Translations under genes and position numbers: made by a program
Source of the DNA: Pontiella sp.
GTDB lineage: Bacteria > Verrucomicrobiota > Kiritimatiellia > Kiritimatiellales > Pontiellaceae
Length of the DNA: 64,000 bases
Assembly (NCBI GenBank): GCA_050290185.1
Contig: JBNKHE010000001.1
Span: 226,713-290,712 of the forward strand
Direction: 5' to 3'
Shown here: one piece after another, positions 1 to 64,000 of the stretch
How positions within the stretch are numbered: the first letter of the stretch is position 1
Layout of the letters: the number at the start of each line of letters is the position of its first letter
The notes under the pieces: model-generated
Told to the model about the DNA's origin: nothing
The model's database searches: none
Seen by the model: the letters and a program-made list of their open reading frames with translations, nothing else

Positions 1-133
1 CCGCATCAAACGGGCGCTGGCTGATCAGGTCGATGACACGCCGGAAAAATAATGTGTAAGGAATCCTGAACTGCTCCGACTACTGTTCAAACCGGGAATA
101 AACCTGGTCGAATAGTCACTAAAGGAGTGGTTC

Positions 134-571
134 ATGAAAAAGATAATTGCCTTGTACATCCTGTTCCTGCTGGGGGCGTCAAACCTGCATGCGGAACAGA
201 GCAACTGGTTCACCGACTTTGAAAAGGCCAAGGCGGCCGCCGCCGAACGCAATGTTCCCATTCTGGCCGACTTTGCCGGCTCCGACTGGTGCGGCTGGTG
301 CATGAAGTTGGATCAGGAAGTGCTCTCCCAACCGGAATTCCAGGTCTATGCCAAGGAGCACTTGGTGTTGTTTCTTGCCGATTTCCCCAACAGCAAACCG
401 CAGACCGATTCCGTGAAGCAGCAAAACAAGGCGCTTGCGGAATACTACGGCGTGGAAGGCTTCCCGACCGTTCTGCTTTTGAATGCCAACGGCAAGGTCG
501 TGGGCCGAACAGGATACCGGAAAGGCGGCCTGGCGGCTTATGTGGATCACATCAAATCGCTGCAGAAATAA
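134..571 (+). CDS. Exported thioredoxin-family (DsbD/Trx-like) protein
   Basis: Signal peptide; WCGWC active site; cis-Pro GFPT motif; AAGGAG RBS upstream. Confidence 0.9.
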   Translation: MKKIIALYILFLLGASNLHAEQSNWFTDFEKAKAAAAERNVPILADFAGSDWCGWCMKLDQEVLSQPEFQVYAKEHLVLFLADFPNSKPQTDSVKQQNKALAEYYGVEGFPTVLLLNANGKVVGRTGYRKGGLAAYVDHIKSLQK

Positions 572-723
572 AGAATTAAAATGAGGAGGTCACAGATCCG
601 AAAAAACTCCGAATACCTATAGTAAGAGAACGGATCAGAATCGAAGATCGGTAGTTTTGATCCGGCAGATGCCGGACTACATGATTCTGAATTCCAAAAC
701 ATAAACCAACAGGAGACAGTAAA

Positions 724-894
724 ATGAAGAATAAAACCATGATGATGGCCGCAATCGCGATGACCGTCTTGCTGATGACGATGACCGGATGCAATAGCAT
801 GTGCGGAAAGAAGGGCTCCTCATGCACAAAAAGCAGCATGAGCGAAATGGCGCATCCAGCCGGATGCAAATGCGAAAAATGCGCCGCGATGTAG
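724..894 (+). CDS. 56-aa Cys/Met-rich small lipoprotein (metallothionein-like); not in ORF track
   Basis: AGGAG at 711-715; ATG 724 to TAG 892-894; translation MKNKTMMMAAIAMTVLLMTMTGCNSMCGKKGSSCTKSSMSEMAHPAGCKCEKCAAM; lipobox-like MTG-C. Confidence 0.8.
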   Translation: MKNKTMMMAAIAMTVLLMTMTGCNSMCGKKGSSCTKSSMSEMAHPAGCKCEKCAAM

Positions 895-1023
895 CAGACC
901 TCTTTGACATCCGGGGTGGAAACGCCTCGGATTTTCTTTTCCATATTCTGTAGGGTTTGGCAATCTCACCCGACTATGGGTTGCCGGCTACAATACGTTT
1001 TGTCGGAACGAAAGGTTCGAGAC

Positions 1024-1752
1024 ATGAAAGCAAGAATCTGTTTATGGCTTTTCCTAGCAACTGCTGCGGTGGCTTCCGCCCGGACGTTTGACCAAACCTA
1101 CTCCGAATTAAACCAAGTGCTGGAACCCCGGGTGATGGACGGCCGGGTGGATTACCAAGGCCTGAAGGCCGATCCGCTGCCGCTGAAAGAATTCCTTTCC
1201 GAGGCGGGCGCGTTGAAGGAATCGGAATTCAATGCATGGAACAAGAACGAACAGTTGGCCTTCCTGATCAATCTCTACAACGCCGCGACGCTCCAACTGA
1301 TTGTCGACCACTACCCGGTAAAATCCATCAAGAAAGCCGGATCCATTTTCAAGGGGCCTTGGGATCAACCGGTCGTTCCACTGTTTGGAAAAATGATTAC
1401 ACTCAACGAACTGGAGCACGGGATCATTCGCAAACAATACCACGAACCGCGTGTCCACATGGCGTTGGTGTGCGCCGCCAAGGGCTGCCCGCCGCTGAGG
1501 AGCGAGGCCTACACCGCCGAAAAACTCGATGCACAGCTCGACGACCAAAGCCGCACCTATCTCACTTCGCCGGCAGGATTGGTGATCGATCAATCCAAGG
1601 GCGCGGCGCGCATCTCCTCCATCTTCAAATGGTACGGGAGCGACTTTTCGTCCGTGCCGGATTTTATCGAAAAACACAGCGGAAAGTCGCTGAATGGATT
1701 GAAAATCCGCTATATCGACTATGACTGGTCGTTAAACGAAAGTGAGAAATAG
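1024..1752 (+). CDS. DUF547 domain exported protein
   Basis: Motifs VDY..LK, QLAFLINLYNA, LNELEHGIIR, EPRVHMALVCAAKGCP, YDWSLN; signal peptide begins at ATG 1024. Confidence 0.9.
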   Translation: MKARICLWLFLATAAVASARTFDQTYSELNQVLEPRVMDGRVDYQGLKADPLPLKEFLSEAGALKESEFNAWNKNEQLAFLINLYNAATLQLIVDHYPVKSIKKAGSIFKGPWDQPVVPLFGKMITLNELEHGIIRKQYHEPRVHMALVCAAKGCPPLRSEAYTAEKLDAQLDDQSRTYLTSPAGLVIDQSKGAARISSIFKWYGSDFSSVPDFIEKHSGKSLNGLKIRYIDYDWSLNESEK

Positions 1753-1754
1753 AC

Positions 1755-2687
1755 ATGGACCAAACGTTGGACCCGAGTATCCATCTGGAACACAAGGAAT
1801 GGTTGCGAACGCCCGCCGGCGATCCGCGCGGATATATCCAGCCGCAGCGACTCAACGAGCTCTGGTTCCATACCGGCACCATCTGCAACCTGCGCTGCCC
1901 GTTCTGCCTCGAAGGCTCGAAGCCCGGCGACAACCGCCTCCAGCAACCCACGCTCGACGAGGTAAAACCGTTCGTCCAGGAGGCCGTCGCGTTGGGAGTA
2001 CAACAGTTTTCCTTCACGGGCGGTGAGCCGTTTATCATTCAAGAGATCATCGAGATTCTCGACTACGCGCTCGATTTCAACCCGTGCCTCGTATTGACCA
2101 ATGCCACCGAACCGCTGATCAGCCGCCTCGGCATGCTCGCGACACTGATCCGCAAGCCGTTTCCATTGCATTTTCGCGTCAGCCTCGACTATCCCGACCC
2201 GGCGCGACACGACAACGGCCGTGGGCGCGGAAACTTCAACCTGTCGCTGAAAACGATGAAGCAGATCCATCGCCTCGGCTTCAAGGTATCCATCGCCCGT
2301 CAAAGCGAGGTCAATGAAGATATCGAGGCGGTCAACCGCGACTTCCTCCCGTTTTTTGAACAGGCCGGCCTCCCGGCGGATACGACCATTGTCGTGTTTC
2401 CCGAATTCCACGAGCCCGGATCCAATCCCGATGTACCGTTCATCACCGAATCGTGCATGACCACCTACAAGACGGAGGAAGAGCGCGACCAATTCATGTG
2501 CAACTTCAGCAAGATGGTCGTCAAGAAAGGCGGCCGCATGCGGGTCTATGCCTGCACGCTGGTCGATGATGACGAAGACTACGATCTAGGCGGCACCCTC
2601 TCTGAAGCGATGAAGGTGCGGGTCATGCTCAAGCACCACCGGTGCTATTCGTGTTTCGCGAACGGGGCGTCGTGCAGTGAATTATAG
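1755..2687 (+). CDS. Radical SAM protein, related to the ArsS (arsenosugar biosynthesis) family
   Basis: CNLRCPFC motif; FTGGEP; Cys-rich tail HHRCYSCFANGASC; directly upstream of arsM. Confidence 0.8.
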   Translation: MDQTLDPSIHLEHKEWLRTPAGDPRGYIQPQRLNELWFHTGTICNLRCPFCLEGSKPGDNRLQQPTLDEVKPFVQEAVALGVQQFSFTGGEPFIIQEIIEILDYALDFNPCLVLTNATEPLISRLGMLATLIRKPFPLHFRVSLDYPDPARHDNGRGRGNFNLSLKTMKQIHRLGFKVSIARQSEVNEDIEAVNRDFLPFFEQAGLPADTTIVVFPEFHEPGSNPDVPFITESCMTTYKTEEERDQFMCNFSKMVVKKGGRMRVYACTLVDDDEDYDLGGTLSEAMKVRVMLKHHRCYSCFANGASCSEL

Positions 2688-2695
2688 GAAAGGAA

Positions 2696-3763
2696 ATGAT
2701 CATGAGTGAAATCGCAAAAACCAAAAGACATGAAGAGGTCAGCCAATACTACGGGGAAACCCTGCAGCATTCCGGCGACCTGAAAACCAATGCTTGCTGC
2801 ACCATCCAGGCCTATCCGGCGCATATCCAGGTGGCCTTGGAAAAGATCCACGACGAAGTCACCGGAAAATACTATGGCTGCGGCCTGACCATTCCCCTTG
2901 AACTCGAAGGCCGCCGTATTCTGGATCTCGGCTCCGGCTCGGGGCGCGACTGCTACATCGCCTCCTATCTCGTCGGTCCGGACGGCTATGTGGTGGGCAT
3001 CGACATGACCGATGAGCAGCTCGACGTCGCCAACCGCCACATCGATTATCACACAGAAGCTTTCGGTTACGGCAAACCCAACGTCGAATTCAGGAAAGGC
3101 TTGATCGAAAAACTCGACGAAGCCGGACTCGAAGACAACGCGTTCGACATCGTGATCTCCAATTGCGTAATCAACCTCTGTCCCGACAAGGATGCCGCGT
3201 TACGCGAAATCTATCGCGTGCTCAAACCCGGCGGCGAATTCTATTTTTCCGACGTCTATTCGGACCGCCGTATTCCAACGAACCTGCTCGACGATCCGGT
3301 GCTCTACGGCGAATGCCTCAGCGGCGCATTATACGAGCACGACTTTATCCGGCTGGCACGCAAGCATGGTTTCAACGATCCGCGCGAAGTAGCGCGCGAT
3401 CCGATCACCATCGAAAACAGCTATGTGCAGGAGCTGGTCGGCGGCATCCAATTCGATTCGATCACCTATCGGCTGTTCAAATTGCCGGAGCTGGAAGACG
3501 CCTGCGAAGACTACGGGCAGGCCGTCCGCTTCAAAGGCACGTTGCGCCACTCCCCGGATGTTTTCGAACTAGACGCCGATCATCGCTTCGAGAAGGGCCG
3601 GTCTCATCTGGTCTGCGGCAACTCTTTCAACATGCTGGCAAAGACCCGCTTTGCGGAACACTTTGATTATTTTGGAGACGAGTCCACCCACTTTGGACGC
3701 ATGATTGATTGCGCACCCACCAACGAAGCCGAACGGGCTTCCGGCGCAAGTTGCGGTTGCTAA
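2696..3763 (+). CDS. arsM: Arsenite S-adenosylmethionine methyltransferase (ArsM/AS3MT-like)
   Basis: KTNACC, YYGCG, LDLGSGSGRD, ISNCVINL and GECLSGA carry the conserved ArsM cysteines; start at 2696 or 2702. Confidence 0.88.
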   Translation: MIMSEIAKTKRHEEVSQYYGETLQHSGDLKTNACCTIQAYPAHIQVALEKIHDEVTGKYYGCGLTIPLELEGRRILDLGSGSGRDCYIASYLVGPDGYVVGIDMTDEQLDVANRHIDYHTEAFGYGKPNVEFRKGLIEKLDEAGLEDNAFDIVISNCVINLCPDKDAALREIYRVLKPGGEFYFSDVYSDRRIPTNLLDDPVLYGECLSGALYEHDFIRLARKHGFNDPREVARDPITIENSYVQELVGGIQFDSITYRLFKLPELEDACEDYGQAVRFKGTLRHSPDVFELDADHRFEKGRSHLVCGNSFNMLAKTRFAEHFDYFGDESTHFGRMIDCAPTNEAERASGASCGC

Positions 3764-3779
3764 TAACATGGAGGCAAAC

Positions 3780-4397
3780 ATGAAAAGCATAATGACACTC
3801 GCCATTGCAGCACTGTGCATCACGCTGACGGCGTCGGCTGAAGAAAAATTCCAACCGTTGATGATCGGGCAGGAAATTCCAGACCTCACGCTGAAGAACG
3901 TTGGCGGCGAAGCCGTAAAGCTGCGGGCGGCGGCCGCGGAACGACCCCTGGTGCTGATCTTCTACCGCGGAAGCTGGTGCCCCTATTGCAGCCGGCATCT
4001 CATGCAGATGCAGGAACTCGATCCCAAGCTGCGCGAGCTGGGTTACCGGATCATTGCCATCAGCCCCGACCTGCCGGAGAATCTGGAAAAGAGCATCGAG
4101 AAGGAAAAGCTGACCTACACGCTGCTTTCCGACTCCACCATGGCGGCATCCAAGGCCTTCGGGCTCGCGTTCACGGTCGATGATGCAACGCTCGAAAAAT
4201 ATGCGGGCTACGGGATCGATCTCGAAAAGGCCTCCGGCGAAAAGCACCACATGCTTCCAGTGCCGGCGGTCTTCCTAGTCGGGAAGGATGGCACCATCGA
4301 CTTTGTCTATGCCAACCCCGACTACAAAACGCGCATCGATTCCGAGGTGCTGCTGGCCGCTGCAAAAGCCGCAGTGAAGGCAGATGAAAAGCAATAG
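3780..4397 (+). CDS. Exported peroxiredoxin-like AhpC/TSA family protein
   Basis: FYRGSWCPYC, AISPD, LPVPAVF; GGAGG RBS; signal peptide. Confidence 0.88.
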   Translation: MKSIMTLAIAALCITLTASAEEKFQPLMIGQEIPDLTLKNVGGEAVKLRAAAAERPLVLIFYRGSWCPYCSRHLMQMQELDPKLRELGYRIIAISPDLPENLEKSIEKEKLTYTLLSDSTMAASKAFGLAFTVDDATLEKYAGYGIDLEKASGEKHHMLPVPAVFLVGKDGTIDFVYANPDYKTRIDSEVLLAAAKAAVKADEKQ

Positions 4398-5085
4398 ATG
4401 GATCAAGCCGTTGTTGATTGCGGCGGCCGTCATTGCAGTGCTGGTGCTGGGCGGAAAATACCTGCACCTGCAGCAGCGCATCGCCGATGTACTGGCATGG
4501 ATCGAGAATCTTGGGCCGGCAGGCATGGGCGTGTATGCGTTGCTCTACATCGTGGCCTGCATCTTGTTCATTCCCGGCTCGTTGCTGACGCTCGGCGCCG
4601 GGGCCATCTATGGCGTGGTTGCGGGCTCTATCCTGGTCTCGGTTTCCTCGACCCTTGGGGCAACCGCCGCGTTTCTGGTCGGCCGCTATTTTGCACGCGA
4701 CTGGATTGCGAAGAAGATAGAGGGCAATGCCCGCTTTACCACCATCGACGATGCCGTCGCGAAGGAAGGCTGGCGGATCGTCGGGCTCACCCGCCTTTCG
4801 CCGGTCTTTTCGTTCAACCTGCTCAACTATGCCTACGGCCTCACCAAGGTGTCGCTACGCGAGTATTTCTTCGCCTCGTGGATCGGCATGATGCCCGGCA
4901 CGGTGATGTATGTCTACATCGGCTCGCTGGCCGGCGACCTCGCCAGCATCGGTGCGGAAACCGCCGAAGCGCCATCCACCGCCCGATGGACCATCAACAT
5001 CGTCGCATTCATCGCCACCGTGCTCGTAACCGTCTACGTCACCAAGATTGCGAGGAAAGCCCTTTCGGAGAAAATCGATGAGTGA
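4384..5085 (+). CDS. TVP38/TMEM64 (SNARE-associated, DedA superfamily) membrane protein
   Basis: PGSLLTLGAGAIYG, AFLVGRY, RLSPVFSFNLLNY, GMMPGT motifs; multiple TM segments. Confidence 0.92.
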   Translation: MKSNRWIKPLLIAAAVIAVLVLGGKYLHLQQRIADVLAWIENLGPAGMGVYALLYIVACILFIPGSLLTLGAGAIYGVVAGSILVSVSSTLGATAAFLVGRYFARDWIAKKIEGNARFTTIDDAVAKEGWRIVGLTRLSPVFSFNLLNYAYGLTKVSLREYFFASWIGMMPGTVMYVYIGSLAGDLASIGAETAEAPSTARWTINIVAFIATVLVTVYVTKIARKALSEKIDE

Positions 5086-6592
5086 GGAATGGAAATTTGA
5101 TGTGCTTCCGGCCGATGAACACAACCAGCGCCTGCTGGACAATGTGCATCCGGCCGATTGGAAGAATCCGGAGCCGGACGGCACGTACAATCTGGTTGCC
5201 ATCGGAGCCGGCACCGCCGGTTTGATCTCGGCCATCGGCACGGCCGGGCTCGGTGGAAAGGTGGCGTTGATCGAACGGCACCTGATGGGCGGCGACTGCC
5301 TCAACGTCGGTTGCGTGCCGTCGAAGGCTCTGATCCGCCCGTCGCGGCTGGCGGCGGAAATGCGCAACGCGGCGGACTATGGTTTGACGCCATCCGAAAT
5401 CCATAAAGAGGATTTTCCGAAAGTCATGGAACGCCTGCGCCGTATCCGCGCCGACATCAGCAAAAACGATTCGGCGAAGCGCTACGCGGAAAAGGGCGTC
5501 GATATGTTCATCGGCGAAGCGAAGTTTACCGGGCATAACACCGTCGAGGTTGGCGGGAGGGAAATCCGTTTCAAGAAAGCGGTCATCACCACCGGCGCGC
5601 GCGCTGTGCATCCGGATATTCCGGGACTCGAAGAGGCCGGATTCCTGACGAACGAAACCGTGTTCAATCTAACGGAACGACCGAAGCATCTCATCGTGAT
5701 TGGCGGCGGCCCGATCGGTTGCGAGCTGGCCCAGGCGTTCCGTAATCTGGGATCAAAGGTTACGATCATTCAGCATTCTCGTTTTCTGCCGCGCGAAGAT
5801 CCCGAAGCCTCGGCGCTGCTTGCCGAGGTGTTTCAGCGCGAAGGCATCGAGGTGCTGCTCGACGCAACCGTTGAGCGCGTATCCACGGATGGCGCGATCA
5901 AGCGTGTGCATACAAACCATGGCACCATCGAAGGCGACGAGTTGCTCGTTGGCGTTGGCCGTGCTCCCAACGTCGAAAATCTTGGACTCGAAATGGCCGG
6001 CGTGGAATATGATCCCCGAACCGGAATCCATGTGGATGACCATCTTCACACGACCAATCCGAACATCTATGCGGCGGGCGACTGCTGCATGCAGCAAAAG
6101 TTTACGCATGCGGCCGATGCCGCCGCACAGATCGTCATTCAGAACGCGCTGTTTGGCGGAAGGAAAAAACTGTCCGCCCTCAACATGCCGTGGTGCACGT
6201 ACACCCATCCGGAAATCGCCCATGTCGGTCTGTACGAGCACGACGCCAAGGATAAGAGAATCAAAACCGATTCCTACAAATTCGAGATGGCCGAAAACGA
6301 CCGCGCACAGGCCGAGGGCGAAACCGAAGGCTTCGTGAAAGTCGTCGTAAAAAAGGGCACCGACAAGATTCTCGGCGCCACCATCGTCGCTGCGCATGCC
6401 GGGGAAATGATCAACGAAATCTCCGTCGCCATGGCGGCCGGCATGGGATTGGGAAAAATCGGCGGCGTGATCCATCCCTATCCCACGCAGTCCGAAGCCA
6501 TCAAGCGCGTGGCCGGTCTTTACAACCAAACCCGCCTCACCCCCACCGTTGCCAAGTTGATGAAAAAATGGCTGTTTTGGCAACGGCGCTGA
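5078..6592 (+). CDS. FAD-dependent pyridine nucleotide-disulfide oxidoreductase (MerA/LpdA-like)
   Basis: GAGTAG, GGDCLNVGCVPSK, GGGPIGCE, IHPYPTQSE; no C-terminal Cys-Cys pair. Confidence 0.9.
   Translation: MSEEWKFDVLPADEHNQRLLDNVHPADWKNPEPDGTYNLVAIGAGTAGLISAIGTAGLGGKVALIERHLMGGDCLNVGCVPSKALIRPSRLAAEMRNAADYGLTPSEIHKEDFPKVMERLRRIRADISKNDSAKRYAEKGVDMFIGEAKFTGHNTVEVGGREIRFKKAVITTGARAVHPDIPGLEEAGFLTNETVFNLTERPKHLIVIGGGPIGCELAQAFRNLGSKVTIIQHSRFLPREDPEASALLAEVFQREGIEVLLDATVERVSTDGAIKRVHTNHGTIEGDELLVGVGRAPNVENLGLEMAGVEYDPRTGIHVDDHLHTTNPNIYAAGDCCMQQKFTHAADAAAQIVIQNALFGGRKKLSALNMPWCTYTHPEIAHVGLYEHDAKDKRIKTDSYKFEMAENDRAQAEGETEGFVKVVVKKGTDKILGATIVAAHAGEMINEISVAMAAGMGLGKIGGVIHPYPTQSEAIKRVAGLYNQTRLTPTVAKLMKKWLFWQRR
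6467..6542 (+). repeat. 76-bp direct repeat, copy 1 (within 3' end of the oxidoreductase gene)
   Basis: Matches 8629-8704 with 8 mismatches. Confidence 0.92.
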
Positions 6593-6595
6593 CGA

Positions 6596-8632
6596 ATGGA
6601 GCGAAGATTACGCATGGATGGATGTCGTCGTAAGAATCGTTGGGGTTTCGCAGGCATATTTGTCTTTATACTGGTGACGCTTGCAACCGGAACCGGGGCG
6701 ATGAAGGGGCAGGAACCGTATCTGCACATGCTGCGTTTTGCGCTGGTGTCGGCAAGCGGCCTCATGGTGTTCCTCCTGTTGCCCCGGACGAGTTTCAATC
6801 CTTCGCGATGGATCATGTTGATGGCTGTGCTGGCACGGTTGGCGATGCTGCCCATGGAGCACACCGACGACATGAACCGCTATCTGTGGGAAGGACGACT
6901 GATCACGGAAGGCATCAATCCCTATCTGCATGCGCCCGACGATCCGAATCTTGCAGCCTTGACCCAAACCGATCCATACCACAGCGCCATCAACCTTCCA
7001 CATCTTTCGGCGGCCTATCCGCCGTTCGTGCTTGGTCTGTTCGCTGCGGCCGGCTCGGTCTGGTATAGCCCATGGGTCATCAAGCTCATGGTAGTGGCCT
7101 TCGACCTTTCAAGTGTTTGGCTCTTACTCCTGTTGCTGCGACACCGACGCCTTGATGCACGTTGGGCCTTGCTGTATGCCTTGAATCCGGTTGTGCTCTA
7201 TGCTTTCGCCGGGGAGGCGCACTTTGACGCGATCCAAAACTTTTTCCTGCTGGCCTCTCTTGTTGCCTTTGATCGCCGGCGCTGGGGCTGGATGTTTCTT
7301 CTGGCCGGATTGGCGATACAGTCAAAATATGTCGCCCTTGTCGCCTGCCCATTCCTGCTCCGCCGCGACAACCTGAAATGGATGTGGACCGGAGCCATTG
7401 CCGTAGTGCTCCCCTTTCTGCCGATTTTGGCCATGGAACCCGGCAATGTTTTTTCCTGCCTTTCAACATTCGGCCAGCACTACGCGTACAACGGTTCCAT
7501 GCACATACTGCTGTGGAACCTGCTGGACGACCAGGTGCTTGCAGCGCGCCTATGCATGATGGTTTTAACGACTGGATTGGTCGTTGTCTTTCTCCTGTAC
7601 AGCCCCATGCTGCGCCGCCGTTTTCGCGACGATCCGCATACCGGCATGATGGCGGCCCTGTCGCTGTTGCTGATCTTTTCCCCGACCATTCACTTCTGGT
7701 ATCTCAGCTGGATTGCTATCCTGCTCCCTCTGATTCCGCTTCGGTCGTGGATGCTAATCTGTGTCACGATCAGCGCATCGTTTGTCACGCGCCAGATCTA
7801 CGAACAAACCGGGCACTGGATGCTTCCGAATGCCTTTCTGATTATTGAATGGTCGCCCTTGTTGATTTTGGGATGGGAAGCTGCGGCCGGATTGCGCCGA
7901 AGCTTCCTGCCGGAACCGATCCCCCCGGAATCCATTTCGGTGATCATTCCAACGCTGAACGAAAGCGAACAAATCGGGCCATGCATCCAAGCCATTCAAT
8001 CGGGCGGCATCGTGACTGAAATCCTAGTAGCCGATGGCGGATCACAGGATGACACGATACAGCAGGCAAGCGCAGCCGGCGCCACGGTTTTGGAGGCGGT
8101 GGAAGGAAAACGCGGCGGGCAGATTATGGCGGGCATTCAACAGGCAACGGGCGATATTGTCGCCATCGTGCATTCAGACACCCTTGTCCCGGCCAACCTT
8201 TTCGAGGACATGCTGGAAGTTCTGCGACGCAATCCAAGCATGGGGGGCGGCGCGTTGGGTTCGGTATTCGATGGCCGCGGCACATGCCTGCGGCTAGTCC
8301 AGCTATTGAACGATTTTCGTGCCGCGTTTCTTGGGATCGCATTCGGCGACCAGGTGCAGTTTTTCCGCCGCGAAACTGGGCTGAAGCACAACGTTTTTTG
8401 CGGCATTCCACTCATGGAGGACGTGGAGCTGAGCCTTCGGCTTGGTCGCATCGGTCGCAGGGCCTTTTTATTTGGCGATGTTCAGGTGTCGTCCAGAAAA
8501 TGGAATGCAGGAGGACTCAAGCGCATTATTCTTGTTCTCCGCTTGGTCGGCACCTACTGCTTTCAGCGCCTATGGTGCAGGGCCGATACCGCCGCCATGT
8601 ACCGGCACTATTATAAAGAGGCTTCCGAGTGA
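6596..8632 (+). CDS. Fusion: multi-TM GT-C-fold (GT87/DUF2029-like) glycosyltransferase + TIGR04283-like GT2 domain
   Basis: TDDMNRYLWEGR, YPP and LNP..HFD in the membrane part; SVIIPTLNE, DGGSQD, HSD, FGDQ, PLMEDVE and SSRKW in the C-terminal part; start uncertain (6596/6614/6701). Confidence 0.82.
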   Translation: MERRLRMDGCRRKNRWGFAGIFVFILVTLATGTGAMKGQEPYLHMLRFALVSASGLMVFLLLPRTSFNPSRWIMLMAVLARLAMLPMEHTDDMNRYLWEGRLITEGINPYLHAPDDPNLAALTQTDPYHSAINLPHLSAAYPPFVLGLFAAAGSVWYSPWVIKLMVVAFDLSSVWLLLLLLRHRRLDARWALLYALNPVVLYAFAGEAHFDAIQNFFLLASLVAFDRRRWGWMFLLAGLAIQSKYVALVACPFLLRRDNLKWMWTGAIAVVLPFLPILAMEPGNVFSCLSTFGQHYAYNGSMHILLWNLLDDQVLAARLCMMVLTTGLVVVFLLYSPMLRRRFRDDPHTGMMAALSLLLIFSPTIHFWYLSWIAILLPLIPLRSWMLICVTISASFVTRQIYEQTGHWMLPNAFLIIEWSPLLILGWEAAAGLRRSFLPEPIPPESISVIIPTLNESEQIGPCIQAIQSGGIVTEILVADGGSQDDTIQQASAAGATVLEAVEGKRGGQIMAGIQQATGDIVAIVHSDTLVPANLFEDMLEVLRRNPSMGGGALGSVFDGRGTCLRLVQLLNDFRAAFLGIAFGDQVQFFRRETGLKHNVFCGIPLMEDVELSLRLGRIGRRAFLFGDVQVSSRKWNAGGLKRIILVLRLVGTYCFQRLWCRADTAAMYRHYYKEASE

Positions 8633-8704
8633 TCCACCCCTACCCGACCCAGTCCGAAGCCATCAATCACGTCGCCGGTCTTAACAACCAAACCCGCCTC
8701 ACCC
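8629..8704 (+). pseudogene. Orphan second copy of the oxidoreductase 3' segment (direct repeat copy 2)
   Basis: Translates to VIHPYPTQSEAINHVAGLNNQTRLT versus VIHPYPTQSEAIKRVAGLYNQTRLT in the intact gene. Confidence 0.9.
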
Positions 8705-8793
8705 AAGGTCAACGTGTCAGTCGCTCCGCTCGCGTAAGCGCTCTCTACAACAGCGTCGGGCACTGAGGACCGACTTGTTGCGGCGAAGGCGTT

Positions 8794-8892
8794 CTGGAGT
8801 GCAGCGGCAACCAACGGGCGACGCCGCTTTTCGGATCCAGCGGCTCTGCGCACGGAACGCGGCGGCAACTGAAAGTCGACGCCGCGTCCCAG
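8794..8892. repeat. Degenerate REP-like inverted doublet between convergent genes
   Basis: CTGGAGTGCAGCGGC...GACGCCGCTTT followed by an inverted related unit AACGCGGCGGC...GACGCCGCGTCCCAG; each unit is self-complementary. Confidence 0.5.
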
Positions 8893-8900
8893 GATTTCTT

Positions 8901-9953
8901 TTACTTGGAAAACAGGTTCTTGTACTGGCCATAGCCTTCCTTTTCCAGGTCTTCCTTGGGGATGAAGCGCAGGGCGGCGGAGTTCATGCAGTAGCGTTTT
9001 CCGTTCGGCCGTGGTCCGTCATTGAAGACGTGACCGAGGTGCGAATTAGCGTGCTTACTTCTGATTTCCGTTCGTCGGCTGAAGAAGCTGTTGTCTTCCT
9101 TTTCGACGATGTTTTTCGGCTCCAGCGGACGGGTGAAACTGGGCCAGCCGGTGCCGGATTTAAACTTGTCCTTCGAGGAAAAGAGCGGCTCGCCGGATAC
9201 AACATCAACGTAGATGCCCTCTTTATGGTTGTCCCAGTATGCGTTGTGGAATGGCGGTTCGGTGCCGCTTTCCTGGGTGACCCGGTACTGCAGCGGGGTC
9301 AGTTTCTTTTTCAGCTCGTCCTTGGTGTAGGTGACGCGTTTTACGATGTCGGCGGTCGGGTCCATCTTGTCCCGGCCCTTACCCCAGACCTTGTCGAGGT
9401 ATTGGTCGCGCCCCGAACGGCTGCGGTAGTATTTGTACTTGATGGGATGCTCGCTGTGATAATTCTGATGATGATCCTCGGCGCGATAGAATTTTCTAGC
9501 GGGAAGGATTTCAACGGTAACCGGCTTGTTATAAATCCCGGAGTCCTGCAGTTCCTGCTTCGATTGTTCGGCGATCTCTTTCTGTTTGTCATCCTTGTAG
9601 AAGATGACGGGTCGGTATTGCGGGCCGCGGTCGACAAACTGCCCGCCGCTATCCGTCGGATTGATCTGCCGCCAGAATACATTCAGCAGCTGATGGTAGG
9701 TGATTTTGGCCGGATCATAGGTGACTTTCACCACTTCAACGTGGCCCTTTTCTGCATAGTCCCCGTAGGTGGGATCGAGCCCCGTGCCACCACTGTAGCC
9801 GGATACGGCTTCCTTCACGCCCGGCAACTCATCAAACGGGGTTTCCACGCACCAGAAGCAACCTCCTGCAAAAATGGCGGTTTCCGCCATGGGTTCGGCC
9901 GCTTGTAGAATGGATCCTGCAAAGGCCAGTACTGCGATTAAGATATATTTCAT
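8901..9953 (-). CDS. msrAB: Exported bifunctional peptide-methionine sulfoxide reductase MsrA/MsrB
   Basis: [10 protein letters not shown] (MsrA); [26 protein letters not shown] (MsrB); signal peptide begins at ATG 9953. Confidence 0.95.
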
Positions 9954-10064
9954 TTCAAACCTTCCTTTCATCTACTCCTATATTCGGATGTACTGTCTGG
10001 ATGTGACCGTAAATCGCAGATGATTTTCTCCTCGTCATACGGAAGAGGGTCGGAATAAATATCG

Positions 10065-11315
10065 ATGATGAATTCCACGCAACGTTTGATTTTGTTTACC
10101 CGGCTTCCCCAACCCGGAACGACCAAGACCCGAATGATTCCCCACTTGGGTGCGGAAGGTGCGGCGCAGCTGCAAAAGCAGATGACGGAGCATACGGTTC
10201 GCCAAGCCCGCAAAACCGGTGTGCCGATTGAAATCCGCTACACCGGCGGTTCGGAACAGCAGATGCGCGAATGGCTGGGCGGCGATCTCGATTATGCGGA
10301 ACAGGGCGACGGCGATCTGGGTGAACGCATGCGGCGGACGTTTGAAAAGCATTTTTCAACCCGGGCCGAGCGCGTGGTCATTGTCGGGTCCGACTGCCCT
10401 TCCAATGGCTGGAAAAACATGCAGGAGGCCTTTCGCGCGTTGGAAAACACGGATTGCGTGTTGGGTCCTGCGAGTGATGGCGGATACTATTTGATTGGTT
10501 TGTCTAGGGCTGGGACCGAGATCCAGCCCCTATTTGAGGGTATCGACTGGGGCGGTTCGGATGTATTAGAGCAGACCATGAAGGCCGCCGCCGGGCTTTC
10601 GATTCATCAACTTCAAATGCTTCACGACGTCGATCTACCGGAAGACATTCCTCCCAAGATTTCGGTCGTTATCCCAACCCTGAACGAAGAGACGCATCTG
10701 GCCCAAACGCTGGAACGTGTAGGCGAAGGCTTCAACGTCGAGGTGATCGTGGTGGATGGCGGCAGCACGGACGGAACGCGGGCGATTGCGCCCGATTGCC
10801 TGACGTGTTCGGAGGGACGGGCCGCGCAGCAAAACATGGGGGCAAAGGCAGCTTCGGGGGAACTTCTCCTCTTTCTGCATGCCGATACGATCCTTCCAAA
10901 CGGCTGGGATTGGATCGTGCGCGAAACATTGTCCGATCCGTCGGTCGATCTGGGTGCTTTCACCTTCAAGATCCGCGAGGCTTTCCCGGGGCAAAAGCTT
11001 ATCGAGAATGCCACCAACTGGCGCTCCCGTGTACAGCAGCTACCCTACGGCGACCAGGGGCTTTTCCTGAGCAAGGAAATCTTCGATGCGGTAGGCGGTT
11101 TCACGGATATACCGATCATGGAGGACTACGCCTTAGTTCGTTCGTTGCGCAAACATGGCCGCATCGTCACCGCTCCCGAATCGGCCGTTACCTCCGGCCG
11201 CCGCTGGAAACAGCACGGTGTTTTCAAGGTAACGCTGATCAACAAGCTGATGATCCTTGGTTACCACCTTGGGGTTCCTCCCGCCAAGCTCGCTCAATTC
11301 TATCGAAGTAAATGA
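10065..11315 (+). CDS. Fusion of TIGR04282 (DUF2064/CofC-like) and TIGR04283 (GT2) arsenosugar-associated transferases
   Basis: KTRMIP, GDLGERM, GSDCP, GPASDGGYYLIG, DVD; then SVVIPTLNEE, LFLHADT, PYGDQG, IMED, TSGRRW. Confidence 0.9.
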   Translation: MMNSTQRLILFTRLPQPGTTKTRMIPHLGAEGAAQLQKQMTEHTVRQARKTGVPIEIRYTGGSEQQMREWLGGDLDYAEQGDGDLGERMRRTFEKHFSTRAERVVIVGSDCPSNGWKNMQEAFRALENTDCVLGPASDGGYYLIGLSRAGTEIQPLFEGIDWGGSDVLEQTMKAAAGLSIHQLQMLHDVDLPEDIPPKISVVIPTLNEETHLAQTLERVGEGFNVEVIVVDGGSTDGTRAIAPDCLTCSEGRAAQQNMGAKAASGELLLFLHADTILPNGWDWIVRETLSDPSVDLGAFTFKIREAFPGQKLIENATNWRSRVQQLPYGDQGLFLSKEIFDAVGGFTDIPIMEDYALVRSLRKHGRIVTAPESAVTSGRRWKQHGVFKVTLINKLMILGYHLGVPPAKLAQFYRSK

Positions 11316-11345
11316 ATTAGGCTTCGCAGTGATGAATTCCCATGA

Positions 11346-11852
11346 TCACGCATTTTGTTTTTCAAAGATACCCAGAGCCCATTCGGTGGCATTTTTCAGA
11401 TCGGTTTCATCGGGATGGCCGGCGGCATCCTTCCATAGTTTCTTGCGCGACTCGGTGGGACCATAGCCGTGATCCTTCGGTAGGGCCTCCATCCATTCAA
11501 TCAGTTCCGGATCGATCGCGCCCTGGCAGATGAAATGGCCAATGATTTCACAATCCGGAATAAGTTTGGCCGTGGCATCAAGGCTTTCGGCCGCATGCTT
11601 GGAATCGGGATAGGCACCGAGAGTGGCAAACAGGGCCACCTTCTGCCCCGAGAGCCGTTTCATATAAAGCTGCATATTTTCATCCGCCGTGCCGTTTTCA
11701 ACCCAGAAGCCAAGCAGGATCAAATCGTAGTTGCACGGGTTGGGAGCCATCTCAACGCGACTTAAATCGGCACAAGGAAGTTCCAAGTGAATGGCTTGAG
11801 CCAATTTACGGGTGTTGCCGGTCTTGCTGGAATAGACGATCAAAGTTTTCAT
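11346..11852 (-). CDS. Flavodoxin family protein
   Basis: YSSKTGNT FMN loop; GFWV..G; FATLGA; HPDETD. Confidence 0.9.
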   Translation of the reverse strand: MKTLIVYSSKTGNTRKLAQAIHLELPCADLSRVEMAPNPCNYDLILLGFWVENGTADENMQLYMKRLSGQKVALFATLGAYPDSKHAAESLDATAKLIPDCEIIGHFICQGAIDPELIEWMEALPKDHGYGPTESRKKLWKDAAGHPDETDLKNATEWALGIFEKQNA

Positions 11853-12095
11853 TTAGCTACCTCATTGCGTTGAACGCTGATTTGTTTTCAAAGGGTGTGG
11901 TCTCAGCATTCCTGTCTTGAGTCCCGGCGTCAAGGTTCACCTGACCTGAATGCGTGAAAAAACGCCGAAAATACCCCGCGGGTTTAAAAGGATCGGCCCA
12001 AAAGGACCGTCATACGTGCCATTCCGCCGTAAACCAGCATTCCCAGGAAACCGATGCGGATGAATCTTCGTATCCTATACCTAATAATCTGGATT

Positions 12096-12114
12096 TGTGG
12101 GGAATATCCCCACA
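12096..12114. promoter_or_regulatory. 19-bp palindromic operator-like site (perfect copy)
   Basis: TGTGGGGA-ATA-TCCCCACA, 42 bp upstream of ATG 12157. Confidence 0.7.
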
Positions 12115-12156
12115 CGCCACGCGACTCGACTAGTGGACCTAACCAAAGGAGACACT

Positions 12157-13341
12157 ATGCGAGTTATACGAAAAGCCGGATGGCTGTTGTTGATCGGAAC
12201 CGGATTGCTCTGGCCACAGCAGGGATGGGGAACGTTCCAGGGAGGAATTCTGGTATATGCATGGGACAGCAGTTCCGGCCTCACCCCTCCCCCCTCGACG
12301 TCCGCCCAACTTGATACCAATTCTAGCCAATCTTTCGGCACCAACAATCTGATAATATTTGATGGCTATTTCGAGGCCGGAACACATGTGGTTGAGGTAT
12401 CGAGCGGATCCCGCGGATATGTTCCTCGCCCAAGCCCCACCGACCCGGATGCCTTGAGCGATCCCTATTCGGCTTATGGAAATCCTCGCTATGTCCATAT
12501 TTCGGAAACCACGAATCTCGTGCCCGTCAGCTTCCAGTTTGACCCGGTGGTTACAGTTTCGGCGGTGGTGCGCGATGCATGGACCATGGAGCGGTTGGCC
12601 GACGCCTCCATCCAGTTCATCTTCGAAGGATCCACCGATAAAATCACTATTACCAAATACCCTTCAACGGCCACGTATGCATCAAACTGGCTCAGCGATG
12701 CATCGGGGAATTTCCCCACAAACACGATACTTTATCTCCACAATTATGACATACGCATGACCAAACCCGGCTACCTGCCGTTCATTGAAGCCAATGTGAT
12801 CAGCAATGCTCAGCCAGGGGATGTCATCGACCTTGGAACGATTTTCATGGAACCCATCGACAACAATACAAATCAGATTGCCGATGTGTGGGAGGCTGAA
12901 TTTTTTGGAACAAACAGCACTGTCACAGCCGAGGTAGACGTCGATGGAGACGGCATATCGAATCTCGGCGAATACATCACCGGAACCGATCCCACCAACC
13001 AACCGAGTTGCCTGCGGGTTGAGACCTCCCTCGCCACGAATGGGCTTTGGCTTACATGGCCCACGGAACCGGATCACACCTACCGCGTCTGCGGCACCAC
13101 GAATCCATGCGCCGACAGCTGGTTGCAGGTGGGGGGGCCGTGGACCGCCACCAACGGCCAATATGAAATGGTCTGGGCGGAAACCAACATGGATCTAAGC
13201 TGGAATAACGCCTATCGCGTGGAAGTCGTTCCATGCTGGTGGCAAGGAACCAACCAGGTGCTGATCAATACCAACATGCCTGTTTTTAAAGGAGGAACCA
13301 ATACGTGGGGAGGAGATCTAGATCTACCGCCGATCCCTTGA
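12157..13341 (+). CDS. Secreted protein with carboxypeptidase-regulatory-like beta domain, DxDGDG Ca-binding motif and PVC-type C-terminal domain
   Basis: AAGGAG RBS; signal peptide; VRDAWT..LADA..KPGY; DVDGDGISNLGEYITGTDP; LTW..YRV..W..YRVEV. Confidence 0.8.
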   Translation: MRVIRKAGWLLLIGTGLLWPQQGWGTFQGGILVYAWDSSSGLTPPPSTSAQLDTNSSQSFGTNNLIIFDGYFEAGTHVVEVSSGSRGYVPRPSPTDPDALSDPYSAYGNPRYVHISETTNLVPVSFQFDPVVTVSAVVRDAWTMERLADASIQFIFEGSTDKITITKYPSTATYASNWLSDASGNFPTNTILYLHNYDIRMTKPGYLPFIEANVISNAQPGDVIDLGTIFMEPIDNNTNQIADVWEAEFFGTNSTVTAEVDVDGDGISNLGEYITGTDPTNQPSCLRVETSLATNGLWLTWPTEPDHTYRVCGTTNPCADSWLQVGGPWTATNGQYEMVWAETNMDLSWNNAYRVEVVPCWWQGTNQVLINTNMPVFKGGTNTWGGDLDLPPIP

Positions 13342-13387
13342 GGTTAAATCAGCGTATCCGAAAAAGGCCGTATCGGTGCATATGCTA

Positions 13388-13414
13388 TGTGGGGAAACTC
13401 TCCACAAAGCCTTT
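13388..13414 (+). repeat. 27-bp direct repeat copy 1, containing the 19-bp palindrome
   Basis: TGTGGGGAAACTCTCCACAAAGCCTTT, identical to 14453-14479. Confidence 0.9.
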
Positions 13415-13491
13415 TGTTCGCAATCTAGTATTTTTTGCTAGATTAGGTGTCCGTTGCAAACGGAGCACCAACGCATACGAAAGGACCTCAA

Positions 13492-13845
13492 ATGGAAGAG
13501 ACATCGAACCGAAAACTTGGCACCCGAAAAGATGGCAGTCTGTTTGATGAAGCAACCATTGAAGCCGTATGGATAAAAGGGGTGCCCGCGCAGGAAGTTG
13601 ACTCGCTCAGGAAAGACAGATACGGAGCATTAATGGCTCGTTCTGAATATGGCGAAACAACACGCCACGGATGGGAAATCGATCATATCATACCGGTTTC
13701 AAAAGGCGGAACAGACAGTCTGTCCAACCTGCAGCCTCTACATTGGGAAAATAATCGTTGCAAGAGCGATAACCTGCTCGATCTGGACCGCGAAGAATCC
13801 CGTATTCCACACGATACGCATGGTACAGACCGGCCATCATCATAA
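13492..13845 (+). CDS. Stand-alone HNH endonuclease
   Basis: GWEIDHIIPVSKGGTDSLSNLQPLHWENNRCKSD; AAGGA RBS. Confidence 0.88.
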   Translation: MEETSNRKLGTRKDGSLFDEATIEAVWIKGVPAQEVDSLRKDRYGALMARSEYGETTRHGWEIDHIIPVSKGGTDSLSNLQPLHWENNRCKSDNLLDLDREESRIPHDTHGTDRPSS

Positions 13846-13901
13846 ACAACAAAACCACGCCGTTAGATAAATATTTCAGGGATTGGGATGCTAACAGACA
13901 A

Positions 13902-14432
13902 ATGAACTTCCACGAATCAAGACTCTTAAGAATACGCCCCTTTCGGCAGGCATTGGCTGAGATTTTAATGGCGACGTTTGATCAAATGTCGGATGAAGAA
14001 TGGCTGAATTTCAGGCAACAGCAACTTGTTTTTTTTCAATCCTCCATCCCTCCCAAATCAAGCGAAACACTGAAGAACAAGTGGGATCGAGTGGTTCCCG
14101 CCGGGTGTATCAGCGTCATCAATGCGCAATCGGAATATGTCAGCGCAACGGTCGAAGCAATGATTGAAATAGCGGTTGGGACCCACACATCCAAGTTCAA
14201 TATACCGCTTTCGATTCTGTTGAAAACCACGAGATCCTCCCTTGCAAAAGACGCGGCTGCCCTCCCTCGCAATATCTTCAAGATTGGCATTCATACCATG
14301 GTGCTCACGCGGCTGGCTGCACATGCGCTCGTCCATGAAATACAGGTTGCGTTGACCTCCACGCAAAAGTCCAGGCCCAAGCGACTGGAGGTGGTATTTT
14401 GTATTCTTCCTCCGGAAGTCCTCAATGCATGA
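13902..14432 (+). CDS. Hypothetical protein
   Basis: 176-aa ORF filling the gap, same strand as neighbours; no recognisable family. Confidence 0.45.
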   Translation: MNFHESRLLRIRPFRQALAEILMATFDQMSDEEWLNFRQQQLVFFQSSIPPKSSETLKNKWDRVVPAGCISVINAQSEYVSATVEAMIEIAVGTHTSKFNIPLSILLKTTRSSLAKDAAALPRNIFKIGIHTMVLTRLAAHALVHEIQVALTSTQKSRPKRLEVVFCILPPEVLNA

Positions 14433-14452
14433 TACCGGTCGTGGCACCCTTT

Positions 14453-14479
14453 TGTGGGGAAACTCTCCACAAAGCCTTT
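14453..14479 (+). repeat. 27-bp direct repeat copy 2, containing the 19-bp palindrome
   Basis: Identical to 13388-13414. Confidence 0.9.
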
Positions 14480-14582
14480 GCTTCACCATTGCCAGAAACA
14501 CGTTAGACTCATTCGCATCATTTTACGGCACAGTCAGTAGCTTTCCGGGGATTCGTGTCCCCTTGAAATGGAGAAGGAATAG

Positions 14583-14891
14583 ATGGGACCATTGATGTAC
14601 AGACACCGACCGTACTACACGGCACTGATTGCCGCGGCCGTCGTTCTGGTGTTTGGTATGTGCGTGAGTTGCTGCCTGAAGAATCGGGTTGAGATCGGAG
14701 AGGCCAACCGTTCGACCGTAGCCTTGGTTATCTGTCTGACGGCCGCGATCTCCGGCGCTTTGGTGATCTCCGCCTTTGCCCGCTACACATTCACCCACCT
14801 CTGGAAAACACCCGATCCCGCCTTCGCGAAAAAAAAGCGGCAAAAAGGACGCAGACCGGGATACAACAAACCAGGTCGGGTAGATTCCTGA
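14583..14891 (+). CDS. Small membrane protein (2 TM, basic C-terminal tail)
   Basis: Two hydrophobic segments; GGAGAAGG upstream. Confidence 0.65.
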   Translation: MGPLMYRHRPYYTALIAAAVVLVFGMCVSCCLKNRVEIGEANRSTVALVICLTAAISGALVISAFARYTFTHLWKTPDPAFAKKKRQKGRRPGYNKPGRVDS

Positions 14892-14913
14892 CAGACATAA
14901 CCACGCACCGGTT

Positions 14914-16656
14914 TTAAAAATGCCAAATCGCTGAAACGAAGAGCTGGTGCTTGGTGACGTCGGAACGGACGGCTTGTCCTGCCAGGAGTGAGTCCCTGAC
15001 GTTGTTGCCTTGCTCAAAGATGTAGGCCACATCCAAAATGGTCTTTCCGGTTTCCTTACCGAGCGAGATCCCTGAACCGAGGCTGAAGCCCCAGTATTCG
15101 TCCGGCGCTCCAACAGCTGGGCGCTGCTCCCAGAACATGCCTCCGCGCAGCGGGATTTCCGTCTGCGACAGCACACACACATACTCACCTCCGAGGCGGA
15201 TGGACCAACAGTCGTCCAGCATTGAGGAGGAATGGGGTTCGCCGTTGACGGGATTTATGCGCGCTTCGCCTTCCGCCTTGTAGCTGTACTCCGACCAATA
15301 CGTTCGGCTAGTATCCATGGAGATATAGAGCCGATCGCTCCAGCGCCACAGGGCACCGACCGACCAGTAGAGCGGGAAGGTATATTCCACATCGCGTGTC
15401 TGGGCATCCCGAAACACGGTGTTGGCCACCTGGACCAGATTGCTATCGAACGTGGAAACCTGATGATCGACTCGCTTGGTCTGCTTGCCATAGCCCGTCC
15501 ATGGCAGATCGACCGTTGCGCCAATCGTCAGCTTTTCGCTAGCGGCCCAGAGCGCACCGAGAGTGGCATTGATGCCATGAAAATCTTCCGTATCATTATC
15601 CTCACGGTATATACCTGCAACCGTATAGGCATCTACCTGCACGTTGGTTTGCACATCGGAAAACGTGTTGGTTACCGTTTCTTCTGGAACAGGAATCGTA
15701 ATTGGATCGGACGGATCACCGGTGTATCGCTCTCCGGAATAGGTATTTACCGCCGTCGAACTGCGTGTGGTAGTGATGTCGGAAATGCTGTCGGACGAGC
15801 CCGAGTATTCCGCAACGAGTGTGGACTCAATCGGATTTCCGCGGCTGGCTCCGTCGGTATAGAGGTTGACTGCGATCCCGAGTGAAAACTGCGGCGTAAC
15901 ATCAAGAGCAAAGGCCGGAGATAATGCATCGATGGTTCCCTCCTGCCTAAAATCGATGCTGGAAAGCAGCGTGGAATTAAGCACTTGATGGATATCGCTT
16001 CGCGCCGCTGTCGTGACATCGGCCACAATTGTCAGGCTCTGGTTGACATCGCTATAATACAGGTTCGTGGACTGAACGAAGGTTTGGTTGATATTGGTGT
16101 CGATATTCTGACTGGCCTGCCCGCTGAAACGGGCCGTAAATTCATAGGTATAATCATAGGCTTCCTGATAGTTGAGGGAAACCACGGCATTGCGGTCGTT
16201 CAGGAGAAATGGATAGACGGCGCTGAGATAGTTGAGTTCGCTACTGGCATAACCATCATCTCCGGATTCCAGTGCACTGGTTTGGGATTCGTGGGCATCT
16301 TTCTCCGCCGAAAAGCGATAGACCGCCGAAACCTCCGGGAATTCAAGCTGCACGAGGCCTGCCGGATTCCACGAAGCGGCCGTCGCATCGTCGGCGACAG
16401 CCGTGAACGCTCCGGCCTGCCCGAGCGCACGCGCACCGGAACCGACCGGGAGCGGTGCGGCGAAAATGGTTGGAGGACGGAAGCCGGCATTGGCCGGCGG
16501 ATCAGGCTCCTCCAGTTGCCCCGTCGGTCCGGCATGGCTGATGTCCAATTCAACCGCTCCCCCCGGCGTCACGATCACCACAGGCACCGCGCGCAGCGCG
16601 CTGGAAAACGCGATGCTGGCAGCAAAAATGACGAAGGATATACGGAACTGCTTCAT
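14914..16656 (-). CDS. FadL/OmpP1/PorV-like outer-membrane beta-barrel with large surface insertions
   Basis: GSGARALGQAGAFTAVADDATAASWNPAGL hatch motif; C-terminal aromatic WHF; signal peptide begins at ATG 16656. Confidence 0.85.
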   Translation of the reverse strand: MKQFRISFVIFAASIAFSSALRAVPVVIVTPGGAVELDISHAGPTGQLEEPDPPANAGFRPPTIFAAPLPVGSGARALGQAGAFTAVADDATAASWNPAGLVQLEFPEVSAVYRFSAEKDAHESQTSALESGDDGYASSELNYLSAVYPFLLNDRNAVVSLNYQEAYDYTYEFTARFSGQASQNIDTNINQTFVQSTNLYYSDVNQSLTIVADVTTAARSDIHQVLNSTLLSSIDFRQEGTIDALSPAFALDVTPQFSLGIAVNLYTDGASRGNPIESTLVAEYSGSSDSISDITTTRSSTAVNTYSGERYTGDPSDPITIPVPEETVTNTFSDVQTNVQVDAYTVAGIYREDNDTEDFHGINATLGALWAASEKLTIGATVDLPWTGYGKQTKRVDHQVSTFDSNLVQVANTVFRDAQTRDVEYTFPLYWSVGALWRWSDRLYISMDTSRTYWSEYSYKAEGEARINPVNGEPHSSSMLDDCWSIRLGGEYVCVLSQTEIPLRGGMFWEQRPAVGAPDEYWGFSLGSGISLGKETGKTILDVAYIFEQGNNVRDSLLAGQAVRSDVTKHQLFVSAIWHF

Positions 16657-16658
16657 AT

Positions 16659-16745
16659 TGCGGGGGAATCTACCACAATCGAAGCCGCCCCCAAACGTAC
16701 GAAACATCGGAAAGTCGTTGATTTTTTGTAGGGGATTCCCCCACA
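16659..16745. promoter_or_regulatory. Two copies of the 19-bp palindrome in the divergent barrel/ECF intergenic region
   Basis: TGCGGGGG-AAT-CTACCACA (16659-16677) and TGTAGGGG-ATT-CCCCCACA (16727-16745). Confidence 0.62.
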
Positions 16746-16863
16746 TTTTCTGCGCGGAAAAAGAATATACTTTCATCGCAACACTGCCATAATTGCTTTG
16801 GTTCTATGTGAATTTAGACGTCCTCTGGTGAGAGCCCAACCAACGAAAAGCTAGACAGTTTGT

Positions 16864-17478
16864 ATGTATAAGATCCATCCAGATTCTGATCAGGAAATCA
16901 TCGATGCGATACGCGGAAAAAATCGCCTCGGGTGGGAGCTTTTGTTCGCCCGGTACGATCCGCTCATTCAATCCATCGCACGATGGCCCAAATGGAATTT
17001 GTCGGAAGACGAGCAACAGGATGTCTGTCAAAACATCCACATGCATCTCCAGACCGCCCTGCCGACCTTCAGGCAGCAAAGCTCGCTCTCATGGTTTATC
17101 AAGAAAATCGCCATGCGCCAATGCGTCAACGAAATTCGGCGGCAGAAGCGCTGGCGAACCGTCATGACACCATCCATGCAGAAAACGACCGACGGAAACT
17201 GGAATGAGATGGAGTTTGCGTCTACCCCAGACAACGACCCCTATAACGAAGCCGTCCAGCACGAACGACAACGACTCCTCGAGTCAGCCCTGCAGCATTT
17301 ACAGCAGACCTGCAAAGACAGCATCCGCATGTTTTATCTGCAACACCTCTCCTACCGGGAAATGTCCGAACAACTTGGAATAGCCGTTAATACCGTCGGC
17401 AGTCGGCTCTCCAAATGTCTCGACAAACTTCATCACGAACTCCGGCAACATCCATCGTTCGAAAGGGCTGAGCAATGA
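16864..17478 (+). CDS. ECF RNA polymerase sigma-70 factor
   Basis: Region 2 (DVCQ..SLSWFIKKIAMRQCVNEIRR) and region 4 (LSYREMSEQLGIAVNTVGSRL). Confidence 0.93.
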   Translation: MYKIHPDSDQEIIDAIRGKNRLGWELLFARYDPLIQSIARWPKWNLSEDEQQDVCQNIHMHLQTALPTFRQQSSLSWFIKKIAMRQCVNEIRRQKRWRTVMTPSMQKTTDGNWNEMEFASTPDNDPYNEAVQHERQRLLESALQHLQQTCKDSIRMFYLQHLSYREMSEQLGIAVNTVGSRLSKCLDKLHHELRQHPSFERAEQ

Positions 17479-18185
17479 GTGATATAACAACTCTGATCTG
17501 GGCATATCTCCACGACGAACTGTCCCCGGAGAGCAGGAACCATTTTGAAAGTGCGCTGGAGGATAGTCCGAGTCTGCGCAAAGCCCTTGAAGAACAGCGG
17601 GCAACGCACGAAGAGCTAAAAAGCATCCTGCCCCTCATCGAGGCCGAAACAGCAAACGATGAGCAACAGGAAGAACAGTTGATCGCTGAATGGGAAGCGG
17701 AACATCCGGAATTCGCCGAACCGCCGCAGCAGCAAAAGTCCCAAGGCCGAATCATGCGCTTCGCGATACCACTCGCCGTTGCGGCTGCGGCGTGCGTGGT
17801 ACTGCTCGCCCTCCCCGGACATCAGGGCCCGGTCTACTGGCAGAACACGCTTTATGGTACCGCCCCGCAGTTGCGCGGCGAATCCGCAGCCCATCCGCGC
17901 TACAACCAAACCGAACTCGAGCAGGTCAGCCGGCAGCTGCAAAACATTATTGAAGACCACATCGCAAGGCTTCCCGACTCTGCCGAACCGTGGAAGCTCA
18001 AGATTCACCTGCAGGAACTGGCCGGAGGTTATCTGGCCGTAGAAGTCTCCGGACACCCCGCAAACCGGCCGAAACGCTCTCGGACATGGGATGCAACCTT
18101 CCAGGGGAAGGATCGTTTCGATGCAGAGGCTTCCGGGTTCGGCAAACGCATCGCCAACGATCTCGCGGAACAGGACGTACCATGA
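17475..18185 (+). CDS. Putative single-pass anti-sigma factor
   Basis: ATGA overlap with the ECF gene; N-terminal ASD-like AYLHDELS..FE (no Zn ligands); one TM segment. Confidence 0.8.
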   Translation: MSDITTLIWAYLHDELSPESRNHFESALEDSPSLRKALEEQRATHEELKSILPLIEAETANDEQQEEQLIAEWEAEHPEFAEPPQQQKSQGRIMRFAIPLAVAAAACVVLLALPGHQGPVYWQNTLYGTAPQLRGESAAHPRYNQTELEQVSRQLQNIIEDHIARLPDSAEPWKLKIHLQELAGGYLAVEVSGHPANRPKRSRTWDATFQGKDRFDAEASGFGKRIANDLAEQDVP

Positions 18186-20083
18186 TTCGTAAAGTGCGGC
18201 TTCGATCCGGATTGCTGATCGCCGCAATGGCCCTTGTGTTCTCCGGCTGCACGTCCATTCGGAGCTACCGCAGCGCCGATCCCTACGTGATCACCCATCA
18301 TACCTGGTGGAACCATTACCAGCGCGGTCGCCTCCTGCTGCAAGAAGGAAACTATGCCGCAGCCCGCAAAGATTTCGAAATCGCCCTAGGACGGGTTCCG
18401 GGCGCGCGCTATCCCTATGCCCAGGAACGATGGCGCGCGCGCACCTACGGCATGCATATGATCGAGGGCTACTTCCCGCATCGGGAACTCGGAATCTGCC
18501 TGTTTGAAATGGATGAGCCCGCAGAAGCGTTGACCCTCTTGGAAACCTCCATGAAATTGGAACCCTCTGCTCGTGCAAAATTCTATATCAACCGCACCCA
18601 CGCAAAACTTGCCGAGGCCGCGGCACCTCCCCCCGTCATCGCGATCGATCCCCTCCCGGACTGGACCGGACAGAGGAACTACATCCTGCAGGGAACCGCC
18701 CTGGGATCAAACCGGATAGCCCGTCTCCGCATCAATGGCGAGCCGGAATTCATCGAACTGGCCACCCATCTGGTCCGTTTCCGAAAAAGCATCCCGCTCA
18801 CGGAGGGACACAATTCGATCCACATCGACGCCGAAGATATCTCCGGCAAACAGACCTCGACCAATCTGGTGCTGAGGGCCGACTGGACGCCTCCGCAAAT
18901 CTACCTCAGCCGCAACGGCACGGACCTTGTCATTACCTGCCGGGACAACCTCGGCCTCCATCAGTTGCAAACCGGCAACCGCACTCTATCCACCGACGGA
19001 ACGGAGTATACGTTTACCCAGCCGATCCTGCCGGACCAGCCCATTCGACTGACCGCCACCGATTGGGCCGGAAACAAAACCGACTGGGCGCTGTCTGAAA
19101 AAGAACTGCTGCATCTGGCCAGACGCACCGAAGCCGGACCGCCACGGGTACAAATCGACAATGCCGGAAAGAACCTCGTACTCTTCAATCCGGAATACAG
19201 CATGGATATTCGAGTGGATGATGATGTTGCGTTGAAATCGGTTGAACTCAACGGCGAAAGCTTGTTATCACGCACCACGCCCCTGTTCCGAACCCTTCGC
19301 CGCATTCCGCTTGTACCGGGCACCAACAATCTGGTCGTGATCGCCGAGGATTTTGATGGCAACCGAACGGAGAAGCGCGTCAGTGTAATTTACCGCAACC
19401 CCGAATATCTCGACCGAATCTACCGCCTCGCCGCCATGTGCTCGCCTCTTTCCGGCGAAATATCCGATCCGGCAATGGCACTACGGATCGATCACCTGAT
19501 CGAGAACACCCTGACCAGGGACCCGGTTCGATTCTACCTGCTCGCTCCAGATAACGAAACCCGGCAACTGCAAAGCGAACAGACCCTCTCGAATAGCGCC
19601 CTGGCCGACCCGCGCGCATTATTGAAAGCCGGTAAACTGCTGGATGCCGACTTGCTCTTTGCAACCCGGATATTGAGCGATGCCCCCGGGCAGACCGTTT
19701 ATACGCAGGTGCTGGACGCCCATAGCGGAGAGGAGCTGTTCATCGAGGATGTTTACGTGGAGAACCCCGATCGCTGGCCAGAGCAGTTGGATGGGCTGGT
19801 CATGAAGATTGAGCAACGTTTCCCGCTCATCCAAGGACGTGTACATACGTCGGGAAGCAGGCTGGTCATCAATGCCGGGGAGCGGAATGGCGCACAAAAG
19901 GGCATGCGGATGCTCGTGATCCGCTCCCAGGGATCCTTCGAACAGGGCCGCGTGGTCATGGACTCAAAGCGTCCGGTGGAACTCGTTATTTCCAGGGTTG
20001 CGTCCCAAACCTCCGAGGTTATAATGCCTCACGGACAACCCAGAGACTCTGTTCATGCGGGAGACTATGTTTTTTCAAGATGA
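18182..20083 (+). CDS. Lipoprotein with TPR region, Ig-like repeats and CsgG/TolB-N-like C-terminal region
   Basis: Lipobox FSGC; TPR-like HYQRG..AARKDF and RELGICL; repeated L..G.N.I.I.AED..G; AGKLLDAD. Confidence 0.75.
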   Translation: MIRKVRLRSGLLIAAMALVFSGCTSIRSYRSADPYVITHHTWWNHYQRGRLLLQEGNYAAARKDFEIALGRVPGARYPYAQERWRARTYGMHMIEGYFPHRELGICLFEMDEPAEALTLLETSMKLEPSARAKFYINRTHAKLAEAAAPPPVIAIDPLPDWTGQRNYILQGTALGSNRIARLRINGEPEFIELATHLVRFRKSIPLTEGHNSIHIDAEDISGKQTSTNLVLRADWTPPQIYLSRNGTDLVITCRDNLGLHQLQTGNRTLSTDGTEYTFTQPILPDQPIRLTATDWAGNKTDWALSEKELLHLARRTEAGPPRVQIDNAGKNLVLFNPEYSMDIRVDDDVALKSVELNGESLLSRTTPLFRTLRRIPLVPGTNNLVVIAEDFDGNRTEKRVSVIYRNPEYLDRIYRLAAMCSPLSGEISDPAMALRIDHLIENTLTRDPVRFYLLAPDNETRQLQSEQTLSNSALADPRALLKAGKLLDADLLFATRILSDAPGQTVYTQVLDAHSGEELFIEDVYVENPDRWPEQLDGLVMKIEQRFPLIQGRVHTSGSRLVINAGERNGAQKGMRMLVIRSQGSFEQGRVVMDSKRPVELVISRVASQTSEVIMPHGQPRDSVHAGDYVFSR

Positions 20084-21720
20084 AATCGTACTTCCAGCCC
20101 ATTCTGCTTAGTGCCGTCGTATTGATGGTCGCGGCCTGCGGCCACAAGGAGCCAGAGACATCGCTGCAGAAAACCGGTCCGTCAACAGACCAGCCGCTTA
20201 ATTATTATGCGTTGGTGATCGGTGTCAGCGATTACTCGAGCACCGGCTGGCCGAATCTGGGAACCGCAGGCGATGACGCCAAGGCCATGGGCTCCGTTCT
20301 GCGAGACCGTTATGGCTTTAACGTCACGGAATTGACGGACAAGCAGGCAACCCGGGGGAATATCCTGCGTGCACTTGATCGGTTTATGCAGCTGACGGCC
20401 AACGATGCACTGCTCATCTATTTTGCCGGCCACGGCTATTACGACAAGCAGATGGACGAGGGCTACTGGATCCCATATGGCGCCAAGCGGCAGCGGATGG
20501 ACCAGCCAGCCAAGGAAGATTGGCTCTGGAACAGCAGCATCAACCGGGTGCTCGGCGCCCTGCCGGCCAGACATGTCTTGCTGGTCGCCGATACCTGCTA
20601 CGGCGGATCGCTTTTCCGGGGGGACGACAATCCCGACAAGTCCGGAAACTGGTACCGGCGCGCCATGTCGGTTCCGTCGCGCTACCTCATCACCAGCGGC
20701 AATCTGGAACCGGTGCTCGACAGCGGTATTCGCCATAGCGTCTTTGCACAGCAAATCCTCAACTACCTCCAATACACCGATGAGGATGTCTTTTCGGCAT
20801 CGGATATCGCCATATCCATCCGCTCCAAAGTGAGCGAGCTGACGGGACAGCTCGTGCGCATGGGCCCGTTGGCCTCCCCGGCCAATGCCGGTGGGGAATT
20901 TGTATTTGTTCGCGGTGAAACCGCATTGCCGCCGATCGAACCCGCTTCCGAAACAGCACCACAGATCACATCATTCAGCAGCACCGGAACACGCGGAGCG
21001 CTTGAGGATCTGGCCAACCAGATGGAACGCTATTCCAGCAAGGCATCAGACGACAGCTTTGTCCGTCCCCGCGTTCTCGCCTGCCTCGGACCAACCGGAG
21101 ACAATCCCGAAGAAACGGCGATGGTGCGCAATCGATTGTACGAGAGTCTGGATACAATCGGGGGATGCATCCTGGTTGAACGCGAAGCCTTCGACACCCT
21201 CCTGCAAGAAATGGAACTGGGGCAATCAAGGTTGGCCGACAAACGAGCCACGACCGAAATCGGAAAACTGCTTCCTGCCAGTCTGATTCTGTTCGGGGAA
21301 ATCATTCCCGTGGGCAACCGACAGGAAATCCACATCCGGATTGTCGATACCGAAACCTCGCGCGTACTCAGCTCCACTTCCGCGATGTTCACAAGCTACG
21401 ATGAACTGGAGGCCACCTGCCAGAAACTCGCCCGGCAGATCATGACGACCGTGAATCAGGCGCGCCCGGTATTGCTGGAGGCAAACGTTACGGACAACGG
21501 AACACTGCAAGCCGGATGGGGCCGATTCCACGGAGCCCACATCGGCGACACGTTCAAGATCATCACACGCGAGGCCGTCGGAACCATTTCCCAACGGGAT
21601 GTCCTGCTGGGAACAGCCCGTCTTCTTTCGCTGGGCGAAGAAACCGCCGAGTTCCAACCGGAATGGCGCAACTCCGAAACCAACCAGCCGGCTAGCCTGT
21701 GGCTGAAAGCAACGCTGTAA
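20080..21720 (+). CDS. Caspase-like (peptidase C14) lipoprotein with CsgG-like domain
   Basis: Lipobox VAAC; ALVIG; YFAGHG (His) and ADTCYGG (Cys) dyad; HSVFA; LVERE..LLQEMEL..IGKLL. Confidence 0.88.
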   Translation: MKSYFQPILLSAVVLMVAACGHKEPETSLQKTGPSTDQPLNYYALVIGVSDYSSTGWPNLGTAGDDAKAMGSVLRDRYGFNVTELTDKQATRGNILRALDRFMQLTANDALLIYFAGHGYYDKQMDEGYWIPYGAKRQRMDQPAKEDWLWNSSINRVLGALPARHVLLVADTCYGGSLFRGDDNPDKSGNWYRRAMSVPSRYLITSGNLEPVLDSGIRHSVFAQQILNYLQYTDEDVFSASDIAISIRSKVSELTGQLVRMGPLASPANAGGEFVFVRGETALPPIEPASETAPQITSFSSTGTRGALEDLANQMERYSSKASDDSFVRPRVLACLGPTGDNPEETAMVRNRLYESLDTIGGCILVEREAFDTLLQEMELGQSRLADKRATTEIGKLLPASLILFGEIIPVGNRQEIHIRIVDTETSRVLSSTSAMFTSYDELEATCQKLARQIMTTVNQARPVLLEANVTDNGTLQAGWGRFHGAHIGDTFKIITREAVGTISQRDVLLGTARLLSLGEETAEFQPEWRNSETNQPASLWLKATL

Positions 21721-22384
21721 CAACCTCTTCGTCCGGACCCACGAGGCCCCGCATGGCCGCATGACGCATAAAGCTGGTTGCGGCGTATTGAAAATCCGCG
21801 CCTGTACTGAAATCCATCTTTGCCCGGATGCGTTCCCGGAAGCTTTCCACCGTCTTAACGCTTACGTTCATCATTGCGGCAATGCGTTGTGGAACATACC
21901 CACATCCCGTGAGGCAGAAAACCTCGGCCTCCCGCTTCGAAAGTTGCAACAGGCCTTCCTGTGTTACTTGCTCCTGCCGACGTAACTCACTCAAATACAG
22001 CATCTTCTTTCGGGCAGAACGAATGGCATCAACAAGATCCTTCATCGAATCCTGCGGAGTCACGTATCCGTCCGCTTCGGCTTGCAGGGCTTGCCCCAGA
22101 TCGGAGCTCTCAAACTCCGGGTCCCACGAAAGCGCCACAATGCTCAACCCGCAATAATCGCTTTTCAATTGCTGCAGCGAGGATATCCCGGCACTGCTCA
22201 ACGAAACATTCATGACCAGAACATGTGGCTTTTGCAGCTCGATCAAAGCCCTCACATCATCAATCCCGGATGCGATCCCGCACACATCAATACACGACTC
22301 CTGCTTTAGCCGCTCTACCATCATTCCACGCATCAGGCCATACTCATGGGCAACCACGACCCGAATCTTCTCATTCCGCACCAT
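21692..22384 (-). CDS. NarL/FixJ-type regulator with degenerate receiver and LuxR HTH
   Basis: AGGAGG RBS; LSKREAEVF..IAAMMNVSVKTVESFRERIRAKM; receiver lacks the DD pair, phospho-Asp and Lys. Confidence 0.87.
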   Translation of the reverse strand: MVRNEKIRVVVAHEYGLMRGMMVERLKQESCIDVCGIASGIDDVRALIELQKPHVLVMNVSLSSAGISSLQQLKSDYCGLSIVALSWDPEFESSDLGQALQAEADGYVTPQDSMKDLVDAIRSARKKMLYLSELRRQEQVTQEGLLQLSKREAEVFCLTGCGYVPQRIAAMMNVSVKTVESFRERIRAKMDFSTGADFQYAATSFMRHAAMRGLVGPDEEVVTALLSATG

Positions 22385-22439
22385 AACAACCTCCTGGTTC
22401 GATTTTACATAAGTGTTTGTCTCACCAGTCGGATGTGTA

Positions 22440-22487
22440 TGTAGGAATCTTCCCCACAAAATTAAAAAAAGGGGAAAATCCCCCACA
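22440..22487. promoter_or_regulatory. 19-bp palindrome plus a weaker second copy upstream of the NarL-type regulator
   Basis: TGTAGGAA-TCT-TCCCCACA (22440-22458); AAGGGGAA-AAT-CCCCCACA (22469-22487). Confidence 0.62.
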
Positions 22488-22963
22488 ACCAATCCCAATT
22501 AAACCTCAAGTTGGATTTTTCCCTTACAGAATGGGTACGAAAACTTCCCCGGGAGCTGGTCGGCTCGGGGTGATAGCAATGAAAACCGGTTCTCCGTTTG
22601 GTTCGCAACTGGTTTCAGGTATCCTTTCCGGATAGCGATGCGAGTGGAGAGTGAACGGAGAATATGCCGCGATGCGACGGTGTTACGTGACCAGTTTTAG
22701 GGATGGAGAAAACGGGAAAGCCTGCATTTATTGGCGAAAACGGGTGGTATAATGAAAGAGCGAACCTCCGAAGAAGTTCGCTGAGCGTCGGAGACGAGAA
22801 GTCGTCGGTCTCCGCTTGCGCCAGAGGCGCGGCCCGGCGTGAACCTGTTCGCGTCACAGGAAAAAGAGGAAGAAAAGAGATAAAACAGGTGTTTCCGCAT
22901 GAGCCCCATCCGTAGCACGTTCCTTATTATCAGTATATCTTACCATTGATATCGTGGTGTTCC

Positions 22964-24283
22964 CTATTCCTTCCCGAGGGCGCTGAAGTTCGGGCCATCC
23001 AGTGTCATTTCATTCGGATCGGCCTTCATTTTAGGTACCAGTTTTTCGTTGACCGGAACGGTCTTGAAAACGGGGAGAACCTTGCGCGGCCCCGCATCGG
23101 ATGAAACCGTTCCATAGTTCTTCCCCTGCTGTTCGATTAGCAGACGACAACCGAACCAACCGCCGGGAATCTCGCCGATCACAACCTCCATGTCGGCCCG
23201 TTGTCCCTTTTTCAGATTAACCCAGTCCCCAACGACCAGACGGTTGGCCGCACACATATAGTTATTATCCCTATTGACAGACTGTCCATCGTCGCCCTTG
23301 ATTCCACCTAGCAGACCGCTAAATCCTCCGCCGTCGACAATCCCCTGGGCGAGCTTCGGAAAGACATCCCGCCAGTCAGCACCCTTGAATGCCCCATAGT
23401 CGGCCCGGTTGATCTGGAATTTCCGACTCTCCTCGTCGCGACTCTTCCAACTGGTCATCCTGCCGATATGCTCAGGCCAGCAGGCATCCAGAACCAGCCG
23501 TCGATTCACCCGAACCACCAGCACATCGTCCGCCAAGCCCCAAAACCGGAATTTCCCGTCTTCAGGCGCGACAATCTGGCCCCGGTAGACGCAAATCCAG
23601 TAGCTCGGCTTCACTTGGTCTGCCACGTCAAAAGCCTTTGGGGCGGCATTGGCAGACATCGGCGGAAAATTGAACGCAGTGACATATTTTTGTTTGGGGG
23701 CAACGAAATAGTCCCTCAGCTCCGCGGCCTTCATGCCCGATCGAATGAATCGGTTTATTTCCTGCATGCACAAATTCTGTGCCTCGGGGTTGAATGTGTT
23801 TTTCTCCGCCAACTTCCCGATATCCGTAAGTTTATGGTCCGGCGTTTGTTTCAGATCATAGAAATGGCCGATGAACTCGTTTCCGCTCCCCCGGCTTTTA
23901 CTGCTGCCGAACAAATCCATGTCAAAATTAAATCCGAGCCCTCCTAAACCCTCTCCACGACCGGCACCCATCCCCCCCACTACGCCGACGATTTCCGGCA
24001 TTTGTATTGTGACGGCCTTAAGCTTCGGCTTTGCGATGATGTTCTGCCGCAGTTTGGGAGCCTGCGTTTTCTTTTGCTTGACCGGCACTTGAAGTTTTCG
24101 AAGCTTCATTTTCGGACGTTTAACTTCCGTAGCCTCAAAACTCTGCTCGGGCTTGATGATCACCTGCACGGCAACAAAAGAGAAGGCCACGATAAGCAAT
24201 ACCGCGTGTATAATGACGCTCACGACCAGCGCACTCGATTTCCTGTGATTTAGAAAGTACCGCTTTTTGGGTTTGTTATCCAT
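22964..24283 (-). CDS. Membrane-anchored protein with PA14-like domain
   Basis: N-terminal TM SVIIHAVLL; Gly-rich linker; YRGQIVAPEDGKFRFWGLADDVLVVRVN. Confidence 0.7.
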   Translation of the reverse strand: MDNKPKKRYFLNHRKSSALVVSVIIHAVLLIVAFSFVAVQVIIKPEQSFEATEVKRPKMKLRKLQVPVKQKKTQAPKLRQNIIAKPKLKAVTIQMPEIVGVVGGMGAGRGEGLGGLGFNFDMDLFGSSKSRGSGNEFIGHFYDLKQTPDHKLTDIGKLAEKNTFNPEAQNLCMQEINRFIRSGMKAAELRDYFVAPKQKYVTAFNFPPMSANAAPKAFDVADQVKPSYWICVYRGQIVAPEDGKFRFWGLADDVLVVRVNRRLVLDACWPEHIGRMTSWKSRDEESRKFQINRADYGAFKGADWRDVFPKLAQGIVDGGGFSGLLGGIKGDDGQSVNRDNNYMCAANRLVVGDWVNLKKGQRADMEVVIGEIPGGWFGCRLLIEQQGKNYGTVSSDAGPRKVLPVFKTVPVNEKLVPKMKADPNEMTLDGPNFSALGKE

Positions 24284-24468
24284 TTCGATCTCGGTCCATT
24301 ACCTGGCCTGCAACAGGCCGCCAGTGGTTCGCTTGTTTCCCGACATGTATTGAACAGACTATAGGCAGCCCCCGCCTTTTCAATCCGCATTTTCGAACGG
24401 AGCATTCTGAAACATGAAACTGCCGAGTCATTTCTCTGCATAGAAAAAACGGGGCGGCGAAGATGGGC

Positions 24469-24504
24469 AAAAACAATCGGCGGGATGCAAGCGCACCCCG
24501 CCGA
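24469..24504 (-). terminator. Rho-independent terminator candidate
   Basis: Minus strand reads TCGGCGGGGTGC-GCTT-GCATCCCGCCGA then TTGTTTTT, 25 nt after the stop at 24530. Confidence 0.7.
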
Positions 24505-24529
24505 CCATCTTGATCAACGTGCAATCGGG

Positions 24530-27433
24530 TTAATGGCCTTCGATCTTGAAGAATTCCTGGCTCGAAGAAGCTGGCACCGATACGGAGGTCGTCGTGCCGA
24601 CTCCCGTAATTCCATTCGTGACCTCCGTCCAGGTCGAAGCCTTCAGACTGGTCTTGTGCATAATCCTGTAGGAGATACCATACTCCGAATCCCACCTCAA
24701 GGAAGCCATGCCTCCGGAGATCACCATCGTCTGGATATCAGGAGAAACCCCAGGTCCATCGGCTCGCCTCACGAGCTGGTACGCACTGCTGTAGCTGGAC
24801 CCGAATTCGATCATGCCACTCGCATCGGGCGTGACCTCTGCGATAACCGCATAGTTCGTGCCCAGTACATAGTTGGTGGGATTTGCCACGAGCGCAGCCC
24901 GGTCCAGAGCGATCGTGGCATCCGGCATATTCGCGGTGCCGGCCGTAAGGCTGAATGTCTTCGTATCATCGCCGCGGTTCCACGTCCAATAGATGTAGAC
25001 ATCGTAGGCGGCATTGGTATCCAACCCGGTAAACCGTGTCCAACCGTTGTCATTGTCGCCAATGGTAGCTCCCCAGATCGTGTTGGAAAGCGCGGTGAAT
25101 TCGTCGTAGTACCCTGCCCACGACGCGGGGCCATCGTCCCAGGTGCTAACACCAACTTCAAAACCGACCGTGTTCGTGTTGGATTCGTTTGCGGCAGACA
25201 ACTGCACCAGCCCGGGAACCACCCATTTATTCCCTGTGGAAAAGTAGTTGTACCACGTACCGATTCCACCGGTAGTCGGAGCAACCAGCACAATTCCATC
25301 CGCTACCGATCCAGAGCCCTCAAACCCTGCCATATTGACGTTGTACAGCTCCAGGGCAGCGGCTGCAGGAGTCGCGAAATGATCGAACCAGTAGAACGAC
25401 CACTCGTTGGTGTGGGAGTACGTCAACCCGTCCGTCAAACCGTAACCACTCGTAATCATCATGACCGTTTGCAGCCCGTTGGAAAGCGCGGTTGCGCCGT
25501 AGCTGACCGTGTTGGTGTCCGACAATCCGTACAGCGACGATTCGGAGGCTACAAGGTCGCCGTTCAGGTACAGCTCCATGGAATCGACTCCAGCGTCAAC
25601 ATTGTACATGGTACCGGAAATATCGACCACATCGTTGGTAAAACGCGATCCCTCCGCAGGAATCATCTCCCCTTCGGCATATGGGACAAAAAAGGAAACC
25701 GGCACGTCCGAGCGCTTCACAATCTGCATGCCGGACCATCCGCCGTCGCTGTTCTGGCTTCTAACCTGGATCACACCGTTCGAACTGGGAACAACGTCGG
25801 CGAAGACCGCATAGTTCTGGCCTTCCACGAGATTCGAATAGGAACCGGCATTGGCCTGCACCGGCGTAACCGTCGCGGATGGCAACGGCGCCATTCCCTC
25901 GGTAACCGTGAAGGTCGACATGCTCGTGGTCCACCCCCACGTGAAGTAGCAATAGATGTCGTAGGTGGCGTTCGTATCGAGCCCGCTGATGACCATGTTG
26001 CCGTCGAACCCGCCGGAACCGAGATAGCCATTGAACAACCCTGCGTAGCCAAATCCACCGTTGCTCCAGTCGTGTGCCGTACCGGACCACGTCAGGCTGA
26101 TCGTGTTCGTGCCGTACGCATTGTTGATCGTGAGCGGCGAAGCCGGAGTCCACGATTCCCAGCCATTCACGGTGGGCGCGACCAGATTGTTCCAACGGTC
26201 GCTGGAGGTGAGCGCTGGAGCCTTGACCACGGTCCCGTCGGGCACTGTCATGTTAGAGCCAGTGCGGCCGGCATAGTTGATATTGTACAGCTCAGATGCA
26301 TACAGAGCGGGTTCTGGAACGGTATCGATGAAAGTAAATGACCATACGTTGGTAAAATACTGGAGATCCGTTGTCGTCGTGACGACCATTCCGGTGTGCG
26401 TACCGGCGGCAATCGAAGAACCGTCGTAGGTTACAATGGCCGAGGCAGCCCCCGGAGCGACATTGGTGGTTGCAACAGAAGCGCCGTCGACATAGAGATC
26501 CAGAGTATCGATGGTCAGCCCAAAGGGATACATGGTAGCCGAGACGATGCGGTTGGTGGTCGAGTCCCCATCGGCAGGAACAACTGGACCCTCAGCAACC
26601 GGGAACTGCAAAACGAAACCAGCCGGAACCAGCGTTTCGTCGGAAATGGCCACCGCATCGATCTTGCCACTGTATCCGTCGCTTTTGCTACCCTGCCACA
26701 TGCCCCGGCAAACGGACCAGTCGCCTCCGTTCCAGGTGTGTGCCTGATCAGCACCCGTACCCGTGCCGGAATCGAGTTCCAACCCGGCATTCGACATGGT
26801 ATTCGACGCAATCAATTGGCCATCAAGGTAGAGTAAAAGATTACTATCATCCGCCGTTGCCGCGAGATGATGCCACTGGTCTGCGTTGATTTCCACCGCA
26901 TCCGGTCCGGTCACTTCCGTCTGCACGCCCGACACGTCTCTCCATAGAACCTGCGGACGGCCCTGGTCGTTCAGGAGCAAGCGAAAGGAAGGCGCGTCTG
27001 CCACGTTTCCTGCGCGACATACCAAAACGTCCCACTGATGGGATTCCACCGTGAACACCGACTCGACCGTGAGGGTGACCGGTGTGATGGTACGGATATC
27101 GACGCCCGAGGGCACCGTGTTGCTCACCGTACGCAGATCTTCCCAATCCCACGAGCCTACTCCGACTCCCAGGATGCTCCAGTCGCCGAAATAGCTGTTT
27201 GTGTTCGACCATATTTCCTTCCCAGCACTCCCGTCGGTCCACAGGCTCAGATCGTTTCCGTTTCCGGATTTATCGGTTGCGGACACCACGAAGGCATCAT
27301 TTGTCGTATAAGGAAGGCTTACCCCATTCGCCGCAAAGATATCGTCGAAATCCCACAGCGCTATCGTCGACGCCATGGCACTGCTGCCGATGGCAAGCAA
27401 CCCCAGTAATAACCACTTTAGTTTCATTTTCAT
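24530..27433 (-). CDS. Large secreted non-catalytic protein: LamG domain, duplicated beta-sandwich modules and C-terminal domain
   Basis: Signal peptide (start 27433 or 27427, AGAGGAG RBS); WHHLAAT..LYLDG..GKID; internal duplication. Confidence 0.82.
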   Translation of the reverse strand: MKMKLKWLLLGLLAIGSSAMASTIALWDFDDIFAANGVSLPYTTNDAFVVSATDKSGNGNDLSLWTDGSAGKEIWSNTNSYFGDWSILGVGVGSWDWEDLRTVSNTVPSGVDIRTITPVTLTVESVFTVESHQWDVLVCRAGNVADAPSFRLLLNDQGRPQVLWRDVSGVQTEVTGPDAVEINADQWHHLAATADDSNLLLYLDGQLIASNTMSNAGLELDSGTGTGADQAHTWNGGDWSVCRGMWQGSKSDGYSGKIDAVAISDETLVPAGFVLQFPVAEGPVVPADGDSTTNRIVSATMYPFGLTIDTLDLYVDGASVATTNVAPGAASAIVTYDGSSIAAGTHTGMVVTTTTDLQYFTNVWSFTFIDTVPEPALYASELYNINYAGRTGSNMTVPDGTVVKAPALTSSDRWNNLVAPTVNGWESWTPASPLTINNAYGTNTISLTWSGTAHDWSNGGFGYAGLFNGYLGSGGFDGNMVISGLDTNATYDIYCYFTWGWTTSMSTFTVTEGMAPLPSATVTPVQANAGSYSNLVEGQNYAVFADVVPSSNGVIQVRSQNSDGGWSGMQIVKRSDVPVSFFVPYAEGEMIPAEGSRFTNDVVDISGTMYNVDAGVDSMELYLNGDLVASESSLYGLSDTNTVSYGATALSNGLQTVMMITSGYGLTDGLTYSHTNEWSFYWFDHFATPAAAALELYNVNMAGFEGSGSVADGIVLVAPTTGGIGTWYNYFSTGNKWVVPGLVQLSAANESNTNTVGFEVGVSTWDDGPASWAGYYDEFTALSNTIWGATIGDNDNGWTRFTGLDTNAAYDVYIYWTWNRGDDTKTFSLTAGTANMPDATIALDRAALVANPTNYVLGTNYAVIAEVTPDASGMIEFGSSYSSAYQLVRRADGPGVSPDIQTMVISGGMASLRWDSEYGISYRIMHKTSLKASTWTEVTNGITGVGTTTSVSVPASSSQEFFKIEGH

Positions 27434-28086
27434 CTCCTCTAGCCATTCATCGTTGATCGGCATGGGTACGCACCCAAGGACACCGTTCCCAACGACAATC
27501 CTCCAATACGGAACCAGCCTTAGCCTTCTCGCATTTGTACCCATATTAATCATATTGATCCCTCTCGCAATCAGCACTATTGAATGGCCAATATACGATT
27601 ATGAAACTACCTTTGCGGCCTAACTGAATAAGGGATAGTGCTTTACTCGCATGCACATAATTCTGAAGAAGCGGACGCGCCAACCAGACGACCTGGTTTC
27701 GAATGCATATTGAAAAAGTGTAGCGTCTGCCACGCCTTCGCATTCCGCGATCTCTTTGGCAACCTTATCGTCAAGGCAAGGGCGAAATTCGATACAGTCC
27801 TGCGGCATGTAGCGGAATCGGCTGACTGAATTCTCTCTCAAAAGCACCGACATTCATTTGTGCCCACAGGTCGCGAACCGAGGCCTTGCCCCAGATTCCC
27901 AGATCCTTGTAATCGCCGGCGACCCTGCTGCGTTCCGGCTTCAGGTGTTTTTTGGGCGATTATCGACCGTACGGTTCTTTCTCACCGGATGAGGCCAGTT
28001 CCCGGTCGAGGTCTGTCAGCTTCAGTATTCCTGCCGGGCCGGAAACCGTCGGATCGATCCAGACTGCGCGGTCGTAGTATGTGCCC

Positions 28087-28272
28087 CGTTACCGCCATCC
28101 CCAGACGGCGGGTATTTTTTATGAGCACGTTGATATCAATCACATCCAACTTCGGTTCGCCGTCGATCCGACGGCTCTGGTAATCGGGATGCGACAAGTT
28201 GAATGGGTCGGCGTTGCTCTGCGCATTGAACAGCGCCACATATTTATCGTTGCTTCCAGGCACATCGACGAT
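28087..28272 (-). pseudogene. Remnant resembling the C-terminal part of a GH27-type glycosidase
   Basis: VDVPGSNDKYVALFN...IDINVLIKNTRRLGMAVT with no catalytic domain or credible start. Confidence 0.45.
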
Positions 28273-28375
28273 GTTTACGCCCACAAGAGAAACTTCGACT
28301 CCACATGGGAGGAAACCGCGACCGGCATCGCCGACAAAATATACCGCCGCGGAATCATATCGTGCACCTTTTCAT

Positions 28376-29743
28376 TTACTTCTTCTTGAACTTCCACCAG
28401 TTGACATTGAACAGATCGCCGTCGCCGACAAACTTTAGATAGAGGTCGTGCACACCCGATGCACCCTTGATTTCGCACGAGGTGTTTTCCCATTTCTGTT
28501 CGCCGCCAGTCCGGGGTACGCGGCAGGTGCCGATCAGCTTGCCGTCCTCGCTGTCCAGACGAAGCTCGATCTTCCCGCCGCTGGTGGTCGAAGCCACCCG
28601 TGTGCCGAACATGGAAGCGCCGGCGCCGAAGTCAACGCCCTGTACCTTGATGTAGTCGCCGTCGTCGAGATCGCAGATGTTCATGCCGCCCTCTTCGCAC
28701 GGCTCCGTTTCAACACCGCCGGTCCAGCAGATGGTTTCGGCCTCGACCTGATCGTAAGGATCGAGATGGCCCACCTGCGCGGGACCTTCCTTGGTCGGTT
28801 CCACTTTCTTGACCGATCCGTCGGACTTGAACTCCATCTCATCGACGCAAACCGAACGCTTGAATCCGCCGCCTCCGGGCAGGTCTGCATTGTGGTAGAA
28901 CAGATAGGTCTTGCCCTTAAAATCGACCACGCCGGGATGGATGGTGAAAGCACTCTGGGGATCCATCACAACGCCGCCATATTTCCACGGACCTTCGGGC
29001 TTCTTGCTGGTGGAATAGCCGAGATGTTCCCCGATGGGTCCGCCGGCGAAGAAGAGGTAGTAGAGATTCTGGCGCTTGTAGAGCCACGGGCCCTCTTCAT
29101 AGGTCGTGGCGCGTTTTTCGTCTTCCTTGCTGCGTTTTCCGAATTCCTCGACGGTCATGTCCAGCACCACAAGGCCGTAGTCGCCGATGCTGGGATCAAT
29201 GGAGATCATGTCCTTGTTCAACTTCACATAACAGCAATTGGGATTGCCCCAGTACATATAGGCCTGCCCGTCGTCGTCGATGAACACGGTCGGATCGATA
29301 TTGTCACCGCCGATCAGCGGTTTCCCGATGGGATCGGTAAAGGGTCCGAACGGATTATCCGCCACCAGCACGCCGATCCCCCGCCCCTGCAACGGGCAAT
29401 ACAGGTACCACTTACCATCGCGTTCAATGCATTGGACCGCCCAAGCACCGTTTTCGAAACCGCCGCCCCAGCCGGAACCCGCCCATTTGAAATCATGTAG
29501 CGAAGCCACCCTCCCGTGATCGGTCCAGTTGACCATGTCGGTGGAGGAATAACAGAGCCAGTCCCGCATCGTAAAAAACCCATTCTCCGTCACATCTTCA
29601 TCGTGGCTGGTGTACACGTAGCAAACGCCGTCTTTTACGAATGGTGCCGGATCGGCGGTGTACAGGGTCTGGATAAACGGGTTGTCCGCAAAACAGCTTA
29701 CTGTGGAAAGGCCCACTAGAATGCTTACGATTGTTTTTTTCAT
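28376..29743 (-). CDS. GH43 xylosidase/arabinofuranosidase + CBM6
   Basis: TADPAP, WA, IDP, EGPW; VEAET..VDFG..RVAS..GVHDLYLKF..NWWKF. Confidence 0.93.
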   Translation of the reverse strand: MKKTIVSILVGLSTVSCFADNPFIQTLYTADPAPFVKDGVCYVYTSHDEDVTENGFFTMRDWLCYSSTDMVNWTDHGRVASLHDFKWAGSGWGGGFENGAWAVQCIERDGKWYLYCPLQGRGIGVLVADNPFGPFTDPIGKPLIGGDNIDPTVFIDDDGQAYMYWGNPNCCYVKLNKDMISIDPSIGDYGLVVLDMTVEEFGKRSKEDEKRATTYEEGPWLYKRQNLYYLFFAGGPIGEHLGYSTSKKPEGPWKYGGVVMDPQSAFTIHPGVVDFKGKTYLFYHNADLPGGGGFKRSVCVDEMEFKSDGSVKKVEPTKEGPAQVGHLDPYDQVEAETICWTGGVETEPCEEGGMNICDLDDGDYIKVQGVDFGAGASMFGTRVASTTSGGKIELRLDSEDGKLIGTCRVPRTGGEQKWENTSCEIKGASGVHDLYLKFVGDGDLFNVNWWKFKKK

Positions 29744-29770
29744 TTTTATATCTCCTGGTTTCAATCCAGA

Positions 29771-32098
29771 TTATTTTTTGAATGTCCAGTCATACACGTT
29801 GAGCAGGTATCCCGGGCCACCCGTAAACTTGAAGTAGACGTCGTGCCGTCCCTTCACGCCTTTCAGCTTGCAGGTTTCCGTTTTCCACGATTGCCAGCCA
29901 CCGGTGTTCTTCACTTCGCAGGAGCCAACGGCCGGGGTGTCGACGCGGTCGAGATAGATTTCAACCGTTCCTCCGTCGGTTGCAGAGGCAACGCGCAGTT
30001 CCACTGTCTTAGCGCCGGAACCGAAATCAACCGCCTTGAAGCAGACCCAGTCCCCGTTTTCGATATTGCAGATGTTGCTGCCTTCCTCGGAGCTGTTTTC
30101 GGTCAGAACGCCCGACTGGGTGTCAAACTCATCGGCCCTGTTTCGTGCAAAAGGATTGCGATAGGATGCTGACACCTTGATCGAAGCAGATACCGGCGAT
30201 CCTAGTTTGCCTTTAAATTCCACCTGCACCGTGGCACTGCCTTTTTCCAGAGCGGTAACCGCACCATTTTCGACCGAGACTGTTTTAGAGTCGGCCGCGG
30301 TATAGGTTGCCTGCTTCGTGACATCCTCGGTGTGCCCGTCAACATATTCCGCCGTCACGCTGACGGTCTGTTTATTCCCCACGATGAGCTCCAGTTTCGG
30401 AGCGCTGACGATCAGTTTTCTCGGCGTCAACTCGGCCTTTAAATCCTTCACGACCAGGCAAAGCTCATCCGACTTTCCGTCAAACTGAGCTGTGAGTATC
30501 GTTTCGCCGGCACTTGCGCCGGAGACCATGCCCTCGCCTACGGTTGCTACGGAGGGCTTCTCCACGGCAATCTTCGCCTGACTGGACACATCCTTGCTCG
30601 TGCCGTCGGAATAGATCGCGGCGACGGTGAGCGGAACGCGGTTGGCCGCGCCGGAAGCGGAGTCAATCTTGTAGCGCTCCACCGCGGCATTGATGGCGAC
30701 CAGTTCCGGCTCGGCAGTCTTTTTCGCAAACTGCCACCAGTCGAACTTGCACAGGTTGACCGAATCGCCCTTGAAGACAAGGAAGAGATCGTGTTTGCCG
30801 GACGCGCCCTTGATCGCAATCGTTTCGTTCTTCCATTCGCCAGCCGTGTAGGAAACCGGAACCGCGCCGATGAGCGGGCCGTCCACCCCGTCGAGATGGA
30901 GTTCGATGGATGCGCCCTCAAAGAGCCCGACTTCCGTATCGCAGGCGACGGAGGCCGTGAACGTACCGGCACCCTCGGTGCCGAAGTCGCCCCCCTGCAC
31001 CTTGATGTAGGCACCGTCTTTTGTCGGATAGACATTCATTCCACCCGCATTGCAGGACTCGGACTTTATGCCTTCGCTCCAACAGATGGTTTCCGCCTCG
31101 GTGCGGACGTAGGGATTGAGCGGTTCAATCTGATCGACGGGATCAGCTTCCTCCCACCAGGGAAGTTCATTGATCGTACCGTCCGGATTAAACTTCAGCT
31201 CAGCAACACAGACCGAACGGCGTTCGTGGTGCTGATCCGTAATCAGGAAGTTCAGCTTGAAGTTGAACCCGAACACATAGGTCTTACCCTTGAAATCGAT
31301 AATCCCCGGATGGTTTCCGGAAGAGCGGCCGTCCGGGCGCATAATATATCCGCCGAACTCCCATGGACCTTCCTGACTGTCGCTCATGGCATACCCCATC
31401 CCTTCCGGGCAGCAAGTCGAGGCGTAGGCCATGTAGTAATGGCCGTCCCGCTTGTAGGCCCAGGGACCTTCTTGATAATGATACGGATCCGACTGACCCT
31501 GCACTTTGGCAATGCCGGGATCTTTTATAATCTCCCCGGAATAGGAAATCATGTCATCGTTCAGTTTGACATACCACAGGTTGGGGTTACCCCAATAAAG
31601 ATAGGCCTGCCCATCATCGTCAATGAAAGGAGAAGGATCAATGAATCCGCCTTCCGGCCCGACGAGCGGCTTTCCAATAGCATCCTTGTACGGACCAAGC
31701 GGACTGTCAGCCACCGCGACGCCAATCACATTTTTCGGCCATCCCGGAACGCTCACCGGCGCGTAAAAATAAAACTTCCCATTCCGTTCAATCGCCTGCG
31801 GCGCCCAGGCATCGTTCTCCTGAACCGCCCATGGGAAGGTCTTTAACGACGCAATCGTTCCGTGATCCGTCCAGTTGACCATGTCCGTAGAGGTATAGCA
31901 CTGCCAGTCCTTCATCAGGAAGCGCCCCATCCCGGGACCCGCATCGTCCTCATCGTGACTGGTATAAAGATACACGACACCGTCATGAACGAACGGAGCA
32001 GGGTCCGCCGTAAATTTGGTCTGCACAATTGGATCGGATGCATGACTTACACCAACGACAAAAACACCTGCAATGATTGCGATTCCTTTATTCATCAT
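29771..32098 (-). CDS. GH43 + CBM6 + two Ig-like (Big_2) + CBM6
   Basis: TADPAP, WAPQ, IDP, EGPW, GNHPG; two CBM6 modules (second with TGGWQSW). Confidence 0.93.
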   Translation of the reverse strand: MMNKGIAIIAGVFVVGVSHASDPIVQTKFTADPAPFVHDGVVYLYTSHDEDDAGPGMGRFLMKDWQCYTSTDMVNWTDHGTIASLKTFPWAVQENDAWAPQAIERNGKFYFYAPVSVPGWPKNVIGVAVADSPLGPYKDAIGKPLVGPEGGFIDPSPFIDDDGQAYLYWGNPNLWYVKLNDDMISYSGEIIKDPGIAKVQGQSDPYHYQEGPWAYKRDGHYYMAYASTCCPEGMGYAMSDSQEGPWEFGGYIMRPDGRSSGNHPGIIDFKGKTYVFGFNFKLNFLITDQHHERRSVCVAELKFNPDGTINELPWWEEADPVDQIEPLNPYVRTEAETICWSEGIKSESCNAGGMNVYPTKDGAYIKVQGGDFGTEGAGTFTASVACDTEVGLFEGASIELHLDGVDGPLIGAVPVSYTAGEWKNETIAIKGASGKHDLFLVFKGDSVNLCKFDWWQFAKKTAEPELVAINAAVERYKIDSASGAANRVPLTVAAIYSDGTSKDVSSQAKIAVEKPSVATVGEGMVSGASAGETILTAQFDGKSDELCLVVKDLKAELTPRKLIVSAPKLELIVGNKQTVSVTAEYVDGHTEDVTKQATYTAADSKTVSVENGAVTALEKGSATVQVEFKGKLGSPVSASIKVSASYRNPFARNRADEFDTQSGVLTENSSEEGSNICNIENGDWVCFKAVDFGSGAKTVELRVASATDGGTVEIYLDRVDTPAVGSCEVKNTGGWQSWKTETCKLKGVKGRHDVYFKFTGGPGYLLNVYDWTFKK

Positions 32099-32120
32099 TC
32101 TTTCCCTCTCCAAACCTGCT

Positions 32121-35066
32121 TTAAAACTTAACCTGAACCGGCTTGCCAGCATATTTGACCGGCTTCACGCCGCTCGTTCCCGTTTCAATCCCTGCATTCT
32201 GTCCCGGCAGCGCCAGCACCACATTCAGCACGCGCTCCTTCACCATACCGGGGAACGATCCTTTACGCGGTCCGATGGTCAGCGTTCTGGCCGCATCGTT
32301 CCACAACAACTCAATCGTGGCATATTCGCCCTTCTCATAGTCGTAGGTTTCGTTGTCGTCCTCATAGATCGTAAAGGTCGCGTCGGCCCCCGGATAGATG
32401 CGGATCTCGTACGGTGCCTCCGGTTTTTCGGTGGCGTACTGCATGACCGGCCCCATCGACACGATCGAGCCGGCGCGTACATACAGCGGTAGGATGTTGA
32501 GCGGACAGTCACGTTCAACCGTCTGACCGCCCTTCAGCGGCTTATTGTTCCAGAAATCAAACCAGTTGGCGCCTGCCGGCAGGTAGGTTGCATACGAAGT
32601 GTCCATGCCGGCTTTCTCGGATTCCATCTTCCGGATATCAGCAGGCGTACGCCATCCAAGACGAAGAGAACGCTCCCCTCCACCCTGGAAAAACTCCAGC
32701 CGGAGCTCCACCTTCTGCCCCTTGCGGAACGTAAGCTTCTTGCCGCGATAACGCGCAGCCCCCTGGCTCCAGTCCTCAACCACTTTCTGTCCGTCCAGAT
32801 AGAGCCGGAAGCCGTCGTCGCCCTCGACTCCGACTTCATATTCGCCGCTTTCAGGCGCAATTAGCACCCCTTCCCAACGGGCGGAAAAATTGTTACAGCT
32901 GTCCAGGCCGCCCGGAGGCTCAGCCAGCGGTGGGCCGGGCCAGTCGTGGTCGACAACGCGATCCACCGCGCTGCCCTTCGCTGTCTCAAAATTCATCCCG
33001 GCATAATACTGCACGGCCAGTCCGCGTTTGCCGTCAGGCGTGCGCAGATACTTCTGCGGAATGGTCGGTGCCGGAGGATTGTCCACGTTGAACATGGGAC
33101 GGGTCACCGGATGAACCAAAAACGCCGGACCGAACATGAAGGCATCGCTGATGTTGCGAGCCTTGGCGTCATTCGAAAAGTCCAGCGGCAGGGCGCGCAT
33201 GAGCGTATAGCCCTCGCTCGTGACCTTCCAGGTTTGACTGTAGAGATAGGGCATCAGGCGATAGCGCAAATGCGTAATGTCGAGCAGCGACTGATACATC
33301 TCCGGATCCATCTCCTTAAAGATGTAAGGCTCCCGCTCAATGTTGGTGCCGTGCACCCGCATCAACGGGTTGAACGCCCCGAACTGGTACCAGCGCGCAA
33401 ACAGTTCGCGATAAGCCGGGTTCTGTTCGCCGCCGGGGAAGTTGTTGACAAAGAAACCTCCAATATCCTGCGTCCACCAGGGATTGCCCGACATCGTCAC
33501 ATTGAGTCCGCCGGCCATCTGCGCCTTAAGCGTGTCCCAGCTGGCAAACGAATCGCCCGACCAGGACGCCGCCGCATAGCGCTGCGCGCCGGCCCAGGCA
33601 GAGCGCGTCAGGGTGAAAACGCGCTGGTTGTTCACGGCGCGCTGCCCTTCATAGGTTCCCTTCGTGGTCATCAGGGTATAGGGATTCAGATAGCGGGAAA
33701 AATCGCCCATGGCATTGATGCCGAGGCGCTTGATATCGCGCGACACTTCGTTTGGATTCCAGCAGGCCGTGCCGACCTCGACTTCGGTACCGTCCATCCA
33801 GAGTGCGTCAACTCCCTTGTCGAGCAGCCCCTTCTTAATATGCTTGAAATAAATTTCCCGCCCCTTTTCGCTGAAGGCATCGTAAATGCGGGCCTTTTTG
33901 GAAATCCAGTGCAGGGGTTCAAAACGTAGACCGTATTGATCCAGTTCCTCAGCGAGCGGCGTGTCGTTGCCTACGCCGGGCCAGATGGAAATCATCAGCT
34001 TCATGTCCAGATCGTGGATCGACTCAATCATGCCCTCCGGATCGGGATAGCGCTCCGGATTCCAGATCATCCCGCTCCAGGTACCGTCCTTGTCAGATCC
34101 CCAGTACTGCCAGTCCTGCACAATGTAATCGAGCGGGAACTGCTCCTTGCGGAAGGTCTTGGCCACTTCAACGATGCGCGCCTGCGTCTTATAGCGCTCC
34201 TTGCTCATGAACAGGCCGAGGGCCTGTTTCGGAATCATCGGCGCGTCGCCGGTGAGGTTCCGGTAGCCGACAATCGTGTCATTGAGGGTATCGCCGGTGA
34301 AAAAGTAATAATCCACCCCGCCCGGTGCACTCTCGGCCCAGAGCCGGGCCCCGTTTTCATCATCCTTGAAATTCATAATGGAATAGGTATCCCACATGAT
34401 TCCGTAGCGTTCGCTCGAAAGAATCATCGGAATCACAATCCCCAGATTCGTCTGAATCAGCTTCAGCTCCTGCCCGCGGCGGTTGATTTCCGCCGGAGAG
34501 GAATCAACATACCCGAAGCCATACCAGCCTTCGTCGGGCTTCAGGGTAAAGGTATTCGCCACTTCATAGGTCGGCGCACCGGAAATTTCCACCGGTTTAA
34601 TCTCCGACGGTCTGTCCGCCCTCTCCTGCGTCAGGACCTTGCCGGAGGCATCCATGAATGTCAGTGCGCCGGTTTCCTTGTCCGCCTTGATCTGCAGTTG
34701 GTCCGTGATAATGGTAATGTAGTCACCTATCTCCTTGACCTTGAACGGAACCGTCGCCGGCTTGCCCACGACCACGATGCTGGGATATTTCCAAAAGTTT
34801 TGGCCGAGGTTTTCGTTCACGCGGACGGTGGTCGGACCGTAGAAAATCACATTCTTCACCCGGTCGCCGATACGAAGTTGAACACCGCTTTCCAACTGAA
34901 CCGCGGAAAACCCGTTATTCACGGAGCTTTCCACCGCCATCAGATGTCCGTTTTCATCCAGCCCAGTCGGAGCCGCCTGGGAAATCAGGGCCACACCAAA
35001 CCATGCCACCGACAGCAGGCCGCATGCAGCCAGCCGGTTCCGCCCAACGTTTTTCAATACCATCAT
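32121..35066 (-). CDS. GH31 alpha-xylosidase-like glycosidase with PA14 domain
   Basis: VQDWQYW, WMDGTE, WSGD, WTQDIGGF, YEDDNETYDYEKG; PA14 motif FSARWEG..GDDGFRL. Confidence 0.93.
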   Translation of the reverse strand: MMVLKNVGRNRLAACGLLSVAWFGVALISQAAPTGLDENGHLMAVESSVNNGFSAVQLESGVQLRIGDRVKNVIFYGPTTVRVNENLGQNFWKYPSIVVVGKPATVPFKVKEIGDYITIITDQLQIKADKETGALTFMDASGKVLTQERADRPSEIKPVEISGAPTYEVANTFTLKPDEGWYGFGYVDSSPAEINRRGQELKLIQTNLGIVIPMILSSERYGIMWDTYSIMNFKDDENGARLWAESAPGGVDYYFFTGDTLNDTIVGYRNLTGDAPMIPKQALGLFMSKERYKTQARIVEVAKTFRKEQFPLDYIVQDWQYWGSDKDGTWSGMIWNPERYPDPEGMIESIHDLDMKLMISIWPGVGNDTPLAEELDQYGLRFEPLHWISKKARIYDAFSEKGREIYFKHIKKGLLDKGVDALWMDGTEVEVGTACWNPNEVSRDIKRLGINAMGDFSRYLNPYTLMTTKGTYEGQRAVNNQRVFTLTRSAWAGAQRYAAASWSGDSFASWDTLKAQMAGGLNVTMSGNPWWTQDIGGFFVNNFPGGEQNPAYRELFARWYQFGAFNPLMRVHGTNIEREPYIFKEMDPEMYQSLLDITHLRYRLMPYLYSQTWKVTSEGYTLMRALPLDFSNDAKARNISDAFMFGPAFLVHPVTRPMFNVDNPPAPTIPQKYLRTPDGKRGLAVQYYAGMNFETAKGSAVDRVVDHDWPGPPLAEPPGGLDSCNNFSARWEGVLIAPESGEYEVGVEGDDGFRLYLDGQKVVEDWSQGAARYRGKKLTFRKGQKVELRLEFFQGGGERSLRLGWRTPADIRKMESEKAGMDTSYATYLPAGANWFDFWNNKPLKGGQTVERDCPLNILPLYVRAGSIVSMGPVMQYATEKPEAPYEIRIYPGADATFTIYEDDNETYDYEKGEYATIELLWNDAARTLTIGPRKGSFPGMVKERVLNVVLALPGQNAGIETGTSGVKPVKYAGKPVQVKF

Positions 35067-35136
35067 ACCACCCTCTATGTTGAACCCCGTTCCGTTTGAA
35101 CCGCTAGAAAAAACGGAAAGAAGCGGTTTCAATACA

Positions 35137-35167
35137 TAGAGGCGCCATGCGGTCAAATTTCCGGCCA
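35137..35167 (-). promoter_or_regulatory. Candidate ECF-dependent promoter
   Basis: Minus strand TGGCCGGAAA-N11-GGCGCCTCTA, about 70 bp upstream of the GH31 start; same architecture as 59704-59734. Confidence 0.6.
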
Positions 35168-35236
35168 CCTATTTCAGGGGAATACCGCGCGCATTGCCAA
35201 AAATCCGCGCTCCGGAAATCCGGCAGGAACACCGTC

Positions 35237-37513
35237 TTAAAGCATTCCGGGAAAGGTCTTTTCCGCTTCCTCGACAAGGAGCGTGGCTAAAACCCAATCG
35301 TACCAGAACCCCCTGGGATTATCGCCGTATTCTTCTATTCTGTTCAAATCGCGAGGCAGTCCGGACTCGACCATAAAACGTCCCGCGGCCAATTCCCCGC
35401 GGGCTTCGTCGAACAGGCCCTGCCGGCCCAGTGCCATGGCCAACACGATGTGATCCAACGCGATCCGTGCCGCCGAGTGATCCGGGCAGATCAAATTCTT
35501 TTTGGACCATTGGGCTGCAGCTTTATAATTCCCCCTACGATATTCGTAAATGGAAAGCGCCCAGACCCGCCAGGCCATGACCGTCTCATCAAATTCAGAC
35601 ACTGGAACATCACTCGTCGCCGACCTTTCCAGAATGCCGGCCAATGGCTTCAAGGCCATGAGTACCGAATCTTCGCAGGGACGGACCAGACACATTTTTA
35701 TGATCTGCTCGGCCGCAATCGGATTTCGCGTGGCAGCAAAATGAACGAGGGTATCCTCGACGAATTCTTCGTATTCCTCCAGGTCTCCAGCCGCCACCAG
35801 CGATGGAGCGACGCAAATCAGACCGCGCGTTGCCTCGGAGGTCATGTCGGTTGGGTCCACCCGGCTTGCGCGTACAAATTTCAGCAGATGTTCTGCTCCT
35901 AACGACCAATTCCCGTCAAAAATGCGCCATTGCGCCAGATTCAGAAACAGATCCCGGGCCTCGAGCGAGGGTTTGATCACCGGAAGCTCACAATCCGCGA
36001 CCAGCTGCTCCGCCTCGGCATATTGATTCCGGCTCAGGCATACTGCGGCTGTGGCAATCTTTTCACGCGCTTCTGCCTCTTCGCGCAGGACGGCCTCATT
36101 TTTCCGGGCGGCTTCTGCCACACGTTCTGCCGCAACGGCGCGCTGACGTGCGACCCGCTCGCGAGCCAGCAGCCAGCTCGACGTTGCCAGTCCGGCCAGC
36201 AGGACCGCCAGCACGGCGCACACCGAAACCACCATGCCCCGGTGCCGGCGTACCATTTTTTGAAAACGGTAACGTCGGCTGGGCGGCCGGGCTATGACCG
36301 GCTCGTGGTTCAAGTACCGCTGGATATCCATGGCGAAGGCTTCCACCGTTTCATAGCGTCGATCCCGATCCTTCTCCAGCGCCTTCATCACGACCCAGTC
36401 CAGATCTCCCCCGAATGCGCGTTCCAACGACGCAAAATCTCCCATGCTTCGGCTCAGGCTATCGCGCTTGAAAACACTCAGTTGGAGCAGGCGGACGGAG
36501 GGTCGCGACGGCTCCTGTTCCATCAGGATTCTCCGCATTTCATCGATCCCATCATCCAGCAAAGCACGTCTTTCGAACGGCGTGCTGCCGGTCAGGAGTT
36601 CATAGAGCAGGGTTCCCAGACTGTAAATATCGCTGCGCGTGTCCAGATCGGCCCCGCCCTTCCGCGCCTGCTCGGGACTCATGTAGCAAGGAGTCCCGAT
36701 AAAGGGTTCGACCACCGTATCCCCATTGCGCCCTCCTGAAAGTCCTTCGTGGGTGGCCTTGGCGATGCCGAAATCGATCACCCGCGGACGCGGCGCGCCC
36801 TCCTGCAAATCCACCAATACATTGGAGGGTTTGATATCCCGATGGATGACGCCTTTTTGATGAGCATGCTGGATGGCATAGCAGACCTGGATGAAGAGTT
36901 CGAGACGCTGGTCGAGCTCCAACCGGTTTTCGTTGCAATAGTGCGTGATCGGAATTCCGGGCACCAGTTCCATCACAAAAAAGGGCCGGCCGGTTTCGGT
37001 TTCGCCAGCATCGTAGACGTGGGCTATGTTCGGGTGCTCCATCATCGCCAAGGTCTGTCGCTCTGCCTCAAAACGCGCAATGACACTTTTCGTGTCCATG
37101 CCCCGCTTGATGATCTTGAAGGCTACGAGCCGCCGGACCGGCGAGGACTGTTCCGCCACATAGACCTTGCCGGCTCCGCCCTCGCCGATTTTCCGCACCA
37201 GCTTGTACGGTCCGAACTGCTTGCCCACTTCTTCGTCTTTCTCGAAAGCGCTGCCGGCCTTTTGAAGGATGCCATCGATCCCGTCGAGGGTTTCGGCGAC
37301 CTCTGCGGTGGTCACATGCGTCGGGGCATCGGTTGAAAAAAAGGCTTCCGATTCGCCCACGGCCGACAGCAACCGTTCCACCTTGGCGCGCAGTTGCGGG
37401 TCGTCGCCGCAGGCCTGCTCTATATAGGCCGCCCTTTCCGAATCGGAATCGATTTCCATGGCGGAGAAGAAGATTTCGTCGGCCCGCAGCCGGTCCTGGA
37501 GTTCATCGCTCAT
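35237..37513 (-). CDS. Membrane-anchored Hanks-type Ser/Thr protein kinase with helical (TPR-like) C-terminal region
   Basis: GEGGAGKVY, VAFK, HRDIKPSN, DFGIAK, GTPCYMSPEQ; one TM segment. Confidence 0.95.
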   Translation of the reverse strand: MSDELQDRLRADEIFFSAMEIDSDSERAAYIEQACGDDPQLRAKVERLLSAVGESEAFFSTDAPTHVTTAEVAETLDGIDGILQKAGSAFEKDEEVGKQFGPYKLVRKIGEGGAGKVYVAEQSSPVRRLVAFKIIKRGMDTKSVIARFEAERQTLAMMEHPNIAHVYDAGETETGRPFFVMELVPGIPITHYCNENRLELDQRLELFIQVCYAIQHAHQKGVIHRDIKPSNVLVDLQEGAPRPRVIDFGIAKATHEGLSGGRNGDTVVEPFIGTPCYMSPEQARKGGADLDTRSDIYSLGTLLYELLTGSTPFERRALLDDGIDEMRRILMEQEPSRPSVRLLQLSVFKRDSLSRSMGDFASLERAFGGDLDWVVMKALEKDRDRRYETVEAFAMDIQRYLNHEPVIARPPSRRYRFQKMVRRHRGMVVSVCAVLAVLLAGLATSSWLLARERVARQRAVAAERVAEAARKNEAVLREEAEAREKIATAAVCLSRNQYAEAEQLVADCELPVIKPSLEARDLFLNLAQWRIFDGNWSLGAEHLLKFVRASRVDPTDMTSEATRGLICVAPSLVAAGDLEEYEEFVEDTLVHFAATRNPIAAEQIIKMCLVRPCEDSVLMALKPLAGILERSATSDVPVSEFDETVMAWRVWALSIYEYRRGNYKAAAQWSKKNLICPDHSAARIALDHIVLAMALGRQGLFDEARGELAAGRFMVESGLPRDLNRIEEYGDNPRGFWYDWVLATLLVEEAEKTFPGML

Positions 37514-37517
37514 CGAA

Positions 37518-38078
37518 TCAGTTTGACTCCGCACGGATCCGTTCATAGAGCCAGGCGCGTGCGCACGACCAATAGCGCCGGACGGAGCGTTCGCCCATAC
37601 CCAGCGCCTCGGCGATCTCCGGCTGGGTCATACCGCCGAAATATTTCATCACCACGATCTTAGCCCATTCCGGGTGAACCTGTTCCAACTGCGTCAGGGC
37701 ATCTTCCACCAGCAGGATTTTTTCGTCTGTTACCGCATCCGCCAGATCCGTGATTTCAAGATCGACGCGTTTGCGGGAGCCGCCCCGTTTCAAACGGTGT
37801 TTGCGGCGGGCATGTTCGACGAGAATATGTCGCATGGCCCGGGAGGCGGCTCCGAAAAAGCTGGCGCGGGTTTCCCAGCTCCGCTCCTCTTCACGCACCA
37901 TCCGCAGCCACGCCTCGTGCACCAGCGCGGTCGGCTGAAGAGTATGCTGCCCGGCCTCATCGGCCATGCGCGCACCCGCAAGCCGGCGCAATTCGTTGTA
38001 CACCAACGGCATTAGCTTTTCGGATTCGATACTGCCATCGTCTCCGATGGGAATCAGCTTTTCACTGTGATCATTCAT
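37518..38078 (-). CDS. ECF sigma factor of the kinase-associated (TIGR02999-like) type
   Basis: LVYNELRRLA, HTLQPTALVHEAWLRM, KRGG, W..ARAWL. Confidence 0.93.
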   Translation of the reverse strand: MNDHSEKLIPIGDDGSIESEKLMPLVYNELRRLAGARMADEAGQHTLQPTALVHEAWLRMVREEERSWETRASFFGAASRAMRHILVEHARRKHRLKRGGSRKRVDLEITDLADAVTDEKILLVEDALTQLEQVHPEWAKIVVMKYFGGMTQPEIAEALGMGERSVRRYWSCARAWLYERIRAESN

Positions 38079-38384
38079 ACTCTTGGCCGCAGAATTGGAA
38101 TTTAACCGTGTATATATGCCAAATTATACGGCTGATCGCAACTACAAGGATAAAGCGCATAGCCCCTCCGGGCATCCATTAAAGGAGAGAGATCAATCAG
38201 AGCCTCCCGTACATTCAGGAATAAACCCGAGGCGGCAGGGCTTCCGAAACGATCTCCTCCTCGAGGACAACCGACGCATGTGCCGGACGTGAAGAGAAAC
38301 ATACCATACCGGCAACGGCCAAAACCATAAGTGATTCCAACCTGTCGTTCCCAAAAAGCTTTTTATCCCCTCTTCCCTATCGAT

Positions 38385-42323
<3,939 letters not shown>

Positions 42324-42348
42324 CTACAGATGTTCCCCGCATCACTAC

Positions 42349-45300
42349 CTACTGCCGCTGAACGTCCAGCTTGAAGTAGCGGTTAGTGGACGAGCCTTCC
42401 ACGGGAATATTAAATTCAAGAGCAGATCCGCTTCCTGCCTGTCCGACACCCACCGGCTGCCAATCCGGCGTTGTCAGGTCGTCGCTGGCCCAGAGCTGGT
42501 AGTCGTGTCCAGGTACCGAATTCGAAACGGTCAGGGTCAGGTTGGAGCCACTAACCAGCGCATGATCCGCAATGAAGTATTCATCCGATGAAATCACCGC
42601 CGAGGGCACAGCATTGGTCTCGTTGGAATTGCCGCTTTCCTCGCCGGCGTTCACGGCGCTGACCACATAGTAGAAGCAGGTCCCGGCACTTAGCCCAGAG
42701 GTATCGATATAGGTCACCGCAACCACGTTCGAGGCGACGGTCGCGTAGGGCCCGCCGCTGATGATCGAGCGTTTGACATTGTAGCTGGCCGCGTTCGCGG
42801 ACGCGGTCCACGACAAGTCAATCTGGCTATCCGAAACCGCAGTCGCACCCAGCCCGGTCGGCACCGACGGTGCCGGTTCAGCATACGGGTAGCCATGGAA
42901 CTCCAATTCGGCCACGTTGCTGAAGCCGTTGTCGGGCGAAAGGAAGCGGACATAGCGGAATGCCGACGTATTGGAAATATCCACCGCCGTGAACACACCG
43001 GAGACCGGTAGCGCCGACACCGTGTACAGCGTGACGGCATCGCTGAAGTCGGATTGGTTCGCGCCCTGAAAAACGCCGCCGACCATGCGCGATTCAAATC
43101 CGGAGCGCGGACAATATTTGACCTGCGCGATGACGTTGCTGGTGCCGGCACCGAAATCCAGCCCGACCCAAGCCCCATTGCCGACGGGGGCGTCGAAGAA
43201 CGTGCCAAGGTTTCCGTCGAACACCTTGTCGATCGTGTCGCCCGAATCGCCCCATGAACCCGACGTGCCGATGACCGAGCCCGCAAGCATGGGGAAGTCC
43301 AGCGTCGTCTCGGCGCTGTTCAGCGTTTCACTGCCGTCGACCACGGCGCTGACCACGTAGTAGTATCGCGTCTCCGAAGCACCGGCATCCAGGTAATCGG
43401 GCGATGTGGTGCTGCCGATCACGCTGTAGGGGCCGCCGCTGACGCTGGAACGCCGGACGACATAATTCGTGGCTCCCGGTACGGTGTTCCATCCGAGTTG
43501 CACATCGCCGGCCGCATCTTCGGCCACGAGATCCGTTGGCCGGGTACGCAGCATGCTGACACCCGCAACCGTTTGGACGACCGGACGGATGGTTCCATCG
43601 GGATTGAAATCCATGTATTCAACGCAGACGCTGCGGCGGAAGGAACTCCCGCCCACGCCGTCCAACGACAGCGTAGCGTTGTGATAGAAGAAATACCATT
43701 GGTTGCGAACCTCAATGATCCCGGGATGGATTGTGTAGCTGTTCTGCGCGGTACCCGTAATCAGGCCCTGATAGGTCCATGGGCCGGTGACGGCCGGGGC
43801 GGTGGCGTAGGCGGTCCGTTCCGAGCCTCCATTCACCGAGTCGATGGAGGGGTAGGCCATATAGTAGAGATCATTGCGCTTGAACAACCACGGCCCTTCG
43901 GTGTAGTCTGGCAGCGAGAAGCTTTGGATCGCGCCATCGAGTTCCGTCAGGTTGTCCTTGAGCTTCGCAAGATAGAAGGTTCCATGGCCCCACCCCAGCC
44001 AGTATGAACCATCGTCGTCCTTGAAAATAGTCGGATCGATGTCGTCCCACGCATCCCCCCCGGTGGTCATGCCGTCGGTCACCAGCGCCGAGCCGCGCGC
44101 ATCCACGAACGGCCCGGTCGGTGAACTGGACACGGCCACCCCGACGGCCTTGCCGCCCTGCGTGGCATCGTGCTGCACCGTGGCATACAGAAAGTACTGC
44201 CCGTTCCTCTCGATCACCTGCGATGCCCACGCCGTGGCGCTGCCGTCCGACCACGAGAAATCACCGGGATTCATGATGGGCCCGTGCGCCGTCCAGTCGA
44301 GCAGGTTGGTGCTAGAATAACAGAGCCACTCGGTCATTTCGTAAAAATTTGTACCCTCGTCATGTCCGGTATACACGTAGACCGTGTCTCCGACCACCAG
44401 CGGCGCGGGGTCCGCCGTAAAGGCATCGCGGAAGATCGGGTTCTTGCCGGCAACGGATGGAACGTCCCCGGATATGGAAACCTGATCGAAAACCGCCGTG
44501 CACAGCTGCGAACTGTTGTGGGCGGTCACGGCCAGACCGACATACACCGTGCTGCCCATACTGATCGTCTGTGGAGATCCCTGCGTCAGCCAGTTCGTTC
44601 CATCCACCGAGCGGTAGGCTGTAAAGCTGTCACCACTCCGCACCAGCTTGATCCAGTATGGTGCGCCGAGGCCCGTAGTTCCGCTGTTATCGAAACCAGT
44701 GTCCCCGTCCGAGACCGAACGCCACTGGAAGGAAAGTCCGTTCCCGGGCGTCACACCAACCAGCGCATTGGGTGCACCATCCGCAAGACTACTTCGGATC
44801 ATGATTCCGCCCTTCGCCCACGGATCAGTGTTGTCCTGGCTAACGATGTGTGCCACGAGCGAACAATCGCCGGTGACGGCCGTGTAGACATAGCGGAAAG
44901 CGTCCGAATTGCCCCATATATCCGCCCCCGATCCGGTAACAGTAAACGTTCCTCCGGTGATGGAAGCGCTGCCCAAAAGCCCCACCGAGCCGATATCCAC
45001 CGACTGCCAGGGATCGGGCTGGCTGGCCGGCCCAGGATCAACGGGGCCAACCTTGTCGAGCCCCAAGAAGGGAATGACGTATTCCGCCAGAAAGAGCGCA
45101 TCCGACGGGCCGTGGTCCCCTCCGATATCTGCCCAGGCATCGAGCAGCGAAGCGCCGTTTTCATCCTTCCAGACCCGGTGCGTCCATTGGTTGGTAATGC
45201 CCGCGATGGACTCCGTGGTCGTGTATGTGGGATCGGGGTCTAAACCAAGAACATTGCTCCACTGCATGATGGACTCGAGATGATTGGTGTAGTTGACAAG

Positions 45301-45948
45301 GTCATCCGCTGTGCCATGCCAAAGCTGGACGCGGGGGCGCGGTCCCGAATATTCTGGATAACAGGCCCGTGCGAGATCTCCCCATTCCTGCACGGTATGT
45401 TCAATCGGAGCCCAAGCTCCTCCGATTGGCACGCCCGCCAACGCGACGCCAGCCTTGAAAATATCGGGATAAACCCCGAGCATCGCTTGTGTCATCATGC
45501 CGCCGCAGGAGTCTCCGGTCACATAAACCCGGTCCGCATTCGCTTGATAGGTGCTGATCGCATACTGCACCATCTGGGCAATTGCATGGGTCTCGCCGCC
45601 GCCATCGTGCGTGAGGGACTGCGTCGAGCCATAGTCCCAACAGTCAGAACTTCGCTCCGGAACGACCATAATGAAGCCATACTGATCCGCTGCCGCCACA
45701 ATGCCGCCCCACTCCGCCTGGGCAAAAACGCTGCTGGCAGTTCCTCCCCAATAATGCAGGAGCACCAGAATCGGAGGGTTTTCAACCACGGAGTCCGGCA
45801 CGTAGACATACATGCTTACATTCGTCGGTACGCCGCTGGCTCCCCATTCGGGAACCAGTTCGAGCGAGGCCGCCTTGGCTGGCAACACCTCAAGGAGTCC
45901 GAAACACGCGGAGAGCAGGAAACAGCTAAGAACGCTTTTTTTGTACAT
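42349..45948 (-). CDS. Secreted multidomain CE1-type esterase + GH43 with DUF1349-like, Fn3, F5/8-like and C-terminal domains
   Basis: GDSCGGMMT nucleophile elbow; QLWHGTAD; TADPAP/IDP/EGPW; Fn3 YNVKRS..GGPY; start ATG 45948. Confidence 0.88.
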   Translation of the reverse strand: MYKKSVLSCFLLSACFGLLEVLPAKAASLELVPEWGASGVPTNVSMYVYVPDSVVENPPILVLLHYWGGTASSVFAQAEWGGIVAAADQYGFIMVVPERSSDCWDYGSTQSLTHDGGGETHAIAQMVQYAISTYQANADRVYVTGDSCGGMMTQAMLGVYPDIFKAGVALAGVPIGGAWAPIEHTVQEWGDLARACYPEYSGPRPRVQLWHGTADDLVNYTNHLESIMQWSNVLGLDPDPTYTTTESIAGITNQWTHRVWKDENGASLLDAWADIGGDHGPSDALFLAEYVIPFLGLDKVGPVDPGPASQPDPWQSVDIGSVGLLGSASITGGTFTVTGSGADIWGNSDAFRYVYTAVTGDCSLVAHIVSQDNTDPWAKGGIMIRSSLADGAPNALVGVTPGNGLSFQWRSVSDGDTGFDNSGTTGLGAPYWIKLVRSGDSFTAYRSVDGTNWLTQGSPQTISMGSTVYVGLAVTAHNSSQLCTAVFDQVSISGDVPSVAGKNPIFRDAFTADPAPLVVGDTVYVYTGHDEGTNFYEMTEWLCYSSTNLLDWTAHGPIMNPGDFSWSDGSATAWASQVIERNGQYFLYATVQHDATQGGKAVGVAVSSSPTGPFVDARGSALVTDGMTTGGDAWDDIDPTIFKDDDGSYWLGWGHGTFYLAKLKDNLTELDGAIQSFSLPDYTEGPWLFKRNDLYYMAYPSIDSVNGGSERTAYATAPAVTGPWTYQGLITGTAQNSYTIHPGIIEVRNQWYFFYHNATLSLDGVGGSSFRRSVCVEYMDFNPDGTIRPVVQTVAGVSMLRTRPTDLVAEDAAGDVQLGWNTVPGATNYVVRRSSVSGGPYSVIGSTTSPDYLDAGASETRYYYVVSAVVDGSETLNSAETTLDFPMLAGSVIGTSGSWGDSGDTIDKVFDGNLGTFFDAPVGNGAWVGLDFGAGTSNVIAQVKYCPRSGFESRMVGGVFQGANQSDFSDAVTLYTVSALPVSGVFTAVDISNTSAFRYVRFLSPDNGFSNVAELEFHGYPYAEPAPSVPTGLGATAVSDSQIDLSWTASANAASYNVKRSIISGGPYATVASNVVAVTYIDTSGLSAGTCFYYVVSAVNAGEESGNSNETNAVPSAVISSDEYFIADHALVSGSNLTLTVSNSVPGHDYQLWASDDLTTPDWQPVGVGQAGSGSALEFNIPVEGSSTNRYFKLDVQRQ

Positions 45949-45965
45949 ACGAAACCCTCTGGAGC

Positions 45966-48900
45966 TTATTTCACCAATCGGTAGAACACTTGCACTTCGG
46001 ATGTCGGAGGAAGCATGACCTGCCAGTTGGTGCCGACGAGCTGCGGTACCGGCGACACGACATCTTCCCAAATGCCGGACACAAGATTCGTGCAAGCCTG
46101 CACCGTGAAGCCTGCGCTTTCCTGCGGCCATGAAAAGGTCAGATTCGTTCCATCCATCGTCAATTCCATCTGCGGAAAGGAGACCATCCCCAGCGGATAG
46201 CCATAAAACTCCAGCTCCGCCACATTGCCGAAGCCGTTGTCGGGCGACAGAAAGCGGACATAACGGAAGGCCGATGTGTTGGCGATGTTCAACGATGTAA
46301 ATACGCCCGATGCGGGTTGCGCCGACACGGTGCCCAGTGTAACGGCGTCGCTGAAGTCCGGCTGGTTAGCCCCTTGGAATACGCCACCCACCATCCGAGA
46401 CTCAAATGTAGCGCGCGGACAATATTTGATCTGCGTGATGGAACAGGCCGATCCATCGCCAAAATCCAATCCAACCCAGGCCCCGTTTCCGATGGGCGCG
46501 TCGAAGAAAGTGTCCAGATCGGTATCGAAAACCTTGTCGATCGTGGCTCCCGATCCACCCCACGAACCCGGTGTACCAATAATGTCGCCCTCGAGCTTTG
46601 AAAAGCCCACCGTCGCTTCGGGACCATTGCCCGACTCGCTGCCGCCGACCATGGCGCTGACCACGTAGTAATACCCATCCCTTACGGATGCGACGGTATC
46701 GGTGTACGTAGTGGTAGCAATGCCGGAGGCGACCGTCGTGTAGGGGCCACCACTGGTGGTCGAGCGTTTGACATTATAGCTGGTAGCACTGTCGTGCGCA
46801 TTCCATTCGAGGCCGATCTGGGTATCGGACAGAGCGACTGCCGTTGCCTCCAACGACGTGAGAGGCCAGCCCGGCAGCTCTACGTTGTCGAACGTGGCCT
46901 TGCACAAGGACGAGTTGTTGTGGCTACAGACTGCCAGGCCGATATATACAGTGGACGACATCGTCAGTGTCGTGGAACCAAGCTGCGTCCAGGCAGTGCC
47001 GTTCGAGGAACGGTATCCTGTGAACGTGTCACCGCTGCGCACCAGCTTGACCCAGTACGGCGCGGCCAGTCCGCCCGCATTGGCGAAGTCACAACCGCCA
47101 CCGGCGACCGCACGGTATTGCCATGAAATGCCGTTGCCCGGCGTTACGGCGACCAAGGTGTTCACCGCATTGGCATCCAGGCTCTCGCGCACCATGACCC
47201 CGGCCTTAGCCCACGAATCGCTGTATTGCATCGAGGCCACTCGCGCAACGACGGAGAAATCCCCGCTGTTGGTCACGTAGACGAAACGGAAGGCGTCTTC
47301 CGAATTCCAGATATCGCCTCCGGATCCGTTCACGGTGAACGTGCCGTTAGTAACCCCCGCGCTACCCGTCAACCCCACGGAACCAACATCCTTCGCCAGC
47401 CAAGGGGAAGGTACGCTTGAAATCGGAGTCGTACCGACCCGCGTAGAGTCGTCGCTCTCGCCGGCGGTATTGCTCAACGCCGAAACGACATAGTAATAGG
47501 TTGTGCGACCGACCACCGCGTTATCGGTGTAATTCGTCCCTGCCACATTGGCGATGGTGGTGTAGGGACCACCAAAGGAGGCGGCTCGTTTCACGTTGTA
47601 GCTGGAAGCGTTGGCGGAAGCCGACCAACTCAATGCTACCTGCTCGATGCCCGGCGTAGCCGCCAGACCGGTCGGAGCACTCACTGGAACAGGCTCCCAT
47701 CCCGGAGCCGTCACGTGGTCAAATGTTGCCGAGCACAAGGTATAGTCGTTGTGGCTGGTGAGCGCCAAGCCAACATGCACGGTGGAGGCCATGGCGAGCG
47801 TCGTGCTGCCGGTCTGGGTCCAACTTGTTCCATCCGAAGAAACGTATCCGGTGAACGTATTGCCACTACGCACCAGCTTGACCCAGTACGGAGCCGACGG
47901 CCCGGCCGTAGAACTGGAGCTGGTCGAACCACCGGTACTCGAACGGAACTGCCATGCAGCGCCATTGCCCGGCGTGACGCCAATGAAAACGTTTTTAGCG
48001 TCCTCATCCAGACTCTCGCGTATCATCACGCCGGCCTTAGACCAGGAGCTGATATGGTTTTCCAGCGAAGCCACGCGGGCAACAATGGTGCAATCGCCCG
48101 TCGCGGTCACATGGACAAAACGGAAGGCATCGGACGACGCACCAATGTCCGCGCCGGAGCCGATGAGCGAGAACACACCGTTGGTGAAACCTGCACTGCC
48201 CGTCAAACCCACCGGGCCGACATCCTGCGCCAGCCAGGGCGAAAGCACATCAACCGATGGAACCACGCTGGCCGGAGCCGAATCGGCGCTCTCGCCACCA
48301 ATGTTCAGCGCAGACACCGTATAGTAATAGGTTGTTCCAGCGATCACTTCGGTATCGACATATTCCGTTCCCGGAACGTTAGCAACCGTAGTGTAAGGCC
48401 CGCCGCTGGTCGTGGCCCTGTTCACGTTGTAGCTGGTAGCATCCGCAGAAGCCGTCCACTCCAGCATCGCCCGTTCGGAACCGGGTGTTGCTGCCAGAGA
48501 GCCCGGCGCCAACGGAATTGAAACCGGCGAAACGGGCCCGGTGCATTGCCACCAGTTGACGTTGAACAGGTAGCCGCTGCCACCGGTAAACTTCAGATAT
48601 ACATCATGCACCCCGGTTGCACCACTGACCGTACAGGACCGGGTTGTCCACGTCTGCCAGCCACCGGTGCCCGTCACGGAGCACGTTCCAACCAGCGTCC
48701 CGGTCAGGCTGTCCAGACGGACCTCGATGTTTCCGCCACTGGTCCCCGACGCCACTCTGGCCTGGAAGTTGATCGCACCGGTGCCGAAATCAATGTTGCG
48801 GTAAACGGCGTAGTAGCCATTCTGGATCGAGCCGATGTCCTGGCCACCTTCGCTGCATGTTTCGCGCAAGGCTCCACCATATGGACCGTCGCGGTCCTCC

Positions 48901-49760
48901 GCTTCGATCTTCGAATAGGCGGATTGAATGCGCACGGGATCGGAAATACCCGCCGCATCGGCCATCTGGAGAAAGTTCCACATGGCCGGCGTCCAGGTGC
49001 TGCCGCCATCGTGATTGCCGCCCTTCACCGGCAGCCAGGCATGAGGAATATCGTTTGAAACGCAAAAGTTGTGCGTCGCCTCGCTGGTCCCGAACAGGCC
49101 GAGCCAGTCGGCATCCCCGCAAGAGATCAGCAGTAGCTTGAGCTTTTCCTTCGCTTCGGCGCCGCCATCGGGAAACAGGGTGGTGTCGCCGGGTTTGCTG
49201 GGGGCCGCCGAGGATGGGCTGATATAGCGATACGTGTCCAGATTGCCCAATCCTTCCCTGAAAGCCATGCCACCGCCCCATGAAAATCCGTAAATCCCCC
49301 GATGTTCCGCGCCGGGGCGAACCGAATAATTCGACTCCATGTAGGGAATAATCACATTGGAGATCTCGCGGTGGACCAATCCAAAATCATGTTCAATATC
49401 CGCATAATCCGGTGCCACAATAATGACTGGCCTGATCTTTCCCTGACCGATCAGGTTGTCCGCCACCGTATTCGCGGTAGCTCCCCAGGGGGCCATGATG
49501 CTGTATCCGTCGGAATCGATTCCATGAAAGGCGTATATCACGGAATATTCCTGCGCCGTTGTATACCCCGGCGGTGTGTAGACCTGCATGGTCCGGTTGG
49601 TCCCGGTCTCGGTCGAAAAATAGCTGATCGACTGGAGCTGTCCCGCCGGATATTGACCGCCTTGGTCGTATCCTGCCGGCGGCAGGACCGGAAAGGCCTG
49701 TCCCAACACCCACAGCGGAATGGCAAAAAGCCCCGCCATAATCAAAGTAGATTGTTTCAT
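45966..49760 (-). CDS. Secreted CE1 (feruloyl/acetyl) esterase + CBM6 + Fn3 + 2x DUF1349-like + F5/8-like + C-terminal domain
   Basis: VYTPPGY, GFSWGG, GGNH; CBM6 TGGWQTW. Confidence 0.88.
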   Translation of the reverse strand: MKQSTLIMAGLFAIPLWVLGQAFPVLPPAGYDQGGQYPAGQLQSISYFSTETGTNRTMQVYTPPGYTTAQEYSVIYAFHGIDSDGYSIMAPWGATANTVADNLIGQGKIRPVIIVAPDYADIEHDFGLVHREISNVIIPYMESNYSVRPGAEHRGIYGFSWGGGMAFREGLGNLDTYRYISPSSAAPSKPGDTTLFPDGGAEAKEKLKLLLISCGDADWLGLFGTSEATHNFCVSNDIPHAWLPVKGGNHDGGSTWTPAMWNFLQMADAAGISDPVRIQSAYSKIEAEDRDGPYGGALRETCSEGGQDIGSIQNGYYAVYRNIDFGTGAINFQARVASGTSGGNIEVRLDSLTGTLVGTCSVTGTGGWQTWTTRSCTVSGATGVHDVYLKFTGGSGYLFNVNWWQCTGPVSPVSIPLAPGSLAATPGSERAMLEWTASADATSYNVNRATTSGGPYTTVANVPGTEYVDTEVIAGTTYYYTVSALNIGGESADSAPASVVPSVDVLSPWLAQDVGPVGLTGSAGFTNGVFSLIGSGADIGASSDAFRFVHVTATGDCTIVARVASLENHISSWSKAGVMIRESLDEDAKNVFIGVTPGNGAAWQFRSSTGGSTSSSSTAGPSAPYWVKLVRSGNTFTGYVSSDGTSWTQTGSTTLAMASTVHVGLALTSHNDYTLCSATFDHVTAPGWEPVPVSAPTGLAATPGIEQVALSWSASANASSYNVKRAASFGGPYTTIANVAGTNYTDNAVVGRTTYYYVVSALSNTAGESDDSTRVGTTPISSVPSPWLAKDVGSVGLTGSAGVTNGTFTVNGSGGDIWNSEDAFRFVYVTNSGDFSVVARVASMQYSDSWAKAGVMVRESLDANAVNTLVAVTPGNGISWQYRAVAGGGCDFANAGGLAAPYWVKLVRSGDTFTGYRSSNGTAWTQLGSTTLTMSSTVYIGLAVCSHNNSSLCKATFDNVELPGWPLTSLEATAVALSDTQIGLEWNAHDSATSYNVKRSTTSGGPYTTVASGIATTTYTDTVASVRDGYYYVVSAMVGGSESGNGPEATVGFSKLEGDIIGTPGSWGGSGATIDKVFDTDLDTFFDAPIGNGAWVGLDFGDGSACSITQIKYCPRATFESRMVGGVFQGANQPDFSDAVTLGTVSAQPASGVFTSLNIANTSAFRYVRFLSPDNGFGNVAELEFYGYPLGMVSFPQMELTMDGTNLTFSWPQESAGFTVQACTNLVSGIWEDVVSPVPQLVGTNWQVMLPPTSEVQVFYRLVK

Positions 49761-49794
49761 TCTAGTTTCCTTTTTTTAGTTATTCCCTAAAACC

Positions 49795-52700
49795 CTACTG
49801 CCGTTGGACATCCAGCTTGAAGTAGCGATTGGTTGATATTCCATCAATCGGGATGCTGAACTCCAGATTCGATCCCGTGCCCGCCTGACCAACGCCTACA
49901 AGTTGCCAATCAGGAGCCAGCAGGCTGTCGGTTGCCAGGATCCAATAGTCATGGCCAGGTATTGAGTTTGAAACCGTCATGCTCATGTTGGCTCCGTCGA
50001 TGATTGCATGATCCGCAATGAAGTATTCGTTCGACGAAACCACCGCCGATGGAACGGCATTGGTCTCGTCGGAATTGCCGCTTTCGCCATCGGTGTTCAC
50101 GGCGCTGACCACATAGTAGTAACGGGTTCCGGCACTGAGTCCGGAGGCATCGCTGTAGCTGGTCGAAACCACATTCGAAACAACGGTTTCATACGGTGAG
50201 CCGCTGGTGGTCGAGCGTTTGACGTTGTAGCTGTCCGCACCGGCAGATGCCGCCCACGACAGGTCGATCCGCGTGTCGGAAACCGCAACCGCGCCAAGGT
50301 CGGCCGGAGCAGCCGGCGGCGGGACGAATCCCGAAATCTGGTCGAACGTCGCGGCACATAGTGCCGCGTTGTTGTGGGCGGTCACTGCAAGTCCGACATA
50401 GACCGTGCTTCCCATGCCGATCGTCTGCGACGTGCCCTGCTGCGTCCAGCTGGTTCCATTCGCCGAACGATAGGCCGTGAAGGCGTTTCCGCTGCGCACC
50501 AGCTTGACCCAGTAGGGAGCGACGAGCCCCGTTGTACCGGCATTGTTGTTGCCGCAGCCGGCACCGTCGCTCGAACGCCACTGGAATGAGATGCCGTTGC
50601 CGGGCGTCACGCCGATCAGCGCATTGGCGGCATTCGCGGACAGGCTCTTGCGAATCATGATGCCGCCCTTTGCCCACGGATCGGTGTCGTCCACACTGGC
50701 AACGCGCGCCACCAGCGCGCAGTCGCCTGTTATTTCCGTATAGACAAAGCGGAATGCGTCGTCCGTATCCCAGATGTCGGTACCCGATCCGGAAATCGTG
50801 AACGTCCCGCCGCTGACGACCGCGCTCCCCGCAAGGCCTACCGAACCGACATCCTGCGTCGACCACGGATACGGAAGCACGAGCACCTCGGCGCTGCTGG
50901 CGCTCTCCCGGGAATCGGCGACGGTGCTGACGACGTAGCAATAGGACTCGCCGTCCACCACGCCGGTATCGCTGTAGCCCGAGGCCACTACGTTCGACGC
51001 AATGGTGTCATACGGCCCGCCACGCGTGGTGGAACGCTTGATGTTGTAGCCTGTCGCGCCATCGACGGCATTCCAGTCAAGGTCGATCCGGCTACCCGAA
51101 ACCGCCACGACACTCAAGCCGTCGGGAACGGGCACCGGCTCAATGGTTGAATAGCCGCAGAACTCAAGCTCGGCCACGTTGCCAAAGCCGTTGTCGGGCG
51201 AAAGGTAGCGGATATAGCGGAAGGTCGCGGATCCGGCAATATCCACCGATGTGAATGCGCCCGAGGCTGGCTGCGTCGCAATGGTGTAGAGCGTGACTGC
51301 GTCGCTGAAGTCGAGCTGGTTCGCCCCTTGGAAAATGCCGCCCACCATGCGCGACTCAAAACCGGAGCGCGGGCAATAGTTGATCCGCGCGACGACATTG
51401 CTTGAGCCGGAACCGAAATCCAGCCCGACCCATGCCCCGTTCCCGTTGGGTGCGTCGAAGAACGTGTTGAAATCGTTGTCGAACACCTTGTCAATGGTGT
51501 TGCCAGATCCACCCCACGAACCCGCCGTTCCAATGATGGAACCTGAAAGTTCGGGATAGTCCAACGCTGCCTCGGCGCTGTCGAGGCCTTCCACACCGCC
51601 GGCCACGGCACTGACCACGTAGAAATATTCGATTCCCGATAGTCCGATGTCGGTGTAGTTGGTGGTGGCCACACCGGTCGCGATGGTCGTATACGGACCG
51701 CCGCTGGCGGTGGAGCGCTTGACATTATAGCTGGAGGCGCCGGTCACGGCGTTCCAGTTCAGGGTCGCCATGTTCGGACCGGCCACCATGGCGCTCACTC
51801 CCGAAGGGAACGCCGGAGTGGACGGAGAAACCACCGCCCATTTCTGCTCGGCGGCTCCCGAGTAGACCACATCTTCCAACAGCGGCGCATCGGCCACCGA
51901 AGGTTGGAAACATTTTCCGCCGCCGGCGGAAAACACCTGATAGAACCCGTCGCCCGTCGGCATAATAATGAAGCAACGGTCACCGCTGGTCCCCCACCAG
52001 GGTCCCAGATGCAGAGGACCGCCAAAAGTGGTCCAGCTATCGCCGGCGCCAACAGAAGTAATCTTGTACTGGCCGCCGCCGATGTTCTGCAGCGTCCATT
52101 GCTCATTTGCAACGCCCGTGTAATCTCCGACCACAACATTGTTGTCGACATCAACATCCATCGCCTGGACCGTCTTGGCATTCAGAAACTTGTAGGTGCC
52201 GTTGGCAATCGGTCCCGAGGACTGAACCGAAAGCTCGATCCAGTTCAGGTTGAACCCGCCCTCTAAAACGTTGATGCGCAGGATCTGTTGACCGGGGCGC
52301 AGGAACACGCTCTTGGCAACCGTCGTCCAGGACTGGTCACCCGCGGTAGCAGGCAAGGTCCAGTCTCCCGAGATATCCTCACCGTACGCAAGCACCTGCA
52401 CACTGCCGCCGCTTGCGCCCGCCACGCGCAGGCGCAGGTTGTACATCCCCGCTGCGCTCACCTTGGCCGTATACTCCAGCCATTCGCCGGCCTCTGTCGA
52501 AGTCACGTTGTACCCGCCGCCCGCGTCCGACGCCGCTTCGATATCCACGCCTTCCCCGGTTCGATACTGTCCCCCGCTGTTCGAGGTGTCCAGATCGTGA
52601 TAAGCCACACCCTCTCCGCCATTGTCAAAGTCTTCGGCCTGGATGCGCAGGGTGCCGCTCAAGGTGTTGTTTACATAGCCGGGCGTCGTCCATGGATATC

Positions 52701-53766
52701 CGCCGTTTTCGAACACGCTGCGCGCAACCGGCCAGGTGCCGTAATCCGGCGTCCAGGACAGCCCGGAATTATTCACCCGGTCCACATAGGCCGCCGGCGT
52801 CGTGATTTTATCGGATACGCCCCAGGGCGGAACACACTGGAAGGTGAGCCACGACACGTTCATGCGCTCCAGGTTCGCCACGGCCTCGACATCCAGGCCT
52901 CCGTTCTCGCCGCCCCATGTGCCGGCGGCGAACTCGGTCATGAAACAGGGATACCCTGCGGCAATGATATTGGCCACGGCAATTGCGTTGGCATCCGCGC
53001 CCGCATAGCCATGGAATCCAACCGCCTCGTTGGTCCACACCACGTCGGCGGAACCGAACACAGACGTGTTGAAGGCATGTATATCCGTCAAGGCGGCATC
53101 CGCCCCTCCCGAGTCGCCTAGCACCGCGTAGGTGAAAAGCAACACCGGCGTGTCCGGTGCATTCGCCCGGATGGTGTTGTAGGCGTCAATCTCCATATCG
53201 ACCGCCCCGGTAGGCGTGGCGGTCGGCGAAGAATAGGGAGGCCCCCAGGCGACCGGTTCGTTCTGGACTTCAAAAACGACATGCGTTTCATCGGCGTAGC
53301 GGGCGGCGTAGAAAGCCCAGAAGTCGTGAACCCACTGGGCGTTGTAGTTACCGTTGTTGGCCCCGTTGCCAATGGTCATAACCAGGTACATGCCCGCATC
53401 CCGCGTATACTGAACAATCTTGTCCACCTCGGTCGCATTGTAGCCCGGTGCCGTGCTGCCTGCATCGGGATAGTTTCCATCGAAGACCTCAGCGTACAGA
53501 TGCACCGCGTTGAATCCCATGTTGGTCATGGCCGCAATCTCCGCTTCGGGCACCGCCGAAGTCCATTCCGTGGAGGTGAAGGGGCCGCGCAACAACTGGC
53601 CGTTGTCGGCCACAAACGTCGTGCGCTCCGCATTGAGGTGCGGCCGGCCCCGTGCAACGCCATAGGCTGCAGGTGCAAGCATGACCTGCAACACAAGCAA
53701 CGCGAGCAAGGACAACGTGAAAAAAGGCAACCTGCCACGATCTCTTTCAAGCGGAATGGATTTCAT
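49795..53766 (-). CDS. Secreted GH5-type (clan GH-A) glycanase + CBM6-like + ricin-B + Fn3 + F5/8-like + DUF1349-like + C-terminal domain
   Basis: GFNAVHLY; QNEP acid/base; MTEF nucleophile; QAEDFDNGGEGVAY; start ATG 53766. Confidence 0.87.
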   Translation of the reverse strand: MKSIPLERDRGRLPFFTLSLLALLVLQVMLAPAAYGVARGRPHLNAERTTFVADNGQLLRGPFTSTEWTSAVPEAEIAAMTNMGFNAVHLYAEVFDGNYPDAGSTAPGYNATEVDKIVQYTRDAGMYLVMTIGNGANNGNYNAQWVHDFWAFYAARYADETHVVFEVQNEPVAWGPPYSSPTATPTGAVDMEIDAYNTIRANAPDTPVLLFTYAVLGDSGGADAALTDIHAFNTSVFGSADVVWTNEAVGFHGYAGADANAIAVANIIAAGYPCFMTEFAAGTWGGENGGLDVEAVANLERMNVSWLTFQCVPPWGVSDKITTPAAYVDRVNNSGLSWTPDYGTWPVARSVFENGGYPWTTPGYVNNTLSGTLRIQAEDFDNGGEGVAYHDLDTSNSGGQYRTGEGVDIEAASDAGGGYNVTSTEAGEWLEYTAKVSAAGMYNLRLRVAGASGGSVQVLAYGEDISGDWTLPATAGDQSWTTVAKSVFLRPGQQILRINVLEGGFNLNWIELSVQSSGPIANGTYKFLNAKTVQAMDVDVDNNVVVGDYTGVANEQWTLQNIGGGQYKITSVGAGDSWTTFGGPLHLGPWWGTSGDRCFIIMPTGDGFYQVFSAGGGKCFQPSVADAPLLEDVVYSGAAEQKWAVVSPSTPAFPSGVSAMVAGPNMATLNWNAVTGASSYNVKRSTASGGPYTTIATGVATTNYTDIGLSGIEYFYVVSAVAGGVEGLDSAEAALDYPELSGSIIGTAGSWGGSGNTIDKVFDNDFNTFFDAPNGNGAWVGLDFGSGSSNVVARINYCPRSGFESRMVGGIFQGANQLDFSDAVTLYTIATQPASGAFTSVDIAGSATFRYIRYLSPDNGFGNVAELEFCGYSTIEPVPVPDGLSVVAVSGSRIDLDWNAVDGATGYNIKRSTTRGGPYDTIASNVVASGYSDTGVVDGESYCYVVSTVADSRESASSAEVLVLPYPWSTQDVGSVGLAGSAVVSGGTFTISGSGTDIWDTDDAFRFVYTEITGDCALVARVASVDDTDPWAKGGIMIRKSLSANAANALIGVTPGNGISFQWRSSDGAGCGNNNAGTTGLVAPYWVKLVRSGNAFTAYRSANGTSWTQQGTSQTIGMGSTVYVGLAVTAHNNAALCAATFDQISGFVPPPAAPADLGAVAVSDTRIDLSWAASAGADSYNVKRSTTSGSPYETVVSNVVSTSYSDASGLSAGTRYYYVVSAVNTDGESGNSDETNAVPSAVVSSNEYFIADHAIIDGANMSMTVSNSIPGHDYWILATDSLLAPDWQLVGVGQAGTGSNLEFSIPIDGISTNRYFKLDVQRQ

Positions 53767-53996
53767 TAATCTTCTACCTCTTTTGTTCAGAATCCAACGA
53801 CATGCAATCCGGGTCTGCGCATCCCCTTCGCGACGGTACGTCCACCCCGAAAGGTACTTTGAACCACTTTGCATGGTTGCATCTCTATGCAGGATCAGAC
53901 AATGGGTGTTTTTGAACGAAAAATACGGATTCATGAAACCCAACATCCGGATCAGCACGGCACAGGATGGATTTGCATGAACAGCCAGCCGAATCC

Positions 53997-56909
53997 TTAT
54001 CGTTCTACCGGCGTTTTCACTGCCAATGTTGCAATATCCCCGGGGCTGAGCGCGCTGGCGTAGATACGGAAGTCGTCCACCCTCGCCTTGAGCAAGGGAT
54101 CGGGAAACTGCGATGTGCCGATGTAGTTCCGGGAGGTTTTTCCAAGCGAGTCCGGCGCAAGCGCAAGTTCGGCATTGCGCCCGACGGCCTCGCCGTTGAG
54201 GTAGAGTGTACCGGCGCCGTCCTTCTCCACCACGGCGACATGCGCCCACTCGCCAACGGGCACGGATTTCGATCCGTTGATGGTCTTTTCGTCGCCGTCG
54301 TGCTTAATGGAAAATCGCATGTTCCCGCCATCACCGCTGATAGGTGAAAGATACATATAGGTTTCGGTATCGTTGCCGAAATCAAACAGCCGGGACCATG
54401 GTACCGGAGCATCAATATAAACCCACGCGGTGACACTGAAGTTCGTCAGCCCGGCCATAATGCCTTCAGGCAGTTCAACATAGTCGTTTTCCCCGTCGAG
54501 GACGATCGCCTTGCCGGAGACGCCCGGCCCATGGTCGGGCGAGCCGGAACATTTGCCGTCTAGATTGTTGCCGGATGAATCGGCTACTTTTCGATCGCTG
54601 GAATCATCGAACGTAAACTGCAGGTGCAGCTTTCCCGGGCTGGCTTCAATGCTGTCCGGCCCCTCGCCGCCTTTCCCGACGGCGCTGACAACATAGAAAT
54701 ACTCCTTGTCCTTGGCGGCACCGGGATCGGTGAACATCAGCTTTAAAACCGGCTTGGGGGCCGCCGTGTAGGGACCACCGCTCTGGTCCGCGCGTTTGAC
54801 GATGTAGCCCTTGGCCCCGGGAACAGGATTCCACGTCAGTTTCACTCGACTGGAAGATACGCGTTCAGCGGCCAATCCCGTCGGAATAGGCATTGCGCCG
54901 GCATCCTGGATGGCCCACTGCTGATCCCACCCAACGTTGGAATTGCGTTGGTCTAGCTGGGTGCCACTTTGGAGGGAGGCGTTTTTGACACCGATCCGGG
55001 AGCCTCTATTCACCGGCGCGATGCTGAAGTAGCCGTCGCCCTCCGCCCGAATGATGAAGCGCTGGTTGCTGCCCGTGTTCTCGCCGCCCCACCAGAAGAG
55101 GTTCACCCCTTTTCCGCCACCATCGCTCCAGAACCACTTGTTCTCCAGCGACGAAATGCGGTACTGCCCCGCCCCGAGATGTTCCAGCTTCCACAGTTGT
55201 GCTTTCATTTTCTTGAAGGGAGCCTGGATCACCACGTTGTCGCCGACCTTCTTGGCAAATTCGTTGCCGCCGGCGGCCTTGTTGGCAGCATCGAGTTTCA
55301 GAACTTCGTCCATATCGATGTTCTCGGTCTTGTTCATCATCGCCAGTCCGCTGTTGCGGTTCACGATCTTGTATTCCCCGGAGGGAAGCGGACCGTCCTC
55401 CAACGGCGCAAATTCAATCCAGTTCAAGGCGCAGCCGCCTTCTGGAACCTCCACCCGCAGCACATTGCGTCCATAGCCGAGGAATACATTCTGCTCGACC
55501 GTGCGGAAGGAACTGCCCGCCGGTTCAAGGGGAAGTTGCGCGATCTCGCCTCCACCGAGAAGCATGCGGAGTTTTGCGGGCTTCGCGGCCGCATAGCGCA
55601 GGGCGAGTTGGAAGACTCCGGGCTCCTTCACATAGATCGTGTATTCCAGCCACTCGCCTTCGTCGGCAACCACCGCAAAGCCAGATCCTCCGTCGGTGAC
55701 CGCCCGGATGTCCACCCCCTCCTCCGGACGATAGCCGCCGCGATGCGTCTTTGGACTCTTGACGTGAAAAGCGACGCCTTCTCCGCCCGTATCGAAATCC
55801 TCGAACTCCAGGCGCATCGTCCCCTTCAGCTCGTCGCCATCCCAGGTATGCGGGGTTTCCCGCGGCAGGCCGTCGTTGCCGTAGACCCCGCGCTCGGGTG
55901 GCCAGTGGCCGAAGTCGGGCGTCCACGAGAGCCCGCCTTGCTCAACACGATCCTTGAAGCTTTTCGGATCGGTGACGAATTCCGAAACGCCGGTTGGAGG
56001 AACGGTCAGAAAGGTGAGCCACGAAATGCCCATTCGCTCCAGCGAGGCCGTGAGTTCGATATCCTGGCCGCCCGCACCGCCCCACTTTCCGCCGTGGAAT
56101 TCGGTCATGATGCATGGATAGCCGGCAGCCAGAATTTCCTTCACCGCAAGCGGTGTGTTGTTGTGTCCGGCATAGCCGTGGAAAGCGATGGCCGCGTTGC
56201 TCCAGACCTTTGCGGGATCAATCCCGATTTCCTTATTGAAGATCTCAATATCCTGAAGCGCCGCCTCGCCACCTTCCTTGCCTCCCAGCACAGAATAGTC
56301 AAAGAGCAGGATCGGCGTATCTGGCGCGGCGGCGCGGATTGTCTTGTAGGCGTCGATCTCCATCGAAATGGCACCCGGCGGAGTCGCGTTGGGGTTGCTG
56401 TAGGGCGGGCCCCAGGCAACCGGCTCGTTCTGTACTTCGAAAAGGACGTGCGTCTCGTTCGCGTAGCGCTCCGCGTACAACGCCCAGAAATCATGGATCC
56501 ACTTCGCATTGTAGTTGCCGTTGTTCGCGCCGTTGCCGATGGTAATCACCAGATACAGGCCCAGATCGCGCGTATACTTCACGATCTTATCCACATCGTC
56601 CATATGATATCCCGGAGCCGTACTGCCCGGACTGGGATAGTTGATGTCGAAGCATTCCGCATACAGGTGAACCGCGTTGAAGCCGAGATCCTTCATCTTT
56701 GCGATTTCCGATTCGGGAGCCGCCGAAGTCCATTCGGTGGAGGTATAGGGTCCACGCAATAGTTTGCCGTTGTCGGCCACGAACGTCGTGCGCGCGGCAT
56801 TGAGTTGCGGGCGGCCGCGCGGAATGGTGATGGCAGCAGATGCGGTCTCCAGCCCCCACAGCACCATGAACAACATGCAGAGTATCAGTCTCGTTGCTTG
56901 TTTTTTCAT
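53997..56909 (-). CDS. GH5-type glycanase + CBM6-like + ricin-B + Fn3 + LamG (no C-terminal sorting-like domain)
   Basis: Paralogous catalytic domain (QNEP, MTEF); LamG motif WSRLFDFG..WAHVAV..DDFRIY. Confidence 0.88.
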   Translation of the reverse strand: MKKQATRLILCMLFMVLWGLETASAAITIPRGRPQLNAARTTFVADNGKLLRGPYTSTEWTSAAPESEIAKMKDLGFNAVHLYAECFDINYPSPGSTAPGYHMDDVDKIVKYTRDLGLYLVITIGNGANNGNYNAKWIHDFWALYAERYANETHVLFEVQNEPVAWGPPYSNPNATPPGAISMEIDAYKTIRAAAPDTPILLFDYSVLGGKEGGEAALQDIEIFNKEIGIDPAKVWSNAAIAFHGYAGHNNTPLAVKEILAAGYPCIMTEFHGGKWGGAGGQDIELTASLERMGISWLTFLTVPPTGVSEFVTDPKSFKDRVEQGGLSWTPDFGHWPPERGVYGNDGLPRETPHTWDGDELKGTMRLEFEDFDTGGEGVAFHVKSPKTHRGGYRPEEGVDIRAVTDGGSGFAVVADEGEWLEYTIYVKEPGVFQLALRYAAAKPAKLRMLLGGGEIAQLPLEPAGSSFRTVEQNVFLGYGRNVLRVEVPEGGCALNWIEFAPLEDGPLPSGEYKIVNRNSGLAMMNKTENIDMDEVLKLDAANKAAGGNEFAKKVGDNVVIQAPFKKMKAQLWKLEHLGAGQYRISSLENKWFWSDGGGKGVNLFWWGGENTGSNQRFIIRAEGDGYFSIAPVNRGSRIGVKNASLQSGTQLDQRNSNVGWDQQWAIQDAGAMPIPTGLAAERVSSSRVKLTWNPVPGAKGYIVKRADQSGGPYTAAPKPVLKLMFTDPGAAKDKEYFYVVSAVGKGGEGPDSIEASPGKLHLQFTFDDSSDRKVADSSGNNLDGKCSGSPDHGPGVSGKAIVLDGENDYVELPEGIMAGLTNFSVTAWVYIDAPVPWSRLFDFGNDTETYMYLSPISGDGGNMRFSIKHDGDEKTINGSKSVPVGEWAHVAVVEKDGAGTLYLNGEAVGRNAELALAPDSLGKTSRNYIGTSQFPDPLLKARVDDFRIYASALSPGDIATLAVKTPVER

Positions 56910-56933
56910 TTTATCAGCCTTTTTCGCCGGCTC

Positions 56934-59618
56934 CTATTTTACCGGCACCTGTACCGCCTGACCGGTGTACTTCACCACAGCATCCGGCTGTTCGGACGGA
57001 TCAATGCCGACCCCGTGATCAGATGATACCCACACAACATGGAACGTCCGGGTTTTGAGCATGCCGGGGAAAGTGCCCTTGCGCTTGCCGATGACGAGCG
57101 TCTGCTGCTCTTCATTCCATTGAATCGGAATAATGGCGTGGTTGCCCTTTTCATAGTCGTAGTTGTCGCCTTCGTCCTCATACAGCGCAAAGTGCCCGTC
57201 AGCCCCGGTATAAACACGCAGCTCGATCGTATCGGACGACTTCTCACCGACGTATTGTTGTTTCGGACCGAGCGGTACGATGGAACCGGCACGGACATGC
57301 AGCGGAATCTGATCAAGCGGCGACGCGGCCTTTACGCGCTGGCCGCCGTTTAGTTTTTTTCCGGTCCAGAAGTCAATCCAGCCTGCTTCGTTTTGCGGCA
57401 GGTAGACGTCCCACTCCTTCACGCCCGGCTCCAGCACCGGAGAGACAAGGAATGCGGGACCGAACATATATTCATAGCTTTGCGTCAGGGCCGTTTCATC
57501 GCCGGCAAAATCCATCACCAGCGGGCGCATGAGGGTTGTGCCCTCGAACGTCATGCGGGCGGCTTCGCTGTAGATGTACGGAAAGAGGCGGTAGCGAAGA
57601 TCAAGATAGCGTTTGGCCTCCTGCTCGACTTCCGCGCCATAGCGCCAGAATTCCGTATCGGTCTGGTAGCCGTGAACGCGCTGCAGCGGGCAGAACGTGG
57701 AATACTGGAACCAGCGGATAAACCGTTCATGGAAGCCCTTGTCCTGGTATTGTCCGCCGCCGGGCCGGAAGAAGCCGCCGGTATCGGTCGTCCAGTACGG
57801 AAGGCCCGCGGCGACAAAGTTCAGGCCCGCCGGAACCTGCCGGCGCAGGGTTTCCCAGCTGTTACCAATATCCCCCGACCACGTCGCAGCCGCATAGCGC
57901 TGCTGGCCGAGGAAGGCTGAACGGGTCAGTATGAAAACTCGTTGGTCAGGCCGACCATGGCGCTGCCCTTCATAGACGGTCTTCGTGACGAAGAGCGGAT
58001 AGACCAGGCGCATCTTTTCGCCGGGACCGACATGCGTCTTGCGTCCGACCAGATCGTCGTTTTCCGGTTCGGTGGCATCCTGCCACCATGCATCGATCCC
58101 CAGCGACAGCAGTTTTTCACTGAAGTTTTTCCAATAGAATGCGGCGGCATCGGGATTGAAGAAATCGACCCACTGGGTGCCGGGAATGTAATAGCCCTTC
58201 TCTGCAAACGCCCGGCCCACTTCGGAATTCGGATCAATCTTCGACCAGACCGAGAGCATCAGGCGGGCATTCATTGCATGCAGTTCCTCGACCATCTCAG
58301 CAGGATCGGGATATTGATCTTCATCGAAGCGCATGGCATTCCAGCCATACTTCCCCCAATACTGCCAATCCTGCACCATGACATCCATGGGTAGCTTGCG
58401 CTGGCGAAATTCACGCGCGTTTTCCAGCAACTGTTGCTGGGAACTGAAGCGTTCCCGGCAATGGATGTACCCGAAGATCCAGTCCGGAAGCAACGTGGCA
58501 GCACCCGTCAGATCGCGGTAGGCTCCGATCGCCTCGTCGCCCGTTCCGGCAAAAAAGACATAGTCCAGCGCATCGGCCACCGGGGACCGAAGAACGGTGG
58601 TATCCTGTTCCGAGCGGAAGAAAACCGACGGCTTGTCGTTCCGTTCCCCCCGAACCGTAATCGTATGGGTGCCGGCGGAGAGATCCATCTTCCAGCTGGT
58701 AGTAGGAGGCAACCATAAATTCCTGAAATCAAAGAGCGTTTCCCCGTCGATCTCGATGTGCCACCGGTTCGCCATGCTGCGGCCGACATCCAACAGGAAG
58801 GCGTAGCTCCCCGCCTTATCCACGATGAAGTTGCCGCCGAATACGCCCTGCTGGCGGGTCTCCTGACGGGTCCCTTCGGTCGTGGTAACATCCACCGTCT
58901 CGGCATCGCCGTTGGCTTCGCCGGGCGAAAGATCGATCCGGTTGTCGGCCGGATTCAGATCCACCAGCCCATAATTATGCCACAGCAATGCATAGCCCTT
59001 GCTGGAGAGAAAAAACGGTACCGCGATCTGGGAATTCACCTGGGTCAGCCGGCGCGGCAATCCACGCAGGTTGAACTCGCCATCCTGGAACTGGCCGGAG
59101 CCGAACAGATATTCATCCGGAGGGGAAACGAAGGTCTGTTCCACCGCCAGCGTCGGCTCGCCATGCAGGATCGACCGCCTCACCGTCCTACCGCCCCCCA
59201 CCGGCTCCTGCAGCAGCACATTGCCTTCCGCATCCAGAAACGTTATGCGGCCGGACTTCCTATCGACTGCTACGGTCATTTTATCGGTTGAAACCGTGAC
59301 GGCATCCTCCTGTTCGTTGAACTTGAACGGAACGGGCCTGGTTTCCTGCAGCACCAGGCTGTCCAGGTCCGGCAACGCCTTCTCCGGCGTGTACAGCACC
59401 CGCACCGCCCGATCCGAGCAAAGCTGCAGCCGCAGGAGTCCGGATTCCATCCTGCAGGTCACCCCGTATGCATCCCGGGCCGCCTCCTTCAGCAGAACCG
59501 GAGCGGCCAAGGTTACGTTAATCATGACGCCCCAGATAAACAGAGAGAAAACCAAACGTATCATGAACAACAGCCTTCCCGTGTTTCGACGACTCTTGAT
59601 CTGGAATGACTGCTTCAT
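56934..59618 (-). CDS. GH31 alpha-xylosidase-like glycosidase
   Basis: VQDWQYW, WWQDATEPE, WSGDI, WTTDTGGF, YEDEGDNYDYEKG; AGAGGAG RBS. Confidence 0.93.
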   Translation of the reverse strand: MKQSFQIKSRRNTGRLLFMIRLVFSLFIWGVMINVTLAAPVLLKEAARDAYGVTCRMESGLLRLQLCSDRAVRVLYTPEKALPDLDSLVLQETRPVPFKFNEQEDAVTVSTDKMTVAVDRKSGRITFLDAEGNVLLQEPVGGGRTVRRSILHGEPTLAVEQTFVSPPDEYLFGSGQFQDGEFNLRGLPRRLTQVNSQIAVPFFLSSKGYALLWHNYGLVDLNPADNRIDLSPGEANGDAETVDVTTTEGTRQETRQQGVFGGNFIVDKAGSYAFLLDVGRSMANRWHIEIDGETLFDFRNLWLPPTTSWKMDLSAGTHTITVRGERNDKPSVFFRSEQDTTVLRSPVADALDYVFFAGTGDEAIGAYRDLTGAATLLPDWIFGYIHCRERFSSQQQLLENAREFRQRKLPMDVMVQDWQYWGKYGWNAMRFDEDQYPDPAEMVEELHAMNARLMLSVWSKIDPNSEVGRAFAEKGYYIPGTQWVDFFNPDAAAFYWKNFSEKLLSLGIDAWWQDATEPENDDLVGRKTHVGPGEKMRLVYPLFVTKTVYEGQRHGRPDQRVFILTRSAFLGQQRYAAATWSGDIGNSWETLRRQVPAGLNFVAAGLPYWTTDTGGFFRPGGGQYQDKGFHERFIRWFQYSTFCPLQRVHGYQTDTEFWRYGAEVEQEAKRYLDLRYRLFPYIYSEAARMTFEGTTLMRPLVMDFAGDETALTQSYEYMFGPAFLVSPVLEPGVKEWDVYLPQNEAGWIDFWTGKKLNGGQRVKAASPLDQIPLHVRAGSIVPLGPKQQYVGEKSSDTIELRVYTGADGHFALYEDEGDNYDYEKGNHAIIPIQWNEEQQTLVIGKRKGTFPGMLKTRTFHVVWVSSDHGVGIDPSEQPDAVVKYTGQAVQVPVK

Positions 59619-59703
59619 TCTTGCTCCTCTGTTCTTTTGCACGCTGCTATTTTCAAACACGGCGTCGTGACAACTGATCCGGGCCTGAAACAGCCCCGAT
59701 TAC

Positions 59704-59734
59704 TATAGGCGCCGTTCGAGTATTTTTCCGGCCA
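59704..59734 (-). promoter_or_regulatory. Candidate ECF-dependent promoter
   Basis: Minus strand TGGCCGGAAA-N11-GGCGCCTATA, about 85 bp upstream of the GH31 start. Confidence 0.6.
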
Positions 59735-59768
59735 AGAAATAGTGTCGCTCTCTTCCGCATTGGGCTGA

Positions 59769-59806
59769 TAAAGAAACAGGCTGTTTCCTTGTTTAAAGAA
59801 ACAGCC
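59769..59806 (-). terminator. Rho-independent terminator candidate after GH27
   Basis: 9-bp stem GGCTGTTTC/GAAACAGCC followed on the minus strand by TGTTTCTTT. Confidence 0.6.
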
Positions 59807-59836
59807 CGTTCCTGCTGCGTATTCCGACTTAGAAGC

Positions 59837-61411
59837 TTATTTCACAAGCGTGAGCTTCACGAACACCACTCCGTGCGGGGCGACCTTGGATTCAAATTTG
59901 CCCTGGAATTCGCCCAGGTCCTTCTGCCGCCAGAGGTCGCGCACGACATATTTTTCCCCGCCGTTCGCTGTCGGAAGATTGCCCCATGGGCCCCACTTCA
60001 CGTCAACGGTCTGTTCGGATTCGCCCCGATTGAACAGGCCGACCGCAAAAGAGCCGTCTTCAAGCCGCTTCGCATAGACAACCCGGCCGTCCTCGTTGCT
60101 GAACTGCGTAGCCTGACGGCCCAACGCATCCTGATTGACAGACAGCACTTCATCGTTCGTCAGCAGCCCAAGTGTAAAATCATCCAGCTGCGCGAGATCG
60201 CACCCGAGAATCAGCGGTGCGGAGAGCAGGCACCAGAGGCTGATATGCGTATATTGCTCATCGGGCGTGAGATTGCTCGGATGCAGGTGGGGACCCCAGC
60301 CGACCATACCGACAACCAGCATATCGGGATCGCTCCAGTGGCCCGGTCCGGTATAGGCGGCCCAGCGGTCCTGGGAAAACCCTTTTTGGCTCATGCTCTT
60401 CCAACTGTCGTTGATGTCCCCGGTCGTGCGCCATAGGTTGGACAGGCGCGCGTATTCGGCGGCGTCTTCGTAGATGCCGCTGTTTGACAGGCTGTAGACA
60501 AAATCGCGGCCGGTTGCCCGCAAAGCATCGGCCATCTCCTCGACGTGCGGAATATCGTTCGGGAACCAGTCGTACTTCAGATAGTCCACGCCCCACTCCG
60601 CCCATTGTTTGGCGTCCTGCGTGGCGAATGAATGCTTGCCGAAGGTCCAGTTGACCCAGGTGGGCTTGTTGTCGGGGGTTTTGAGTTTGTAGAATTCATT
60701 GATGTGTCCGTCTTCAACCCAGTCGTAGGTGCCGTCCTTGTTGTCGGAGGAACCGCCCACATATCCTGCGTACGTTCCGCGCCAGGGTCCCGAGTAGATC
60801 CCGAACTTGAGTCCGAGACCGTGAATCTCGTCTGCAAGCTCCTTCATGTCCGGAAACTTCTTGTTCGGCTGGATGGCATTAAGCTTTCCGTCGCGCTTGC
60901 CCTGCCAGCCGTCGTCAATATTGATAAACGTCCAGCCATGCTGCTGCAGCCCCTTTTCCGCCATCGCCCGCGCCGAGCTGAGCACCTTTTCCTGGCTCAC
61001 CGCGTCGCCCCAGCAGTTCCAGCTGCTCCAGCCCATCGGCGGCGTGAGCGCGATTTGGTCCCCCACCACGATGCGGAACTCCTTCGTGTCCGTCCCCAAT
61101 GCGTTCTTCGCCCCCAGCGTCACCGTGTACTCACCGGGCTTGGCAATCTTGCCGGTAATCCGGCCGGTTTCCGCATCCACCTTCAGGCCAGCCGGCAGAT
61201 CCTTGACGCCGAAATTCATCGGGCGCTTTCCGGTGACCGGGATGGAATAGAGGAACGGAGCCCCCGGCCGCATCCCGAAGACGTTGGGCCCGTTGATCCG
61301 CGGTGTGTCCGGCGCCGGCGGCGTGAGGATGACCTTTTCCTGCGCACCGCACCAGGCGGCCGCGCCCAGCACAGCACAGACAATCAGTGATCTCAGATAT
61401 CTTTTATTCAT
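59837..61411 (-). CDS. GH27 alpha-galactosidase-like with N-terminal Ig-like (He_PIG) domain
   Basis: TPPMGWSSWN, IDDGWQ, DYLKYDW, WRTTGDI, DPDMLVVG. Confidence 0.94.
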   Translation of the reverse strand: MNKRYLRSLIVCAVLGAAAWCGAQEKVILTPPAPDTPRINGPNVFGMRPGAPFLYSIPVTGKRPMNFGVKDLPAGLKVDAETGRITGKIAKPGEYTVTLGAKNALGTDTKEFRIVVGDQIALTPPMGWSSWNCWGDAVSQEKVLSSARAMAEKGLQQHGWTFINIDDGWQGKRDGKLNAIQPNKKFPDMKELADEIHGLGLKFGIYSGPWRGTYAGYVGGSSDNKDGTYDWVEDGHINEFYKLKTPDNKPTWVNWTFGKHSFATQDAKQWAEWGVDYLKYDWFPNDIPHVEEMADALRATGRDFVYSLSNSGIYEDAAEYARLSNLWRTTGDINDSWKSMSQKGFSQDRWAAYTGPGHWSDPDMLVVGMVGWGPHLHPSNLTPDEQYTHISLWCLLSAPLILGCDLAQLDDFTLGLLTNDEVLSVNQDALGRQATQFSNEDGRVVYAKRLEDGSFAVGLFNRGESEQTVDVKWGPWGNLPTANGGEKYVVRDLWRQKDLGEFQGKFESKVAPHGVVFVKLTLVK

Positions 61412-61426
61412 AATCTCCCCTCCTAC

Positions 61427-64000
61427 TTATCGATTAATTTTTACAGGCAGCGTGATACGAATATCATCGGATGCCGCACCGACCAGAATTTCATAGTCGC
61501 CCGGCTCCACCACATACTGCCTAGTCTCGGTGTCCCAATAATGCAGGCGCTCGGTTGGAATTTCCAGCGTCACTTTTTCGGAAGTACCGTTAGCTACCTC
61601 CACCCGGGCAAATCCGCACAGCACCTTGTTCGGTTGCTCAACGCGTGAATTCAGGTGGCGGTAATAGACCTGAACCACATCGGCCCCATCCATTTCTCCG
61701 GAATTTTCAATAGTTAACGACAGCTTGATCGTACCATCGGCGGGCACCACGTCGACCGCCAATGTCGCGTCCTTGTAATCGAAACGGGTATAGCTGAGTC
61801 CATGCCCGAAGGCATAGAGCGGCTTGCCGTCAAAATATCGATAGGTCCGGTTCGCAAAGGAATAGTCGGTAAACGGCGGCAGGTCGTCGGTGGAGCGGTA
61901 GAAGGTCATCGGCAGATGGCCGCATGGATTAAATTCGCCGAAGAGCACCTCTGCCACGGCCTGTCCGCCTTCCTGGCCGGGATACCAGGCCTGGAGAATC
62001 GCCGGCAGATGTTCGGCTTCCCAGGGAAATGCCACCGCCGAACCACTGCAGTTGACAAAGACCATCGGCTTGCCGGTGGCATGCAGCGCCTTCACGAGAT
62101 CCTGCTGCACGCGCGGCAGTTCAATCTGGTCGCGGTCCAGCCCTTCCCCTTCCTGCGCCGGCGTAATTCCGCCCACATAGATAATCAGGTCGGCCTGCTT
62201 CGCCAGCGCAATCGCCTCCGCCTTCAGCTCGTCCACCGGACGCTCCGTGGCGTTGTCCTGCGCACTCCAGGCGGCTTGTCTCTTGTCTAGCCACACCGGG
62301 CTTCCCAGTGCAGAGGTCACTTCGAGATCCGATCCCGCCAGCATTTTAACGCCGTCCAGCATGGAAATGGGGTGCGAGGCCGATCCATGATAATTACCTT
62401 CCAGCATCGATTTTGAAGCCCCGTTCGGACCGATGACGGCGATGGTTTTATACCTGGAGCGATCCAGCGGAAGAATTCCGTCGTTCTTCAGCAGCACCAT
62501 CGACTGGCGGGCCACGTCCAGCGCCACCTTGCCGTTTTCCGGCGTGTCGTTGTCTTCGATGGTATATTTATTAAACGGAACCAGATCCACCGGATCAAAC
62601 AGCCCGAGACGGAAGCGGGTCCAGAGGGTATAGTACAGCGCCTGATCGATTTCATCTTCGCTGATCAGCTCCATCTGGGCAGCCTTCATCAACGCGTTGT
62701 AGTCCCCGCCGCAGCAGAGATTGCAGCCGGCTTTAACCGCAACGGCGGCGGCCTCTTCGGGGGTTTCCACGTAGCCGTGTCCTCGCTGCTCGTTCCAGAT
62801 ATTTCCGATTGCACTGCAGTCGGAAACGACATACCCCTCAAAGCCCCATTTATCGCGCAGCAGTTCGGTCAGCAGAAATGCGCTGGCACTGGCCGGAACG
62901 CCGTACACCGCGTTGTAGGCACTCATTACACCGCCGACCTTTCCTTCGCGCACGGCGCGCTCAAACTGAGGCAGATACATTTCGTACAGGTCCCGTTCAG
63001 ACGGATCGGCATTGAACCGGTAGCGGGACCGCTCCGGACCGCTGTGCACCGCATAGTGCTTGGCGCAGGCCATCGACAGCATGTAGTCGGGATGATCGCC
63101 CTGCATGCCCTTAATAAACTCAATGCTCATCTCCGCCGTCAGATACGGATCTTCACCATAGGTTTCCTGACCACGCCCCCAGCGGGGATCGCGGAAAATG
63201 TTGATGTTCGGCGTCCAGAAGGTCAGGCCGGTCCACCACTTGGAGTTTCCGCCGTTTTTCGAGGCATAGTCATTATGCTTGGCACGCCCTTCAATGCCGA
63301 TCACCCGGCCTTCTTCACGCATCAGCGCGGGATTCCAGGTGGCGGCCATGCCGACCGGTTCCGGGAAGACGGTGGCAACGCCGTTGTTCGCCACGCCGTG
63401 CAGCGCTTCATTCCAATAGCGATACGCCGGAAGCCCGAGGCGTTCAATCGCCGGGGCGTCATCCTGCAGTTGCGCCACTTTTTCGGCAAACGACATTCTG
63501 CGAATCAGATCCTTGATACGCACTTCCAGCGGATGATCGGGATTACGCCAGATGGCTGGCTCTTCAATTTCCGGAACCTTAGTGGCTTCCGTAGCAAAAG
63601 GATCGGCAATTTCCGTGGCACCGAAAAAAACGACCCGTTCGCCGGATGTGTCAATCACCTCGAAGGTATTAAACTTTGCTTTCCCCTTCACGCCGACGAA
63701 CTCAACCTTGAGCGGTCCGCGCAGGGCATCGTCGGAGTGTTCCACCGTCTCAATAATATAACTTGCCTTTCGCGCTCCGCCGGACTCCTTAAAGACATCA
63801 TACTTTTCAGCCAGCGTTTTATCGCCGGAAGTCACCGTAAACAACCGCTCCCCGGCCTGCTGTATCTGCGTTTCGACCATTCCGATAATGACCGAGTAGC
63901 TCCCCTCGGGAAGCCCGGAAACCGTTACGGCAAACGAATCGCCGACAATCGCCTCGCGAAACGCCTGCAGATCTTCTCCCGCACCCTCAATCCGATCGGC
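61427..64000 (-). CDS. GH3 beta-glucosidase/beta-xylosidase with N-terminal malectin-like domain (5'-partial)
   Basis: WNEALHG, RDPRWGRGQETYGEDP, KHYA, VVSDC, FGHGLSYT; frame stays open to the window edge. Confidence 0.93.
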   Translation of the reverse strand, partial: ADRIEGAGEDLQAFREAIVGDSFAVTVSGLPEGSYSVIIGMVETQIQQAGERLFTVTSGDKTLAEKYDVFKESGGARKASYIIETVEHSDDALRGPLKVEFVGVKGKAKFNTFEVIDTSGERVVFFGATEIADPFATEATKVPEIEEPAIWRNPDHPLEVRIKDLIRRMSFAEKVAQLQDDAPAIERLGLPAYRYWNEALHGVANNGVATVFPEPVGMAATWNPALMREEGRVIGIEGRAKHNDYASKNGGNSKWWTGLTFWTPNINIFRDPRWGRGQETYGEDPYLTAEMSIEFIKGMQGDHPDYMLSMACAKHYAVHSGPERSRYRFNADPSERDLYEMYLPQFERAVREGKVGGVMSAYNAVYGVPASASAFLLTELLRDKWGFEGYVVSDCSAIGNIWNEQRGHGYVETPEEAAAVAVKAGCNLCCGGDYNALMKAAQMELISEDEIDQALYYTLWTRFRLGLFDPVDLVPFNKYTIEDNDTPENGKVALDVARQSMVLLKNDGILPLDRSRYKTIAVIGPNGASKSMLEGNYHGSASHPISMLDGVKMLAGSDLEVTSALGSPVWLDKRQAAWSAQDNATERPVDELKAEAIALAKQADLIIYVGGITPAQEGEGLDRDQIELPRVQQDLVKALHATGKPMVFVNCSGSAVAFPWEAEHLPAILQAWYPGQEGGQAVAEVLFGEFNPCGHLPMTFYRSTDDLPPFTDYSFANRTYRYFDGKPLYAFGHGLSYTRFDYKDATLAVDVVPADGTIKLSLTIENSGEMDGADVVQVYYRHLNSRVEQPNKVLCGFARVEVANGTSEKVTLEIPTERLHYWDTETRQYVVEPGDYEILVGAASDDIRITLPVKINR

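Follow-up and report, generated by a model that had tools for sequence, protein, structure and literature searches.

A conserved cassette of Kiritimatiellia-type bacteria with a caspase-like lipoprotein, an ECF sigma factor and an anti-sigma factor carrying a predicted Arg-Gly cleavage site

The window analysed here, a stretch of 64,000 nucleotides from Pontiella sp., contains five adjoining genes for an outer-membrane barrel, an ECF sigma factor, an anti-sigma factor, a TPR lipoprotein and a caspase-like lipoprotein, all located where a preliminary description of this DNA had placed them. The neighbourhood check proposed in that description has now been run: the five genes co-occur in relatives and keep their order, and the cassette is a conserved unit of Kiritimatiellia-type bacteria. 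The translational coupling described for four of the genes is likewise borne out by ATGA overlaps at 17475, 18182 and 20080. Distribution among relatives is patchy, with several copies in single genomes, while the genome under study has no paralogues of the five cassette proteins other than one weak ECF match. Two conserved flanking genes, an ECF-type promoter and a palindromic box are additions to the first reading, and the features are as follows.

12096..12126 (+), palindromic box before the secreted-protein gene, in overlap with the second ECF-type promoter (GGAATATC...CGACT)
12157..13341 (+), secreted protein with a weak TSP3-type repeat, found next to the barrel in six or more close relatives
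13388..13406, palindromic box before a small HNH-domain ORF
14453..14471, palindromic box before a small membrane-protein ORF (14583-14891)
14914..16656 (-), FadL/OmpP1-family outer-membrane beta-barrel (Pfam, signal peptide, C-terminal Phe)
16659..16677, palindromic box at the start of the barrel gene, which close relatives share and which overlaps a minus-strand sigma70 extended -10-like element
16727..16745, second palindromic box in the barrel-ECF interval
16864..17478 (+), ECF sigma factor with sigma2 and sigma4 (Pfam Sigma70_r2 and r4_2)
17475..18185 (+), anti-sigma factor of 236 aa (Pfam zf-HC2, one TM helix)
17868-17879 (+), QLR-G, predicted site-1 cleavage site (Arg134 codon at 17874)
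18182..20083 (+), TPR / Ig-like / FlgT-CsgG-like lipoprotein with lipid-anchor Cys23 (Pfam TPR, Glucodextran_B (Ig-like), FlgT_C)
20080..21720 (+), caspase-like (C14) / FlgT-CsgG-like lipoprotein (Pfam Peptidase_C14, CsgG)
20611-20622 (+), LFR-G loop after the catalytic Cys, a predicted self-cleavage or self-inhibition site resembling the anti-sigma site
20986-20997 (+), GTRG in the caspase linker (Arg305)
21692..22384 (-), NarL/LuxR-type pseudo-receiver regulator, kept throughout the close clade; its gene converges on that of the caspase and overlaps the 3' end of the latter
22427..22453 (-), ECF-type promoter GGAAGATT...CGACT before the LuxR-type gene, the top match genome-wide
22440..22487, two weaker palindromic boxes before the LuxR-type gene, of which one overlaps the -35 element of the ECF promoter

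The barrel ORF extends over 14914-16776 on the minus strand, and its likely true start, the ATG at 16656, yields a protein of 580 aa, compared with about 430-480 aa in distant cassettes. Its earlier assignment as FadL-like holds (PF03349, Toluene_X/FadL, 39.8 bits against a cut-off of 29.7); it has a signal peptide and a conserved N-terminal hatch-type motif (GSGARALG..GAF.A.ADDATAASWNP), the terminal Phe is found in 39 of 43 barrels, and a search by sequence returned no solved structural relative. None of the 63 parsed homologues of the TPR lipoprotein has Asp at position +2, and the protein is thus predicted to be anchored in the outer membrane. The caspase lipoprotein has Asp at this position in 39 of 59 parsed orthologues and Gly in the window copy, which leaves the membrane of that copy unsure. 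Many distant caspase homologues are anchored by a TM helix rather than by lipid, and TIR- or kinase-TM-caspase fusions occur among relatives; a juxtamembrane Arg-Gly was found in only some of the TM-anchored caspases and is not adopted as a constant feature of them. Both lipoproteins had been described as CsgG-like, a label that needs amending: the CsgG match is partial (positions 41-99 of 210 only) and the best fold matches of the caspase tail are FlgT, so that FlgT/CsgG-like is the better name, and identity with the CsgG curli channel is ruled out for a domain so far from full length.

The caspase itself matches PF00656 (Peptidase_C14) at 60 bits and scores below the cut-off for CHAT. The intact His-Cys dyad and the lipobox reported earlier are both present (His118/Cys173 and Cys20), the dyad in 120 of 120 homologues, and 55 of 55 caspase domains retain the dyad together with Asp66, Asp171 and Asp214. 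Foldseek gave MALT1 as the best caspase-fold match, at about 20% identity, with metacaspases also matched. In the part of PMC4357240 that we draw on, the MALT1 pocket consists of Asp365/Asp462/Glu500 and dimerisation activates the enzyme, and the corresponding part of PMC4659944 gives its cleavage consensus as LXP/SR-G. The three conserved Asp residues would form an equivalent acidic S1 pocket, the correspondence being one of fold position and not of structural overlay; fold, dyad and pocket residues all agree with a C14 peptidase of the Arg/Lys-specific para-/meta-/orthocaspase type.

Three Arg-Gly motifs had been singled out as meaningful, and all three lie at the positions reported. Their number in a single sequence is not above chance, whether in the anti-sigma (1 seen, 0.65 expected) or in the caspase (4 seen, 2.8 expected), and it is conservation that marks Arg134 and Arg180 as real and Arg305 as not: Arg180 of the LFR-G loop is kept in 120 of 120 caspase homologues, whereas the linker GTRG is rejected as a conserved site, Arg305 occurring in only 17 of 65 close orthologues. 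The expected conservation of the motif in anti-sigma orthologues was confirmed, with Arg134 in 147 of 151 homologues (representatives with a median identity of 24%), replaced by Lys in three of the others and by Asn in one. The residue is present in all 26 close homologues and in 51 of 52 locus-derived ORFs, and it is the best-conserved residue of the anti-sigma apart from the membrane helix. Gly occupies P1' in 126 of the 147 homologues with Arg134, hydrophobic-Arg-Gly being the commonest form, and an alignment-free test found hydrophobic-Arg-Gly/Ser 8-32 residues past the TM helix in 112 of 146 sequences, as against 18 of 146 in a control window.

Around this site the anti-sigma comprises an N-terminal helical anti-sigma domain, an Ala-rich TM helix (17760-17816), a linker and a small periplasmic alpha/beta domain, and an ECF with sigma2 and sigma4 only, coupled to a single-TM anti-sigma, follows the class I transmembrane anti-sigma layout. 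Arg134 falls in a predicted loop some 20 residues outside the membrane and is coil in the structure model. The N-terminal domain matches the fold of RsiW, MucA and RslA (Z 6.1-6.6); the HxxxCxxC zinc motif appears in 0 of 146 homologues, even though the zf-HC2 Pfam score exceeds its cut-off, and membership of the zinc-binding anti-sigma (ZAS) group is ruled out by its absence in all 146. Comparison of the periplasmic domain with the CsgG-like domain gave middling fold scores (Z 6-8) and a profile match that was not significant (E 0.057), and a search of the ESM Atlas with the periplasmic domain returned no usable match. The genome also encodes a site-2 protease, an RseP-like M50 protein of 465 aa with HExGH and LDG motifs and a score over the cut-off.

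Across 251 genomes surveyed for full-length anti-sigma matches at E<=1e-27, 28 of 30 such matches have a caspase within 6 kb and the other two lie at contig ends. Among 71 scorable cassettes, a count that omits seven contig-cut loci, both genes occur in 45, neither in 18, the caspase only in seven and the anti-sigma only in one; cassette L078 has the anti-sigma with no caspase adjoining. A phylogenetically independent test of co-occurrence, on a FastTree tree built without three loci with truncated TPR genes, contained about two informative independent pairs and was not significant (sign test, p 0.5). In seven cassettes an intact caspase is found with this anti-sigma missing, and several full-length caspase matches likewise lack it nearby, indicating that the caspase has other work too. 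At locus L105 both motifs have decayed jointly, the anti-sigma reading K-S and the caspase loop being without Arg, and in three Desulfobacterota-type cassettes, two of them showing a cytoplasmic CHAT protease, the anti-sigmas are soluble and contain P(I/V)R(G/A)S, a pattern in which anti-sigma topology follows protease location. Complex prediction for the caspase with the periplasmic part of the anti-sigma gave 0.40 against 0.04 for the best control, with contact agreement of at least 93% between runs and a partner pLDDT of at least 79; the mark for such predictions was reached by 116 of 157 solved pairs and 2 of 215 mismatched pairs, and at 0.60 or under it comprises only 18 solved pairs and both mismatches, so that the modelled complex weakly supports contact. 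In sister cassettes a kinase, TIR, cyclase or cytoplasmic CHAT replaces the caspase and this anti-sigma is missing; judged by gene content, the caspase appears as one among interchangeable outputs on a constant chassis of barrel, TPR lipoprotein and CsgG-like domain.

Regulatory elements extend beyond the cassette. The ECF promoter of the close clade recurs upstream of distant anti-sigma genes in 7 of 10 distant matches under the strict pattern, and under a relaxed pattern, loosened afterwards, in 21 of 36 cases against 34 of 8704 background windows. It was found before the ECF gene in 0 of 38 distant loci, and before the ECF or the barrel in the window no match exceeds 9 bits; genome-wide, matches other than the two window sites are mostly intragenic and counts below 19 bits equal those of shuffles. 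The LuxR-type protein has Asn in 11 of 11 aligned orthologues at what we take, from the receiver consensus, to be the phospho-acceptor position, and on that assumption a classical NarL/LuxR two-component response regulator is ruled out, Asn standing in place of the phospho-acceptor Asp. Together, the promoters, the LuxR-type gene, the secreted-protein gene and the palindromic box sketch what may be a two-tier regulon.

Taken with the sequence evidence, these findings make it probable that the caspase acts in the periplasm as site-1 protease, cutting the anti-sigma behind Arg134, an RseP-type protease then freeing the ECF. The preliminary description had proposed such a role at Arg-Gly, and the idea withstood each refuting check open to sequence analysis; co-occurrence, the motif, the acidic pocket, the shared periplasmic side and the site-2 protease speak for it, and from these we infer the cleavage. 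An outside cue would be read by the FadL-like barrel jointly with the outer-membrane TPR/Ig lipoprotein, and the two lipoproteins, through their paralogous FlgT/CsgG-like domains, would gather caspase molecules and thereby activate them, as with MALT1 dimerisation, the Phe-Arg-Gly loop of the caspase being released or cut upon activation. The anti-sigma might dock by way of its small, similarly folded domain and be cut at Arg134, whereupon RseP-type cleavage of the Ala-rich helix would yield a free ECF. From GGAAGATT...CGACT promoters the ECF would then transcribe the genes of the LuxR-type pseudo-response regulator and of the neighbouring secreted protein or, in distant cassettes, the anti-sigma, TPR and caspase genes themselves. 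The LuxR-type protein, in turn, may bind the palindromic boxes and tune the expression of the barrel and the cassette, along with that of large secreted proteins containing lectin domains.

An alternative is that the caspase chiefly cuts itself or remodels an envelope complex, that Arg134 serves docking or structure, and that the ECF is freed by lost protection and DegS/Prc-type proteases. The Arg180-Gly loop, conserved like the dyad in close homologues, is compatible with it, as are the caspases that remain in seven cassettes without the anti-sigma and in the TIR- and kinase-TM-caspase fusions; moreover, the TPR lipoprotein keeps its Arg-Gly with or without a caspase (YxRG in 18 of 20 caspase-less cassettes), so that Arg-Gly may be conserved for other reasons. 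We nonetheless regard this account as unlikely, given that Arg134 sits in a predicted unstructured linker where only Lys (three) or Asn (one) is tolerated among 151 homologues, that the same motif recurs in soluble anti-sigmas next to cytoplasmic CHAT proteases, and that the anti-sigma is almost never found without a caspase.

Two further readings depart from cleavage as the centre of the system. In the first, the barrel, TPR lipoprotein and caspase would together export or mature large secreted proteins, much as PorV/PorU do in type IX secretion, and the sigma/anti-sigma pair would only control the expression of this machinery. In its favour, 20 of 60 barrel loci have an ORF of at least 900 aa adjoining the barrel, and several of these ORFs encode adhesin or lectin domains. 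Weak PorV/PorQ-family scores of the barrel lean the same way, although at 35.4 bits against a cut-off of 90 they do not place it in a type IX secretion attachment complex (PorV/PorQ/PorU); a search of the genome for the SprA translocon gave no match, and control genomes likewise gave none. The export reading is very improbable in our view, since the chassis is paired with a kinase, TIR, cyclase or cytoplasmic CHAT in caspase-less cassettes, and such partners are signal outputs; in addition, no conserved Arg-Gly was found in the barrel, and a caspase match of any kind occurs in just 16 of the 61 related genomes, which is not the spread that an essential sorting step would show. An immune sensor, in which phage or competitor attack at the surface would drive the caspase (TIR or kinase in sister cassettes) to defence or cell death, draws on the typical place of TIR, kinase, cyclase, CHAT and caspase among conflict-system effectors, as outlined in part of PMC8195603, on the defence island which DdvA/DdvS controls according to the portion of PMC11506125 used here, on the patchy distribution with several copies per genome, and on the palindromic box at the HNH ORF. 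By contrast, the genes predicted as targets encode lectin/adhesin-like secreted proteins or belong to the cassette, and inspection of the ORF list for window positions 1-30000 brought up no recognisable cas or CBASS gene; we accord this reading the slightest probability of the alternatives. Since it bears on what triggers the system and what the system does, it could hold alongside the cleavage step.

Two familiar systems, DegS/RseA/RseP and FecA-FecR-FecI, belong in part to general background. In the former, as predicted for the cassette, a single-pass anti-sigma is cut first at site 1 and then at site 2; in the latter, as in the cassette, an outer-membrane protein gene adjoins the sigma/anti-sigma pair (PMC11506125 and PMC10028731, in the parts consulted). 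The cassette differs from the first in having, as predicted site-1 enzyme, a clan CD cysteine protease of its own that is encoded alongside the substrate, and from the second in that its barrel is FadL-like and not TonB-dependent and its anti-sigma is devoid of a FecR domain; at E<=0.1 the cassette gave no match to TonB-receptor or FecR families, and membership of the FecA-FecR-FecI type of cell-surface signalling, which has a TonB-dependent transducer and a FecR-domain anti-sigma, is ruled out. DdvA/DdvS of Myxococcus xanthus, so far as the available part of PMC11506125 describes it, also joins an ECF to a single-pass anti-sigma, with a periplasmic caspase-fold protease proposed to act on the juxtamembrane linker before RseP. 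There, however, TPR-CHAT lies in the anti-sigma chain itself, the domain is zinc-bound, a CBASS-CRISPR island is controlled and cleavage is proposed, whereas the window cassette has a separate C14 lipoprotein, a separate Arg-Gly substrate, no zinc motif, and an outer-membrane barrel with a TPR/Ig lipoprotein. With no TPR-CHAT fusion, an anti-sigma of 236 aa and a separate protease gene, it is not assigned to DdvA/DdvS.

Caspase-fold control of sigma factors, through cleavage of the inhibitor or of the sigma, is also described, in the parts seen, for Craspase (Csx29/Csx30/CASP-sigma, PMC10028731) and for SAVED-CHAT/PCaspase/PCc-sigma (bioRxiv 10.1101/2023.06.23.546230), where SAVED-CHAT is activated by oligomerisation. 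Both are cytoplasmic and respond to CRISPR target RNA or cyclic oligoadenylate, whereas the window caspase is predicted to be exported, is membrane-anchored and has no CRISPR link; membership of Craspase (type III-E) is ruled out by the lipoprotein C14 protease and the lack of a Cas gene among the conserved cassette genes. C14 proteases co-located with sigma-70 factors in operons of Myxococcus and some other genera appear in PMC3501461, whose consulted part mentions neither an anti-sigma nor a barrel with them, and neither CsgG-like lipoproteins nor a cleavage motif or a mechanism. The main text and part of one supplement of an ECF re-classification (PMC7826278) contain neither 'caspase' nor 'CsgG'; a later ECF group could mention the cassette. 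Our literature search, with subscription journals and bioRxiv supplements outside it, found no description of the cassette or of the signalling route.

To our knowledge, exported bacterial caspase homologues are mostly without a known substrate. A caspase-fold enzyme as site-1 protease of a membrane anti-sigma has, in the part of PMC11506125 drawn upon, so far been proposed for DdvA. Here the question is directly testable, as the cassette offers an enzyme separate from its putative substrate, a bond predicted to be cut (Arg134-Gly135), controls by point mutation and a promoter predicted to serve as reporter. More tentatively, and with some doubt, the cassette may exemplify a modular trans-envelope receptor in which the barrel and TPR/Ig lipoprotein nucleate a FlgT/CsgG-like assembly, activate the attached output by clustering, recruit the anti-sigma and have it cut at Arg-Gly. 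If so, it would be a widespread, undescribed bacterial counterpart of death-receptor or MALT1 signalosomes. The exchange of outputs (caspase, CHAT, kinase, TIR, cyclase) on one barrel/lipoprotein chassis suggests that PVC bacteria and Desulfobacterota have a general platform for signalling from outside to inside. Human MALT1 resembles the window caspase in fold, acidic pocket, Arg-Gly consensus and dimerisation in a signalling assembly (PMC4357240 and PMC4659944, each in part), and differs in its death and Ig domains, which the bacterial protein, a predicted periplasmic lipoprotein with a FlgT/CsgG-like tail, does not have; the likeness bears on the origin of clustering-activated, Arg-specific signalling proteases.

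The cassette is real and conserved, and its five open reading frames and three ATGA overlaps are borne out at the positions first assigned to them, as are the lipoboxes, the caspase His-Cys dyad and all three Arg-Gly motifs. By Pfam and NCBIfam the barrel belongs to FadL/OmpP1 and the first operon gene encodes an ECF sigma factor, followed by an anti-sigma-like protein that has a single hydrophobic helix; the third operon product is a lipoprotein with TPR and Ig-like parts, and the fourth a C14 peptidase whose tail is CsgG-like. The tails of both lipoproteins are paralogues of each other (hhalign 99.3%), and FlgT is the best match for that of the caspase lipoprotein. Each cassette gene is present in one copy in the genome carrying the window, which also encodes an RseP-type protease away from the cassette, and the source names of homologues indicate Kiritimatiellales.

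Caspase matches occur in 16/61 related genomes, with a near full-length orthologue in 12/61 (own genome counted), and the gene neighbourhood proposed for checking is kept, in its complete five-gene order, in 7 of 20 stretches retrieved from relatives; of the other 13, four are cut by contig ends, two carry a TIR version and the rest hold unrelated caspases. When the TPR lipoprotein served as anchor in the species-genome collection (411 loci), the best 80 of these shared a barrel, a TPR lipoprotein and a partner with a C-terminal CsgG-like domain. This partner varies: its caspase forms are a caspase lipoprotein, a TM-anchored caspase or a TIR- or kinase-TM-caspase, and its caspase-less forms place a kinase, TIR, nucleotide cyclase or cytoplasmic CHAT before the TM helix. 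In every caspase form inspected the protease follows a signal or TM segment, and is therefore periplasmic.

Several of these receptor-like arrangements deserve mention in their own right. Fusions of TIR (loci L086, L098, L110, L124) or kinase (L072, L083, L091, L105, L109, L121) to TM, caspase and CsgG-like parts combine a cytoplasmic TIR or kinase with an intact periplasmic caspase, some with no ECF and anti-sigma nearby; nucleotide-cyclase (with or without CHAT)-TM-CsgG-like receptors stand on the common chassis in L113:5445-8657, L122:7799-10588, L114 and L116. In two Desulfobacteria loci (L127:5619-8519, L134:4806-7658) the caspase is inserted within the TPR lipoprotein and the Phe-Arg-Gly loop is absent, and a cassette that lost its caspase is followed a few kb downstream by a CRISPR-array-like repeat array (L078:17600-21968).

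All of 55 caspase domains keep the dyad together with three aspartates, and the top caspase-fold matches of the protease domain are to MALT1, with whose pocket we equate the aspartates by topology. That pocket comprises Asp365, Asp462 and Glu500 in an enzyme activated by dimerisation (PMC4357240), the MALT1 cleavage consensus is LXP/SR-G (PMC4659944), and the C14 enzymes that have been characterised, caspases excepted, favour Arg or Lys (PMC5756287). Asp occupies position +2 in 39/59 caspase lipoproteins versus 0/63 TPR lipoproteins. In E. coli the +2 residue decides between inner- and outer-membrane anchoring, and by this sorting rule the difference suggests that caspase lipoproteins are anchored in the inner and TPR lipoproteins in the outer membrane, the window copy of the caspase having Gly.

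The putative substrate site is the Arg-Gly just outside the anti-sigma TM, whose conservation in orthologues was at stake in the preliminary description and has been upheld. Arg134 is present in 26/26 close homologues, in 51/52 locus-derived ORFs and in 147/151 representatives of median identity 24%, among which only one TM alanine is better conserved and three of the four exceptions have Lys. The site, with consensus (P/L/A)-x-(Y/L/F/V)-R-G, lies about 14-25 residues beyond the TM, where the model shows coil, and an alignment-free count finds hydrophobic-Arg-Gly/Ser in 112/146 anti-sigmas versus 18/146 in a control window. The GTRG of the caspase linker, by comparison, does not hold up as a motif among homologues. 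Proteins matching the TM and/or periplasmic anti-sigma half, N-terminal domain absent, occur at L109:13858-14400 (which keeps YRG), G511:C2:35524-35928, G549:C67:28035-28460 and on G121:C7 and C19; they are possible extra substrates or decoys.

The expectation that the genes co-occur elsewhere was likewise confirmed: across 251 genomes of the class, a caspase lies within 6 kb of 28/30 full-length anti-sigma matches, a count compared by hand and independent of the TPR anchor, and the other two matches sit at contig ends in genomes with a caspase on another contig. The converse fails, an anti-sigma being absent near some caspases. Both genes are present in 45 of 71 scorable cassettes and both missing from 18; seven carry the caspase only and one the anti-sigma only. 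On a FastTree tree these reduce to about two informative independent pairs, and no pair points the other way (p 0.5). In three loci of Desulfobacterota type (L113, L130, L133) the anti-sigma is soluble, of the zinc type, and contains P(I/V)R(G/A)S, and cytoplasmic CHAT is visible in two of them, so that motif and protease there lie on the same membrane side; in a single case, L105, the anti-sigma and caspase motifs have both decayed. Complex prediction of the caspase with the anti-sigma periplasmic part lends the pairing weak support: it scored 0.40 and the best control 0.04, and 18/157 solved pairs fall in the same score range, as do both mismatched pairs that passed. The runs shared at least 93% of their contacts, and the pLDDT of the partners was at least 79. 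The periplasmic domain has TolB-N, CsgG, PelC, FlgT, LptE and ribosome-hibernation-factor folds as neighbours (Z 6-8), matches that would allow like-with-like docking.

Conservation alone is no proof of a cut, since Arg-Gly is also kept in the TPR lipoprotein of 18/20 caspase-less cassettes. The caspase has its own Arg-Gly, as had been pointed out, seven residues past the catalytic Cys in a low-confidence model loop, and this too proved conserved (Arg180 in 120/120 homologues, 51/55 in the locus set); that the caspase mainly processes itself, the sigma factor being freed by housekeeping release, nevertheless seems unlikely. We hold it quite improbable that the cassette is an export or maturation machine, and an immune sensor is the least credible of these readings. 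From anatomy, topology signals, motif conservation and linkage, the caspase is probably the site-1 protease for the anti-sigma: a cue received at the barrel and TPR lipoprotein would activate the caspase by clustering, the caspase would cleave the anti-sigma, an RseP step would follow, and a two-tier regulon would be the output.

The features on which that putative regulon is based are as follows.

21692-22384, minus strand: NarL/LuxR-type gene overlapping the caspase gene end
22453, minus strand: predicted ECF-type promoter, best site in the own genome
12101, plus strand: second predicted ECF-type promoter, preceding a secreted-protein gene
12096, 13388, 14453, 16659, 16727, 22440, 22469: 19-base palindrome TGTGGGG(A/G)ATTCCCCACA
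L138:5019-9755, L140:7717-12393, G000:C1:332507-333874: paralogous secreted proteins sharing an N-terminal LamG-type start, 1-2 palindromic boxes each

GGAA(G/T)ATT...CGAC(T/A), which from its resemblance to the ECF promoter consensus we take to be an ECF-type promoter, recurs in 15/15 aligned upstream regions. The strict pattern, derived from the close clade alone, has 10 matches in distant loci, seven directly ahead of the anti-sigma gene; a relaxed pattern, set after viewing the distant-locus data, occurs in 21/36 windows before anti-sigma genes versus 34/8704 background windows, in 4/51 before barrels and in 0/38 before ECF genes. The secreted protein behind the 12101 promoter also adjoins the barrel in six or more relatives, and an ORF of at least 900 aa does so in 20/60 barrel loci. 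Palindrome matches of at least 23 bits number eight genome-wide versus none in five shuffles, and the box, its matrix trained on close loci, is found in 13/15 of these versus 1/65 distant loci. LuxR-type orthologues occur in 12/15 close-clade loci (the remaining three end too early) and in 0/65 distant loci, with Asn at the phospho-acceptor position in 11/11. Because the LuxR-type protein and the palindrome are distributed alike, and boxes precede the regulator gene itself, we infer that this protein may bind the palindrome. Outside the window the box precedes the three paralogous secreted proteins, two with LamG, PA14 and TSP3 domains, which are candidate regulon members; with lectin domains among the targets, the cue may be a surface or a glycan.

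Similar working is proposed here as in DegS/RseA/RseP and in cell-surface signalling, although the cassette lacks the TonB-dependent transducer and FecR domain of the latter. For DdvA, whose fused TPR-CHAT and zinc motif the cassette lacks, a similar model has been proposed (PMC11506125); for Csx29/Csx30 like action has been demonstrated in the cytoplasm (PMC10028731), whereas the cassette has no Cas partner. Co-location of caspase and sigma factor genes and caspase-ECF neighbourhoods are noted in PMC3501461 and PMC8195603, respectively, the cassette architecture being absent from the available portions of both. The full-text literature searched yielded no description of the cassette, which is apparently undescribed so far and would constitute a variant of regulated anti-sigma proteolysis that offers a named bond and a promoter for testing.

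Some further observations concern the surroundings. The LuxR/NarL-type regulator has several conserved Cys and no adjoining cognate kinase gene. Between secreted protein and barrel (13447-14891) lie a small HNH ORF, an unassigned ORF and a small membrane ORF, two of the three behind identical palindromic boxes. Judging from motifs, 24530-27577 and 28376-32152 (both minus strand) presumably encode a large secreted LamG-like protein and two GH43/CBM6-like glycosidases, and 904-11852 presumably holds radical-SAM-like, arsenite methyltransferase-like, peroxiredoxin-like, DedA/TVP38-like, mercuric-reductase-like and glycosyltransferase genes, together with MsrAB and flavodoxin, a cluster that we take to resemble arsenosugar/arsenic-handling clusters.
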